From Balamuthia mandrillaris (lineage: Eukaryota), in contig JAVKOQ020000103.1 of NCBI GenBank assembly GCA_031835245.2, forward strand, positions 1 through 64,000: a stretch of DNA of 64,000 nucleotides, written 5' to 3'. Below the pieces are notes generated by a model, which ran no database searches, was not told the origin of the DNA, and saw only the letters and a list, made by a program, of their open reading frames with translations. Both the position numbers and the translations under genes were made by a program. Positions 1 through 64,000 of this stretch are shown one piece after another; the first letter of the stretch is position 1; each line of letters opens with the position of its first letter.

Positions 1-37
1 CTAACCCTAACCCTAACCCTAACCCTAACCCTAACCC
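1..37. repeat. Telomeric repeat (CCCTAA)n / (TTAGGG)n, left chromosome end
   Basis: The window begins with about 6 perfect CCCTAA units, with the C-rich strand at the 5' end as expected for a left telomere. Confidence 0.95.
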
Positions 38-340
38 ATTTTGGTTTTTTCCACTACGAATTACATGTCGACGCGGTAACATCCGCCTTAACGGGGCATG
101 GCCAGAAAAAGGAAAGTTCCACCTGAAAAACCGTTCGAGAAAATAGGAATCCTCACGCCCAACAAACACACAGAAATACGAGTGACACGACATCCAAAAC
201 CTCCTCTACCCCTCCTAATCCTCTCCCATTCATAGGTTGGCCTCTCTCTCTCTCGCCTTTTGAATTACCTCCATCCAGAGACTCTGCGTTTGGGACCCAA
301 GAAAAGAAAACAAAAAACCACAAATAGACGAAACACAGAA

Positions 341-723
341 ATGACCCTCACCAGGATCCTAGACCCTGCAAAACCTCTTGCAGCCTCATCATCTACCACC
401 GCTGCGGCGTGGTCCAAGGCCAAGCAAAAGGAGAAGGAATCTCACGGAAGGAGGGAGGCGGAGCCCCTGGTCATCAAGGTGCAACCCCGTTCGTGGCTGC
501 AGGTCAAATGGTTTCAGTGGCAGCTGCACACGTGCCAGTACCTCATGTTTCCCGTCGAAAACTTCCTTATGAGTGCGTTGTTTTTCTCTCCTTCCTTGTT
601 CTTTTTTGTTTTAACATTAACTTTCTTTTCTTTTCTTTCTTTGCAGATACACTCATTATCGTGGTCCTCGGTTTGATGTTCTACAGGCTGTTTGGCTTTG
701 TCTCTTCGCTTCTTCCGTTGTAA
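341..723 (+). CDS. Serine palmitoyltransferase small subunit-like protein (ssSPT family), 2 exons (341-572, 647-723), 102 aa
   Basis: Splicing the GT..AG intron 573-646 gives ...WLQVKWFQWQLHTCQYLMFPVENFLMNTLIIVVLGLMFYRLFGFVSSLLPL. This resembles the ssSPT pattern W..YQY.L.T..YMLEPWE...FN followed by a single TM helix. Confidence 0.65.
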
Positions 724-735
724 AACCACCAAATT

Positions 736-2121
736 TTAAAGAAGTAGGAGTTGTTTTTGTTGTTGTTCATGTTGTTGTTGTAGCCATTGAAGCACCTCAT
801 GCCGTCCTTCTTTACTGGCTAAGGCACAAAGATCTTCTCTCTCGACGTACTCCTTCCAAATGTGCTCTTCGAGCTGGCTCTTTGCCCATTGCAGCACTTC
901 CAGATGTCCGCCTCGAACCGAGGGTTTGAGCAAATGATGGTCCAAGACGGGATAGCGCTCCGCATGGAGGCGTTGAAGCACTTTCAGAGCGCCATCGAGA
1001 ATGGCCATCCTGTACATACGTCGTTGGTCCCATACGCACCCATTCTCTCTTGCCCACAAGGCGAGTTCTTGCCAAGAGATCCGTCCGCCATGGCGAGAAT
1101 TGTAGGAATGGCAAGAAGAGCAAGAGTGAGGTGAACGCTGTGGTGGTGGCAGAGGAACAGGGGAGGAAGGAGCGGAATGGTGATAGACGGCAGCTGTGGT
1201 GCAAGTAGTATGGTCCCAAGGACATGCGCTCTCGTGTAACCAACGAAGAACATCCAAATGTCCGCCTTGTGCTGCAGCAGCACAGGTCCTTTCATCCCAG
1301 GGACACAGTCTGCCATCCTCTCGCAACCAACGAAGAACATGCAAATGTCCTCCTTCAGCTGCGGCTGCACAAGTCAGTTCGTCCCAGCTGCATCCCTCCT
1401 CTTCTCTTAGCCATTGCAGCAGCTTCAAGTTTCCACTCCTCGCCGCCAGTCGGCACATCTTTGCCTCATTCCATGAACGACATCCAACATCCTCGCCTCG
1501 CAACCATTGCAACGTTTCCAAGTGTCCTCCTCTGGCTGCCTCTTTACATGCTTTTCTATCCTGTCTCACGATCCTCAGGAAGTTGTTGCTACCATCGTTT
1601 TCCACCCATCCCTGTAGCAACCATCGAAGAACGTGAAGGTGTCCTCCTGCAGCGGCCGCGATCCACGTGGACACCGTAAACCGTCGGCACCTTTTCTCCT
1701 CCATAAACCACCGCAACACCTCCACATGCCCGTTCTTCGCCGCAGCATCCACCACGCTTTGGTCCCAAGCCGGACGGGTTTGTGGATGGTGGTCGCTCTG
1801 TAGCAGCCATCGCAAGGTGGAGAGGTGTCCACCCGAGGCAGCCAAACGGACCGTATCCACGGTCCGAAGGGCGAAAGAGGTGGAGCCTTGGCGTCGCTGA
1901 CGATGTTGACGCTGCTGCTCCTCCTCCGCCCAAAGAAGGAGAGCGGGGGAGTGAACGAAGGCTTTGGGGCTGAGGAGCAGGCGGAGAGAGGGACAGGCGC
2001 AGCACCACCATCTGCGGCAGGTTCGGGCGGCTATGGCGATGAACTCTAGAGGCAGGAAGGAGAAGACCAAGCAGAGGAGTTCGACGGGAATGTCCTCGGC
2101 GGTGGCTATGGTTGGTTCCAT
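736..2121 (-). CDS. F-box-like plus ankyrin-repeat protein (461 aa, intronless)
   Basis: N-terminal IPVELLCLVFSFL...AARTCRRW is F-box-like. It is followed by repeated WDE.TCAAAA.GGHL.VL.WL ankyrin units. Confidence 0.85.
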   Translation of the reverse strand: MEPTIATAEDIPVELLCLVFSFLPLEFIAIAARTCRRWWCCACPSLRLLLSPKAFVHSPALLLWAEEEQQRQHRQRRQGSTSFALRTVDTVRLAASGGHLSTLRWLLQSDHHPQTRPAWDQSVVDAAAKNGHVEVLRWFMEEKRCRRFTVSTWIAAAAGGHLHVLRWLLQGWVENDGSNNFLRIVRQDRKACKEAARGGHLETLQWLRGEDVGCRSWNEAKMCRLAARSGNLKLLQWLREEEGCSWDELTCAAAAEGGHLHVLRWLREDGRLCPWDERTCAAAAQGGHLDVLRWLHESACPWDHTTCTTAAVYHHSAPSSPVPLPPPQRSPHSCSSCHSYNSRHGGRISWQELALWARENGCVWDQRRMYRMAILDGALKVLQRLHAERYPVLDHHLLKPSVRGGHLEVLQWAKSQLEEHIWKEYVEREDLCALASKEGRHEVLQWLQQQHEQQQKQLLLL

Positions 2122-2830
2122 GTACGTTCCGTGTGGCGAGTGTGTTAGCGTAATATTTTTTTGTTTGGTGAAAAAGGGGAAAAAAAAGCCTTTTCATACC
2201 TCTTTATTTCACGCTCGCTGCTACAGGTACGAAACTACGAAAGCACAATAGCATGGTTGGTCCTGGGCGGCAGCATTCGCCCTTCTTTCTCATGCTGCGC
2301 TTTCTTCTCTCTTCGTTTCAGATTTTCATAATAATCTTGGATTTATTCGAACATTTCCAATTTTTTATCATTGCCCAACAATTTATTTCCGTTTATCACG
2401 CCGAGTGATGAGGACATCTTTCAAAAATATCAATAATTATCACGGATAACATTATATATAATATGATCTTAGATCACAATTATGAACTAGATAATAACCG
2501 ACCAATCCGGAAGCGGCGTGACGTGTGTCGGTTCATTCATTATAGCCCTCATTTAATTTTTTTTAAACTTGCAATAAAAAACGAGGACACACCACGAAAG
2601 AAAGAAAGAAAGGAGAGAGAAGAAGTCCGTTGCGGCAGAGTCAAGTTCCGCTTGTTTATTCTGTTGTATTGTTGTTTTTGGGTTTTAGTTTTTCTTTTGT
2701 TTTGTTTTTCGTTTTTTTTTAAAAAAGAGAACGTTTTATTGTAACGTTTTTTTTCATGTATTTTTCATTTTAAAGGAAAGAAGGGAGAGACTCCAAGGAA
2801 CTTTTTTTAAAAAAAACACCACAACCAAAG

Positions 2831-5800
2831 ATGAGCGTTGTATTCAAACGGGAGTCCAAGAAAGAGTCTTCAGAGAGCGGAGCAGGAGGAGGTGGCGGAG
2901 GAGGAGCAACGGAGATGGACGAGGAAACCAAGAGCAAGAAAGGCTTCCAAAAATTTACTCAGTCCTTCGACCTCCTCAAACGCAACAAGAACAAAAGCAA
3001 GAAGGACCACGGCGAGCCTTTCCTCCTCGACCTGGACCGCTCCTCCGAGCTCATAGGCCGGAGCAGCAGCAGCCACAAGAAAAGCGGCACCAAGACCATC
3101 TCCGCCGCCGCCGGGCGAAGAAGGGGCTCCCTGCAAAGCCTCAGCCCGACCAAGGCCCGCCGGGACAAGATATCGCTGCTGCAGCAGGAGGACTCCCTTG
3201 CCGACGACCATTCCTCCTCCTCGCCGGAGGAGGAGGACTCGTTGTCCACAAATAACACCTCGCCCAACAGCAAAGGACGCCGACGAGCCTCCACGCAGCT
3301 GCCAAAGAAGTCCAGCGACGATAGCAGCACTCCTTTCCCGTCTTCCTCTTCTTCTTCCTCTTCTTCTTCGTCTTCCTCTTCGTCTTCCAAGAAAGGAGGA
3401 GGCAAGAAAACCACGACGATAGGAGGGTCGGGCATCTTTTTCTCCCCGCGGTTGGGACGGTCCTCGTCGGTGGAGCATGAGAAGCACAAGTCAAAGAGCG
3501 ACGACGAGGAGGGGGAGGGCGAGGAGGAGGGGAGCGAGAACGTCGAGAACGAGAACGAGGAGGAGCAGGAGGCGAACTCCGATGAAGAGGCAACGGGCTC
3601 CTCGAAGAAGAAACGAAGAAGCTTCCGACCGAAGGGAAGAAGGAAGAGCCAAGGGATGAGCTCTTCTCCCATCTCTTCTTCTTCCTCACCAAAGAAAAAA
3701 ATCACCTTCTCTTCTTCCCCCTCCTCTTCTTCCTCTGCTTCCTCTTCCGGCAAGAAAAAGAGCAGCAAAGAAAAGGACTATGCGAGCGAAGCCGAGGCCG
3801 ATGACGCCTCTTTGATCAGTCGAAGTGGCGGCCACCACCGCTCTCAACGTCGTCGCCGCGTGCCTTCCGTCTTGTCCCTGGCCAAAACCTCCAAGTCTTC
3901 CTCCTCGAAATCCTCCTCACCTGCCTCTTCCTCCTCCATTGCCTTGCAGTCCATTTCCTCAGAGCAGTCGCTGGAGCAACATCAACAGCAACACCAAGGG
4001 AAGGGCGGCTTGAGCCCCGGAAGGAGGAAAGGGTTGGCGGAGATCGGATGGAACCTGAACGACTGGGACCTGGAGGAGCGGAACGCCAAGACGGAGTGGG
4101 ACGGAGAGGAGGACGACTTCGATCCGGACTTGAGCCTCGTCGAGTTCTCGGATGACTCTGACCTGGAATTGGATGAGGACGCTCCTTCCACCGAAGGAGG
4201 AGAAAGGGAGGCAGGAGGAGAGCGGCGAAAAAAGACAGGAAGCGAAGAGGATGACGATGAAGAGGCGAGCAAGAAGGAGCAAGAAATGGCCACCTTGGTG
4301 GATAAACTGATCAAGCATTCCGTGTTTGACCTCATTCAAGCCTTTGAGAGCGGCTCCCTCTTCTCCAACAGCGGCAACAAGAACAAAGAGCTGGATAGCG
4401 CGTTGACTCCGGAAGATTGGAAGCTCATCGCAGCGGCTAGAACCGACGTTGTGGCCCGTGGAGAGCTGGTTCGTTCCATCAAACAACGGATGGAAGAGAG
4501 GAGACAACGAGAACAACAACTACAGCGAGAACAACAAAAGGGCCGCAAAGGATCACGCGGCTTGCCTCCGAGCGCTTTGGACATCACTTTGATAGAGGGC
4601 GGTAAAGTTGGAAGAGTGGTTAGGAGTTGGGGAGCCAGTTCGGGTGCCAAAGTCCTTAGCCTCTCTCAACGAAACCTACAAGAACAACTGAAAGAAGAGG
4701 AGGCGGGCGAGTCAGAAGGGGAAGAACAAGAAGGAGGAGACGGCGAAGAAGGAGGAAGCAAAAGGAAACGAAAAGTGGGAGGAGCGAGAATAAGAGGAGA
4801 GGGATCGTTCATAGACATTGAAGGCAGAAGAGGCATCTCGTCGGCTCAATCCAAGCTAAGTACCAGCAGCAGCGAAATGGAGCTGACTCGCAGAAAAGAT
4901 GGCGACGAGGCAGAGAGCGACAAGAAGAAAAAGAAGAGCGGCTCTGCTTTGTTGACGTTACCTTCCACGTCCACCTCCAACTCTCGCAGACTGGCCAACA
5001 GTTCCTCTCCTCCGCTCAGCAAAAGGAAAAAGGACAGAGGATCCTCTTTGAAACGAGGCAGCAGCAAGCAAAGCGTTCTTCTCAACCTCACCGAAGAACT
5101 CAAATCCACTTTGGATCCTTCTGCTTCCTCTGCTTCTCCCAAGTCAGCTCGCCGACTTCCGATCGGCAGTGCTGGAAGCCGTCGTCTTCTCAACCCCGAG
5201 GAAAAGCTTCGTCGCATGAGAGAAGGCGGCAGCTTGGACAGCAACCTGGACTTGGCCTCTCTGTCAGAGCTGCAAATCAACGCCACCGGCTCCCTCATCG
5301 TCGCTGGCGAGGAAGGAGGCAGAGGCAAGAAAGGACACACGAGACAGAGCTCTCAGTCCATTTGTTTGGCCTCTCCTCCGCAACTGTTGTTGACGGTCGA
5401 TGAAGGGACCGGAAACGAGTCGCCGCAGGAGGGAAGAAGCCGTTCCGGAAGCATCGGAGGAGGGCCGGCTTCGCCTTCGTCAGCCACCTGGAAGAAAAAG
5501 TTGGGCAAAAGCAAAACGGTGAGACTACATGGCAACGTTGGCGGGTTGTTTACGATGGGAGAAGTTGGAGAGGAGAGCGAAGAGGCATTGTCGGACACGA
5601 ACTCAAGTACCGCCTCCTCCAAGACCTCCTCTCCTTCCTCTTCGTTGTTCGTTCCTGGCTCGAGTTCCGCCGCCGCCGCTGCCGCCGCGCTTTCCTCGAT
5701 GACCTCTTCCGGTAAGACCAACGTGGATGCTTTGCTGAAAGAGTTGGAGGGAGGGGAAGTCACACGGATCAAGGACTGGGAGGAGCTCGCTCAGGAGCAG

Positions 5801-8800
5801 GAGCAAGAGTTTGAGAAGTACTTTCAAGAGTTGAAGAAGAAGAGCAAAAACTCCGAGTTCTACGAACGCTACAAGCAAGGAAAGAATCCGAGAAGGAAGA
5901 GCTCCACCGCCGGTCGAGCTACTGGCCTCGATAAGCTCTTCCACTCCTCTTCCTTCACTGTTTCTGATTCGGGTGAAGCGGTGGCTTCGAGGAGCGAAGC
6001 TGCTGAAAGTGGAGGTGAAGATGTGGAAGAATTGGAGCAACTCTTTTGGGAGTACTATGAGCGACCTCCTGCGTTGATTGTTCCTTCTTCCTCGTTGAAA
6101 CCAAAGAAACAAGAAACGGCTCCAACCGAGAAAGAAGAACAGCAGAGCAACAAAGAAAAGAAAGAAGAAGGAAAAGGAGAAGGAGAAGGGGAGGAATCAG
6201 CAAGGAAGAAGACCGTCGTCATCGTCGAAGAGAAACAAGAACCAGAACCAGAACAACAAACGGAAAAGACAGAAACCAACGAAACAACAGACAACAACCC
6301 CGATGCCCCTTCTCCGACACCAGTTGTGCCCGATTGGGAAAAGCCGACAGACGTGAAGTGGCATGTCGAAAGAGGAACTATCCGTCATTTCGCTCCTGGC
6401 ACCAAACATCCGCTTGAAAGCGTTGATGAGTTTGTGCCTTACTATCGCAACTTCTTCCAAGACAAAGGTTTGCATCTTCGCTGCCTCTCCCTGCTCTTCC
6501 CGCTCCTCTCTCTGCCATTCTCTCTCCTTTCCTTTCTCTTTTCCCTTCTCTGCTTCTCGTTCGATATCGCTCTGTTCCGTAACAACCTTTCAATATACAG
6601 ATCACACAAGCTACTTTGCGGATGATCCGCGGGTTGGACCTATAATAGTTTCCATCGAAGAGAAGAAACGAGCCACTGGCTCTATCTTTCAACGACGAGT
6701 GCCAGAAAAAGGAAGCATCCCCTCGCAACAACAACCATTCCAAGGCGGTAGCCTTACCCCTCCTCCTCTTAAACGGCACAACAGCGCTGAGCTGGAGTCT
6801 TCTGGAACAGAAGGCTCCGCTGCAATGGAAGCTTCCGGCAAAGAAAAAGAGAAAGGAAGTGCGTTTGGGAAGTTCAAAGACATCACTACGGCTTCGCTTC
6901 AACCATGGAATCTGTCTTTCGACATGAGGAGGAAACGGGAGAAACACTCCTCCAAAGAGGGACTACCCACAACGAACGACGAGAACGAGGAGGACAGCAG
7001 CGATGATGAAGGCGCCTCTTATTCTGCCTATTCAGCTGCCGCCAAGTTTGGCAAAGGCTTTAAACGAACTTTAGGTTTACGAAAGAAAGAAGATGCCAGC
7101 AAAGGAAGTCTATATAACCTTCGTGATCATCTAACTCCCTCTTCCTCTTCTCTCGGTTCATCCTCCTCTTCATCTTCTGCCTCTTCCTCCTCATCTTCGG
7201 TGCCCATTCTTTCAAGCTCTGGCGGGCATTCGGTCTCGTTTGCCGATTTGGCGGTCTCTTCGTCTCCTCCTGAGGTGCCGGGTGATGATGATACCTCTTC
7301 TGCCTCTTCTTCTACTCCAGCTCAAAACCTTGATACCTCTGCTCCTTCTTCTTTGACTTCCACCGCAGAAACTCCCGCTTCCTCAACGCCTGTATCATCT
7401 TCTTCGGCCCCTTCAACACCCTCTGATCCTGCAACAATAACAACAACAAACGCTCCTTCTGAGTCTTCTCCTGGCTCTACTCCTTCTCCTGTCTCTTCCA
7501 ATGCTTCAGCTTCTGCTCCTGCTCCTTCCGACTCTTTGACCACAACCTCAGAAATACCAGTCGAAGCAACGCCTTCTCCTCGCGTTTCTGACGGAGCTGT
7601 GTCAACTGCACCGAAACTCGCTCCAGAACAAGAAAGAAGAGAGAAGTTCATTAACAGGACGAAAGAGAAGAAGAAAGGCTCCTCCATCATGTCCCTCAGT
7701 TCGTTGCAAAGCACCGCCAGCACTATCAACAACAACGTTGTCGTCAACCCGTTCTCTCAAGCCGCGAAGCTCATGAGTTGGACCACCGAAAACAGAGAAA
7801 CAGCCTTTCGAGTTCTCATTCAAACGAAAAAGGTTATATTTGCTGAATGTTCTTTATGTTCTTTTAATAGTGTGTTCTAAACGTCTTCTTCTTCTTGTTC
7901 TTTTTAACAAAACAGGGAGAGAAACAATTGTTCATTCGCAGCGGCTATCACAAGAAAGAGAAGATCAAAGCGATCAAAATGGCGTGCCTCGCGCATGGCA
8001 TCTTCCACAAGGAGATCCCTCCTGACCTCAAGTTTTCTCCTTTGAAAGGTTTGTTCTTCTTTGTCTTTGTCTTTGTCTTTGTCTTTGTCTTTGTCTTTGT
8101 CTTTGTCTTTGTCTTTGTCTTTGTCTTTGTCTTTGTCTTTGTCTTTGTCTTTGTCTTTGTCGTATAACGCTCTCTTCTTTTTGTTTCCAGAGTCAGAACA
8201 ATTGAGAGCCGAGATAAGCAAGTTGGAGAAGAACTTCATTGCCAACCGATACAAGTTTGGAGTGCTTTATGCTTGCAAGGGCCAAACTGAAAACCAAATG
8301 TTCAACAATCGTACGTCCTCTCTTTCGTTCTTCGTTTTTATTCACTCTAGCTTAACACTCTGTCCTTTCCTCCAACGATTCTTTTTGGTTAAAAGGTGTT
8401 ACAAGCGAAACATTCAACAAGTTCCTTGAGCTGATGGGCCAAAGAATTACTCTCAAAGGCTGGAATGGCTACACAGGCGGTCTTGACGTCCGAAGTACTT
8501 TTTATCCTCCTTTTTTTTCCCTCCTCCTCCTTCTCCTTCTTCTTCTTCTCGTTTTGTTTAACAAGTGAAAAAAAAAACCAGATAACACAACAGGAACAGA
8601 AAGTGTCTTCACAACGTTCCAAGAACAGGACGTAATGTTCCACGTGAGCACTATGCTCCCTTTCTTCCCCGAAGACGAACAACAAGTGGAGCGAAAACGG
8701 CATTTGGGCAACGACATCGTCGTCATCGTTTGGTTGGAGGGAGGAGGCACGTTTGACCCTTGCATCCTCAAAACAAAGTTCAACCACATCATCGCGGTGA

Positions 8801-9237
8801 TCTCCCCGTTGGCAGCGGAGAAAAGAGAGGAGGAGAAGAAGCAAGAGGAAGGAGAAGCCAAGAAGGAGGAGAAGCAAGGGGATGGAAAGATTGCCGTGAG
8901 GGTGGAATTTGCGGCGAGGGAGGGGGTGAAGCCCTTTGGACCGCAACGATTCAACTCGACCAAGTTTGTGTTGGATGAGACCTTTAGAGAGTTTTTGCTT
9001 ACCAAACGTAACGTTTCTCTCTCTCTCTCTCTCTCTCTCTACTCTCTCCTTCTCCTCCTTATTTTATTTTTTTTTTCTCTGTCTATGCTTTCTTATTTTA
9101 AAGTAACTTTTAAACAAAATATAGTTATAAACGGAGAAAGATCAGCTTTGCGAACGGCTCCGGTGTTTGCCCAAAAGCTTCAGACGACACGCAAGACCAT
9201 TTTGCAGGACATCATTCAAACGCATGCCGCCAAATGA
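2831..9237 (+). CDS. Rap/Ran-GAP domain protein with a long Ser/Lys/Glu-rich low-complexity N-terminus (multi-exon)
   Basis: Exon 1 is 2831-6467, exon 2 is 6601-7832, then short exons. These encode YKFGVLY, GWNGYTGGLD, MFHVSTMLP and RKRHLGND (Asn-thumb motif), FREFLLTK and NGERSA. Stop at 9237. Confidence 0.9.
8059..8161. repeat. (TTGTCT)n microsatellite in a RapGAP intron
   Basis: Perfect hexamer tandem repeat. Confidence 0.95.
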
Positions 9238-9783
9238 AGCCTTCCTTTGCTTGTTTTCTCTCTTTTGTTTTTTTGTTTGTTTACCCCAAAAAAATAATAC
9301 CTGTATTTTTTTCTTTCTTGTTCCATCTCTTCTTGTTCTCCTTCTGTTCCTCTTCTTTCTGCCATTGTCACCTCTTTGTTTTCTTTTCTTCCTTCTCTTG
9401 GTTAAGGTTATTCTTGTTCCTCTTCTCTCTTCCGTGTGATGGTCCTACAAAGGTTTGCTTGTTTCCAAATGTTTGCTGGCGCAACAAAAGTTATGAATGG
9501 CCACTTTCATCCTTATTCTATTGGGGAGAAACGGGTTTTTAAGTTCTTCGACGTAACGCTGAAAGCTGTGTGTCTAGGCTACTGTTGTTATAGAAAAATA
9601 TAAAATATTTTAAAATATAACAAATATAAAATAAAAAAATAAAAATTAAAATCCAAAATTTTCAATTATTATCCACAAATATTGTATTTTTGAATATTTC
9701 GATAGAGGTAATAATAATTCGAAATGTTGCTTTTTTTATCTCAACATCTTAGTTTCCGTCTCTCCCTCTTCATCCTCTTCCAT

Positions 9784-10476
9784 CTACCACCGACGATACG
9801 GCAAGTACTTCCCTCGGTAGGTGATCCTCACTCTGGACTCTTTCTTCTTCTTTCCTTCCCCTTCTTGTTCTCCTTCTCCCTCTAGTTCCACTTCTCCGCT
9901 GGCCTCCTTATCCTCAATCCTCTCCACCTTCATCTGAAACGATACCGCGCTCATGATCCCGTCCTTGCCGAACTTCTCCTGGATGACGTCCTTCAAAGGA
10001 AGACCGTAGACGTGGAGGATCTCGAAGAAGCGGTACATGGTGGGATCGGTGGGAATCTCAGGGGAGAGAAGGCCGCGGGTGAGGGGGAAGTTGTTGAGCT
10101 GGTACAGCACCTCATCGTCCTCCTGGAGGTGAAGCGCTTTGGCCAAGTCCATGGTGGTCGTTGCATTTGCCTTTGTATCATTTGATGTCAGCAACACAAA
10201 AATAGCGACAAAATAGGCTGAAGAGAGATGAGGTACCGAAAGCTGGTTGTAGACAAGCGCAGCCACCCAAGTGTCCGACTTGTCGAGCATCTTTCCGAGC
10301 CTCTCCCACGTCAACCCAAGCTGTTGCTTCATGCTCAACATGCGCAACGTTCCCGTGGGCAAGTCATCCAGGGAGAATATCTTCGACGCGGAGGAGGTGG
10401 AGACGAAAAAAGCGCAGCCTATCGCCAAGACAGCCGCGATGCTCCACAGGGCCTTCACGTAGTTGCTCCTCTTCAT
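9784..10476 (-). CDS. cynS: Cyanate hydratase (cyanase), copy 1, with N-terminal signal peptide; intron 10171-10236
   Basis: HTH-like K..LGLTWE.LGK...KSDTWVAALVYNQ segment. C-terminal PTDPTMYRFFE...EKFGKDGIMSA...RVRITYRGKYLPY. Hydrophobic leader ALWSIAAVLAIGCAFFVSTSSA. Confidence 0.9.
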   Translation of the reverse strand: MKRSNYVKALWSIAAVLAIGCAFFVSTSSASKIFSLDDLPTGTLRMLSMKQQLGLTWERLGKMLDKSDTWVAALVYNQLSVPHLSSAYFVAIFVLLTSNDTKANATTTMDLAKALHLQEDDEVLYQLNNFPLTRGLLSPEIPTDPTMYRFFEILHVYGLPLKDVIQEKFGKDGIMSAVSFQMKVERIEDKEASGEVELEGEGEQEGEGKKKKESRVRITYRGKYLPYRRW

Positions 10477-10857
10477 TCTCTATGTTCTTTCTGTGTGTGT
10501 GGTGGTATCCAAAGTTGATGGCTGAAAAATGAAAAGGAACGAAAGAGAAACGAAAAAGATATAAAAAGCTTCGAGTGGCGGAAGGAAGAGACCCATAAAA
10601 GGTAGAAATGTGGACGAAAATTCGTTAAAAAGAGGACATAAGAATTCCGATTGGTCCATTCGAATTAATGAATCGATTTTGATTGGTTGACGCTTCATAC
10701 TGATTTCCTTTTTGGGGTCACTATTCTCTTTGAATTTCTCTCTGTTTTCTCTTCGGGGTAATGCATAAATACTTGCTCCTCTCTCTGTTGCGTCTTTACA
10801 TTTTTTCTTCTCATCCATACCAACTGAACCAGGACAAACCGACGGAGGAAAAAAAAA

Positions 10858-11703
10858 ATGGCATTACACAAATTTGCTGCATTCGCATTACTCTTCTTTT
10901 CCGTGGCCTTGGCGGTCTCGGCAGTCGATCCACATGACTTCCTCTCTGGCTTCATGGGGGACCAACAGTTTGCAACAACGGACCAGCTCGACCAACAACA
11001 CAGCTATCGACACCACAAGGATCCTGCTTTCGGCTCAGGACTTCCCGTGCACCAGGAGCTTTCTCTTGCGACCATTACGATGCTGGAAGCCAAGAGCGAG
11101 AAGAAGTTGACCTGGGATGATTTGGGAAAGTCGGTAGGACAGGACCCTATGTGGGTGGCTTCGCTTGTTTACAACAGTGCTTCTGTAAGTTTCTTTCCTA
11201 CTCTCTCTCTTCTCTCTTTCTCCTGTCTCTTCTCTTCTTAGGTGTTTATTTCTTTTAACATTTTAACTTCTTTTGAACTTAAGGCTAATAAAGACATTGC
11301 CGACAAGTTGATGGAAGCTTTGGGTCTCAATGATAAAGACCACAAATACGTCCACAAGCAGCTCGTCCGTTATCCCTACAAGGGAGGCTTGGCCCATCGC
11401 CTTCAAGTGCCCTCCGATCCTCTGCTCTATCGCTTCTGGGAGGTCATGCAGTCCTACGCAATGCCCCTCCGCGACATAATGTTCGAACGTTTCGATGACA
11501 AAGGTTCGTTTTTGTAGCTTTTCTTGGTCTCTTCTCTTTTTCTCATTCCTGATGCCAACTAAACTAATATAGGAGTTGGCGGAATCATGAGCGCTGTTGA
11601 CTTTTCCATCCAAGTGAAACAGTCGGAGGAGGTCGGAGACGATGAACACCCTTGGGTGGAGGTCGTGATGGAGGGCAAGTGGCTTCCTTTCGAAGCTTGG
11701 TAA
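10858..11703 (+). CDS. cynS: Cyanate hydratase (cyanase), copy 2, with signal peptide; exons 10858-11184, 11284-11503, 11573-11703
   Basis: MALHKFAAFALLFFSVALAVSA leader, then EAKSEKKLTWDDLGK..G.DPMWVASLVYN, PSDPLLYRFWE, GGIMSAVDF, VEVVMEGKWLPFEAW*. Confidence 0.88.
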
Positions 11704-11913
11704 ACAACCAACAAAAAGCAGAGGCATATTGTTGTTTATTACAATGAGCAAAAAACAATGAAACAAAACTCGTTTCCATGTATTTGAAAGAATCTCATAC
11801 CAAGACACAGTGGTGGAGATCTGCTCGGAATAGGCGTTGCAACATGCCAGAGCAACCGGGTGTCTTGGGAAGTTCTCAGAGTACCTGCAACTGAGCAGGG
11901 AAAAAGCAAGGAG

Positions 11914-12165
11914 CTATTCTTGTAATAACGAGTCTACAAGTTGAATCTGATAAGTTAATTGCTTCTTCTTCCAAAGAGAGAAAGAGTTGTCCCAAACGAG
12001 AACATAACGCCCTGGTCGATCTATACTAATCGAACCCTGAACGGGTTCCACGTGCGAGGCGTGTCTCTTCAGAGGCACGATTTCGGTTCTGTTCTTTTGC
12101 TGCTTGTGGTTGTTTGCGTATGAGAAATGAGGAAAGAGAGAGAGAGAGGGAGAGGGAGAGGGAGA

Positions 12166-12216
<51 letters not shown>

Positions 12217-14490
12217 AGGGAGGGAGGGAGGGAGGGAGGGAGGGAGGAGGGAGGGAGGGAGGGAGGGAGGGGGAGGGAGGGAGGGAGGGAGGGAGGGAGG
12301 GAGGGAGGGGGAGGGAGAGGGAGAGAAAGAAAGAGAGGGTGGGAGAGAAGGAAATTGCATACTCCTTCCTCTTGACTGAAGACGCCGAAAGATATGTCAT
12401 TGTCTACTGTGCTGAACTCCCATGCCAGATTCAAATTCGAGGCTTCCACATTTACAACCACTTCATGCACAGCTTTAAAGAAACAAGTTAGAAGAAGAAG
12501 AAGAACAAGAAGAAGGAGAACAGGAGAAACAAGCAGAACTAAAACAACTACAAAGGATGAGGAGAAGACCAAGAATATAATGCACCTTTTCTTCCAACCA
12601 TTACCTGAATAGGCAAACGGTTCGTTCCATTTTCTTCTCGTTCAACTCCATCAAAAGCGCCTCCGCCAGGAATACAATGTCTCTCCGATGCTTCAGTCGC
12701 CTTCTCATCTTTTTCTTTGTTTTTACTCTTTTCCATCTCTTCTCCTTCGTTTCCTTCATTTTCTTTTGGGAGAAAAGAACGATAGAGCACTTCCTGTCGC
12801 TCTGAGTCCCAAAAAGGAACAACCACTTCTGTTTCGTCATGAAAGTATCCCTGACAGGAGGTTCCTCCACAGTCGCAGTTGCCTCCGTACGCTTTAGGAA
12901 GGTTATCCTCATGGATGGCTTCCACTAAAGCCTCTTTGTAATCGGCTCCTAACACATGTACCTGGTTTTGTTTTAACGTTAGGTTTTTCTGTGATGCACC
13001 GAGAGCAAGAGCGAGAGCGAGAGCGAGAGAGTGGGAGAGAGGGAGAAGCGAGAGAGAGGGAGAGAGGGAGAGAGGGAGAGGAGGAGGAGGAGGAGGAGGA
13101 GGAGGAGGAGGAGAGGAGAGGGAGGGAGGGAGGAGAAGAGGGAGAGAGAGAGAGAGAGAAGAGAGAGGAGAGGGGGAGGGGGAGGGGAAGAGAGAGAGGG
13201 AGGGGAAGAGAGAGGGAGAGAGAGGGAGAGAGGAAAAGATAAGGAAAGAAATGACAAGAAACTAGAAGGAACGATAAGCAATAAAGAACGACAAGGAATG
13301 TCGAAAAAAGAGACAAATAACCACCTTGCTAAGAGTCTTTGGGTCTAATAAAGGTCGGATCATACGAAACGCCATTGTAAACAGTTTTGGTGCATTGATA
13401 ACATAAAACGCTTTCAAGCATTCTGTTTTCGTTTTCGTGTTTGTTAAAGTAATGCTAAGAAAGTAAGAAAGAACAAACAAAACTAAAACTAAAGCCAAGT
13501 TTAAAAAATAAATAATAATAATTATAACAAACCAGGATAGTTGGCTTCATCGATGGCAACAATCTGTTTGAAGACATCGATGGCAGGGCCGTGCATGTGC
13601 GACCATCCCAAACCCGCCAGGTCCGCCACTATCACTTGTGGAAACTTGTTCGTGCCTTCCTTGCTGGACATTTCTTTCTTTCTGTTCATGTTTTTGTGTT
13701 TGTGTGCTTGATGAACAAGAGATACCAACAACAAGTAAAAGAACAGCACAAATAAAGAAGAACAGACGCACAAAAGACGAGCGTATTCCTGCTGCCAGAC
13801 GTGATACCGGATGCACTCCTCTTTGGGAACGGCGGAGACCAAGGCCTTGGCATCGGCCACCCCTATCCGCTCGAAGAGAACGAGGCTGCCCTCTCGGTCG
13901 GTCTTGTGGAAGCGGGAGGGCCAGTAGCGATGAAGCAGGAGGAAGTAGTCGCTCTTGGGAGCTTCCTCCAAGATGTTGTCTGCTCCGACTTGTTTTCTCC
14001 ATTTCTTTTCGTGGTTTTGTATTTTTAAAAGAAAAAAGAAAAAAGAAAAAGAAAAAGAAAAAGAAAAAGAAAAAGAAAAAGAAAAAGAAAAAGAAAAAGA
14101 AAAAGAAAATGAAAAAGAAAAAAGAAAAAGAGAAGAAAACAAACCAACGAAGCGGAGAGCATGTCTTTGGCTTTTTGCACGTTTTGGTGGCGAGCCCGAA
14201 GAAAACGGCGAACGGTGTAGTCATCGTGGATGTCCCTGTCGAACTCTGGTGTGTCCTCATCGGCGGCCAACAAAGCCAACACCTCCTTCACTCGCTTTTT
14301 TTTTTTTGTGTGTGAAGAGCGTTACCGATAATTTTGTTAAAGATGAAGATAAGAAATAGTTTCAAAAAAAAAAAAGTGAAGAACAAAAAACCACCACACG
14401 CTGCGAACGCGTAAAAAAAACATTTACCTCCGCTTCCTCTTCGCGAAACTTTTGTTTCTCCTCCTCCGTTCGCTCCTTTTTGCTTCTCAT
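11914..14490 (-). CDS. Sec14/CRAL-TRIO lipid-binding protein with C-terminal GOLD domain (multi-exon)
   Basis: DDYTVRRFLRAR (CRAL-TRIO N), HKTDREG, IDEANYP, YVINAPKLF, VLGADY, LPKAYGG. GOLD segments WEFST.DNDISFGVF and PGRYVLVWDNSFS. Confidence 0.9.
12134..12346. repeat. (GA)n/(GGGA)n polypurine tract in a Sec14 intron
   Basis: Simple repeat; the ORFs predicted across it are artefacts. Confidence 0.9.
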
Positions 14491-14564
14491 CTTCTTTTTA
14501 TAAGAGATTAGATCAATCTATGATCATGGGCCAATGATAAATCAGTTAACTTTTGAATTCCATC

Positions 14565-14575
14565 GGTTCGACTCC
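14565..14575 (+). promoter_or_regulatory. Isolated B-box (GGTTCGACTCC) without a tRNA, upstream of the Sec14 gene
   Basis: Perfect match to GGTTCGANTCC; the flanks do not fold into a T-arm or cloverleaf. Confidence 0.35.
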
Positions 14576-14794
14576 AAGCGTTTGCTTTTTTTTTTTGTTT
14601 GTCGAACCACGAGAAAGAAAGAACGAAGCAAGAGCGCTTTGCGAGCCGCTGGCCATGCCGCCTTTCGTTTGCAGGTTCGCCAAGTGTCCTTCCGGCCACG
14701 GGTACGCCAAGACGGTCACCAAGCTTTACAAGCAAGAAACTTTTATTTACATTGGTGTTCCCTTCTTCTCCTTCTTCTTCTTCTTCACCCCTCA

Positions 14795-15547
14795 TTATCT
14801 CCTTTTACTCAGTTCGCGCTTTTGCATGTCGGCCATGGAGGCAATGAGAGCGGAGAGAAGAAGCATGAACCACACGTTCTCTCCTGCTTTTACCTCCAAC
14901 CCAAACTGAGCTGTCCCCAAGTTGTCCAAACGGAGGCGTTTCAACCTGCCCACCTCTCGGCTGCCTCTCATGATGGAGTTGTTGATCGTCAACACCGAAG
15001 TCCCTTCCACTGTCAAACTCGTTGGCTGTGCTTGTGGAGATTCAGCGGCTTCATCATCATCGCCTTGTTGGATGCTTTTCATCGGCTGTGAGTGCTGAGG
15101 AAAGTCTACTTGCCAGCTGCACGTTCCAAGCGTCACTCGGGTTGCCTGAAAGAAGAACCCGTAAGAGAAAGGAGGAGGAGAAAGAAGAGGAGAGCGTCTT
15201 ACAGTGATGGCGGCCATCGGTTGGGCTTCCTGAAGCACCGTCCACGTCCAAGACGAGCCCGTGATGCTGCTACAGCAAGCTGCGGCCATGACCTGCCTGC
15301 CCTGAAGGTCCAGCAGCTCAAAGGTGGGCAGGCCGAAGAGGTTTTTGGCCTTCAAGCTGAAGATTTGTCCGACCGTTCCGTTCTCTTCCAGGAAGACCTC
15401 TTTCCTTTGGTAGAAGTTTAAGGCTTTGCTTTCAATGACCAAGGAAAGGTCTTTGGGGGCAGTTGGAGGAAGGACATTACAGGACGGTTGTTGCGCTTCG
15501 GTCTTCGCCTTGTTTGTTGTGGGGTTGTTCGCCTTGAAGAGGAACAT
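14795..15547 (-). CDS. LURP-one-related / scramblase-like (Tubby C-terminal-like fold) protein, probably one short intron near 15150-15200
   Basis: Beta-strand-rich body (TFELLDLQGRQVM, LTVEG, REVGRLKR). C-terminal FGLEVKAGEN followed by the hydrophobic helix WFMLLLSALIA, typical of this family. Confidence 0.55.
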   Translation of the reverse strand: MFLFKANNPTTNKAKTEAQQPSCNVLPPTAPKDLSLVIESKALNFYQRKEVFLEENGTVGQIFSLKAKNLFGLPTFELLDLQGRQVMAAACCSSITGSSWTWTVLQEAQPMAAITVRRSPLLSPPPFSYGFFFQATRVTLGTCSWQVDFPQHSQPMKSIQQGDDDEAAESPQAQPTSLTVEGTSVLTINNSIMRGSREVGRLKRLRLDNLGTAQFGLEVKAGENVWFMLLLSALIASMADMQKRELSKRR

Positions 15548-15849
15548 TCTTGTTAACGAAGAAGAGAAAGTGTTTTTGTGAACGTTAGGTTGTTGTGGAA
15601 TGGATGGATGTTAATAACAAAGTATTGTTTGCAGAGGAGCATTTGTAGTTGGTCAAAAAAAAAATGGAGTATTCCAACAACGCCCGCCTCCACGAGGCAA
15701 TTCCACAGAAGAGCTAATCTCGTTTCCTTCTTCCATCAGAGATTTCTTTGTTTTGAGAAATTAGGTCATGGACACACGTCTTCGAGGTTCCCCTAGAGTT
15801 CTCCTCCCTGTCCGCTCACTCTCCTCTCTGTCTCCTCTCGCTTGTCGTT

Positions 15850-16392
15850 TCTTCATCCTTCTCTTCATCGTTCTCTTCTCTTCATCGTTCTCTTCTCTTC
15901 GCTTCATCGTTCTCTTCTCTTCTCTTCTCTTCATCGTTCTCTTCTCTTCATCCTTCTCTTCATCGTTCTCTTCTCTTCATCGTTCTCTTCATCGTTCTCT
16001 TCTCTTCATCGTTCTCTTCTCTTCATCGTTCTCTTCTCTTCATCGTTCTCTTCTCTTCATCGTTCTCTTCTCTTCATCGTTCTCTTCTCTTCTCTTCATC
16101 GTTCTCTTCTCTTCTCTTCTCTTCTCTTCTCTTCTCTTCTCTTCTCTTCATCGTTCTCTTCACTTCTCTTCTCTTCTCTTTTCTTCTCTTCTCTTCTCTT
16201 CTCTTCTCTTCTCTTCTCTTCTCTTTTCTCTTCTCTTCTCTTCTCTTCTCTTCTCTTCTCTTCTCTTCTCTTCTCTTCTCTTCTCTTCTCTTCTCTTCTC
16301 TTCTCTTCTCTTCTCTTCTCTTCTCTTCTCTTCTCTTCTCTTCTCTTCTCTTCTCTTCTTCGTTCTCTCTTCTCTGCTCTTCTCTGCTCTTC
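15850..16392. repeat. (CTTCT)n / TCATCGTTCTCTTCTCT pyrimidine mini/microsatellite
   Basis: A compound 17/22-nt unit decays into pure (CTTCT)n. Confidence 0.95.
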
Positions 16393-16902
16393 CCTTCACC
16401 GTTACCTCTTCAACCCTCTGCATTCCTCGATAAGCTTCAGTTTCAACGATGTTTTTATTTTATGAGGGAGCGATGCAGACAGTTCACCTCTTCTTCAACA
16501 CGCATCCCTCGAGAAACTATCACCTACACCAACGACGTTCAAGCTCAGATAATGAAGCAATCCTAGACAACTTTTCTCTCAAGGACCCATTCTTCCTCGC
16601 CCATTTTAGTAACTCTCATGGCTGGCCATTGGACACAGCTGGGTCCCAAGTGAGCTCCCTTTCTAACTCGTCATAGCCTCTTACTGTCCTTTCAACGCTG
16701 TATTTTTTATTTATTTCTTTACTTTTGCAATCTTCAACCAAGTTTTTAACAAAGAGAAAAGGGAGCAAGGGTGGGCAGGTGCGTGGAGTGAGAATTCGTG
16801 TTACTTGTGCTTGTGCTTGATTTTGCTTTGGTTTCCCTCCTCGTCGTCCTCTTCTTCTTTCTTTGAAGAATACCTCGACTGCAACACAAACACCTTGTTT
16901 TA

Positions 16903-18504
16903 TTAGGCACTGCCGCCCAAAAGTAAGAGCCACTCTGCCACGTGCTCTTGCCCTCTCTCTTCTGCGATGTTCCTCAGTTGATCCACGTCCAACAGACCAT
17001 CCTCGCTTTGTTGTCTGGCCCACTTCATCACGTCCAAATGACCGTACTTGGCTGCTTTAAGACAGATTTCCTTCAGGGGAAAGCAGCCAATCTCTTTCAT
17101 CCACTTCAACACATTCACATTTCCTCCTGCTGCCGCTGCTTTACATACACTCTTCCGAAAGTTTTCTTGGTAAGCATCTGTCAATAAACTGGTGTTCTCT
17201 TCCATCCACACCAAAATATCCAAATGTCCACTTCTTGCTGCCCTCCAGATGATTCCCTTCTCATTCTGTTCCCACCCCTTCTCTCTGAGCCACTTCAGCA
17301 TCTCCAAGGATCCCTCACCTGCTACATCACAGCACACTTGTGTCTTGTCCCAAGGGCATCCATTCTCTATGGCCCACTTCAGCACTTTCCACTGTCTAAA
17401 TGCTGCCCAATAGCCAACTTTGTCATTCCAAGGGCATCCATTCTTGCTTACCCATTTCAGCACTTTCAGGTGTCCTCCTTTTGCTGCTGCAATGCATGTT
17501 TCTTCATTCCATGGGCAACCTTGTTCTCTTGCCCACTGCAAAATGTCCAGATGTCCTCCGCGAGCAGCACCTGCACATGTTTTCTCGTCCCATGGACAGC
17601 CTTGTTCACGAAGCCACTTCAGCACCTCCATACGTCCATTCTCAGCTGCACAGCTACAGGCCTCTTCATCCCAGGGACATCCTTGCTCCCTCGCCCATCG
17701 CAACACCTCCCAACGGCCGTTACCCGCTGCCTGAGCACAAACATATGGGCTCCAATCGCAACCATTTTGTCTGGCCCATTTCAGCACATCCAAGTGGCCT
17801 TTACGGGCGGCGCTGACACAGGTGGACGCACTCCACTCGCAGCCATGTTCTCGAGCCCATTTCAGCACCTCCAAGTGTCCTCCCTCTGCTGCCTGGCTGC
17901 AAGTGAATATGTCCCATGGACAGCCTTGTTCACGAAGCCACTTCAGCATCTCCAGGTGTCCCTTCAAAGCTGCTTCACTGAACACCAGCCCTCGCGGGGG
18001 AGGGAACCCGTTGTCAATATACCATTGCCAGCCGAGGTGATAAGAGGACCTAAAAGTCGGCCACGCACAGCCTTTCTCCCGCAACCACTGAACCATTTCT
18101 AACCGTCCACTTCTTGCGGCTTTGCCACAGATATCCTCCCACCAGGGGCAACCCTCCTTTCGCAGCCACTTGAGTGCCTCCAAATGTCCTTCTTCTGCCG
18201 CTTCATCGCAAAGAGCCTTGTTCAGGGGCATGGCATGTTCCTCTCGCAACCACTTCAGCACTGCCACGTTCCCCTGCCCAGCCGCTGCTCGGAAGGTTTC
18301 TCTCTGCAAAGGGCAACCTTGCTCCGTCACCGCCCACTGCAACAACTCCAGGCGCTGGCAGAGTGCCGTCACGTCGAAACGGTTCCTTTGATGCGGGGAA
18401 ACGCAAGCGAACCAGCGCTTGCATGTCCTTGCGGCGATGGCTTGGGTGCCCTCAGGAAGCATCTCCAGGGCGTAACTCACCAGCTCTTCCGGTAACTCCT
18501 CCAT
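16903..18504 (-). CDS. F-box-like plus ankyrin-repeat protein (533 aa, intronless)
   Basis: MEELPEELVSYALEML...AARTCKRW, then more than 12 GCPWDE.TC..AA.GGHL..LKW repeats. Confidence 0.9.
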   Translation of the reverse strand: MEELPEELVSYALEMLPEGTQAIAARTCKRWFACVSPHQRNRFDVTALCQRLELLQWAVTEQGCPLQRETFRAAAGQGNVAVLKWLREEHAMPLNKALCDEAAEEGHLEALKWLRKEGCPWWEDICGKAARSGRLEMVQWLREKGCAWPTFRSSYHLGWQWYIDNGFPPPRGLVFSEAALKGHLEMLKWLREQGCPWDIFTCSQAAEGGHLEVLKWAREHGCEWSASTCVSAARKGHLDVLKWARQNGCDWSPYVCAQAAGNGRWEVLRWAREQGCPWDEEACSCAAENGRMEVLKWLREQGCPWDEKTCAGAARGGHLDILQWAREQGCPWNEETCIAAAKGGHLKVLKWVSKNGCPWNDKVGYWAAFRQWKVLKWAIENGCPWDKTQVCCDVAGEGSLEMLKWLREKGWEQNEKGIIWRAARSGHLDILVWMEENTSLLTDAYQENFRKSVCKAAAAGGNVNVLKWMKEIGCFPLKEICLKAAKYGHLDVMKWARQQSEDGLLDVDQLRNIAEERGQEHVAEWLLLLGGSA

Positions 18505-18754
18505 TATTCTTCTTCCCTCTTCTTCTCCGTTGTGCGCTTCTCCTTTGTTCCCCAGTTTTTATAATCTCTCACCCACGCTACTTGGGCACGAAAGTTATGG
18601 AATGAGGATTTGGAAGAGAAGAAAAAGCCAGAAAAATGGGGTTCGTTCCCTCGTGTGTGAGTGGTCCAAGGACCAGCCCCCACGTGCTCTCTGCTGCAAA
18701 TTAATTAACTAATTATCCACGAGGGTTCGTGATAGATCTCAAGTTGATCTAAAG

Positions 18755-18789
18755 GTCGACAACATTATGTCGACAAAAACTGTGTCGAC
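18755..18789. promoter_or_regulatory. Triple GTCGACAA motif cluster in the divergent ankyrin/LOG promoter
   Basis: GTCGAC at 18755, 18769 and 18784, each followed by AA. The same hexamer recurs in other intergenic regions. Confidence 0.45.
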
Positions 18790-18895
18790 AAAAACATAAG
18801 AAAAGAAAAGAAAGACAAACGAAGAAGAGAAGAGGCAAACTTTGTCCAACGTTGTAACTTGGGAAACGAATCGAAAAAATCTTCCAAAAAAAAAA

Positions 18896-19720
18896 ATGAA
18901 GTCCGTCTGCGTTTTCTGTGGCTCCAAGGAAGGCAAAAACCCCGACTTCATGTCCGGCGCTAGGGCCATGGGGGAGGAGCTGGCCGCTCGCGGGCTCTCC
19001 TTGGTCTACGGCGGAGGGACCGTGGGGTTGATGGGAGCGGTCTCCCGGGCGGTGGTGGCCGGCGGAGGGGAGGTCACGGGCATCATCCCCCGCGCCCTGG
19101 CTCCCAGGGAGATCAGCGGGGAAATGACGGGCAACACCATCTTTGTCTCCAGCATGCACGAGAGGAAGGCCATGATGGCGGAGAAGAGCGACTGCTTTGT
19201 GGCGCTGCCGGGCGGCTTTGGGTAAGCAAGAAGATCAATTGCTTTTTTTTTCTTTTTTTTTTTTGAAGTGAAGGAATGAAAGAAAGAAGACGCTGAGAGC
19301 GGTTTGATGCATGTTCACACAGAACGTTTGAAGAACTGTTCGAGATCATCACCTGGCTTCAATTGGGCATTCACAACAAACCCATTGGTACTCTTCCTCT
19401 CTCCCATTCCCTTCTTTGCTTCTCTGGTACTAACAGCGTTCTCTGTTGTCCCCGCCTTTCTAGGATTGTTGAACATCGAGGGCTACTACGAGCCGCTGTT
19501 AGCGTTGGTGCAACGCGGCTACGAGCAAGGCTTCATCGGAGAGGAATACAAGGACATGCTCGTCGTGGCCGACAACGCCAAGGACCTTTTGGATGGCCTC
19601 GAGCGGCATCAGCCTCCTCCTCCCATGAAGAACTTTGATTGGAAGAAGAAAGCAGAAGAAGAAGCAGAAGAAGAAGCGAAGGAAGAGCAGCCAGTCCATC
19701 TTTCCATGAAGGAAACGTGA
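18896..19720 (+). CDS. LOG: LOG-family nucleotide 5'-monophosphate phosphoribohydrolase (cytokinin-activating type), 3 exons
   Basis: SVCVFCGS, LVYGGGTVGLMG, MHERKAMM, ALPGGFG|TFEE (PGGxGTxEE split by an intron), TWLQLGIHNKPIG, LLNIEGYY. Confidence 0.92.
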
Positions 19721-19791
19721 ATGAAGCTTTGATGTTGCTTTTCTTTTTCCTTTGTATTTCTGAGGTGAGAGAGAGAAGAGAGAAAGTGGTA

Positions 19792-20181
19792 CTAGAAAAA
19801 GTGTTCACTGATGGTGCCATCGTGATAGTCGCCTGCTTGGAGTTTGTCTCGCTGTACCAAAAATGTGGAGCCTTCACGATGGTGATGGTTGCAGTTCATG
19901 CGATGCCATTCAAAATGGTTGTCGCAAGCCAAAGCGTTTGGTACGTATTGAAGTCCTGTTCTTGACCTTTTCGGTGTTGTAAGATAAACAGGGACAAACA
20001 AGAAGAAAGGAAGAGAAGGAAGAAAAAGAAGGCATACCATGAAGCGGTAACCATAGAATAGTGGCGATCAAAGAGCTTATCCAAACAGTCGGAGCAAGTG
20101 AGCAACTTGTAAACGTTTGTTTCTCTGCATGTGGACTTGCAACATTTGACCTGTTTAAAACAAAATACGTTGGTCAAATTC

Positions 20182-20225
<44 letters not shown>

Positions 20226-22102
20226 GAGGGGGGGAATTAAGGACAAACAAAGCTAACCTGTCGTCTTAGTTTGTAGGAATAAAGTTCATTGTGCGAAGGA
20301 AAGCGAAGCAAATGATCGGCAAGATGACCGTTGCTGTCACAGAAAGCGGTATCACAGGTGAGGCAGTGCACCAGATTGGCTTCGTTTCTGCATTGAGTGC
20401 ATCTTGCTTCTTTGTTCTTTCCGAGTTGTTGACATCTATTTGTTGTGAGTGAGACTGAACAATGAAGAAAGGAGAAAGAAGAATATACAGAGAATAAAGA
20501 ACGAAAAAATGAAGAATGAAGAAAGGGGTGATAAAGAAAAAGGAATGGAAAACAAGAACAAAAGAGAACAAACCTTTTATACATGTCTCTTTGTCTTTTG
20601 CTGTAAATAACTTTACTGTCGTTGTAGTCGGCCACTTCATCTTCGTCTTGTCCTGCTGGTTCTGTGTGACCAACAACAGGAATGCCAATAAAGGCAGTGC
20701 AGTCCTTGGGTAAGTGGCCTGTTCGTGTACATTTCCAACTATTTTGGATCATCAAATAAGGGTTTAGAAAAAGCCAAACATGCATAAAGGAGAAGAAAGG
20801 TAACAAGAAGTAAAACAAAACACAAGCATAGAAAGTAGAAAAAGAAAGAAGATAAAGAAAAAAGAAAAGAAGAGAAAGAAGGAGAATGAAGATTTTAATG
20901 TACCATTTGTAGGTTGATAAACTGCTCATTCGTGGCTGAACTTTTGAAGAATCACGACTAAATACATCAGGAGCCATTTCAGGTGGCAGAAGAGCTTGTC
21001 GTCCATTGGGAGAGGGATGTCTACCTGCCCCTCTATCCTTCCTTTTTCTATCATGGCATTTGTTTAGATTAGGCACAAGTGCTGTGTAGGAAGCTAGCGG
21101 ACCCTCTGGATTTGCTATTGTCGGCATTCGTTTTGGCTACATGTTAGTTCGATAACGAAGAAACAAAGAGAAGAAGGAAAGCAAGAAAGGAGCAAGAAGA
21201 AGAATAAGGAAAAGCATAAAGAAGAACAAACGATGCGGAGGAAGCGTACATTGTTGCTTTGTTACAAGTTCTTCAAGTTGCACGAACGAAGGCATCATCT
21301 TAGACCCGCCTGTTGCTTGTTCTCTTTGTTGATAGTCTTCCTCCTTGCTCCCTTTATCTTTTTCCTCTTCAGCCACTTCCTCCTCTTCTTCTTGCGAAAA
21401 CGCCGACGCCACCATTGCTGCGAGCCCCAACGCACCTCCCCCGCCTCTGTCTTCTTGCTCTTCCTCCTCCTCTTCCTTTGCTGTGCTTATTCTTCTTCGC
21501 TTCTTCGATGAAGCCAAAGAAGAGGCAAAAGAAGGCAAGGAGTGCCGTCCTTCCTCTCTCAGCAGCTCTTCTTCTTTTTCCTCGTTCGCTTGTTCGATGC
21601 CAAACAGGTCCCCTTCCAGCTCGTCTTCTTCTTCTTCTGCTCCTCTTTCTTCTTCGTTGTTGCGGGTGGCAGCTGCTGCTTGTGGTTCTAGCAGGGTGAC
21701 GAGTGGCCGTTGAGGTCGAACGGGCGCCCCATAGGTTCCGGTGTAGGGATTGAATCGTTTTGGTAGGCTGGCGCGTCTTCGTTTCTGGTTCGCTCCTATC
21801 CTCAAATCTTAGTTCACAACTACACACACAAAAGAGAAGAAGAGCAACGATAATGAATGACACACCAACCGCCACCATAGCAACAAACAACAAACATCAA
21901 CAGAAGAGGAGAGCAAAGAAGAAGATAATGAAAAAACACATTAAATACCGTTTTGCTTAGAGGGCATGTCAATCCCGGTGGAAGTGGAAGTGGAAGTGGA
22001 AGCCACCACGTCCTTCGTCCCCGTGTCGCCAGCAACGAGCTTGTACGTCTGCAGCGTGTCGAGCATGCACGACAGGGGGGAGCTCCTGCTGCTACGGGAC
22101 AT
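19792..22102 (-). CDS. Zinc-knuckle (CCHC) plus further Cys/His zinc-finger protein (multi-exon)
   Basis: WKCTRTGHLPKDC knuckle, C..C...CLTC...C...HL..H, KCCKSTC, CSDC, and a terminal exon CDNHFEWHRMNC...ISEHFF*. Exon 1 (22102-21949) splices in frame to the 21137-21805 ORF. Confidence 0.65.
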
Positions 22103-22289
22103 CTTTCTTTTCTTCTTGCTTGTTGTTTTTTGCGGACAAATGACCACTTTTTGTTTAGAGCTGCTGCACAAATAAGCTTAAACTTCATGACGACGCGATG
22201 CAACTTGGTACTTTAGCGGCAGGAAGGAACAAGGGAGACGAGAGAGAACTGGAACAAAAAAAAGAACAAATGGGTCGGTTTCCACGATG

Positions 22290-23242
22290 CTAGCTGGAAG
22301 CATAGTCCTCTTCCATCAACGGCATCCCCTCGAACGAATGGCTGCTGGTGGTGGCCGTTCTGCTCCCATAGTAGTCGTAGTAATTGTAGTCCTCCTCCTT
22401 CTTGCCCTCCCTCCACCGCAGCCCCTGAATGCAGAGTATGGCCGCGCCGAGCAGGCCAAACAGCAGGTCCAGGATGACGTAGAAGAGGGCGATGCTCCAC
22501 AGGGCCGTGGGCTTGCAGAAAATATCGTCGCACAGCTGCTTGCGGTACTGCGCGTCGCACCACCCGGAAAGCCCGGAGAGGATGATGCTGCCCCAAATGC
22601 CAAAGGCAGGCAGTATGAAGAACAGCCAGGAGAGGCTCAGCAGAGCGGTGATGGACTTGAGCTTACGCCCTGTGGGTACCCTGCGCAAAGGGAACAGCGG
22701 TTGCCCACGATAGAAGGGGTCCACAGACGGATCCGGCAGGGAGATACAGGCGAAGCAGAGGACAATGCAGGAGGCGCCGATGGGGATGGTGGCGATGAAG
22801 GTGGAGAGGGTGTAGACGTAGAGGTGGTGCTTGGACTCGCATTCGTACTCGGAGGTGAGGAAGTGGTCTTGTACCACCAGGGCTATGACGGTAATGATGA
22901 TCACTATAGCGCGGAGGTCAGAGTTACATTACTTGGTCCGTCCAGAAAGACAAGAGAGAGAAGAGAGGGAGAGAGAGAAAAGAGAGAGAAGAGAAAGTAA
23001 TAGACAAGAGAGAGAAGAGAGAGGAGAGAGAGAGAAGAGAAAGTAATAGAATAGAGAAGTGAGGAGAAAAGAACAAAAGTGGAGAGAAGAAAGAAGAGAA
23101 AAAATGAGAAGGCAAAAACGACAGAACGAAGAAACTAGAGAAGCAACAGCCAAAGAAGAGAAAAGCAAGAGCGGTACAAACCCCCAATAATGAAGAGCAT
23201 GAAGAGCACGCCCTTAACGAGAGTCCAACCGGAAGGACTCAT
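22290..23242 (-). CDS. Hypothetical multi-pass membrane protein (start uncertain)
   Basis: The GC-rich exon 22290-22920 has about 4 hydrophobic segments. The upstream exon near 23130-23242 is tentative. Confidence 0.5.
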
Positions 23243-23723
23243 GATGCTTCTTTTTATTTCAACCACCTCTTATAAGCAAAAGGAACAAGCAAGCCCACCC
23301 ACCATGCAGTCCTCCTCCTCGTTCCTTCTTTTTCTGTTGGTTTTAAACAAGCCAACAGGTTATATTCATTTCGGGAAATTGAACAATCTCCTACTATGCG
23401 AAATAGCAATAGTTGTTTTCGTGACATTCCGAAACTTAGTATCGTTGCAGTTTCTTTTTTGTGCTACGTTGGTCCTCCTTTGCTTCCTGGTCATCCCAAT
23501 GAACAACAAGTTGCTAAAGTTTGAATGCCAACAGGCCAGTGCTTAGCCACCCCCAACTCCTTTTGCTCCCCGTCCTTGGAGGAGATTTGATCAATATCCA
23601 TGACGTCATGGAATTGATCTTGCATTTTTTCAAAACTCCAATCATATTTCATATTTCCTAGTGATCCATCCGTGTCGACGTGGAATTACTTTTGGTTGGA
23701 CGAAGAAAGAAAGAAACGAAAAA

Positions 23724-25094
23724 ATGATGAGGAAGAACAGCCGAACGGAGGAGCCCCTTCCTCCCACTCCCCCTCGTGCCTCCACTCCTCGTCTTCCTAC
23801 CGACTCTCCCAACTCCAAAAGCAACAACAGCACCAACAAGAAAAAGAAGACCTCTTCGTCGGCATCGTCATCTGCTGCCTCGAATTTGGTCTTCGTGGAT
23901 GAGGAAGCGATCAAGAACCTGCCTGACGTCTGCTGCTACATTGGGCAACTCAACCAGGACAACCAGTTCCATGGCATGGGCAGCCTCACGTGGCAGGACG
24001 GCCGAAAGTACGTGGGAGGGTGGCGCAACCATTGCATGCATGGCGCTGGCACCATGCTCTGGATGGATGGCTCTCGTTATCAAGGTTTGTTTTTTTTTTA
24101 ATAATTTCTATTTTTATATTATTTTTTATATTCTTTATTTATTTTTATTTATTTTTATATATTTTTTTTGTTATTTATTTTGTTTTATTTATTTTTATTT
24201 TTATTTATATGTGTTTATTTTATTTATTTTCGCTATTTATACGAACAGGAGAGTTCAAACAAAATCTTCGCCAGGGCCAAGGCGTCCACACCTTTGCGGA
24301 TGGGAGCAGCTATGCCGGCATGTTCAAGGCGGGCAAGCGTCATGGCTTTGGCAAGCGACGTTACACCGATGGTCGCGTCTATGAAGGTTTATAATCTCTT
24401 TTTCCTTGTTGATGTTTATTCCTTTCCGTTCTCTTCGTGCCTTCTCTCTTCTCTCTTTTCTGTTTTCTTTCGCGTCTTTTCTTTCTTGTTCCCTCTTTCT
24501 TCCTTTCTTATCGTTTCTTTCTTCTTCAAAGGCGAGTACAAAGACGAGATCCAACACGGCACTGGGGTGATGACCTGGCCGGATGGCAGTCGGTATGAGG
24601 GTCACTATAAAGCAGGCAAACGACACGGGCACGGTGTCATGACGTGGGCCAACGGAAAGGGCACCTATGACGGCGACTGGCACAACGACTTGCGACATGG
24701 CCGAGGGCGACGCGTCTATGAGGATGGCACCATCTTTGAAGGCTCTTATGTTCGCAACAATCCGCATGGTCCTGTACGTGCACGCTCTCTTTTCTTGGTT
24801 TCTACTTTTACTGATAGAACGAAATAACACAAAAAGGGAAAAGAAATATTTTTGAACGGAAGTACTTTTGAAGGCAATTGGGTGGAAGGAGAGAAGCATG
24901 GGCCTGGAAGGCTGCGGGATGCAGACAAGGGCCACCAAACGTTTGCAGAGGTATGGGAACGAGGAAGGAAGGTCTCTTCCGTTCCTTGCGAGGATGATGA
25001 CGCTGGCGGCATGGATGCAACCACAACCCAAACCACGGAGAAAGAAAACGAGAAAGAGAAAGAAAAGGGGAACGAAAAAGAGGAAGAATCCTGA
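23724..25094 (+). CDS. MORN-repeat protein (multi-exon)
   Basis: Repeated Y.G.W....HG.G..TW.DG..Y.G units across 4 exons. Confidence 0.92.
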
Positions 25095-25312
25095 GTCTCG
25101 GGTCGACACGGTGTATATTCAGGACGACACGAAGTTTAATACGCGATATTTCCCCGGTTCGGTCAAATAGAGAAACTGTCCATTGCATTTACGTGAATTT
25201 TCTGCCTAAAATGGGTGGACACTTTTTTCATCTGTTTTTTCGTTCCACTACCTGAAATTTCGCTTCCTTAAAAGAAAAAATAAATAAAAATAAATAAAAG
25301 AAACAACAAAAA

Positions 25313-27313
25313 ATGTTTAGCAAGTCTTCTTCTGCTGTGGAGCGAAAGTGGGAGAGGAAAGGAAGGAAAGTGAACGACGCGGAGGTCCTCCAAAAGCTTC
25401 TCTTCAACTTTCGGGACCTGGCCGAGGTGAACGACCCCGCCGTCTACCAAGACATTCTGCTTCACTTCAACCCTGCTGCTTCTCCCAAAGAAAAGCAAAA
25501 GGAGGAAGAGGAAGCAGCAGCAGCAACAGAAGAGCACCAAGAAACCAACGAACCCAAAGACAAAACGGAAAGCAATGATGTATGTCCCATTTTCTTCTTC
25601 AAAGGATGGTCCACGTCAAACCTGTCCTCTATAACGTATGACAAGATAACGCCGGGAAAGATCTATCGCAGCGCCGCCGTTTCGCGCTCGCTCATGCATG
25701 CGGAGCAGGTCCCCTTGGTGCTGGCCTGGCTGAAGACCAATGTAGGGGTGAGGACGATCATCGACCTGAGGGACGCGGAGGAGAAGAGCATGGACGCTCA
25801 GGACTTGGCTGTGGAAGCTGAATATCCAACTTTGGTTTGTTTCTCAATGTTGCTTGCTGCTTGTTGCTTTCTGCTTGTTATTGTGGTTCTTCTGCTTCTT
25901 TTGCTTCTTCTAGTTCTTCTTCTTCTTCTGTTTCTTCTTCTTGTTTCTTTTAACTCTAATAATAATCTATGAAAACAAAGGATGCTTATGCGTTTATGTC
26001 GCATGATGAAGTGGAATACAAACGTTACAATGTAAGCCTCGTGAGCAAGACCTTGCGAATCAAGTTGTTCACGGAAGCCAATGCCAAAACACAAGCGTTC
26101 GTTTTTCTTTTCACTTCTCTCTACTCGTTGCTTCTATGCTTCTTTGCTCCGTTCGCTTTTCTCCATTATCTCCTTGTTTCTTTGATACTTCTCCTGTGCT
26201 TACGTCCATTTGTTTCCTTACAGAACGGTATTAAAAGCTGTTGCGAGCGGCGGCTCTGCCACAAAGACCTTTTCTCGTCGCCGCATGAACCGCCTTGGCC
26301 TCCTCGGCCTCTCCAAAATGATGCTCATCTACGCCCAGGAGGAGATCGTCCTCATCCTTCGCATCTGTCGTCACTCACTTACGCACAACTCCTATCCGAT
26401 TCTCTATCACTGTTCCAGCGGCAAAGACAGAACAGGGCTCATCACCGCTTTGCTCCTCGCCCTCTGCGGAGTGCCAGAGGAACTCATCCTGCTCAACTAT
26501 CATCGCTCTGAATGGCTGTTGCAGCCAGTACACCACTTGATAGCTGCTGAGAACCAGAAGAAAGGATTGGAGGGGTTTGACGGAACGCCTCCAGAAGTAA
26601 TGAAGGGAGTATTGCAGTTCGTGGAGGATGAATGGGGTGGAGTGCCTCAGTACTTGACCTCCATCGGCTTTGCTCCTTGGGAGCAAAGACAGCTCGTTAT
26701 CCAGCTTACTGGGTCGGTTCCTTCTTATGCAACGACTTCTCCACGTGCTCTTCTCTCCTCATCCTCCTCATCTTCTGCTACTACTGCTTTGCAACAACAA
26801 CTCCAATATCAACAATATGCAGACCAGAAAAGAGGCTCGGTTGACTTTTATAAGTACTTGTCGCAAGGGTCGCTGAAGTTACAAAAGACCATCAACAATC
26901 CGAACAGCGATCAAGACATCCATCGCGAGTACAAGATACGCTCTCTTATTGAGGGGTTGAACCAACGCGATCTTACTGCTGTTATCATGAATATTGCTAT
27001 GAAGGTATGAGTTGTTAGCTTCCTTCCTATTGTTTCTCTTGCTTAACTTTTGTTTCTATAACAGTTCAAAGAGCCAGCGTTACAAGAGCAATTGGAAGAA
27101 ATCATTTTGGCCCAACAACAAGAAAAAGAGAAGATGCAACAGATCAAAAAGAAACACCACTCGAAAGATGAAGCAGGGTCATCAACGCGAGGATCTCGCG
27201 CCTCTAGTCTTTCTCAAGCCGTTCTTCCAAAGTTTACTCGCAATAGCAGCGGCGCTAATACCGTCGGTAAACGTAAAAAGTCTCCTCGCCGCCCAAGTGC
27301 CTCCGTAAGTTAA
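25313..27313 (+). CDS. Protein tyrosine/dual-specificity phosphatase of the Y_phosphatase3 (MptpB/IphP-like) type
   Basis: NFRDL, IYRSA, VRTIIDLR, active-site HCSSGKDRTG, WGGV..YL..IG. Confidence 0.85.
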
Positions 27314-27612
27314 CTCTTCTCTCTCTCTCTCTCTCTCTATTTCTCTCTCTCTCTCTCTCTCTCTGATCTCTTTCTTTATTATGCTCTCTTCCTGTTCTGC
27401 ATTCTCTCTCTCTCTCTCTCTGTCTCTCTTTCTGTTGGTTTTTCTTATTCATTGGTTGTAAACTATACAGGAAAAAGAAATTGCAAAAGTGGAAAGCAAA
27501 GGACAGTTATAGAGTTGCTTTTTAAACAATTGTTAAGAAGGCAAGCCAAAACACACAACAGGAACAAATAAAGAAAGAAAAATAATACAAGAGAAAAAAT
27601 AGATTACAGCAT

Positions 27613-28219
27613 TTATATCTTAACTTCCATGTGTATCAACTCGCTAATGTCAACTCCTCCTTTCTTATAATCCGGTTTCTTCTTGTACTCTGGCTCAAAG
27701 CCAAGGTCGGACATGAGAGCAGTGAAGCCTTGGATAAAGTCGGTGGCGAACTGCCGAAGAATGATCAGCGGCACAAAGTCGTCCAACTCTTCTTGATCCA
27801 GTGCCATCACGTCCTTTTTTTGTTCATAAAGAATAGTTAGATGACTTGCTCTTAGCTCAGAAAAAAAACAACAAACTTGTTCTTCCGCTGCTCGTTGCAT
27901 CATGTCAAACAGCTTTTGAGTGTTAACGCCATATGCCTTCTTGATGTTGAGTATCTTGTGCATAAGAACAATGGTGCCCCTGCTCAAGTAGTTTCCAGGG
28001 AAAGGATGGACTCCTCTCAGCTTCTTTCTGTCGCCCAATATCTCTTCGTTTTCTGAGAGAAGGGCGGAGAACCACTCCTCGAAAGCGGCTTTGCCTTTCT
28101 CCTCGATGGTGTTCCACATTAGCCACGTGCAATGACCTTTGAATTGTGTCTATTGGTTGCAATGCCACAAAACAGTATGAGAATAGAGGAGAGAGGAGAG
28201 AGGAGAGAGGAGAGAGGAG

Positions 28220-28260
<41 letters not shown>

Positions 28261-28968
28261 AGAGAGAGAGAGAGAGAGAGGAGAGAGGAGAGAGAGGAGA
28301 GAGGAGAGAGGAGAGAGAGAGGGAGAGGGAGAGGGAGAGAGGAGAGAGGAGAGAGGAGAGAGGAGAGAGGAGAGAGGAGAGACAGGAGACAGAGCGAACA
28401 AGAGTAGAGAGAAGAGAATACGCAAGAGCCCGAGAGAGAGAAGAGAACGAGAAAACAAGATAGAGATCGACGAAAGAAAAAGGAAAACGAGTAACAATGA
28501 AACGACACTGGAGAAATGGTAAAAGACAAGGACAAAAGAGAAGGAGAGTATAGAGCAAGAGAGGGAAGAAAAAGCAAAACCTGAAAGTCGGATCGAACTG
28601 GTTGGCTTTGGTTGTTGGAGGCAGCGTCTCGTTCGAAGCCCAACTTCACAAACTCGAGAAAGTTATCCAAACAAAAGCGTCCATCCTTCCGAACGTCCAA
28701 CACGAAGAGAGCACCCAAGTGAGTGAGTTCTACGTCGTATTCTTTAGGCGTTATATTGGAGGTATGCAGCTGTAAAACTTCTTGCAACACCTTTCTGTTA
28801 TGTTAATAGATAGAGATAAAGATGTTCGTTATAGAAGCGAAAGAGAAGTGTTTTGGGTACCAAATAATCACGATGTTCTCCTGAAGATGTGTTTCTGCTG
28901 TTGGCTGCCGTCAAGGCCCGGTTGAACTCTTCGGTTGTTTTGCTCGACAAGGACTCAAGGTTTCCCAT
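27613..28968 (-). CDS. Hypothetical protein, possible N-myristoylation (MGNLES) and degenerate EF-hand-like loop (multi-exon)
   Basis: Spliceable exons and an LDVRKDGRFCLDNFLEF segment. No family was firmly recognised. Confidence 0.5.
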
Positions 28969-29202
28969 TTCGTTTTCGTGTTTTTCTTTGTTCTTTTTTT
29001 AACAAGCCACTATATTAATTATTCCCTGTAATGCTTTCCATTTTAGGTAAAAGTTAATCAAAGGCGCATAAAATTCTGTGCACGATTTGGCAAGCAGTTG
29101 TACACGAAAGTAGCAGTGTTCGAACCGTGACGACGTGATATGTCTACAAAAACTGCTCCCAATCCAAAAAATAAAAGAGAAAAAAGCGGAGAGAAGAGAG
29201 AG

Positions 29203-30668
29203 ATGGCTCATCGCAACTTTGTTCGCGGAAGTCGGAGCTTGCCCTCCGTTAGGGCTCCCAAAGAGAAGATTAAAAAGTGGCACATCGTTCGTGAAGATTT
29301 GGTTCGTAGTGGATCTTTACATCTATCTTTTTTTTAAAGAGTTCATTTTTTCTAATGTTTCACTACACTCAAATTTTTGATTTTTTTTTTTCTTCTCACC
29401 CGACATAAGGTCCAAGTGATCGGCGGCAAAGAGAAAGGGAAGCAAGGCAAAGTGATCCGAGTGGACAGAAAGCACAACCGCCTTTACCTCCAGGGCATCA
29501 ACCTCGTCAAGCGACGCATCAAGGAGACGGAGAACAACGAGGCCAGTTATTTCTTCAAGGAGGCCCCCATTCACTACTCCAATGTCCTGCTCATTGATCC
29601 TTCCACTGGGTTCGTTTGTGTTTTTTGTTGCTTTTTTTGTAAAACGCTGTTTGTTTTTGTTTGTACCTGCCTGGTCGCTTCTGCTTGTTCTCTGTTCTTC
29701 GTCGTTCTCGTCTTTGTCGCTCTTCTTGTTCGTCCTTTCTCTTTCTCTCTTCTGTTGCATAACTTGTCCTTTCTGTTCTCCTTCTCCTTCTCCTTCTCCT
29801 TCTCCTTCTCCTTCTCCTTCTCCTTCTCCTTCTCCTTCTCCTTCTCCTTCTCCTTCTCCTTCTCCTTCTCCTTCTTCTCCTTCTCCTTCTCCTTCTCCTT
29901 CTCCTTCTCCTTCTCCTTCTCCTTCTCCTTCTCCTTCTCCTTCTCCTTCTCCTTCTCCTTCTCCTTCTCCTTCTCCTTCTCCTTCTCCTTCTCCTTCTCC
30001 TTCTCCTTCTCCTTCTCCTTCTCCTTCTTCTTGCTACTCTTCTTCTTCTTCTTCTTCTTCTTCTTCTTCTTCTTCTTCTTCTTCTTCTTCTTCTCGCTTT
30101 TCTCTTTCCTGAACAATTCACTCCCGCTCTCTTCTCCTTTCACTTTCTCTCTTTCTTCGAAACAAATGTTTTTCATCCAGTCCAAACTCCTCTCTAACAA
30201 AACACCAAAAACAGTAAGCCAACAAGAATAAAAACTCAGTTCGCAGAGGACGGCACGAAGCTTCGCGTCTCCAAAGCGACCGGCACCATCATCCCCAAGT
30301 CCCCCAAGCTGGCCGAGAAGAAGTTTACCTCCAAAGAGGGCGCGCAAGGACCCAAGGACACCGCCCCGGAGGACGTACTGGAGAAGACCTTTGACGAGCT
30401 CTCCCTCGTTCCCATTTTGACGGAGGAGAAGATTGCGCGCATTTGGCACAAGATAAAGGAGGACAGGAGGATCAAAGAAGAGGCGGAGATCCTGTTGACG
30501 AGAAGCCAGGAGAGGCTTTACCTCCGAAAGCTTCAGCAGCAACAGCGTAAGCAACAACCGATTGGAACGGAGGAGGCACTGGGATTGGGCATGGAAGAAG
30601 GGGAGGAGGAGGCGCAAGAGGAAGGCGCTCTGGATGCCTCCACCGTGAAGGAGCGGACGGTGGCTTGA
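29203..30668 (+). CDS. MRPL24: Mitochondrial ribosomal protein uL24m
   Basis: W.IV.ED.VQVIGGKEKGKQGKV (KOW), GINLVKR, EAPIHYSNVLLIDPSTG|KPTR, DGTKLRVSK.TG.IIP. Confidence 0.9.
29776..30093. repeat. (TCTCCT)n plus (TTC)n microsatellites in the uL24m intron
   Basis: Perfect tandem repeats. Confidence 0.95.
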
Positions 30669-30856
30669 TAGCATGGCGTGCCTCTGTTCGTTTCTTCCCT
30701 TTTTTTCTTTCTTCTCATCATAAAAAAAAATGTGTTGTTGATGGGATTTGAACCACCGAAATGTGCTTCTGGGACGACATGAATATTGATAATATATAGG
30801 GTCGACGTGAGAAAGAGTTTCGTGTCGACACAAGACTTCCTCAAAACACAAAAAGG

Positions 30857-32939
30857 ATGGAAGACGAAGAGGTAGCGCGCAGGCGATGCCGACGGCCGAC
30901 CTTCTTTGTGGCGGTACATGCTGGGGCGGGGTACCACGCTCCCAAGAACGAGCGGCGCTGCCTTGGTGCGATGAAACGAGCTCTTCTTATGGCAGCCTCT
31001 GCCTGCGCTTCTGGTTCCGTCGAAGAAGGAGAGGAGGTCGCGCTTGCCATGGTGGTCTCTGCTGTCTCTTCTCTTGAGGACGACCCATGCTCTAACGCTG
31101 GTTTTGGTTCGTTTCTCCCTTACTTTCTTTTTGTTCTTTTTTCCTCCTTCTCCTCATTTAAAAAAACCAAACCAAAAACAAAAAGATCAGGCTCCAACTT
31201 GACTCTCTGTGGAAAGGTGCAGTGTGATGCGAGCGTGATGTTGGGACAGGACCAGTCCTTTGCTGCCGTGGGGGCGGTGGAGATGGTGCGGAATCCCATC
31301 AAGCTTGCGGCTGCGTTGCTTCAGCGGGACCGCTGCGCCTCCCTCTCTCTTGGAAGGATCTCTCCTATGTACTTTTTTCCCGTTGCTTCTTCTCTCTTCT
31401 CTGCGTCTCTTCTCCCTTCTGTCTTATCTGCTTCTCTGCTTCTCTTTTCATTTCTTCTTCTTATAAGTTTTCACCTCAAATGCAGTTTTCTGGTGGGAGA
31501 AGGAGCACATGAATGGGGTCTGAAGCACGGTGTGGAAGGGGTGCTTGCTCCTCTCAACGAAAACCGCACCGCTTTGGTCAGCGCAGAGGCCAAAGCCACC
31601 TGGCAACGAAGAATGTCTTGGGTGGAACAGGCCGCTCTGCGAGAGAGCGCTTCTTGTTCTTCATCATCTTCCTTATATGCTTCGTTTTCTACGTATTCCT
31701 CTCGCCAAGAAAGAACAACGAACGAACGAAAGAACAGAGATGTAGAAAAAGAAGCAGAGAACGAAAACGAAAACGACAACAAACACACGAAGCGGAGACG
31801 AACCAACAAAGACAAACAAAATGAAGAGGCTCCCACGAAAGAAGAGAACCCAGAAAGAAGAGGAGAAGAAGAAGAAACAGGATGGCTGCAAGATACGGTT
31901 GGCGCCATTTGTGTGGTGGGAGGTGCATTTACAGCCGCCGCTGTTTCAAGTGGTGGCATTTCTCTCAAACATAGTGGTCGCGTTGGTGAGGTGTGTAGTC
32001 TTGTTCTGTTGTTGTCTTCTTCTCGCTCTCCCAACCATTTAGTGTGATTTTTGTTCTTGTGTTTCTGTTGTTATTTCTGAACACCTTTCTCGTGATTCTT
32101 TTTATTTGATGCATCAAAACAGGCAGCAGTATATGGGAGTGGCTGTTGGGCCAAAGATGCATCGTCTTCAAACCATGGCTTCGCATGCAGTGTAAGCGGG
32201 ACAGGAGAAGACATCATGCGCCATATGTTCGCTTTGCGTTGCTCACAAGCATTCTTTGCTTCTTCTTCTTCTTCTTCTTCTTCTTCTTCTTCTTCTTCTT
32301 CTTCTTCTTCTTCTTCTTCTTCTTCTTCTTCTTCTTCTTCTTCTTCTTCTTCTTCGCATAAGGAACAACAACAAGCAGAGGAGGAAATTGCACTTGCGAC
32401 AGTGATTCAATCCTCGGTCGACAGCTTTTTGAAAGAACAAAGTGAAGGAAGAGAACGACGAAAGAAACGACAACGGCCACAACAGCTTCAGCACCAAAAC
32501 TCAAGCCCTGTTAACAACAACGATCGGCCTCACGTTGGAGTTATCGCTCTTTCCGTCTTTCCAACATCCTACCCTTCTTCCTTAACAGAGGAAGAGGAAG
32601 AGGAAGAGAAGCAAGAACAAAAGAGCGAAGGCGGCGAGTTTTGTTGGAGCCACAGCACCCCTTCGATGGCGATCGGCTACTTTAGTCATACTATGAAGAA
32701 ACCAAAGGTTTCGTTTCTTCCTTTTGCTTGTTATTATTTTCTTCTTTTTCTGTGCCTTCTGTTGCTTGTCCACTTCTTCTCCTCCTTCTTCTTAATGTTA
32801 AGCTGCCTCTACCGAGCAGGTGTTTATATCACGGCTGAATGGCAGAGAAGCAACCACGACTAGCATGTTGCCTTTTTCTCAAGTTTCAATGAACGATGCA
32901 ATGAAGAGGAGAACAAGAACAAGCATAGGAGGGGGATGA
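30857..32939 (+). CDS. TASP1: Taspase-1-like threonine aspartase (Ntn-hydrolase, asparaginase-2 family), multi-exon
   Basis: FVAVHAGAGYH, LEDDP..NAG.GSNL, CDASVM, autocleavage site D/TVGA, SSGG..LK..GRVGEAA.YG.GCWA, SGTGE. The exact end is approximate. Confidence 0.85.
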
Positions 32940-33081
32940 AGCAGAAGAAGGAAGAAGAATAAGGAAGCAGCGGTGCTCTTTCGTGCGCCCTAAGGCTTTG
33001 GAAGTGCGTGCAGAGAGTACGTGGAACAATGGGAGGTAATGGAAATTAAGTGGTTTATATAGAAAGACAGAAGGAGAGAGC

Positions 33082-34434
33082 TCAAGAGGATTCAAGCTGG
33101 GTGTAGTAAGAAGGGAACCATCCGGACTTCTTGCCGATGTGACCAAAGTACAAGCCGTCCTCGTCTTTGACTTCTGTGACCCGGATGACAGCTCCTTTCT
33201 TGAAGGAGAGTTCTCCTTTGCTGCTTGCTTTGTACGCTTCTATTGCTTTTACTTTAAACGCGCCTTCTTCTTCCTTCTTTTGTTGTGCCTTCTTTCCACC
33301 ACTCGATGTATTGTTGTTGGAAGCCCCAACGACGCTCTCCGCCCCGGTCTCAGCCAAGACTTGCGGGCCAAGCGGCCGCAGGTTCATCTGATTGGCTTTC
33401 TTCTCGGGTTGTTTCAACTTTCGCTTCTCCTTCTCCAACCTCTCTTGCTTTGACTGGATTGCTTTTTCTTTTGCGTCCTCCTCATTGTTCTTGTTTTCTG
33501 TTGTTGCTGCTGCTGCATTTTCTTGTTCTTGTTCTGCTTCCACCTCTTCTTCTTCGCTTTGTTTTGCTGCTTCCTGTTTCTTCTCCGCTGAAGAGGAGCT
33601 CTCGATGTCGTCTTTTATTCTTCTCTGCCCTTTTCCGTCTGCCTTGCTACGAGAAGAACGAGAAGGAGAAGAGGAAGAAGAAGGAGAAGAACGAGAAGAA
33701 GACGAACCGCTCTTCTCCCCTGCCGAAGAGGAATGCAACTTTGTAGGTGAAGCGGAAGAAGCGACAGCCGAAGGGGGAGGAGCAGCTTGTTTTTGTGGAG
33801 CACTGGAGACCAAGCCAGGGCGATGCAAACGAGGAAGAGGCGCTTGCGCCGCTCCCGCAGCTGCTGCCACCGAGGCAGCGGAAGGGGAGGGCGGAGTGGT
33901 AGGTCCTCCTCGCGGCGTTGGTACGTAGTAATTCGGCTGTTGTGTCACCATGTGCTGTTGCTGCTGTTGAAGATGAAGCTGTTGCTGTTGTTGGGATGGG
34001 GGTGGAGCTCTGCCAGCAGCAGCTGCAGTGGTGGGATGGCTGCCACCACTGCCACCAAGAGGAGAGGCAGGAGAGGAAGGGGAGGCATTTTGGAGCGGTC
34101 TTCCCTGCGGCGGAGGGGTGGCGCTACGTTTTTGTGGAGAGGGATCACGCGCGGGCGGCCGTTCAGGCGAAGTATTGGTAGCAGTGCTACTACTTGCTTG
34201 TGGTTGTTGTGGTTGCGGCTCAGGGGAGGGAGAAGGAGAGGAAGGACGGAGGAGCTGTTTGACGGAGGGAGGAGGCATGCCGGGCGTTTGCGGCACGATG
34301 CGAAGGTTTGCTGCCAGCTTGCCCACATTACTTCCTCCTCCACCCCCTCCACTTGGGCCTGGTGCGGACATGTTTTGTCGTTGCGGGCTCGCGCTGGGCG
34401 TCGAGGACGTTGTGGTGGTGGTGATGGCAGACAT
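33082..34434 (-). CDS. Pro/Ser-rich protein with C-terminal SH3 domain
   Basis: KVKAIEAYKA...ELSFKKGAVI.V...DGLYFG...KSGWFPSYY. Confidence 0.88.
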   Translation of the reverse strand: MSAITTTTTSSTPSASPQRQNMSAPGPSGGGGGGSNVGKLAANLRIVPQTPGMPPPSVKQLLRPSSPSPSPEPQPQQPQASSSTATNTSPERPPARDPSPQKRSATPPPQGRPLQNASPSSPASPLGGSGGSHPTTAAAAGRAPPPSQQQQQLHLQQQQQHMVTQQPNYYVPTPRGGPTTPPSPSAASVAAAAGAAQAPLPRLHRPGLVSSAPQKQAAPPPSAVASSASPTKLHSSSAGEKSGSSSSRSSPSSSSSPSRSSRSKADGKGQRRIKDDIESSSSAEKKQEAAKQSEEEEVEAEQEQENAAAATTENKNNEEDAKEKAIQSKQERLEKEKRKLKQPEKKANQMNLRPLGPQVLAETGAESVVGASNNNTSSGGKKAQQKKEEEGAFKVKAIEAYKASSKGELSFKKGAVIRVTEVKDEDGLYFGHIGKKSGWFPSYYTQLESS

Positions 34435-34954
34435 TTCTCTCCCTCTTTCTTCTCTCTATCTCTGAGAGAGAGCGCGGAAAATAAAGCAACGAAAGAGAAA
34501 AAATGGGAAACGAGGAAATCCCTCTTAAATTATTATCCTGGATATTTAGTTTTTAAATCAAAAAGCACAAAGCGGTGGTTTGAAAAACAATTGGGTAACG
34601 CCGTAATGAATTGATGTCGGCAAAAATAGATTCTAAAAATTAGGGTTGCCGTTTACGGGTTTCGAACCGGCGGAGTGCCGAAAATTATTTGTCGACGGAT
34701 GACCAAATTTTTCTTGGAAAGGGTACAAACGAAATTTTGCGCAGGATAGGACGAAAACTACCAGAAAGCGACACCCTATTGGATAGAATTGTAAAGGAAT
34801 TTTTGTTGTGCGTGACGAATGGAAGACGTCAAATGAAAAAAAATCTGACCCAGCGCCGGGAAGGAAGGAAGGGAGGAAGAAGAAAGCACAAACACGCAGA
34901 ACAGACCAAGCGTGCACTCGATAGACGCTCCCAGAAAAAACGATTAAAAAATAA

Positions 34955-35857
34955 ATGAACCTGTTCATCTTAAGCTGGTTGGTCCACGAGGCCGCGCGCT
35001 TCCACTGCGACAAGCACGTGGTGAAAATGATCGTGGAGGCCACGCAGCTCCTCTACTCCGCGCACCACGTGCTGCACACCCCCGTTCGCCCCGACTGGGC
35101 CGCCGCTCTGGTGCCCGCCCACCTCAAGGCCTACCGCGCCTCCCACGTCAACCACCCTTGCTCCATTTGGATACGGCAGTGCCGCGCCAACTACATGTTT
35201 GCTGTCGACCTGGGCCTCGCCCTCTGCCAGGAATACACCCGCCGCTTCTCCCGCTCGCTCTCCGCCGTCTCCTCCTCCTCCGCCTCCTGGCAAGCCTTTG
35301 CTGCCTCTTCCTTCTCTTCTTCCTCCGCTTCGTCTTCACTGTCGACAACAAAAGCCTCATCGTCGACAACGACTTCTTGCGCTCCATCGCTGCAGCGCAA
35401 GCACTCTGCTGAAGAACATCTGCGGTGGTTGAGCGCCAATCCTCCGCCTTTTCCTCAGGACACGGAGCTCATGCCGATGACCCCGCCAGCGCTGGCCATG
35501 CCCCTCGAGTTCAAGGTGGAGGGCGACGCGGTGGAGAGCTACCGGCGGTACTATCGCGGGGCCAAGCAGCACCTCCTGAGCTACAAGTACAGCGACCCGC
35601 CGGAGTGGCTGGACGCGGAGGCCTTGCAGAGAATCCGAGCGGAGAGAAGCCAGTGCCAGCTGCGCATCGAGGAGACGTTGCGGAGGAAGAGGGAAAGAGA
35701 GGAGAAACAAAAGGCGATGAAAGAGCAGAGAGAAAAGAAACAGGAGAAGAAGATAAAGGTGGAATTGAAAGTGGAAGAACAGGTGGAAGATGAGCGGAAA
35801 AGTTCGTCGCGCACTAGAAGACGCAGCGTTCGGTTACTCGCCAAGCAGCAAACGTAA
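34955..35857 (+). CDS. Phage/giant-virus/bacterial-type 'HCDKHVVKM' protein (pyrimidine-dimer DNA glycosylase / T4 EndoV-like superfamily) with a basic C-terminal tail
   Basis: MNLF.L...A.FHCDKHVVKM..E..QLL..AH, Y+.SH.NHPCS.W, ALC.EYT.R, P.AMP, V.SYR.YY...K, PEW. Intronless. Confidence 0.75.
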   Translation: MNLFILSWLVHEAARFHCDKHVVKMIVEATQLLYSAHHVLHTPVRPDWAAALVPAHLKAYRASHVNHPCSIWIRQCRANYMFAVDLGLALCQEYTRRFSRSLSAVSSSSASWQAFAASSFSSSSASSSLSTTKASSSTTTSCAPSLQRKHSAEEHLRWLSANPPPFPQDTELMPMTPPALAMPLEFKVEGDAVESYRRYYRGAKQHLLSYKYSDPPEWLDAEALQRIRAERSQCQLRIEETLRRKREREEKQKAMKEQREKKQEKKIKVELKVEEQVEDERKSSSRTRRRSVRLLAKQQT

Positions 35858-35916
35858 CCTTGTGCCAAGCGGTTGGCTTTTGTGTGTGTTTGATTTTTTT
35901 TTTTTTGTTTGAGAAA

Positions 35917-36086
35917 GAACCGAGTCAACTCCAGGAATATGGAGAGACTCAGGCCACCCTTTTCAAGGGTGCAGACAGTGAACTGCATACATTTGCTCTG
36001 TTTTGTTTTTGTTTTAAAGGAACCGAGTCAACTCCAGGAATATGGAGAGACTCAGGCCACCCTTTTCAAGGATGTAGACTGTGAAC
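35917..36086. repeat. Direct repeat, 52 bp identical core (35917-35968 and 36020-36071), period 103 bp
   Basis: GAACCGAGTCAACTCCAGGAATATGGAGAGACTCAGGCCACCCTTTTCAAGG occurs twice, followed by about 15 bp of near-identity. Confidence 0.9.
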
Positions 36087-36461
36087 CAGTCAAACTTTGC
36101 GTAATCGTGGTTGTAAAGTGATTTTCAGGTTTGGAGGCCTTCCGACTCTTATAGTAGGGGAATCCTCTCCCCCCCACTTATGGGTTCTCGTTTCTTTTTA
36201 ACTGAAACGATCTTAAAAGGCAGAGAGAGAGGACAGGGAGAAGAGAGGAGAGATAAGTGAAACGCGGGGCAACAAAAGAGTGAAACATGTTTTCACTGCA
36301 AGCCCTTGGACTGTAAAGGGACAATCTACATTCTCCATTCTAAAAAAGCCACAGAAACAAACAAACAAAGAAAGAAAAACCAAAACCAAAACCATACACA
36401 TGTGAGAGGGCAACTATAGGCCACTGCTTGGCTTCATGCCACCGTATTGTTTATCTGCTTT

Positions 36462-38440
36462 TTACGAGTCTGAATCCTCATACTTGAGGGTGGAGAGCTT
36501 CTTTCCCTGTACTCTCGTAACCTTGCCGGACTTGGGCTGAGACTTTCCGCTGGCGGTGCTCTCCATGTTGTCCATGCTCCTGGCACTGCTGGAACTGCTT
36601 CCAGTGGTGCTGAAGGGAGAGCTGCTGCAGGTGAAGAGCTTCCACCAGACGAGGTAGATGCGACGGCTGGTGCCGAAGATGAGGAAGACGAAGATGCCTT
36701 GGCCTGCAAAGTTGAACGCTGCCAACACCCACAGCGGATAGTTGATCTGTTTTGTTTTGTTACGTTCACTGAAAGCACAGAGAAAGACAAGAGAGAGAGA
36801 GAGAGAGAGAGCAAAAGAAGACTTACTTCGCTGCTCAGATCACAATAGACAGCGTTGGCGGCAGGCACAGCAGGGAACCCCATCAAACGCACCCAAAAGT
36901 TCTCCGTGGCGGTCTTTCGGAAGAGGCACTGAATGTACTCCTCGTAATCCTCGTATTGGTCGTTACGTCTGTTCAAGAAGTCCAGTTGGAACGCAAACAA
37001 GAAGACGCAGACCCAAATATACAAGGCCAAGAAGGCGAAGATCCTCCACTGGCCCTTGATGAAGGTCCAGAAGCCCTTGATGCCAGTCTCTTGCCGAAGC
37101 TGGAAGATGATGACCACCAGGATGAGAATCACTCCAATGGCCACGCAAGCAATGACTGGCATCCAGAACAAGACAAAGTTCCACACATTGGCCGTCTCAC
37201 CTTCCGTCTCTACGCCGTCCCCTTTGCCGATGACGAATTTCAGGGCGTTGTCCTCATCCGAGGAGTGAATGGTGCACCACAAGTCCGATCCGTTGGCTCC
37301 CAGTCTGTGTGCTGCTAAGCTGATGATAAGGGGGATCAATGGGATAACCCAAGCAAAGATGTGGTAGCTGGCCATCAAGATGTTCCTGTTGGTGGTCCTC
37401 TTGTAGTCGATGCTGCGAGCGGCAAAGATCAGCATAAGGAAGATGTTCACGCAGATGACCAACCACCAGAAAACAGCTGCGATGAAGAAGTACACAACAA
37501 GGATGCCTTGCACCGTGCACGCGCCATCTCCAAAGTAGTTCGGGTCTTCCTCGTTCTCGCACAACATGTCGTGGGTTCCATCGGGCAGCACGCTGGCCAA
37601 ACAGAAAGCAAAGGAGAAGCACATAACGGAGATGAAGAAGAACATGGGCAGGTGGTTGGGGAACTTCCGCTTGGACGGGTCCAGCATATAGGTGATGACG
37701 AGGAAGGCCATCAGCACCAAACTGATCCAAGAGATGCCACTCATCATGTCCGTGATGGTGTCGAACTCATCGTTGTCCAGAAGAGGTTCCGGGCAGTTGA
37801 AGGCGCACGTGCCTCCTCCCGTTCGGTGCATGTTGTCAGGACAGTTGTATGGAGGAATGTCTGGCTCATGAAAGGAATTAGCTAAAGAACAAGAAGAAGA
37901 AGAAGAAGAAGAAGAAGAAGAAGAAGAAGAAGAAGAAGAAGAACAGGAACAGTACGTACAAGATATATCTCTAGAGTCGCCGTAACATGTGTCCTCAAAG
38001 ACCCAAGTGTCTCCGTTCGGAGACTCCACGTTCAGCAACACCTCTGGGCCATCTGGGAAGACCACCACATCCGTTGAGTTGAAGAAGAAGGGATTGGGAG
38101 GGTTGCAGGCAAAAAAATCATCCCTATCAGGGGGAGGTACTGAGCTTTCGCAGGGTTCAAAGTGAGCATAGCACATGTCGGAGCAGGGGTAGCTTCCCAC
38201 AACGGCTATCTCGTCAGGGGTTGGGTTCTCCGGGTCGGCGGCATTGGGGGAGACCACCTCTTGGCAGCGGCGGTAGAAGATGGGGCAGGTAAACCTGGCC
38301 GAGAACACGCGGCAGTTTTGGTTGGCAATGCTTACCAGCGTGCTGTTAAAAGTTTGTTTTCGTTTGTGTTATGTTCGGCGTTTTGTTATCCATTTTTTTT
38401 CAAGGATGTTAAAAGAAAGAAGGGAAACGTGACGAAACTC

Positions 38441-38511
<71 letters not shown>

Positions 38512-38808
38512 CAGAGACAGAGACAGAGAGCAGTACGCTTTCACGAAGAATCGCCATTCCTCCTGTGTCTTGCCTTTATATCTACCAGGAACTGTATAGA
38601 TCCAGTCGTAGGTCAAAAACTCGCCACACGCGGTATCTCCAAAGTCGGTATCGTTTTTATGTACACAAGTAGCATTGGGATGACTGGCGGTGATGAAAGC
38701 ATCGTACAATTCTCGAGTTTCGCCATTCGCCCCCGCTTTCGTAAAGAGAGTGAGAGTGTATAACGAGAGACCCAGAGACATTGGGACGACAGGATAGACA
38801 ATTTAAAA

Positions 38809-38852
<44 letters not shown>

Positions 38853-38928
38853 AGAATCGGATGAAAAAATACGAACCAACAAAGAGCACGGCGATCAACA
38901 AAACGAGAGACCAAGAAAACCTCTTCAT
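36462..38928 (-). CDS. Frizzled/Smoothened-like (class F) GPCR, copy A, 5 exons
   Basis: Signal peptide, Cys-rich ectodomain (CP.FY..C, YPC.D.C...C), CAFNCPEPL, RKFPN, CTVQG..VYFF..A..WWL, YHIFAW..P, WRIFAF, terminal exon INYPLWVLAAFNFAGQG. Confidence 0.9.
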
Positions 38929-39540
38929 CTCTTCACGAAGGAAAAAATAATACAGCCGAAATACAGAAAAGAAGAAGAACCAAAGCTGGTGGTAGCAGCT
39001 CTCCCTCTTGCTCGTGCTTCTCTCTGAGGGGGGCGAAGGGAACCAGACAGAACCACCCCCCTTCAACAAGCAGCAAGCCCAGCCAACCGTCGGGGAAATA
39101 AGTGTGTCTGAAGTCGAATAAAAAAAAAATAGAAATAGATTTTTAAAGTCGTTGCAGAGCCACTTAACCCAAAAATGGAAATTACCGTTAAATTATTCCC
39201 AAAAAATGGAAAATAACTTACCAAATTTGGTGAAACGACGATTCGCCAAAGATCGGATTGTAACTTGGGAGAAAAGGCGCGTGAGCTGCTCTGCTTATCT
39301 CCCTCCCTAGAGCATCTGTTGCTCTGAGTTTCGGGCGGGAGGAAAGAAGATAAGCTGACGTCAATACCTACAACGGTTTTTTTTTATTTTTGTTAGGCTA
39401 CAAGTTCAACAAAAATACAACACAACAGCAAATCGATGAAAGACAAAAGACGACGTTGACTTTTTCTTTCTCTCTTCTCTTATCCTTCTCCTTCTTCGTT
39501 ATGACGAGAACAAGGTCTACTTACAGTGCATCATGTTTTT

Positions 39541-42500
39541 TCAGCTGGCTGCTTGTGTGAGGTAACGTTCCAAACGTGACTCTGTAAGCATGAGTTCCAT
39601 GGGGGCTTGTCCTCTCTCCAAGGCGTAGACCACATCCTTGAAGAGGAGCCGCAAGGCAGCAAAGGTGGGACGTTTCTCCGGAAGTTCCAGCCAACAGCTT
39701 TGCAGCACGAGGGCCAACCATGGAGCACAATTCTCTGGGAGCGGGAGTCTCTTGCCGCGGAGAACGGCGATGGCGGCGGTTTGCGGGGCTAATCCTGGGA
39801 AGGGATCCTCTCCCATCATCAGAATCTCCCATAGCATCACCCCAAAGCTGTTTTGTTTATAATGTTGAAATTCGTGTGAAGAAAGAAAGAAACGACAAGA
39901 AAGCAAGAAAGAAAGAAACGGCAGGGCATGAAAGAAAAGACAAGAGAGAAAGCAAGAAATGACAAGCAAGAACAAGAATTAAAAAAAACAAAACATTTCA
40001 TACCTCCATACATCGCTACCTTGCTCGAACACGTTTCGTTCGCTATCGATGAATTCAGGGGGCATCCACTTGTATGGCCCGTAGGCCACCGTTGGCACGT
40101 ACACCTCCATGTGACGCGAAAGCCCAAAGTCGCTTATCACTGGATGAAGCACCCCGAAGCTATCTTTTTTTAACTGTATGGGAGTCAATGAGAGGCAACA
40201 GAGCAATACATTCGCCAAGCGCAAAATCATAGAAGAACGTATAGAGAATACATAAAGAGGAAGAGTAAAGAAAGAAAGAGAAAGGTCGGAAAAAACTACA
40301 AAGAGACGAGAGAGAGAGAGAGAGAGGAAAGAAAAATTACCAAAATATTTCGACATGCGAGATCACGATGCAAGAACCCTTCCGAGTGCAGATGACTCAT
40401 GCCGGCGCTTATCTCCATTGCAAGCCTTGCTACGAACAAGTCGTCCAGAGATAAGATGTTCTCCTCCTGCTTCAACCTTCTGAGATAGGAGAGAAGATTT
40501 CCCAACGGAAGAAACTCCATTACCAGACATGCGTTGTCTGCTTCAGCACAAAAGCCTAAAAACTGAAGAATGAAACTGTGAGGTCGTAGCTCTCTGTTTT
40601 TTGTAATCTAGATGTTAAAAGAAGTTGAAAGCAAAGCAACAGAAGCAGAATGACAAAGAAAAGGTAAAGTACTTCATGATGGCAGCTTCTTGTCGGAATT
40701 GCGAGATTTGTCGTTCATCCAACGGACGGCTGGCATCTCCCACTCGCTTGACGGCCACCTCACATCCTCTCCACATTCCTTTGTACACTTTGCCAAAGTT
40801 ACCGGTACCTTTGTGGTTTTGTTAATTACAAACCATTTGTTGCTTACAAGCAGAGAACGAGAGAAGAGAGAACGGATAAAGCCTGTAGGAACGGAGCCCT
40901 CTTACCAATAACTTCAAGCAACTCTAACTCTGCTGATTTGACCTCCCAAAAGCTGCTTCTTGCGCTTTCCGCCAACTGGTCCAGTCTATCCCTAAGAGAC
41001 CGATTGACCGCTTTTAGCTTGGTCGTTTGCGCTTTGTACTTTTCCAAACTTTCCTGCAACTGTTCTATTTCCAGCTTTAACAAGTCCTTAACTTGGTCTT
41101 CTTCCATCATGAATGGCGGAGATAGGGGACGAGATGAAGTTTTGTTTCCAACGATCGTGAGTTCTGTTGCGGAGTTGTTTTTTTGCGTTTGGTTCGGGCT
41201 TGACAACGAATAACTGTTGTCTCTGTCGTTTATATTTTGATCTGCATTGAAAACGAAAAACTGAGAACAAGAATATAACAAAAAACACAAACGACGACGG
41301 GAGCTATGAACCAACCAAGAGAAGGAGCATGTGAAGAGCCAGGAACTCGAACCGCAACTTGAGCGAGCCGCTTCATAATCTTTGGAGAGTCTCGCAGCCG
41401 TTGTGATCCCAACACAGGAGGCAAGTCCCTCAACGGAGGTCTTGATGAAGAAGAAGAAGAAGAAGGAGAGGGAGAAGAAGAAGCACGAGCTGCATTGGTG
41501 ATATCGGTCATGCTTGTGGAATGTCTCTTTATGTTTAGAGTTGAAGCATCACCAAGAGGTTGTGCTCCATCAGATAGGTGTAAGCCTGGAATAGAAACAG
41601 GAGAAGGAAGAAGCGGATAAGAAAGCGATGTTGAAGTTTGAGACGGCGAAGAAGTACAGCCTGCAGCAGCGAAGGAAACGGATCGAGGTTTCGTGCGAAC
41701 TGCGTGCTCGGAGGAGGAAATGGTGGCAGTTGCTTGTGGAGGATAGCTTGCGGGCACAGGATCGTTTTCTCCTATCAAACCTCCCATTGTTCTTTGTCGA
41801 CGTGCAGAGGCTATTTGATATTGCTGTTGTTGATTAGTAGCAACTTGTCTTGCGGAAGAAAACGAAGAAGAAGGAGAAGGAATAGGTTTTGATGGACTTG
41901 ACGGATGACGATGTTGTTCTGTTTCAATTCCGAAAGGAGGCGATGTGGCAATTACTGCTTCAGTTTCGCTAAACTCAGCAGAGGGAGGAGACAGGTCGGA
42001 GTGAAGTTCGTCTTCTTCCTCACCTCGTTGTCCTTCTTCATCTTCGTTTGCGTTGCTTCCCAAAACACTTCTTAGCAGTTGTTCTTCCAATCTTTTCTTG
42101 GAGCGCTCGAGCTGTTCCAAACGTTTCCTTAGCTCTTTCCCTTCTCTTCTTCGTCTGTCTCTTTCCTCTTCCTCTCGTTGTGAGCGTTGCTCCAATTTCC
42201 GTTCGAGAGATTGCCTCCTCCTATCCCACTCCTTCTTCCTCTTTCGTAAACTTCGATTCTTCTCTTCCAGTTCTTTGTTCTTTTTGAGGATTTGTCGAAC
42301 GATTTCCGGAGTCAATATCTCTCCTTCAATCCCAGGGGTTAGTGAGAGTTGGCTTAACTCTGGAAGATTTCCCGTCGACGCTCCTTTCTTTTGCTTAAAG
42401 TTTGAAGTACGATTAGCTTTGCGTTTGTTGCGATGAATACTTAAGTCATCCATAACGCCTTCAAATGTTGGTACCCTGAACAAAGAGATGCAAAAAGCAA

Positions 42501-43344
42501 AGAGAACCGAAAATAAAAAGAGAAAAAAAGAAGGAGAGGAAAGAAGAGAAAAGGAAAAAGGAGGCGTGAACATAGAAAAGGGGAAAGGAAGGACGAGTTA
42601 GCACCAACAACAACAAAAACCTAAGCAACGTACTCTCTGCTCTTCTTTGGAGGGTTGCCTTCCACTTCTTCCATAAGCTTTCGGTAAGTTTTTCGCCTAA
42701 AGTATCGAGCCACCCATACAGGAGCATCCTCCACTCGCTTGTACGCTGCATAATGGAGACAAGTCCAACCATGTTTGTCTTGAATAGAGACATCACCATA
42801 AGCTTGTTCTACAAGCCACCGAAAAGTGTCTGCATGTCCCATCGAGGCTGCCCAGTGAAGACTCGTCCATCCTTCGCCATCCCTGTCTTCTACATCTGCA
42901 CGTTCATTGTCTACTAACCACTTGACTAAGTCAAGGTGACCCTGATTGTTTGTGTGTTTTGGTTTTGCAGCAGATGTTGATGAGAACAAGAGAAAGTAAC
43001 AAAGAGAGAGAAAGAGAGAGCAAAGCAGAAAGAGCAAGAAGGAGGAGCCAAGAAGACAAGAAAGAGGAGGAGAAAAGTACCGCAGCGCTGGCCAAGTGAA
43101 GAGGTGAAACTCCTTCGTTGTCTTTCTCCTTCAATTGATACTCCCCACCATTTGACAGAATCCAATGAAAGGCTTTAGTCTGTCCTGTAGCACAAGCGGC
43201 GTGTAGTGGTGTCAAGCCTCGTTTGTCTTTGACGTGGAGGCCTTTGCTTCCTCCCGCTCCACCTCCAGCTCCTTTGTTGTGATGATGGCAGCTAGCGGCA
43301 GCCTTCATGGCAGCCAAGTTTCCATCAGCAGCAGCTTGTATCAT
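39541..43344 (-). CDS. Ankyrin-repeat plus coiled-coil protein kinase with tyrosine-kinase-type motifs (multi-exon; start uncertain)
   Basis: GLTPLHAAC, GVSPLHLA and GWTSLHWAA ankyrin repeats. Kinase motifs G.GNFGKVYKG, VAVK, HRDLACRN, DFGLSR, GPYKWMPPE, SDVW|SFGV.LWE, CW...P..RPTF. Confidence 0.88.
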
Positions 43345-43949
43345 GGTTCTACTGACTTTTTTCTCTTGCGCTTTATCTTTACAATATACAATATTCACTG
43401 TGACGTGAAGGAAACGGAGGAGTTGAGCGATCGAGAGCCGGAGAGTAATTAATAAGTACGTACCGCACGCCTCGTTCTCCTCTTTCAGAAGCCTTTAAAT
43501 GGAGTTACTCATTCAGAAAATCTCCACCACAAAAGGATTTTTTATTGTTGTTTCCTTCTGAGTGTCACTCTACGTCACTTCTGCTGGACTAAGAGCAGTC
43601 AAATTGATAAAACATAACGTATAAACTTGCGTGAGAGAAGAAAGAGTACCTTTGCAAGGACACGACGTTTGCGTCCTTCGTTCGTTTTGCACGCCTTTCT
43701 TTTCTTTCAAGTTGTTGCTTTTTTTTTTTTGGCCTGACACCACCGCCGAGTTTCTTTTTACCTTTGGCGTTGTTCTACGAAAAGACGGGGGCTTTAATAT
43801 TACCTTCTTAAGTAAATCAGGGACAAAACAGCCAACAGGAATATTGCGTTCTAAACGCTCCATCGGGGGTTTAGTCTAAATAAGAAAAAAGAAAAGGGAA
43901 ACGGAAAGGTACGGTTTTATGCAAAGGACTATGCGGCTTGATAGTCAGT

Positions 43950-44298
43950 TTATTTGGTTACGAGAGGCATGTACCATTCTTCTGTCATCCCTGCTGTTCC
44001 ACGTGCGCTTTGGTTGAAGGGAGGTTTCAGAGTGCCGCGAAAGTTTTCGCGTACGATGGAATGAAAAGTTTGGATTTTGTCCTTTTTTTTTTTTTTTTTT
44101 TTTTGCTGTTTGTTAGTGTGGCGAAGAGAGAGAGAGAGAGAGAAAGAGAGGACAAAGAGCAGAAAAATAAACAGAAATAAGGGAGAAAAGGAGATGAACC
44201 ATCGGAGGATCTGAACGTTCACATAGAAAAGTAAACCACCTCATTCCGGCTGTTACATGTGTGATTTCGTCCTAATGTTTTTCAAATGAGAAAGAACG

Positions 44299-44343
<45 letters not shown>

Positions 44344-45598
44344 CCTGAAGAATGGATTCTAAGAGATCAGCACTGACAGCATCTCCGGAAGAACGGAATC
44401 GTGCAATCGTTTTCGGTGTGACGTCCAATCCTCTTGCCTCTTTATTTAAATTTCAGGAATATTACAATGAGTGAAAGGCAGAGAGGGAGAAGCGAGAAAG
44501 AGAGAGAGAGAGAGAAAGTAAGAGAACGGGATGTACCATGAACCATGTGTTCAATGCAAAGCCTTGCCATGATATTGTTGGCCGTCTGCGAAGCGCTTTC
44601 CCAGAGTCCATCCTGAAAACGAAAACAAAGAATGAAATTAATATTTCAAAAACTAACTCACAATACTAACGTACATGGGCTGGCAAAGCCCCATAGAACG
44701 AGTCCAGCTCCTTTAATCTTTGTTGCAACAGGCTATAATGCTTGGGTTCAATGGGTAAAGTGGTTAAGGCCCTGATTGACGAAGAAGAACAAGAACAAGT
44801 ACAAGAGGAACAAGAATAACAAGAACAAGAACTAACAATAATAACAAGGCAAAGGCGAAAGAAGGAGGGAAGAAACGAACCTTGGCTTCATCGGCAGCCA
44901 CCTTCACAAAGTCATCATAGAATTCTTTGGGCAGGTTCTCTTTGTGGAACCTGGCGATTATGTCCCATGATAAATCTATTGCCTGGGTTGAATCGTTTAA
45001 CCAAGCAACTTTGCAGAGAGCAGAGAGCAGAGAGCAGAGAGCATAGCGGGGAGAGCGGAGAGAGCAGAGCAGAGCAGAGCAGAACGAAGGGAACATGGAG
45101 AAGAGAGGAGGCGGAGAAAAGGAACCATGGACTCTATGTGAACCAAACTGTGCAGCATGGCCTGTCGGGACGCCAAGGTCCCCGCTTTTCCTCTGGCAGG
45201 CATCTTGTGCGGAGGCAAGATTTCCACGTGGTCCGGTCGAGCCGGTCGCTCAGGAGCCGTCGCGCTGCTTCCGATTTCTTTCACGCTGCAATCGATCAAA
45301 CAATCAACAAAACACAAAAAAAAAAAAAAAACAAAACAAAAACAAATAATGAGCAAACCTTTGGCTTTGCCACAAAGAGGCAGCGCGAAGGGTGAGCTGA
45401 GCCTTTTGGTCGGTGCTGGCCGTCCTCAAGATCTTTTCCGCCCAATCGGTGATGGTGGTTGGCTCGTGAACTTCTGCAGCTGGAACGGGAGATCAATTGA
45501 ATACCACACTCGGTCCAGAAAAGAAAGAGAAAAAACAAAAAGGTGAGGAATGAATAAGGAGCGAGAAGAAGCCAACCTGTTTGGGGTTGTGGTTGCAT
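43950..45598 (-). CDS. DUF455 family ferritin-like protein (multi-exon)
   Basis: PERPARP, LHSLVHIE..AIDLSWD..ARF, DEAKH, HDGLWE, EARGLD, DEITHV..G.RWF, LKPPFN..AR..AG. Confidence 0.85.
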
Positions 45599-45913
45599 CT
45601 TACGTATTCTTATCTTCTCTCCGCTTTCTCTGATCTATCTCTTGTCCACGCTCCTCTCCCGGCTCCCTAATTAATTATGCTATCTCCTGTCCTCTCCTCT
45701 ATCCAAGCTCGTATCCTCTCTCCTATCTCAATAAACCAATTGAACCCTCGTTCACTTCTCGTCAACTTGTGTAGTTTTTGTGCACCAATCTTATCTCAAT
45801 GTCGTCCTGATTCAAGCGAAATTTCGTTCCTTCGTCTTGGAATGCAATGGAATGTGCATGCTTGAGACGCTTTGCATTCAGGAGATACCAACAGATGAGA
45901 GAATGAAAAAAAA

Positions 45914-47146
45914 ATGGAAGAAAGAAAAAGAGAAAGAGAGGAAGCCAAGCCGAAGGACGGGGACGAACCCACCAAGTGCAGGCGCACGGACGCGCGCCAT
46001 GACACCGTGAAAGACGAGAGAAAGCGACGGCAGTGGGACAGCGAAGCCCATCGCCGCTTGTTCGCCAGCTGTTTTTCCTCCTGCTACGAGATCCTGCGCG
46101 ACAAGCCGGACCACGACCTCTGCGAAGAGGACTTTGGCTGGAGCTCCGACTCGGAGACGGTGGTGGAGCACTTTATGCAGTGCGGCTGCGGCGTGGCCAT
46201 GCGCTTGGACAAAACAAAGCTCTTCTCCGAGCTCCAAAGCGAGTTCCCGCTACGCTCCCTGAAGGAGCTCTGCGCCATTCAACTCATGACCGTCTTTCAG
46301 GACAAAGAAGAGGATGAAGAAGAGGAAAAACAACAGTTTACACGATGGCAGGAACGACTTCCCACGGACCTGACCGAGTACCTCCTCCAGAAAGGGGTGG
46401 TGCATGCTCACTACGACTGGCACTCTCTTTTGGAGGAACGATGTTTGGCGCAACGGCTGCAGTCCCTTCTCTCCGAGGTTCAAATGCCGAGCGAGAGTGA
46501 GGATGACTTTCAAGCTTTCCACTTGTCCCATGTGGATGGAGGGCGGGCATTGAAAGGAGAAGCCGGACAAGAGAACTTTTATATGGTGGACCCGGACAAA
46601 AATGAACCCGTTTCCGTGCAAGAGTTGGATGCAGCCATGAAGCATACGTTGCACCCAACGTTGCTGTCGAAGACAGGCCAGAAAGGAGCAGACGTGGCGT
46701 GGCTGGAGGAGCGATGGAGCAAGTACGATAGGAGGCCGGACCTGTTTGAGGACCTCACATCCGCTGAAGCCGAATTGGAACAACTGGAAAGAGAAGAACA
46801 AGAAACAGAAGAGGAGGAGGAGGAAGAAGAAGAAGAACAAGGAGAAGCAGGAGTTAAACCAACCACGAAAAAGGAGAACCGTCAAGAAGATACAACAGAT
46901 AAAGAAGCAGAAGAAACAGAAGAGAAAGAGAAGGAGGAGGAGAAAAAGAAAGAATGGAGTCCTCTTCATCGAGGTGTAAGGATGATGGTGGCTCTCATGC
47001 GAAAAGCCGGTTTAAAACGGTTGACGTGGATGGTGTTGTACAATGACAACATTCCGTATGCCAATCCTTATCCTGTCTATCTATTCGGGGTCTCTCCTCG
47101 CACCGGTAACTTGGTTGGCGTACAATCCACTGTGGTGTGGACATAG
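45914..47146 (+). CDS. Uncharacterised 410 aa intronless protein: BC/SOCS-box-like motif plus NuiA (nuclease A inhibitor)-like C-terminal domain
   Basis: SLKELCAIQL...LPTDLTEYLL, then L..LLSEVQMPSESEDDFQAF, and the C-terminus VYLFGVSPRTGNLVGVQSTVVWT*. The ORF is solid; the domain calls are by eye. Confidence 0.55.
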   Translation: MEERKREREEAKPKDGDEPTKCRRTDARHDTVKDERKRRQWDSEAHRRLFASCFSSCYEILRDKPDHDLCEEDFGWSSDSETVVEHFMQCGCGVAMRLDKTKLFSELQSEFPLRSLKELCAIQLMTVFQDKEEDEEEEKQQFTRWQERLPTDLTEYLLQKGVVHAHYDWHSLLEERCLAQRLQSLLSEVQMPSESEDDFQAFHLSHVDGGRALKGEAGQENFYMVDPDKNEPVSVQELDAAMKHTLHPTLLSKTGQKGADVAWLEERWSKYDRRPDLFEDLTSAEAELEQLEREEQETEEEEEEEEEEQGEAGVKPTTKKENRQEDTTDKEAEETEEKEKEEEKKKEWSPLHRGVRMMVALMRKAGLKRLTWMVLYNDNIPYANPYPVYLFGVSPRTGNLVGVQSTVVWT

Positions 47147-47666
47147 CTGACTTAATGAGAAACGACCCTTTGTTTGTATTCCAGAGCCTGCCAGCGGGGC
47201 TGTGGTGCGAAAGACTGTTTCACGCCCAAACGAGTGGATAAAGGCTTCACTGACGTGCCGAATCTTTTCATTATACTTGGTGGCAGTCACTCTTCTAGTT
47301 TTTTCTTTCTGTTGTTTCTCTCCACGTTCTTCCACAAGAGAAAGTGAAAGCGGTTTACCTTTGAGTTCATGTTTTAACATCACCTTCTTTTATTTCTTTT
47401 TCGTTCATCTCCTTCACGTTCGTTGTTTCTACTTTCTGTTCTCTCTTTCCCTATTGCTTTTTCATTCGCCTTTCTCTTTCACAAAGCCTCACCTCACTGC
47501 AAAATACATTTGTAGTTGGCTGATGAAGAACTGGTTGCAGGAGGCACGGAGCAGCTCACGTGCGCAAACTGCTTCAAGAGAGCAAGTTTAAGGGCGAGCG
47601 TGATGGTTTCGGTAACTCCTTCGTTCTGCCGTACACTTTAGTCTTCATGACACCATGGGAGATGAT

Positions 47667-48140
47667 CTCTCATCCTCTTCCTCTTCCTCTTCCTCTTCCT
47701 CTTCCTCTTCCTCTTCCTCTTCCTCTTCCTCTTCCTCTTCCTCTTCCTCTTCCTCTTCCTCTTCCTCTTCCTCTTCCTCTTCTCTTCCTCTTCCTCTTCC
47801 CTTCCTCTTCCTCTTCCTCTTCCTCTTCCTCTTCCTCTTCCTCTTCCTCTTCCTCTTCCTCTTCCTCTTCCTCTTCCTCTTCCTCTCTCTTCCTCTTCCT
47901 CTTGCTCTTCCTCTTCCTCTTCCTCTTCCTCTTCCTCTCTTCCTCTCTCCTCTTCCTCTTCCTCTTCCTCTTCCTCTTCCTCTTCCTCTTCCTCTTCCTC
48001 TTCCCTCTTCCTCTTCCTTCCTCTTCCTCTTCCTCTTCCTCTTCCTCTTCCTCTTCCTCTTCCTCTTCCTTTCCTCTTCCTCTTCCTCTTCCTCTTCCTC
48101 TTCCTCTTCCTCTTCCTCTTCCTCTTCCTCTCTCTCTTTC
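47667..48140. repeat. (CTCTTC)n microsatellite
   Basis: About 470 bp hexamer repeat with slippage variants. Confidence 0.95.
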
Positions 48141-48220
48141 CAAAGGGCAAGGTCTCTCTGTGCTGCCTTCGACTTTCTTCTCGTCTATCACCAGCTGTTT
48201 AAACCATTGTTGACGAACAG

Positions 48221-48457
48221 ATAAACTATCGTTGTGGGTGTTCAACTTTGCGGGTCAAGGCCTCTTTGTCTCTCTCATCTTCGGCACCAGCCGCCGCATC
48301 TACCGCGCCTGGTGGAAGCTCTTCCCCTGTTCAGCGCAACAGGACAGGAGAGCGTTACCGCCGTTCGAACAATAGACATTGCAAGCAGCACCTCATCTGC
48401 CGCGATGGTCACGCGCAACAAGCATTCGACCTATCACATCAAGACTCTGAAGATTAA
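48221..48457 (+). pseudogene. Decayed terminal exon of a Frizzled/Smoothened-like receptor
   Basis: CAG|ATAAACTATCGTTGTGGGTGTTCAACTTTGC compared with intact ATAAACTATCCGTTGTGGGTGTTGGCAGCATTCAACTTTGC shows a 1-nt and a 9-nt deletion. It continues IFGTSRRIYRAWWKL. No upstream TM exons are seen. Confidence 0.85.
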
Positions 48458-48541
48458 AGAGTTTCTCTTCTCTCTTTGTTGTTTAAAAAAAATAAATATG
48501 TACATACTTAAGAGCTTATTTAGAGTTCAGTATTTTTTGTT

Positions 48542-48701
48542 TTACTTTCTAGGTGGGCGGAAGTCGGTGCGAAACATCACGTCGGAGCGCATGGCATACT
48601 TTCGGCCTTTGTAAACCAGGCTGCCTTCATGCTCTGGGCTTAGCTTGTGTGGGCCACTTATTGTTTTGTTTATTAGTTAGAAATACAAAGGAGAGTAGAA
48701 A

Positions 48702-48746
<45 letters not shown>

Positions 48747-49047
48747 CAGAGAGAGACACAGAGAGTAGAAAAATGAGAGACAGAGAGACAAAGAGAGGTA
48801 ACGTACTGCCAAAACAAGAGGGCAGTGCCTTGTTTGGGTGTGACCTCAACTTCTTTGTTGCGAGATGGGAAGAAGGTAGTGGCACCACCTTTGACGCCAT
48901 CATTGAGGTAGATGATGAGGGTCAACAGGGACAAGTCGTTCCTGCTTCGTGGATAGCAACCGTCAAAGTGTCTGTTGAATAATTGTTTAGAGTCATCTGT
49001 TGATAGATGAGACACGACATTATAAGCGAAAGGAATGCAAGAAGCAA

Positions 49048-49086
<39 letters not shown>

Positions 49087-49380
49087 AAGAAGAAGCAAAG
49101 AGGATAGAGTAAAGAGATAAAGGACGCACATCGATAAAAACGAAAGCGATTGTTGAGGCCATAAGGATTCCACGTGGCACCCATCGCTTCTTCTTCAGCG
49201 GGTATGAACTCCTTAATCCGCTCCCAAATGGGGTTGAGCGTTTCCTCACCGGCCTCCCACATCACCCTCTGGTTGTTTCGCACATCTAAATGTAAACAAC
49301 AAAACAACGGTTAACATCGGAAGAAGAGAAGAGTGTAAGGTGGAGAAAAGGAACGAGCGAACAGAAAAAAGCAGAGAGAG

Positions 49381-49433
<53 letters not shown>

Positions 49434-49860
49434 AAGAGAGTAACGAACCAGGCATCATTCTCATACCACCAAACGTGCTAACAGGTGCGTCGCCATAGCC
49501 CATGCGTTCCGTTAGGTCGATGAACTGCTGGCATTCATCTGCTGAGAGAACGTTGTGCAGAAGGAAGGCGCCGGGAACGCCCTCCACCTCCTCTTTCCTG
49601 ATCTGCTTGCCGGAGCGCCGATAGGTAATGGGGTTGCCATTTGTCTGGTTGACAAGACAAGAAGGTTAGCAAAACACGAACAAGAACACGAAGAAGAAGT
49701 AGCAGAAAAAGAACAAGAAGAAGCACAAGCACAAAAAAGAAGAAGAAGAGGAGGAAGAGAAACGAAGAATACAAACTTGATAGATAGGGCAATTGTCTTG
49801 TTTTTTAGCGACAGAGAATTCAATCTCTGTCGTGGTAGTACTGCTACCAGAGCTCTGCAT
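48542..49860 (-). CDS. 2-oxoglutarate/Fe(II) dioxygenase, prolyl-4-hydroxylase-like (multi-exon)
   Basis: NVLSADEC, RNNQR, GLNNRFRFYR, HFD (HxD), LTLIIYLN...GGAT.F, PKQG.ALLF, HEG..V..G.KY.MRSDVMF. Confidence 0.88.
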
Positions 49861-50318
49861 TGTGTTTGTGTTTGTTGTGTTGAGTTTTTTGTTGGACGAA
49901 AGCGAACGACGAATGGCAAGCGGAGGGAGACGCAAGTATTATAGGCATTATAATTCTGTGAAGGGTTTCTCCCTTCGGTGCTTGGTCTGCAAAAAGCTGA
50001 AATGTATTTTTGTCGACAAACATGACGACGTGATTATTATCCCAACTAATCAAATTAACCTCCACAACTTGTCGACATGATCATTATAAATTTGTCGACG
50101 GTTGTAATTCATTTGAGGCATCAAATTAATCATAAATGGTTATTTTTCATCAGCAATGATTTGCCTTTTCGGGGCGGTTGTAGCAGGGGATAAAACTCAG
50201 ATTCTGCTGGCGTCAGCACTATCACGAAATTCTCGGACCAACCCAACTCGTTGGTTGTTTTTTTTTGATTTTTTTTTTGTGTTTTGAAAAAAAAAATTCG
50301 AATGGGCGGAAGTCAAAC

Positions 50319-52966
50319 ATGAAGTGGTGCGCTCTGCTTTTGCTATGTCTCCTCCTCCTTGCCTCGGATCGCGGTTCGCTCCTTTCCTTTTCACTCCCTT
50401 CTCCATCTGCTTCCTCTTCTTCTTCCCTGCTCGCTCGGTATTGAGATGTCTCGCCGCGCATCCAGAAGGGTCCTCGGCGCATGCTAAACGAGAGGAAAAG
50501 AAAGAAGGCCGCTTTGATGCTTTTCTCAGCCCATCTCACCCCGACGCAAAATGTGTGAACAAGAGCGAGGTCAACTTTGGAGACACAGGCTGCGAATATT
50601 TCCTCACCTACGACATGATCTACACTGTGCCTGGGGTGAAGCTCCCCAACCAAACGGAGGACGGCATGGAATTCTGGCGCGAGGTGCTGAGAAGGTATCC
50701 AGCCAGTGAATCCTCCCCTCCTTTGTTTTTCTTTGTCATCTTTTCTCCTTTTGTTTTTTCCTTCATCTCTCTCTTTTTTCCCGGCTCTAGGCTATCTCTC
50801 CTATCTTCTCTCCTGGCACTTATCCTATCCTCTCTCCTATCCTCTCTCAAAACCTACTCCTATCCTCGCTCCTATCCTCTCTTCTATCCTATCTCATATC
50901 CTCTCTCATATCCTCTCTCCTGTCCTTGCTCTTGTCCATCTCCGTAGACTTATATTAAAAAATAACAAACAGCTCCACCCTGACGGCGATAGCCAACCAA
51001 GCATGCAGGATCCACGCAGCGCGCTACATGTGCCCGACCTACTTTCGGGAATGCCGAGAGGTCGTCTCCCCCTACGCCGATCCCACCCATTACTCCAAGG
51101 ACCAAGTGGCTGTGGTCGGCAACTACGCCTGCCGCTATCTTTGTCGTGAGCACAAGGAACCTTGCCAAAGCAGCGTGCCGGACCAGTACAAAGACGTTTT
51201 CTTCAATTGCGATGTCCCCAATCCCTACTACTTTGATGAGACTATTTATAACATCTTTCCTGAGGGGCCGGACATGACGGTTCAACTTACAGCCCCAAAT
51301 AATGACACTTGGGCTTATGAGTTTCAGTGCTACGATGCTAGTCATGATATTTCTTGTACGGTTCCTTTTATTTCTGCTCTTTGCTCTTCTCGCGTTGGTT
51401 TTTGTTTCTCGTCTGTCTCTTCGTCGTTCTGTTTATCTTCTTCGCATTTCTTCTCTTCATCATCTCTTTTCTGGTTCTTTCGTTTCTCTTCTTCTCTCCT
51501 CTTTCACTCTCCAACCCTCGCTTGTGTCTCCCTCTCCCTCTCCCTCTCTATTAATCGGTACATAACAGATATAACTCCGTTCAACTGTCCTCAAGGGATG
51601 CACCGTAATGAAGACGACAGCTGCTCTTTTAACTGCCCAGAACCTCTCCTCTCCAACAACGAGTTCAATACCATCACCACCATGATGAGTGTTGTTTCAT
51701 GGATCAGCTTGGTCATGATGGCCTTCCTCATCCTCACCTACCTCATCGATCCCACCAAACGAAAGTTCCCCAACCATCTGCCCATGTTCTTCTTCATCGC
51801 GGTTATGTGCTTCTCCTTCGCCTTCTGCCTGGCCAGCATGCTCTCTGATGGCACGGAGGAGATGTTGTGCGAGAGTACGAACAAACCAAACTACTTTGGA
51901 GATGGAGCATGCACAGTGCAAGGCATCCTCGTTGTGTACTTCTTCATGGCAGCTATATTGTGGTGGTTGGTCATAGGCTTTAACATCTTCTTGATGATGA
52001 TCTTCGCTGCCAAGGGCATAGATGACAAGAAAGGCCACCGGGAACTGTTTTTGCAGCTCGGCTATCACTGCTTCGCGTGGATACTTCCTTTGCTTCCAGT
52101 GATAATCGGTTTGGCAGCACAGCGACTAGGAGCGAACGGATCGGACTTGTGGTGCACCATTCATTCAACGGACGCAGACAACGAGTTGAAGTTCGTCATC
52201 GGAGAGGGTGACGGGATAGAGACGGAAGGAGAGACGGCCAACGTGTGGAACTTTGTCTTGTTCTGGATGCCCATCGTGCTCTGCATTGTGATTGGAGTGT
52301 CCTTGATTATTGTGGTCATCATCTTCCAACTTCGACAAGAGTCTGGCGTGAAAGGCTTTTGGAAATATGTGAAAGGACAGTGGAGGATCTTTGCTTTCTT
52401 GGCGCTGTACATTTGGGTCTGCATCTTCTTGTTCTCCTTCCAGTTGGACTTCATGGGCAAACGACACGATCAGCATGATGAGTACGAGGAGCACATTCAG
52501 TGCCTCTTCCATAAAACGGCTTCTGAGTATTACTATAAAGAAATAGAACAGGTGCCCGTGCCAGAAGATAAAGTGTATAGATGTGAGGTGGACTCTAAGG
52601 TATGCTCTTTCCTTGTTCTTCCTATCCTCCTTTCTGCCTCCCTTCTCCTTCCTCCTCCTCCTCCTCCTCCTCCTCCTCCTCCTCCTCTATCTGTAGAGGA
52701 TATACTGACCCAAGAAACAACAAATGTAGATTAATTACCCGTTGTGGGTGCTAGCAGCGTTCAACTTTGCGGGCCAAGGCATCTTTGTCTTTCTCATTTT
52801 TGGTACCAGTCGCCGTATATACGTCGTCTGGTTGAGGTTTTTCACCTGCACAGCGCGACCCTTCACGGCGACTGCCCAAGACAGCGTTACTAAAATACGG
52901 ACTCTGGCAACGAATTCCACCTCGGCACTAACGACTAAGTTCTCTGAATCGCAATCCGTGGAATAG
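50319..52966 (+). CDS. Frizzled/Smoothened-like GPCR, copy B
   Basis: Same 5-exon layout and motifs as copy A; leader MKWCALLLLCLLLLA. Confidence 0.9.
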
Positions 52967-53719
52967 GTTTGGCTTGCTCTACTATCTTATTATTGACTCT
53001 TTCTTCTACCTTCTCTCGTGATCTCTCCTCTTTATGAGTCTTGCTTTGCTTCTCTCCTGTAATGTTTGCTAATAAGCGCCTTCCTTTCTTCATAGGCGGT
53101 TTCACTTTTTTTTCTTCAACTTGTAGGATTCTTTTTGTAAATACGAAAAAAAATTATTTTGCAGAACAGCAAGAACGGATAGCCGTCTCAGCTGCCATTC
53201 CACACATGCACTCACTCAGAACACACGCAACAGTTTTTTACCATTGTTATGGTATGCTGTTTTTTTTTTTTTTCGATTGTTGCAGGCCTTTTTGCATTAA
53301 AGTATCTTTTTCCAGTTTTTTGTTTTTGCGACACAGAACGCTTAGCAGTACTCTTTCGCGTTAAAACTGTAAATCCTCCATTCATCGGTCCATTAACGTC
53401 GCAGTCTTCTTGGTAATGGCAGTTAACTTCTTTTGTTTAATTAGTTAGCTATTTTTTAATATACGTATATTTATTATCCGTTTCTCCGACGTCGCACTGC
53501 TTTCCTTTCTGCATTCGAAACGAACGGGCATATCCTCGCTAGTGTAGTGCACCGGTTCACTCGGGTATCCACCACCATTCTTCATCGTCATTGGTGGTTG
53601 AGATGATATATGTTAAAAAGGTGAATCTTTTCCTTGCTTTTTTGTTGTCGTCTGTTTTAACACTTTCCCGAAGAAAAGCAGAACAACAGAGAGAACGAGC
53701 ACACTGACGGACCGCCGTG

Positions 53720-55803
53720 ATGAAAACGCTTTCTATCCTGATAGTCTTTTGTCTGTTCTTTTGCTCTCTTCGCTCTCACTTTGGTTCGTTTTTCTTCTTG
53801 CTTTCTTTGCTGCTCTGCTTCTTTGCGTGGTACCCCTCTTATTTCTTTGGTGGTTTTGTAAAAGCCTCTGCCAACAACAGTGACGAAAAGTTCTCTTTGG
53901 AGCGTGCAACAGGACGGTATGACGAGCTGCTCAGCCCTACCCACCCAAACGCCGAATGCGTCAACAAGAGCACACTGGACTTTGGTAATTCCGGCTGCGA
54001 CCGTTATTTGGACTACGACCTGATCTACACCGTGCCTGGAGTACAGGTCACCGGCCTATCCGGTGACGGCTTTGAACTTTGGAGAGCCTCCCTCACTGGG
54101 TGCGTTCCTCATTTCTCTCCTCCCCTCTTCTCTTCTCTATTGTGCGTGTAATCTCCGACTCATATATTATATTTTCTTTTGTGTAAAGTTATACCCTGGC
54201 CTCGATAGCAAACCAAGCGTGCAGAATCCACTCTGCCCGTTTCATGTGCCCCATCTACTTTCGAGAATGTCATACGGTGCTCTCTCCCACCGCTGATCCC
54301 GACAACTACACTCGAGACCAAGTGGCAGTGGTCGGCACCTACCCTTGTCGAGACCTCTGCTGGGAGCATGCGCCGTACTGCCAGAGCAGCGTGCCTGAAG
54401 ATAAACACGAGCAATACTTTAACTGCAATGTTCCTAATCCGGACTATTTTGGAAACACAATATATAACATTCTTCCAGAGGGACCGAATGTGACGACAGT
54501 GGTGACCGCGCCAAATAATGACACTTGGCTTTACCAGTTTCAATGTTACGATGCGAGCCGCGAGGTTTCATGTACGCTTTCCTGTCCCTTCACTTTTGTT
54601 TTTTAGATCTGTTTTCCTTCTCGTGATTAGTTCAGCTCTTTTCTTCCTCTTACTCTTCTATCTCACTTCTGCCGCTGTTGCTTCCTTTTATAACGTACTT
54701 CTGTTTCACCACACGACAAAACAGACTTTGGTGAATTCGACTGCCCGCAAGGTATGCACCGCAGCGGAGTTGATACATGTTCTTTCCAATGTCCAGAGCC
54801 ACTGTTGGACGAGGACGAGTTCGACACCATCACGGACATGATGAGCGGCATCTCTTGGATCAGTTTTGTTTTGATGGCCTTCCTCATCATCACCTACCTC
54901 GTGGATCGCTCTCGAAGGAAGTTCCCCAACCACCTGCCCATGTTCTTCTTCATCGCGGTCATGTGCTTCTCCTTCGCCTTCTGCCTGGCCAGCATGCTCT
55001 CTGATGGCACGGAGGAGATGTTGTGCGAGGATGAAGAGAAGCCGAACTACTTTGGCGCTGGAGCATGCACGGTGCAAGGCATTCTCGTGGTGTACTTCTT
55101 CATAGCAGCTGTTCTTTGGTGGTTGGTCATCTGCTTCAACATCGTCCTAATGTTGGTGTTTTCTGCCAACGACATCGATCACAAGCAAGCCAACACGAAG
55201 GCCATCCTGATAACCAGTTATCACTTGTTTGCTTGGGGATTGCCCTTCATCCCGGTAATTATCGGCTTAGGTGCAGAACGTATTGGGAGCAACGGGTCGG
55301 ACTTGTGGTGCACTGTTCATTCCTCGGATGACTCCAACGCACTCAAGTTCATCATTGGCAAAGGAGATGGAATCGAGACGGAAGGAGAGACAACCAACGT
55401 GTGGAACTTTGTCTTGTTCTGGATGCCCATAATCGCTTGCGTAGCTCTTGGCGTGGCGTTTATCCTGGTGGTCGTCATCTTCCAACTTCGGCAGGAATCT
55501 GGAGTGAAAGGCTGTTGGACATTCGTGAGAGGCCAGTGGAGGATCTTCGCTTTCTTGGCATTGTACATTTGGGTCTGTATCTTCTTGTTCGCCTTTCAGT
55601 TGGACTTCATGGGCAAACGAAACGACCAGTATGACGAGTATGAGGTGCAGATACAATGCCTTTTCCAAAAGACTGCAGTAGAGGCTTATTGGAGGGAAAT
55701 AGAAGGACAGCCCGTTCCTGAGGATCAGGCTGTGAACTGCGTAGTTGATTCAATGGTACGCAGGTTTTCTATCATGCTGTTCTCTTCCTTGCATTCTATC
55801 TTC

Positions 55804-55846
<43 letters not shown>

Positions 55847-56141
55847 CTCCCTCTTAATAACAAACAAACAGATAAACTATCCGTTGTGGGTGTTGGCAGC
55901 ATTCAACTTTGCAGGCCAAGGCATCTTCGTCTTCTTCATCTTCGGCACCAGCCGTCGCATCTACCGTGTATGGTGGCGGCTCATTACCTGCCGTCCCATT
56001 GCCTTCAGCGTCACAGGAAGCAGTTCAGCTAGCATGGAGAAAGTGGAGGGCGGCGCCAAACACGCCTCGAAGACAGGGAGCAAGGTGACGCGGGTGAAAG
56101 GAAAGAAGTTAGCAGCTATCAAGAATGATGATTCGGTGTAA
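53720..56141 (+). CDS. Frizzled/Smoothened-like GPCR, copy C
   Basis: Leader MKTLSILIVFCLFF, CRD exons, 7TM exon 54725-55755, terminal INYPLWV exon. Confidence 0.9.
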
Positions 56142-56918
56142 AAAAAAATGAGGAAACAGCGAGAGAGCAAGAGCTAGACAACAACATCCTGTGACGCGGG
56201 ATCCAAGGAAAGAAAGTTGGTGGCTAAGGAAGAATGATGACTCACTGTAAAAAAACGCGAAGGGGTCTGTTCAAAGCATAAAGCACATTTAATTTTGTTT
56301 GAGATTTCAAAAGAACACCAGCAAGGCAGCTTTGGTTCCAAGGTAACGAACTCAAATGGACCAACACGAGAACTTCTTCCATTCTGGTTGTTGCGGGTCA
56401 AAAAAAACTGTTTTTCGGTCAAACGTAACGGTCTACTTGGAGGCAGGGAGAGGACCAGCGTAATCACGACGATAAGAGGCAAATGCTCTTCAATTCAAAG
56501 TCCAAAATTGGAGCTGTTTTGCTTTAGATGTGAACTACCTGGGAAAGCGTTATAGCTGTTCATAATGCCAATTTTGCGATTGGTAACGCTGCTAATTAAT
56601 TTCTACGATCTATAGGGACGACGCAGTGCATTATGGCTGTTTTCGCGAGCTGAATCACGCCGTGTTGCTTTTTTTCGAGGGGTTGTTGGGTAGTGCTCCC
56701 CTCGAGGCGGTCTCCACTTAATCATAGAAGCATTATGATGCGGATCTTCTCCAAAAACAAGGGTTGAAGCAGTACGCTCCTGCCGACAGGTGATATGACC
56801 CGTTTTGGTTTTAGAATAAAATGGTGTCAGAGAGGCATAGAAGCAAATCTGTTGCACAGGCCTTTCTTTTCTTTGTTTACAGAAGACAAACAAGACTGAC
56901 CGGTTTGACTCAGCCCAC

Positions 56919-59286
56919 ATGAAGCTTGCGCTCGCTTCTGTGTTGTTTTTGGCTCTCCTTTTTTTTGTGGGTTCGTACTACTATTGTCTCTTCACTTTTA
57001 TTTTTTCGGTTTCAGCTTACAGTCCCTCACCGTTCTCTCTCTCTCTGCTCCTCCTCCACTCTACCCGCTCTCCTAACTTGTCTCCTGGACCGTAGCCACT
57101 GGCCAAGAGCTAGGAAAGTGGGACGAGGTTCTCAGCCCCTCTCACCCAAACGCCACTTGCGTCCATAAAAGCGAGCTAAACTTTGGCGCTTCTGGTTGCG
57201 AGTATTACCTGGACTATGACATGATCTACTACGTGCCCGGAGTGACAGTCCCGGACGTTCCCGGTGACGGCTTTGAAGCCTGGAGAGAGATCGTTGTGGG
57301 GTTTGTGCGTTTTATGTTATTGTTTGTTCTTTCTTGTTATCTCTTTCTTGCTCGCGTTGTCGCTTTTCTTTTCTTGTGGTTTCTTCTGATGCGTTTCCTT
57401 CTGAACAACAGGTACAGCCTTCCGTTCATAGCTAACCATGATTGCCGAATCCACTCCTCCCGTTACATGTGCCCCATCTACTTCCGAGAATGCCACGAGG
57501 TGCTCTCTCCCAACGCTGATCCCGACAACTACACCCAGGACCAAGTGGCGGTGGTCGGCACCTACCCTTGCCGCGAGTTATGTTGGGAATATACCGACCA
57601 TTGCAACAGTAGCATCCCTGCCGAGTATCGGGAGGTGTACTACAACTGCGATGTGCCCAACCCCAATTACTTTGACTTCACGACTTGGGACATTTTCCCA
57701 GAGGGACCCAACGTGACGGTGGAAATAACCGCTCCGAACGGCGACACTTGGGACTATGACTTTCAGTGTTATGACGCAAGCCGAAACGTATCATGTTCGT
57801 TTTTCGGTGTTAGTTTGTTTGTGCAAAACTGAAAAGCAAAGGGCTTACCTTAGTTTTCTTTGTTGTTTGTTTCTGAACAATCACCCACAGACATTGGACC
57901 CTGGAACTGCCCAAGAGGAATGCATAGAACAGGCCCCAACACGTGCTCGTTCGACTGTCCAGAACCTCTTTTGAAGGAGAGCGAGTTCGACACCATCACG
58001 GACATGATGAGCGGCATCTCTTGGATCAGCTTGGTCATGATGGCCTTCCTCGTCATCACCTACCTCGTGGATCCCACCAAACGAAAGTTCCCCAACCATC
58101 TGCCCATGTTCTTCTTCATCGCCATCATGTGCTTCTCCTTCGCCTTCTGCCTGGCCAGCATGCTCTCCGACGGCACGGAGGAGATGTTGTGCGAGAGTAC
58201 AAACGAACCGAACTACTTTGGAGATGGAGCATGCACAGTGCAAGGCATTCTCATTGTGTACTTCTTCATGGCGGCGGTGTTGTGGTGGTTGGTCATCTGC
58301 TTCAACATCTTCTTGATGATGATCTTCGGCATCAAAGGCTTCGACTGGAAGACAGGCCTAACAAGGAAGGTATTGATGGTGGGCTATCACTCCTTTGCAT
58401 GGCTTCTTCCTTTGCTTCCGGTGATCATCGGTTTGGCAGCAGAGAGGCTTGGAGCCAACGGATCGGACTTGTGGTGCACCATTCATTCCTCTGATGCAGA
58501 TAACGCGTTGACGTTCATCATCGGAGAGGGTGATGGAATCGAGACGGAGGGTGAGACGGCCAACGTGTGGAATTTTGTTTTGTTCTGGATGCCCATCGTG
58601 CTCTGTATCTTCCTCGGAGTGCTGTTGATCCTGGTGGTCATCATCTTCCAGCTTCGGCAAGAGTCCGGCATAGTGGGCTTTTGGACGTTCCTGAAAGGCC
58701 AATGGAGGATCTTTGCTTTCTTGGCGCTGTACATTTGGGTCTGCATCTTCTTGTTCGCCTTCCAGCTGGACTTCTTGAACAGGCGTAACGACCAGTACGA
58801 CGAGTACGAGAGCTACATAGAGTGCCTCTTCCAACAGACCGCCGTCGCAGAATACTACGACAAGATAAACCAGCCCCTTCCTCCTCACGCCGACTTTGGC
58901 TGCGAGAACGAGTCCAAGGTACGGTTCTTCCTTTTGTGTTTTTCTTTCCGAGCTGCATGTCCTCTTCCTTTTGCTTACGTTGTCGCTTGGCGGCGTTCGC
59001 GCCCTCCAAACAGATAAACTATCCGTTGTGGGTGTTGGCAGCGTTCAACTTTGCAGGCCAAGGCATCTTCGTCTTCTTCATCTTCGGCACCAGTCGCAGC
59101 ATCTACCGCGCCTGGTGGCGGCTCTTCACCGGCCGCGCCACCCTCACGAGCTCCAACTCCAGCAGCAACAACCACAACAGCTTGGAGAAGATGGAGGGCT
59201 CGGCCGGCGGCGCTAAAAAGGCCGGCAAGATAACGATCGTCAAAGGCAAGCAGCTGAGCAGCAAGAGCGAGGATGACCCGTTGTAG
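56919..59286 (+). CDS. Frizzled/Smoothened-like GPCR, copy D
   Basis: Leader MKLALASVLFLALLFFV, CRD exons, 7TM exon, terminal exon ending SEDDPL*. Confidence 0.88.
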
Positions 59287-59408
59287 GTTGCGTTGTGGTT
59301 TTTGTTTTGTTTTGGGGTGATGAGTTGCATGCTGTTGTCGTTTTTGTTCTTCTCTGTTGTACAAAAATAATGGAAGGCGGTCTTTGCTTTCTGTTATTTT
59401 CCCTCCTA

Positions 59409-59448
<40 letters not shown>

Positions 59449-60080
59449 TGTGGTCTATTCAAAAAAAAATAAATAGCACAACCACCAAAGTGGACAGATG
59501 CCTCCGTTTGACCCCGCTGCCCTCCCTACCTCAACTCCGCGAGCGGGTTGTCCATGTCGGTTGGGGGGGGAAGGGGTCTTTCGGGCGTACCCTCTATCTC
59601 TTCGCCTGGAAACTGCGTTGAGCAGTTGTTCCCATCCCATCAAAAAGGCTAATTGGCACGTTTATATGAGCAAAGGCGCAAAGCATCGGCAGGCAATCGT
59701 GGTTATTGCCTTCCTTTCTCGGGGATGAACGCCATGGGGCCAGTACCAAAGAGTTCATCATCCTTGGTTAGGGGGTCCAAGATCGCGCCTGGCCCTGAGC
59801 CATTGGTGGATGGCTAATGAATTGGCCCCAATACGGAAAGCACCGTCAATGATGAATGCCCATCTAGCGCACCGCTTTCTGCATTCTTGGAGGCTGGTTG
59901 TGGGGCAGGCGTGGTTGGGGTGATGGGTCCGGTTGTGTGTCACACAGGAGAAAAACAAAGAAAAAAAATAGTTCATTTCTCATCACAGTGCTCTCTCGCT
60001 TTCAAACCCCACTTTTGTTTTATCTGTTCGTTTTGCTTTATTTATTTTTAAAACTACACACCTATACCACCGAACACACC

Positions 60081-62447
60081 ATGAAGTCCGTGACCCTGTC
60101 CTTGGTGTGCCTGTTGTTTTTGTCCCTTCTCGGTTTGTTTTCTTTTCTTTTGTTTTTTCTCCTCTTCCTCGATGAGTTTGTTTTTTTTAAAATCTTCTCA
60201 CGATGCTCTCTGCTCATTGTTTCTCCTTCTCTCCCCTTTTCTTTTTCTTTCTTATATCCCCGATAAACAAAGGTGGCCGCCAAGCCGAGGGACAGGGCAT
60301 CTACGACGAGCTTCTGGCGCCGTCCCACCCGGATGCCATCTGCGTGAACAAAAGCGAGATTGACTTTGGGGAGTCCGGCTGCGGGGAGTACCTGACCTAC
60401 GACATGGTCTACTATGTGCCGGGCGTGAAGCTTCCCAATGTTACCGGCGATGGCTTTGACATCTGGAAAGAGGCCGCGATAGGGTTGGTGAACTCCGCTT
60501 TTGTGCTTTCTTTTTTTTTCTCCATCTGTTTTTTCTTCTCTCTCTCTCTCTCGTTGAATGTGCTGCTCACAGACCCAATAAAAAAACAGTTCTTCCCTCC
60601 CTTTCATTGCCAACTCGGCCTGCCGAGTAACTTCGGCGAGGTACCTGTGCCCGACGTACTATCGGGAGTGCATCGAGGTGCTCTCCCCCAACGCCGACCC
60701 CGACAACTACACCCCCGATCCCGACAACTACACCCCGGACCAAGTGGCCAGGGTCAGCCCCTACGCTTGCAATTTCCTCTGTGAGGAGCACAATGCCCCG
60801 TGCGCCCCCAGCATCCCCGAGGAGTTCCACGACGAGTACCTCAACTGCGATAAGCCCAACACTTACTTCTTTGGCGAGACCATCTATAAGATCTTTCCCT
60901 ACGGCAACGTGACGGTGCAAGCGATTGCTCCCAACGGTGACACCTGGGATTATGAGTATCAGTGCTACGATGGCAGTCGCGACATTTCATGTTCGTTCTC
61001 TTCCTTATGCTTCTCCTTCTTTCTCGTGTTTTTTGTGCACTGGCTTTGGCTAACTGAAACAAAAAAAAATAATTCAACAGACATTGTTTCGTTCGGGTGT
61101 CCGAACGGAATGCATAAAACAGGCCCCAACACGTGTGCATTCAACTGCCCAGAACCACTGCTGAACGATGACGAGTTCGACACCATCACGGACATGATGA
61201 GCGGCATTTCTTGGATCAGCTTTGTCTTGATGGCCTTCCTCATCATCACCTACCTCGTGGATCGCTCTCGAAGGAAGTTCCCCAACCATCTGCCCATGTT
61301 CTTCTTCATCGCCATCATGTGCTTCTCCTTCGCCTTCTGCTTGGCCAGCGTGCTTCCTGATGGCACCAAGGACATGTTGTGCGAGGATGAAGAGAAGCCG
61401 AACTACTTTGGCGCTGGAGCATGCACAGTGCAAGGCATGCTCGTGGTGTACTTCTTCATGGCAGCTGTTCTTTGGTGGTTGGTCATCTGCTTCAACATCT
61501 TCATCATGATGATCTTCGCTGCCCAAGGCATCGACTGGAAGAAAGGATCGACGGCAACGATCATGATGGTGTGCTATCACTTGGTAGCGTGGGTTCTCCC
61601 CTTGATTCCCTTGATCATCAGCTTGGGGGCGGAGAGACTGGGAGCCAACGGATCGGACTTGTGGTGCACCATCCACTCGACCGACGAGGACAACGCCCTG
61701 ACCTTCATCATTGGAGCAGGAGATGGAATCGAGACGGAAGGAGAGACAACCAACGTGTGGAACTTTGTCTTGTTCTGGATGCCCATCGTGCTGTGCATCG
61801 CCATCGGCATGTGCTTGATCATGGTGGTCATCATCTACCAAATCCGACAGGAGTCTGGTTTGCGAGGTTGCTGGACTTTTGTGAAAGGCCAATGGAGGAT
61901 CTTTGCCTTCCTGGGCTTGTACATCTGGGTCTGTATCTTCTTGTTCGCTTTCCAGCTGGACTTTTTGAACAGAAGAAACGATCAGTACGATGCCTATGAG
62001 GAGCACATCAATTGTCTCTTCAGGAAGTCAGCACTCGAGAACTATCATGAGAAGGTCGGCACTCCCATTCCAGAGGAACAAATCGTGGATTGCACTGTTG
62101 CCTCAGAGGTACATTTCTTTTCTTATCGTTGCTCTCTCTCTTCCTCTCCTACTCGTTCTCTTTGTCCTCCTAACCATAATCGAAACCTACGCATCAACCA
62201 GATAAACTATCCGTTGTGGGTGTTGGCAGCATTCAACTTTGCAGGCCAAGGTATCTTCGTCTTCTTCATCTTCGGCACTAGCCGTCGCATCTACCGCGCC
62301 TGGTGGAAGCTTATCTCCACCGGTTCCCTCTTGTCAAGCTCATCAGCCAGCAGCGCCGACCCCAGCGTTGAAAAAGGCACCGGCAGAGTCAACCGAGTGA
62401 AAGGAAAGCAATTGAGCTCTACCAAGAGCGACGATGATGGGCTGTAA
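60081..62447 (+). CDS. Frizzled/Smoothened-like GPCR, copy E
   Basis: Leader MKSVTLSLVCLLFLSLL, CRD with a DPDNYTP duplication, 7TM, ending SDDDGL*. Confidence 0.9.
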
Positions 62448-63110
62448 CAAACATCTTTACAGCCAGTCAACCCCGTTTTTGTAACACGAGCACGTTTTTG
62501 TTCCCGCCTTTTTTTTGACTAGTTATGCACAGGAAAAGAGCAAGTTTTTTTTTTGTTTTTCAAATGTTTTTTGTAAAAGAAAATCGTTATAAATTCAACA
62601 CTTTTCAATTCTGTCTTTGTTGCATCTCATTTTTCTTATCGTGGATACGACAACACTGCCCACAGGGCAACGAAACTTGACGGATGCTTCAACCTGTTAT
62701 TTTCTTTTCTTACAGGTCCATCTACTGAAGCTGATCACTTCCTTTTGAGTATATAGGAAAAAAGGGAGGCTGTTGTGTTTAAAGAAACGTGAGATTTGGA
62801 CTTTCCATTACCTACCTTACACCTGGTTTTTTCACTATCCACTGGGGTAATATAGGCCTAACGTGATTGGTGGCCCCATCGTTTATTAATTAATATAGGA
62901 ATCAAACGGTCTGTTTTACCATAACTCACCGATAGCATCGCTCGTTGACATTTTCTTTTTGTCCGTATTGCACGCGGAGGCTGTGGAACCGTTGGCACGC
63001 AAGAGCTCAGCTTCTTATTAAAAGAGAAAAATACAACAAAAACAAGCGAATACGCCAACAGTCTTACAGCAAACCAAGTAAAACAGTCCCTTCACTTTTA
63101 TCCACGCCAC

Positions 63111-63259
63111 ATGCAGCCGCTTACTACTTTCCTTGCCTGCTTGTTGTTTTTGTCTCTTCCCTCCTTTCTTGGTTTGTTTCTATTTTTGTTTCTATTTCTT
63201 TGTATTGCCCACTTGTAACTCTTTCTCTATTTCAGTTTCACTTGCCCTCGCTCTCTCAG

Positions 63260-63292
<33 letters not shown>

Positions 63293-64000
63293 GTCTCTCT
63301 CTCCGTCTCCCTCTCTCTCACTCTCTCACTCTCTCTCTCTCTCTCTCCCTCTGTGTTCGCTTTCTCTCTGCTAACAACCCTGAGAAAACAAAAGTCGCTC
63401 GCCAAAGCGACTCACCAAGAGGTATCTATGACGAGCTTTTGGCACCATCCCACCCAAACGCCATCTGCGTGAACAAAAGCGAGATAGACTTTGGCTCCTC
63501 TGGCTGCGAGCAATACTTGGACTACGACATGGTCTACATGGTGCCCGGCGTACAGATTCCCAACACCACAGGCGACGGCTTTGACGTCTGGAAAGAAATT
63601 GTCATTGGGTAAGTGCTCTGCTCTTTCATGGTCTTTTTTTTTTGTTTTTGTTGTTCATTCTTTTCAGCCTTTTGAGTTTCTTTTTCTCTCATGCTTTCGT
63701 TCGTTGTTTACGTTTTGTTTTCAAAAAAAATAATAATAAGGTTCACCCTTCCATTTGTCTCGAACTCTGCTTGTCGAATCCACTCGGCGAGGCACCTGTG
63801 CCCGACGTACTATCGGGAGTGCATCGAGGTGCTCTCCCCTAACGCCGATCCCGACAACTACACCCCTGACCAAGTGGCCAGGGTTGGCCCCTACGTTTGC
63901 CGAGACCTCTGCCTGGAGTACATTCCATTCTGCGAAACGAGTGTGCCGGCAGAGTTCCAAGAGGCATTCCTCAACTGTGAGACACCTAATCCCGTTTTCT
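63111..64000 (+). CDS. Frizzled/Smoothened-like GPCR, copy F (partial, runs off the window)
   Basis: Leader MQPLTTFLACLLFLSL, then GIYDELLAPSHPNAICVNKSEIDFG and CPTYYRECIEVLSPNADPDNY. Confidence 0.88.

Follow-up and report, generated by a model that had tools for sequence, protein, structure and literature searches.

Leader-bearing cyanase genes arranged head to head in Balamuthia mandrillaris: predicted export and a possible two-subunit enzyme

The cyanases (CynS; EC 4.2.1.104; PF02560) of E. coli (1DW9), Thermomyces (6XGT), and Arabidopsis and rice (CYN) share a two-domain fold, a catalytic Arg/Glu/Ser/Ala set and an intertwined dimer. In the part of PMC7801690 that treats assembly, known cyanases are pentamers of dimers, with each active site drawn from four monomers; there, and in the corresponding part of PMC3070753, they are described as homodecamers only. 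Sections of PMC7801690 also assign catalysis to Arg, Glu and Ser (with the Ala that follows), based on the Thermomyces structure and mutants, and report that changing R to K or S to T kills the activity of the fungal enzyme. The substrate is hazardous: cyanate reacts with groups on proteins, and its sources include urea, carbamoyl phosphate, and the oxidation of cyanide (PMC7801690, same sections).

Cyanate and bicarbonate bind at shared sites, according to the binding section of PMC3070753. These shared sites lie on a symmetry axis. This, in turn, means that the roles of cyanate and bicarbonate are inseparable in a homodecamer. A natural two-subunit cyanase, if there is one, would make their separation testable.

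Here, a locus is described that might encode such an enzyme. Balamuthia mandrillaris, an amoeba belonging to the Centramoebida, carries two cyanase genes head to head within a window of 64,000 nucleotides (contig JAVKOQ020000103.1, positions 1 to 64,000, all coordinates below being those of this stretch). Gene A starts at an ATG at 10476 on the minus strand and gene B at an ATG at 10858 on the plus strand, with 381 bp between them. The features are as follows.

9784..10170, minus strand: A exon 2, with sequon N82, catalytic R127/E130/S154, an insert at about residues 168-190, and a basic last strand (R195, R199)
10171..10236, minus strand: A intron (GT-AG, phase 0), 66 nt long, open in frame with no stop codon
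10237..10476, minus strand: A exon 1, which encodes residues 1-80 (the leader plus the helical N-terminal domain) and is covered by RNA of X7 and X8
10387..10476, minus strand: A leader, residues 1-30, basic at its start, then with a 17-residue hydrophobic core and small residues at positions -3 and -1; a signal peptide or a type II anchor by prediction
10477..10857, no strand: shared upstream region, 381 bp, with a presumed promoter role
10858..11184, plus strand: B exon 1, residues 1-109, covered by RNA
10858..10923, plus strand: B leader (residues 1-22), a cleavable signal peptide by prediction, covered by X8 reads
10924..11055, plus strand: B post-leader segment, residues 23-66, rich in Asp, His and Gln, conserved between copies
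11185..11283, plus strand: B intron 1, 99 nt, phase 0, at the codon position of the A intron
11284..11503, plus strand: B exon 2, with catalytic R159/E162
11504..11572, plus strand: B intron 2, 69 nt, phase 1, required to yield the annotated B protein
11573..11703, plus strand: B exon 3, with catalytic S189 and an acidic last strand (E212, E216)

Both spliced products agree with NCBI proteins, and the divergent pair with its 381-bp spacing, as first proposed by the initial annotation, holds. The 208-aa product of gene A is identical to KAL6063680.1 (P0001 in our set), and the 225-aa product of gene B to KAL6063681.1 (P0123); both are annotated as Cyanate hydratase [Balamuthia mandrillaris]. 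Across 177 aligned columns, the two proteins share 36% identity. The first intron of each falls after one and the same aligned Ser (A 80, B 109), as had also been claimed. Additional to that earlier description are B intron 2, the segment of about 45 residues behind the B leader, and the charged insert in A.

Two further annotated A/B pairs, with consecutive accessions (KAL6051970/71 and KAL6058045/44), encode proteins 94-95% identical to those of the window, and are probably alleles or come from other strains. A and B are adjacent in all three annotated copies.

The A insert (9841-9909, minus strand) is rich in Glu, Gly and Lys and lies in a hairpin turn; its length differs by three residues between P0001 and P0122. 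The B segment is modeled with a pLDDT below 50 over most of residues 33-64. Between copies, residues 23-66 of B show one amino-acid change against seven silent codon changes (among the read differences listed). A pro-segment or a sorting segment is a possible reading of this stretch of sequence.

Both genes are transcribed. The RNA data come from raw-read runs X7, X8 and X9 of the same species (3-5% of each run) and from X2 contigs, compared over 9900-11190; the reads belong to alleles or strains other than that of the window, and the libraries seem to be unstranded. This interval received 18 reads from X7, 31 from X8, one contig from X2, and none from the 3-5% of X9 that was covered. Read depth spans both exons of A and exon 1 of B, and is zero in all four runs between 10516 and 10823. 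At B intron 1, three X8 reads and one X2 contig leave the genomic sequence at 11185 and resume with the letters of exon 2. Bin 10164-10207, over the A intron, drops to a depth of 0-0.27, with no joint above the listing threshold. Depth in this intron is low in X7 and X8, and it is nonzero; its retention would lengthen the product to 230 aa by adding 22 residues, most of them hydrophobic.

The leaders themselves are covered. Reads from X7 reach bin 10472-10515, past the ATG of A, and reads from X8 begin in bin 10824-10867, which holds the ATG of B. The X2 contig stops shortly past the B leader, at 10927, and contigs, of course, cannot reveal where transcripts start. In X7, B is covered from bin 11044 onward only.

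The differences between these reads and the window are mostly silent in the mature proteins: 16 silent and one replacement in B, eight silent and two replacement in A (among the read differences listed). Together with transcription, this makes A and B look functional. Pseudogenes and bacterial contamination were considered as well, and are ruled out by the introns, the eukaryotic neighbors, and the silent changes.

The shared upstream region holds two CCAAT-type motifs (10650 and 10682) and a TATA-like motif (10560). With starts 381 bp apart, reads for both genes in X7 and X8, and an empty gap between them, the bidirectional promoter put forward by the initial annotation is a candidate only; the read counts are too low to bear on co-regulation. 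Rfam gave no match within 9000-12500. A scan for sigma-70 promoters found none, but such a scan is unsuited to a eukaryote.

A and B are cyanases by family membership, with bicarbonate-dependent cyanate breakdown as the predicted activity. In A, the Pfam Cyanate_lyase profile matches at E=1.5e-25 (89.2 bits, cut-off 25); in B, two exon pieces match at E=6.9e-7 and 5.7e-10 (29.4 and 39.3 bits), so that A and both pieces of B stand above the cut-off. The N-terminal profile CYNS_N reaches 16.2 and 15.2 bits, below its cut-off of 27.1, with unspliced pieces as the queries; in the models of both proteins this domain forms five helices at high pLDDT. Foldseek matches of the B model to cyanases span its full length, and cyanases make up all 14 of its best PDB matches. 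The C-terminal domain of the A model was of low confidence (mean pLDDT 62), and was left out of fold searches.

The YR..E and MSA motifs attributed to both proteins are there, and the catalytic set is intact (A R127/E130/S154/A155; B R159/E162/S189/A190). Because mutation of R to K or S to T in this set abolishes activity in the fungal enzyme, its presence in both A and B argues for unchanged chemistry. B has, of course, oddities that suggest otherwise. It is the longest branch of our 30-sequence tree (2.13), it has a four-residue insertion directly before the GIMSA loop, two nearly invariant Gly residues are exchanged for Ala and Asp in it, and Trp replaces the usual Arg at the start of its last strand. 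These might mean that a mixed complex would be no ordinary cyanase, with B as a regulatory subunit or one of altered specificity, or with the pair acting on another small anion. Given the intact residues in both proteins and the cyanase fold of B, this is highly improbable.

What sets A and B apart from known CynS proteins is a combination: hydrophobic leaders, side-by-side paralogs, opposite charges in the last strand, the B segment, and the A insert. The leaders are considered first.

Leaders were scored as the best 11-residue Kyte-Doolittle mean within the first 40 residues, a heuristic joined to sequence inspection rather than a trained predictor. By this measure, A scores 2.71 and B 2.73, and the four Balamuthia sequences range from 2.71 to 2.95. 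A comparison set of 118 ordinary short cyanases has a mean of 1.39 (SD 0.32) and a maximum of 2.0. By inspection, both leaders have a basic n-region, a hydrophobic h-region, and small residues at -3 and -1. The B leader has a textbook layout and ends at Ala22. The A leader has a longer core and ends at Ala30; it could alternatively be an uncleaved type II anchor. The signal-peptide-like character ascribed to both leaders is supported, and RNA reads cover both.

The leaders also evolve as signal peptides typically do, drifting quickly while retaining hydrophobicity. Between copies of B, six changes fall in the 22 leader residues and five in the other 203 (odds ratio 14.9, p=1.5e-4); between copies of A, four fall in the first 31 residues and two in the next 135 (odds ratio 9.9, p=0.012). 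The leaders therefore vary 10-15 times more than the mature parts, while staying non-polar; in B, every leader change is to a residue that remains non-polar or small.

These leaders might, conversely, not be ER signals. A would then be mitochondrial or anchored in a membrane elsewhere, and B would be cytosolic, starting from Met33, which does lie behind its leader (A has no Met between residues 1 and 46). Several eukaryotic-type cyanases, including that of the amoeba Pellita catalonica, do have arginine-rich extensions that resemble presequences to the eye. Those extensions, however, score no more than 1.65, as against 2.7-2.95 in Balamuthia; RNA reads lie over both leader ATG regions; and the changes between copies stay non-polar. 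Further, a type II anchor would still leave the enzyme part of A in the lumen. This makes the reading very unlikely, and entry of both A and B into the ER is predicted with good confidence.

Other sequence features bear on where the enzymes might go. A has an N-A-T sequon (N82). The corresponding site can be located in 154 (of 266) non-Balamuthia cyanases, and P0176 is the one among them that shares the sequon. B has no N-glycosylation sequon, and neither C-terminus shows a retention or anchor motif in its sequence. The phagolysosome, which the initial annotation had offered alongside secretion, is a doubtful and less likely site, because most characterized cyanases prefer near-neutral pH. Rice cyanase, though, has its optimum at pH 5.7 (PMC3070753).

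How unusual is a leader on a cyanase? The survey took the best 150 of 809 cyanase representatives at 50% identity, and scored 147 further representatives. Of these 147, 113 match the N-terminal domain; an extension of at least 15 residues is present in 42 of the 113, and a hydrophobic leader scoring at least 2.5 in five, including a protein from the nematode Plectus and bacterial-type sequences. One fragment also has such a leader. Leaders on cyanases are, on sequence grounds, uncommon but recurrent. The idea that those of A and B are unique was accordingly dropped.

The initial annotation had held that characterized cyanases lack signal peptides. In full-text searches (subscription papers being mostly outside them), no listed paper describes a signal-peptide or heteromeric cyanase. 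The five in 113, and a fungal cyanase that came up in a secretome study (below), weaken the initial view. With leaders in about 4% of diverse cyanase clusters, the handling of cyanate beyond the cytosol seems to be more frequent than the searched literature reflects.

For two eukaryotic cyanases, export has been raised. That of Thermomyces lanuginosus was found through genome and secretome analysis, as a brief mention in PMC7801690 has it, and that of Trichinella is stated to be without a signal peptide in the portion of PMC9079694 that covers it. Passages of PMC8569187 and PMC10471605, with one supplementary file each, hold no mention of cyanase, though the full annotation tables of these papers may include A and B.

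None of 81 cyanase loci inspected has a hydrophobic leader (highest 1.95), and neither a leader nor a head-to-head pair appears in the best 80 of 488 alignment-scan matches, drawn from 36 of 64 parts. A viral scan gave one locus (L001), a cyanobacterial-type cyanase at 997-1371 of a 4.7-kb IMG/VR contig with 31% GC. Atlas searches returned cyanase clusters only; one, of 97 bacterial cyanases of about 185 aa, commonest in Nitrospirota, is longer than usual and possibly leader-bearing.

The searches also turned up cyanases of other unusual designs. Seven eukaryotic-type sequences (P0218, P0190, P0191, P0229, P0239, P0272 and P0318), with Pellita catalonica among their sources, have presequence-like extensions, and organellar cyanases may be common. 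Fifty-one long proteins (395-2000 aa) are mostly fusions, with many ABC-transporter ATPase-cyanase fusions among P0125-P0172; P0156 joins a substrate-binding protein to a cyanase. These may be real fusions or frameshift artefacts. On a 2.8-kb metagenome contig (L077), two different leaderless cyanases face each other (655-1107, plus strand; 2286-2741, minus strand).

The nearest relatives of A are cyanobacterial-type CynS proteins, such as P0058 from Synechococcus sp. FGCU-3, at about 40% identity to the read-through query. Unlike A and B, these have no hydrophobic leader in the 118 short matches, and their last strand is of ordinary charge. P0176 (173 aa, on a 934-base JGI contig) resembles A in its leader (3.37) and its N-A-T sequon; it differs in having an ordinary positive/neutral pair at the two strand positions discussed below, and no partner on its 934-base contig. 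A metagenome scan with P0176 as the query gave no relative.

Four other proteins, P0233 from Plectus sambesii together with P0228, P0186 and P0182, have hydrophobic N-terminal leaders (2.5-2.8) as A and B do, but show no charge split and are placed elsewhere in the trees (P0182 in the 113-sequence tree only). Leaders probably arose separately in these. P0233 (UniRef A0A914V2X5, A0A914UTS8) is a nematode cyanase with a signal-peptide-like leader. P0182 (cluster member HHT9153878.1, Ca. Hypogeohydataceae) is a 372-aa chain with a leader and two tandem cyanase units, each with YR..E and MSA motifs, a bacterial pseudo-heterodimer in one chain.

Two trees were built, a quick one with 113 sequences and a careful one with 30 (21 of 51 aligned rows dropped). 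In the quick tree, A, B and P0176 group at an SH-aLRT of 89, inside a cyanobacterial-type group at 91. In the careful tree, the wider cyanobacterial-type group stands at 87/80 and the group of A, B and P0176 at 79/93 (not starred); Pellita, another amoeba, has a cyanase that falls outside this group. A and B are both long branches.

The initial annotation took the shared intron as showing duplication within a eukaryotic lineage. The shared intron site does favor this; the careful tree neither rejects nor shows it (p-AU 0.36 for a clade of A and B). Repeated transfer of cynS is already documented in the passages of PMC8776842 and PMC9079694 that deal with it. A history in which a cyanobacterial-type cynS was transferred, then gained a leader and an intron, and was then duplicated would fit these sequences, on long branches of modest support.

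The other distinctive feature of the pair is charge. Over the last strand and tail, A carries a net charge of +6 and B one of -2, both outside the 0 to +5 spanned by the scorable relatives (206 of 266). At two positions, which precede the final GK motif by five residues and by one, A has Arg/Arg and B has Glu/Glu. Inspection of A and B by eye first brought out this pattern, and the two positions were chosen ahead of any dimer model. Opposite charges in A and B at two facing positions of the last strand are what is new here.

A complex of two A and two B chains, the only composition run, was then modeled with ESMFold2. It gives A:B dimers with a score of 0.71 (best of three controls, 0.00), with contacts that agree at least 81% between runs and a partner pLDDT of 80 or more. 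The mark used for this score was passed, in calibration, by 51 of 78 solved pairs and 2 of 108 mismatched pairs (39 of 65 and 2 of 126 in eukaryotes), and by close cousins of the true partner in 10 of 12 cases. Contacts in the best run include A R195 with B E216, A T197 with B V214, and A M153 with B R159. In the model, the last strands of A and B run antiparallel, and the same register brings A R199 beside B E212; the catalytic Arg159 of B adjoins Met153 of A, one residue ahead of the catalytic Ser of A.

In that register, a homodimer has two like-charged pairs (Arg-Arg in A, Glu-Glu in B), and the heterodimer has two Arg-Glu pairs. The charge term is +2 for AA, +2 for BB, and -2 for AB. Among 3741 pairs of representatives, which are not independent of one another, 2 match this complementarity when any two of nine positions along the strand may serve.

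There are, of course, reasons for caution. Like charges at both positions occur in 3 of 87 representatives (two ++, one --), near the expectation from column frequencies; like charges are thus no bar to homo-assembly. By itself, covariation among these 87 does not show that like charges are avoided there. Cyanase homodecamers have, moreover, already been solved (14 PDB sequences), and the passing score may reflect a memory of them. With these structures solved and cousins usually passing, the model shows register and plausibility, not preference. The initial guess of a hetero-oligomer is helped by the opposite charges and by the model. Our judgment, drawn from sequence and model, is that a preference of A and B for the heterodimer is an even call.

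The competing view, next in rank, is that A and B are both exported but assemble separately, as an acidic and a near-neutral homodecamer that would serve distinct compartments, pH values, or stages of life. Each does have a complete catalytic set, and like-charged self pairs are tolerated in those three representatives. B has Lys198 where the family has Asp; this residue could neutralize Glu212 inside its own chain, an internal swap of charge in a protein with its own extra segment. A alone has the sequon, plus its own insert. The mature net charges differ (A -3, B -12). B:A coverage is also unequal in X7 and X8, though the reads are very few. This view does not explain why the two proteins sit at opposite extremes of the family charge range at the same facing positions. 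Further, the best 2A+2B run chose A with B, and the genes are adjacent in every annotated copy. Separate homodecamers are, for these reasons, somewhat unlikely.

The proposal of a mixed, exported enzyme would then run as follows. The leaders would carry both proteins into the secretory pathway, where A:B intertwined dimers, with A R195 predicted to face B E216 and A R199 to face B E212 across the dimer axis, would assemble into an A5B5 ring. With five positions, AA and BB dimers cannot alternate; by this geometry a regular mixed ring needs A:B dimers, and its only regular form would place every A subunit on one face and every B subunit on the opposite one. Each active site, normally two-fold symmetric, would have two unlike halves, and cyanate would be broken down outside the cytosol. 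That A and B form such a secretory-pathway A5B5 cyanase, with ER entry and heteromer preference holding jointly, is the favored reading, yet tentative, its chances being put a little short of even.

The role of this enzyme would presumably be to remove protein-carbamylating cyanate in a near-neutral lumen, at the cell surface, or in the medium, rather than to gain nitrogen. Nitrogen scavenging as the main role was rejected, given that phagotrophic amoebae excrete ammonia. The cyanate sources named in the initial annotation (cyanogenic prey bacteria, urea decay, host thiocyanate oxidation) are candidates only.

A stronger version holds that the exported A5B5 assembly is obligate. It would then be the first two-subunit cyanase, with the two-fold site split into a cyanate-tuned and a bicarbonate-tuned half. 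This is unlikely, in our estimate. If true, it would represent one of several independent origins of undescribed exported cyanases in amoebae, nematodes and bacteria. A true heteromer would also be a compact case of the passage from homomer to heteromer through reciprocal changes in charge. Balamuthia is a human pathogen, and A and B point to an undescribed, non-cytosolic detoxifying enzyme (as predicted); no link to disease is indicated here.

The neighborhood offers no evident gene pointing to a cyanate-linked pathway. Of the 300 filtered long frames in the window, 101 were compared with Pfam, and no carbonic anhydrase, rhodanese, or anion transporter is among them. The genes nearby encode a Rap-GAP (8569-9234, plus strand), a CRAL/TRIO protein (13525-14220, minus strand), a LOG/lysine-decarboxylase-like protein (18800-19717, plus strand), an Asparaginase_2 (30800-32044, plus strand), and a DUF455 protein (44767-45425, minus strand), together with ankyrin, MORN, SH3, kinase and phosphatase genes. 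The window also holds five genes for Frizzled/Smoothened-like receptors, one at 36437-38368 on the minus strand and four in tandem on the plus strand (50959-52731, 54694-55854, 57854-59014, and 60582-62444).
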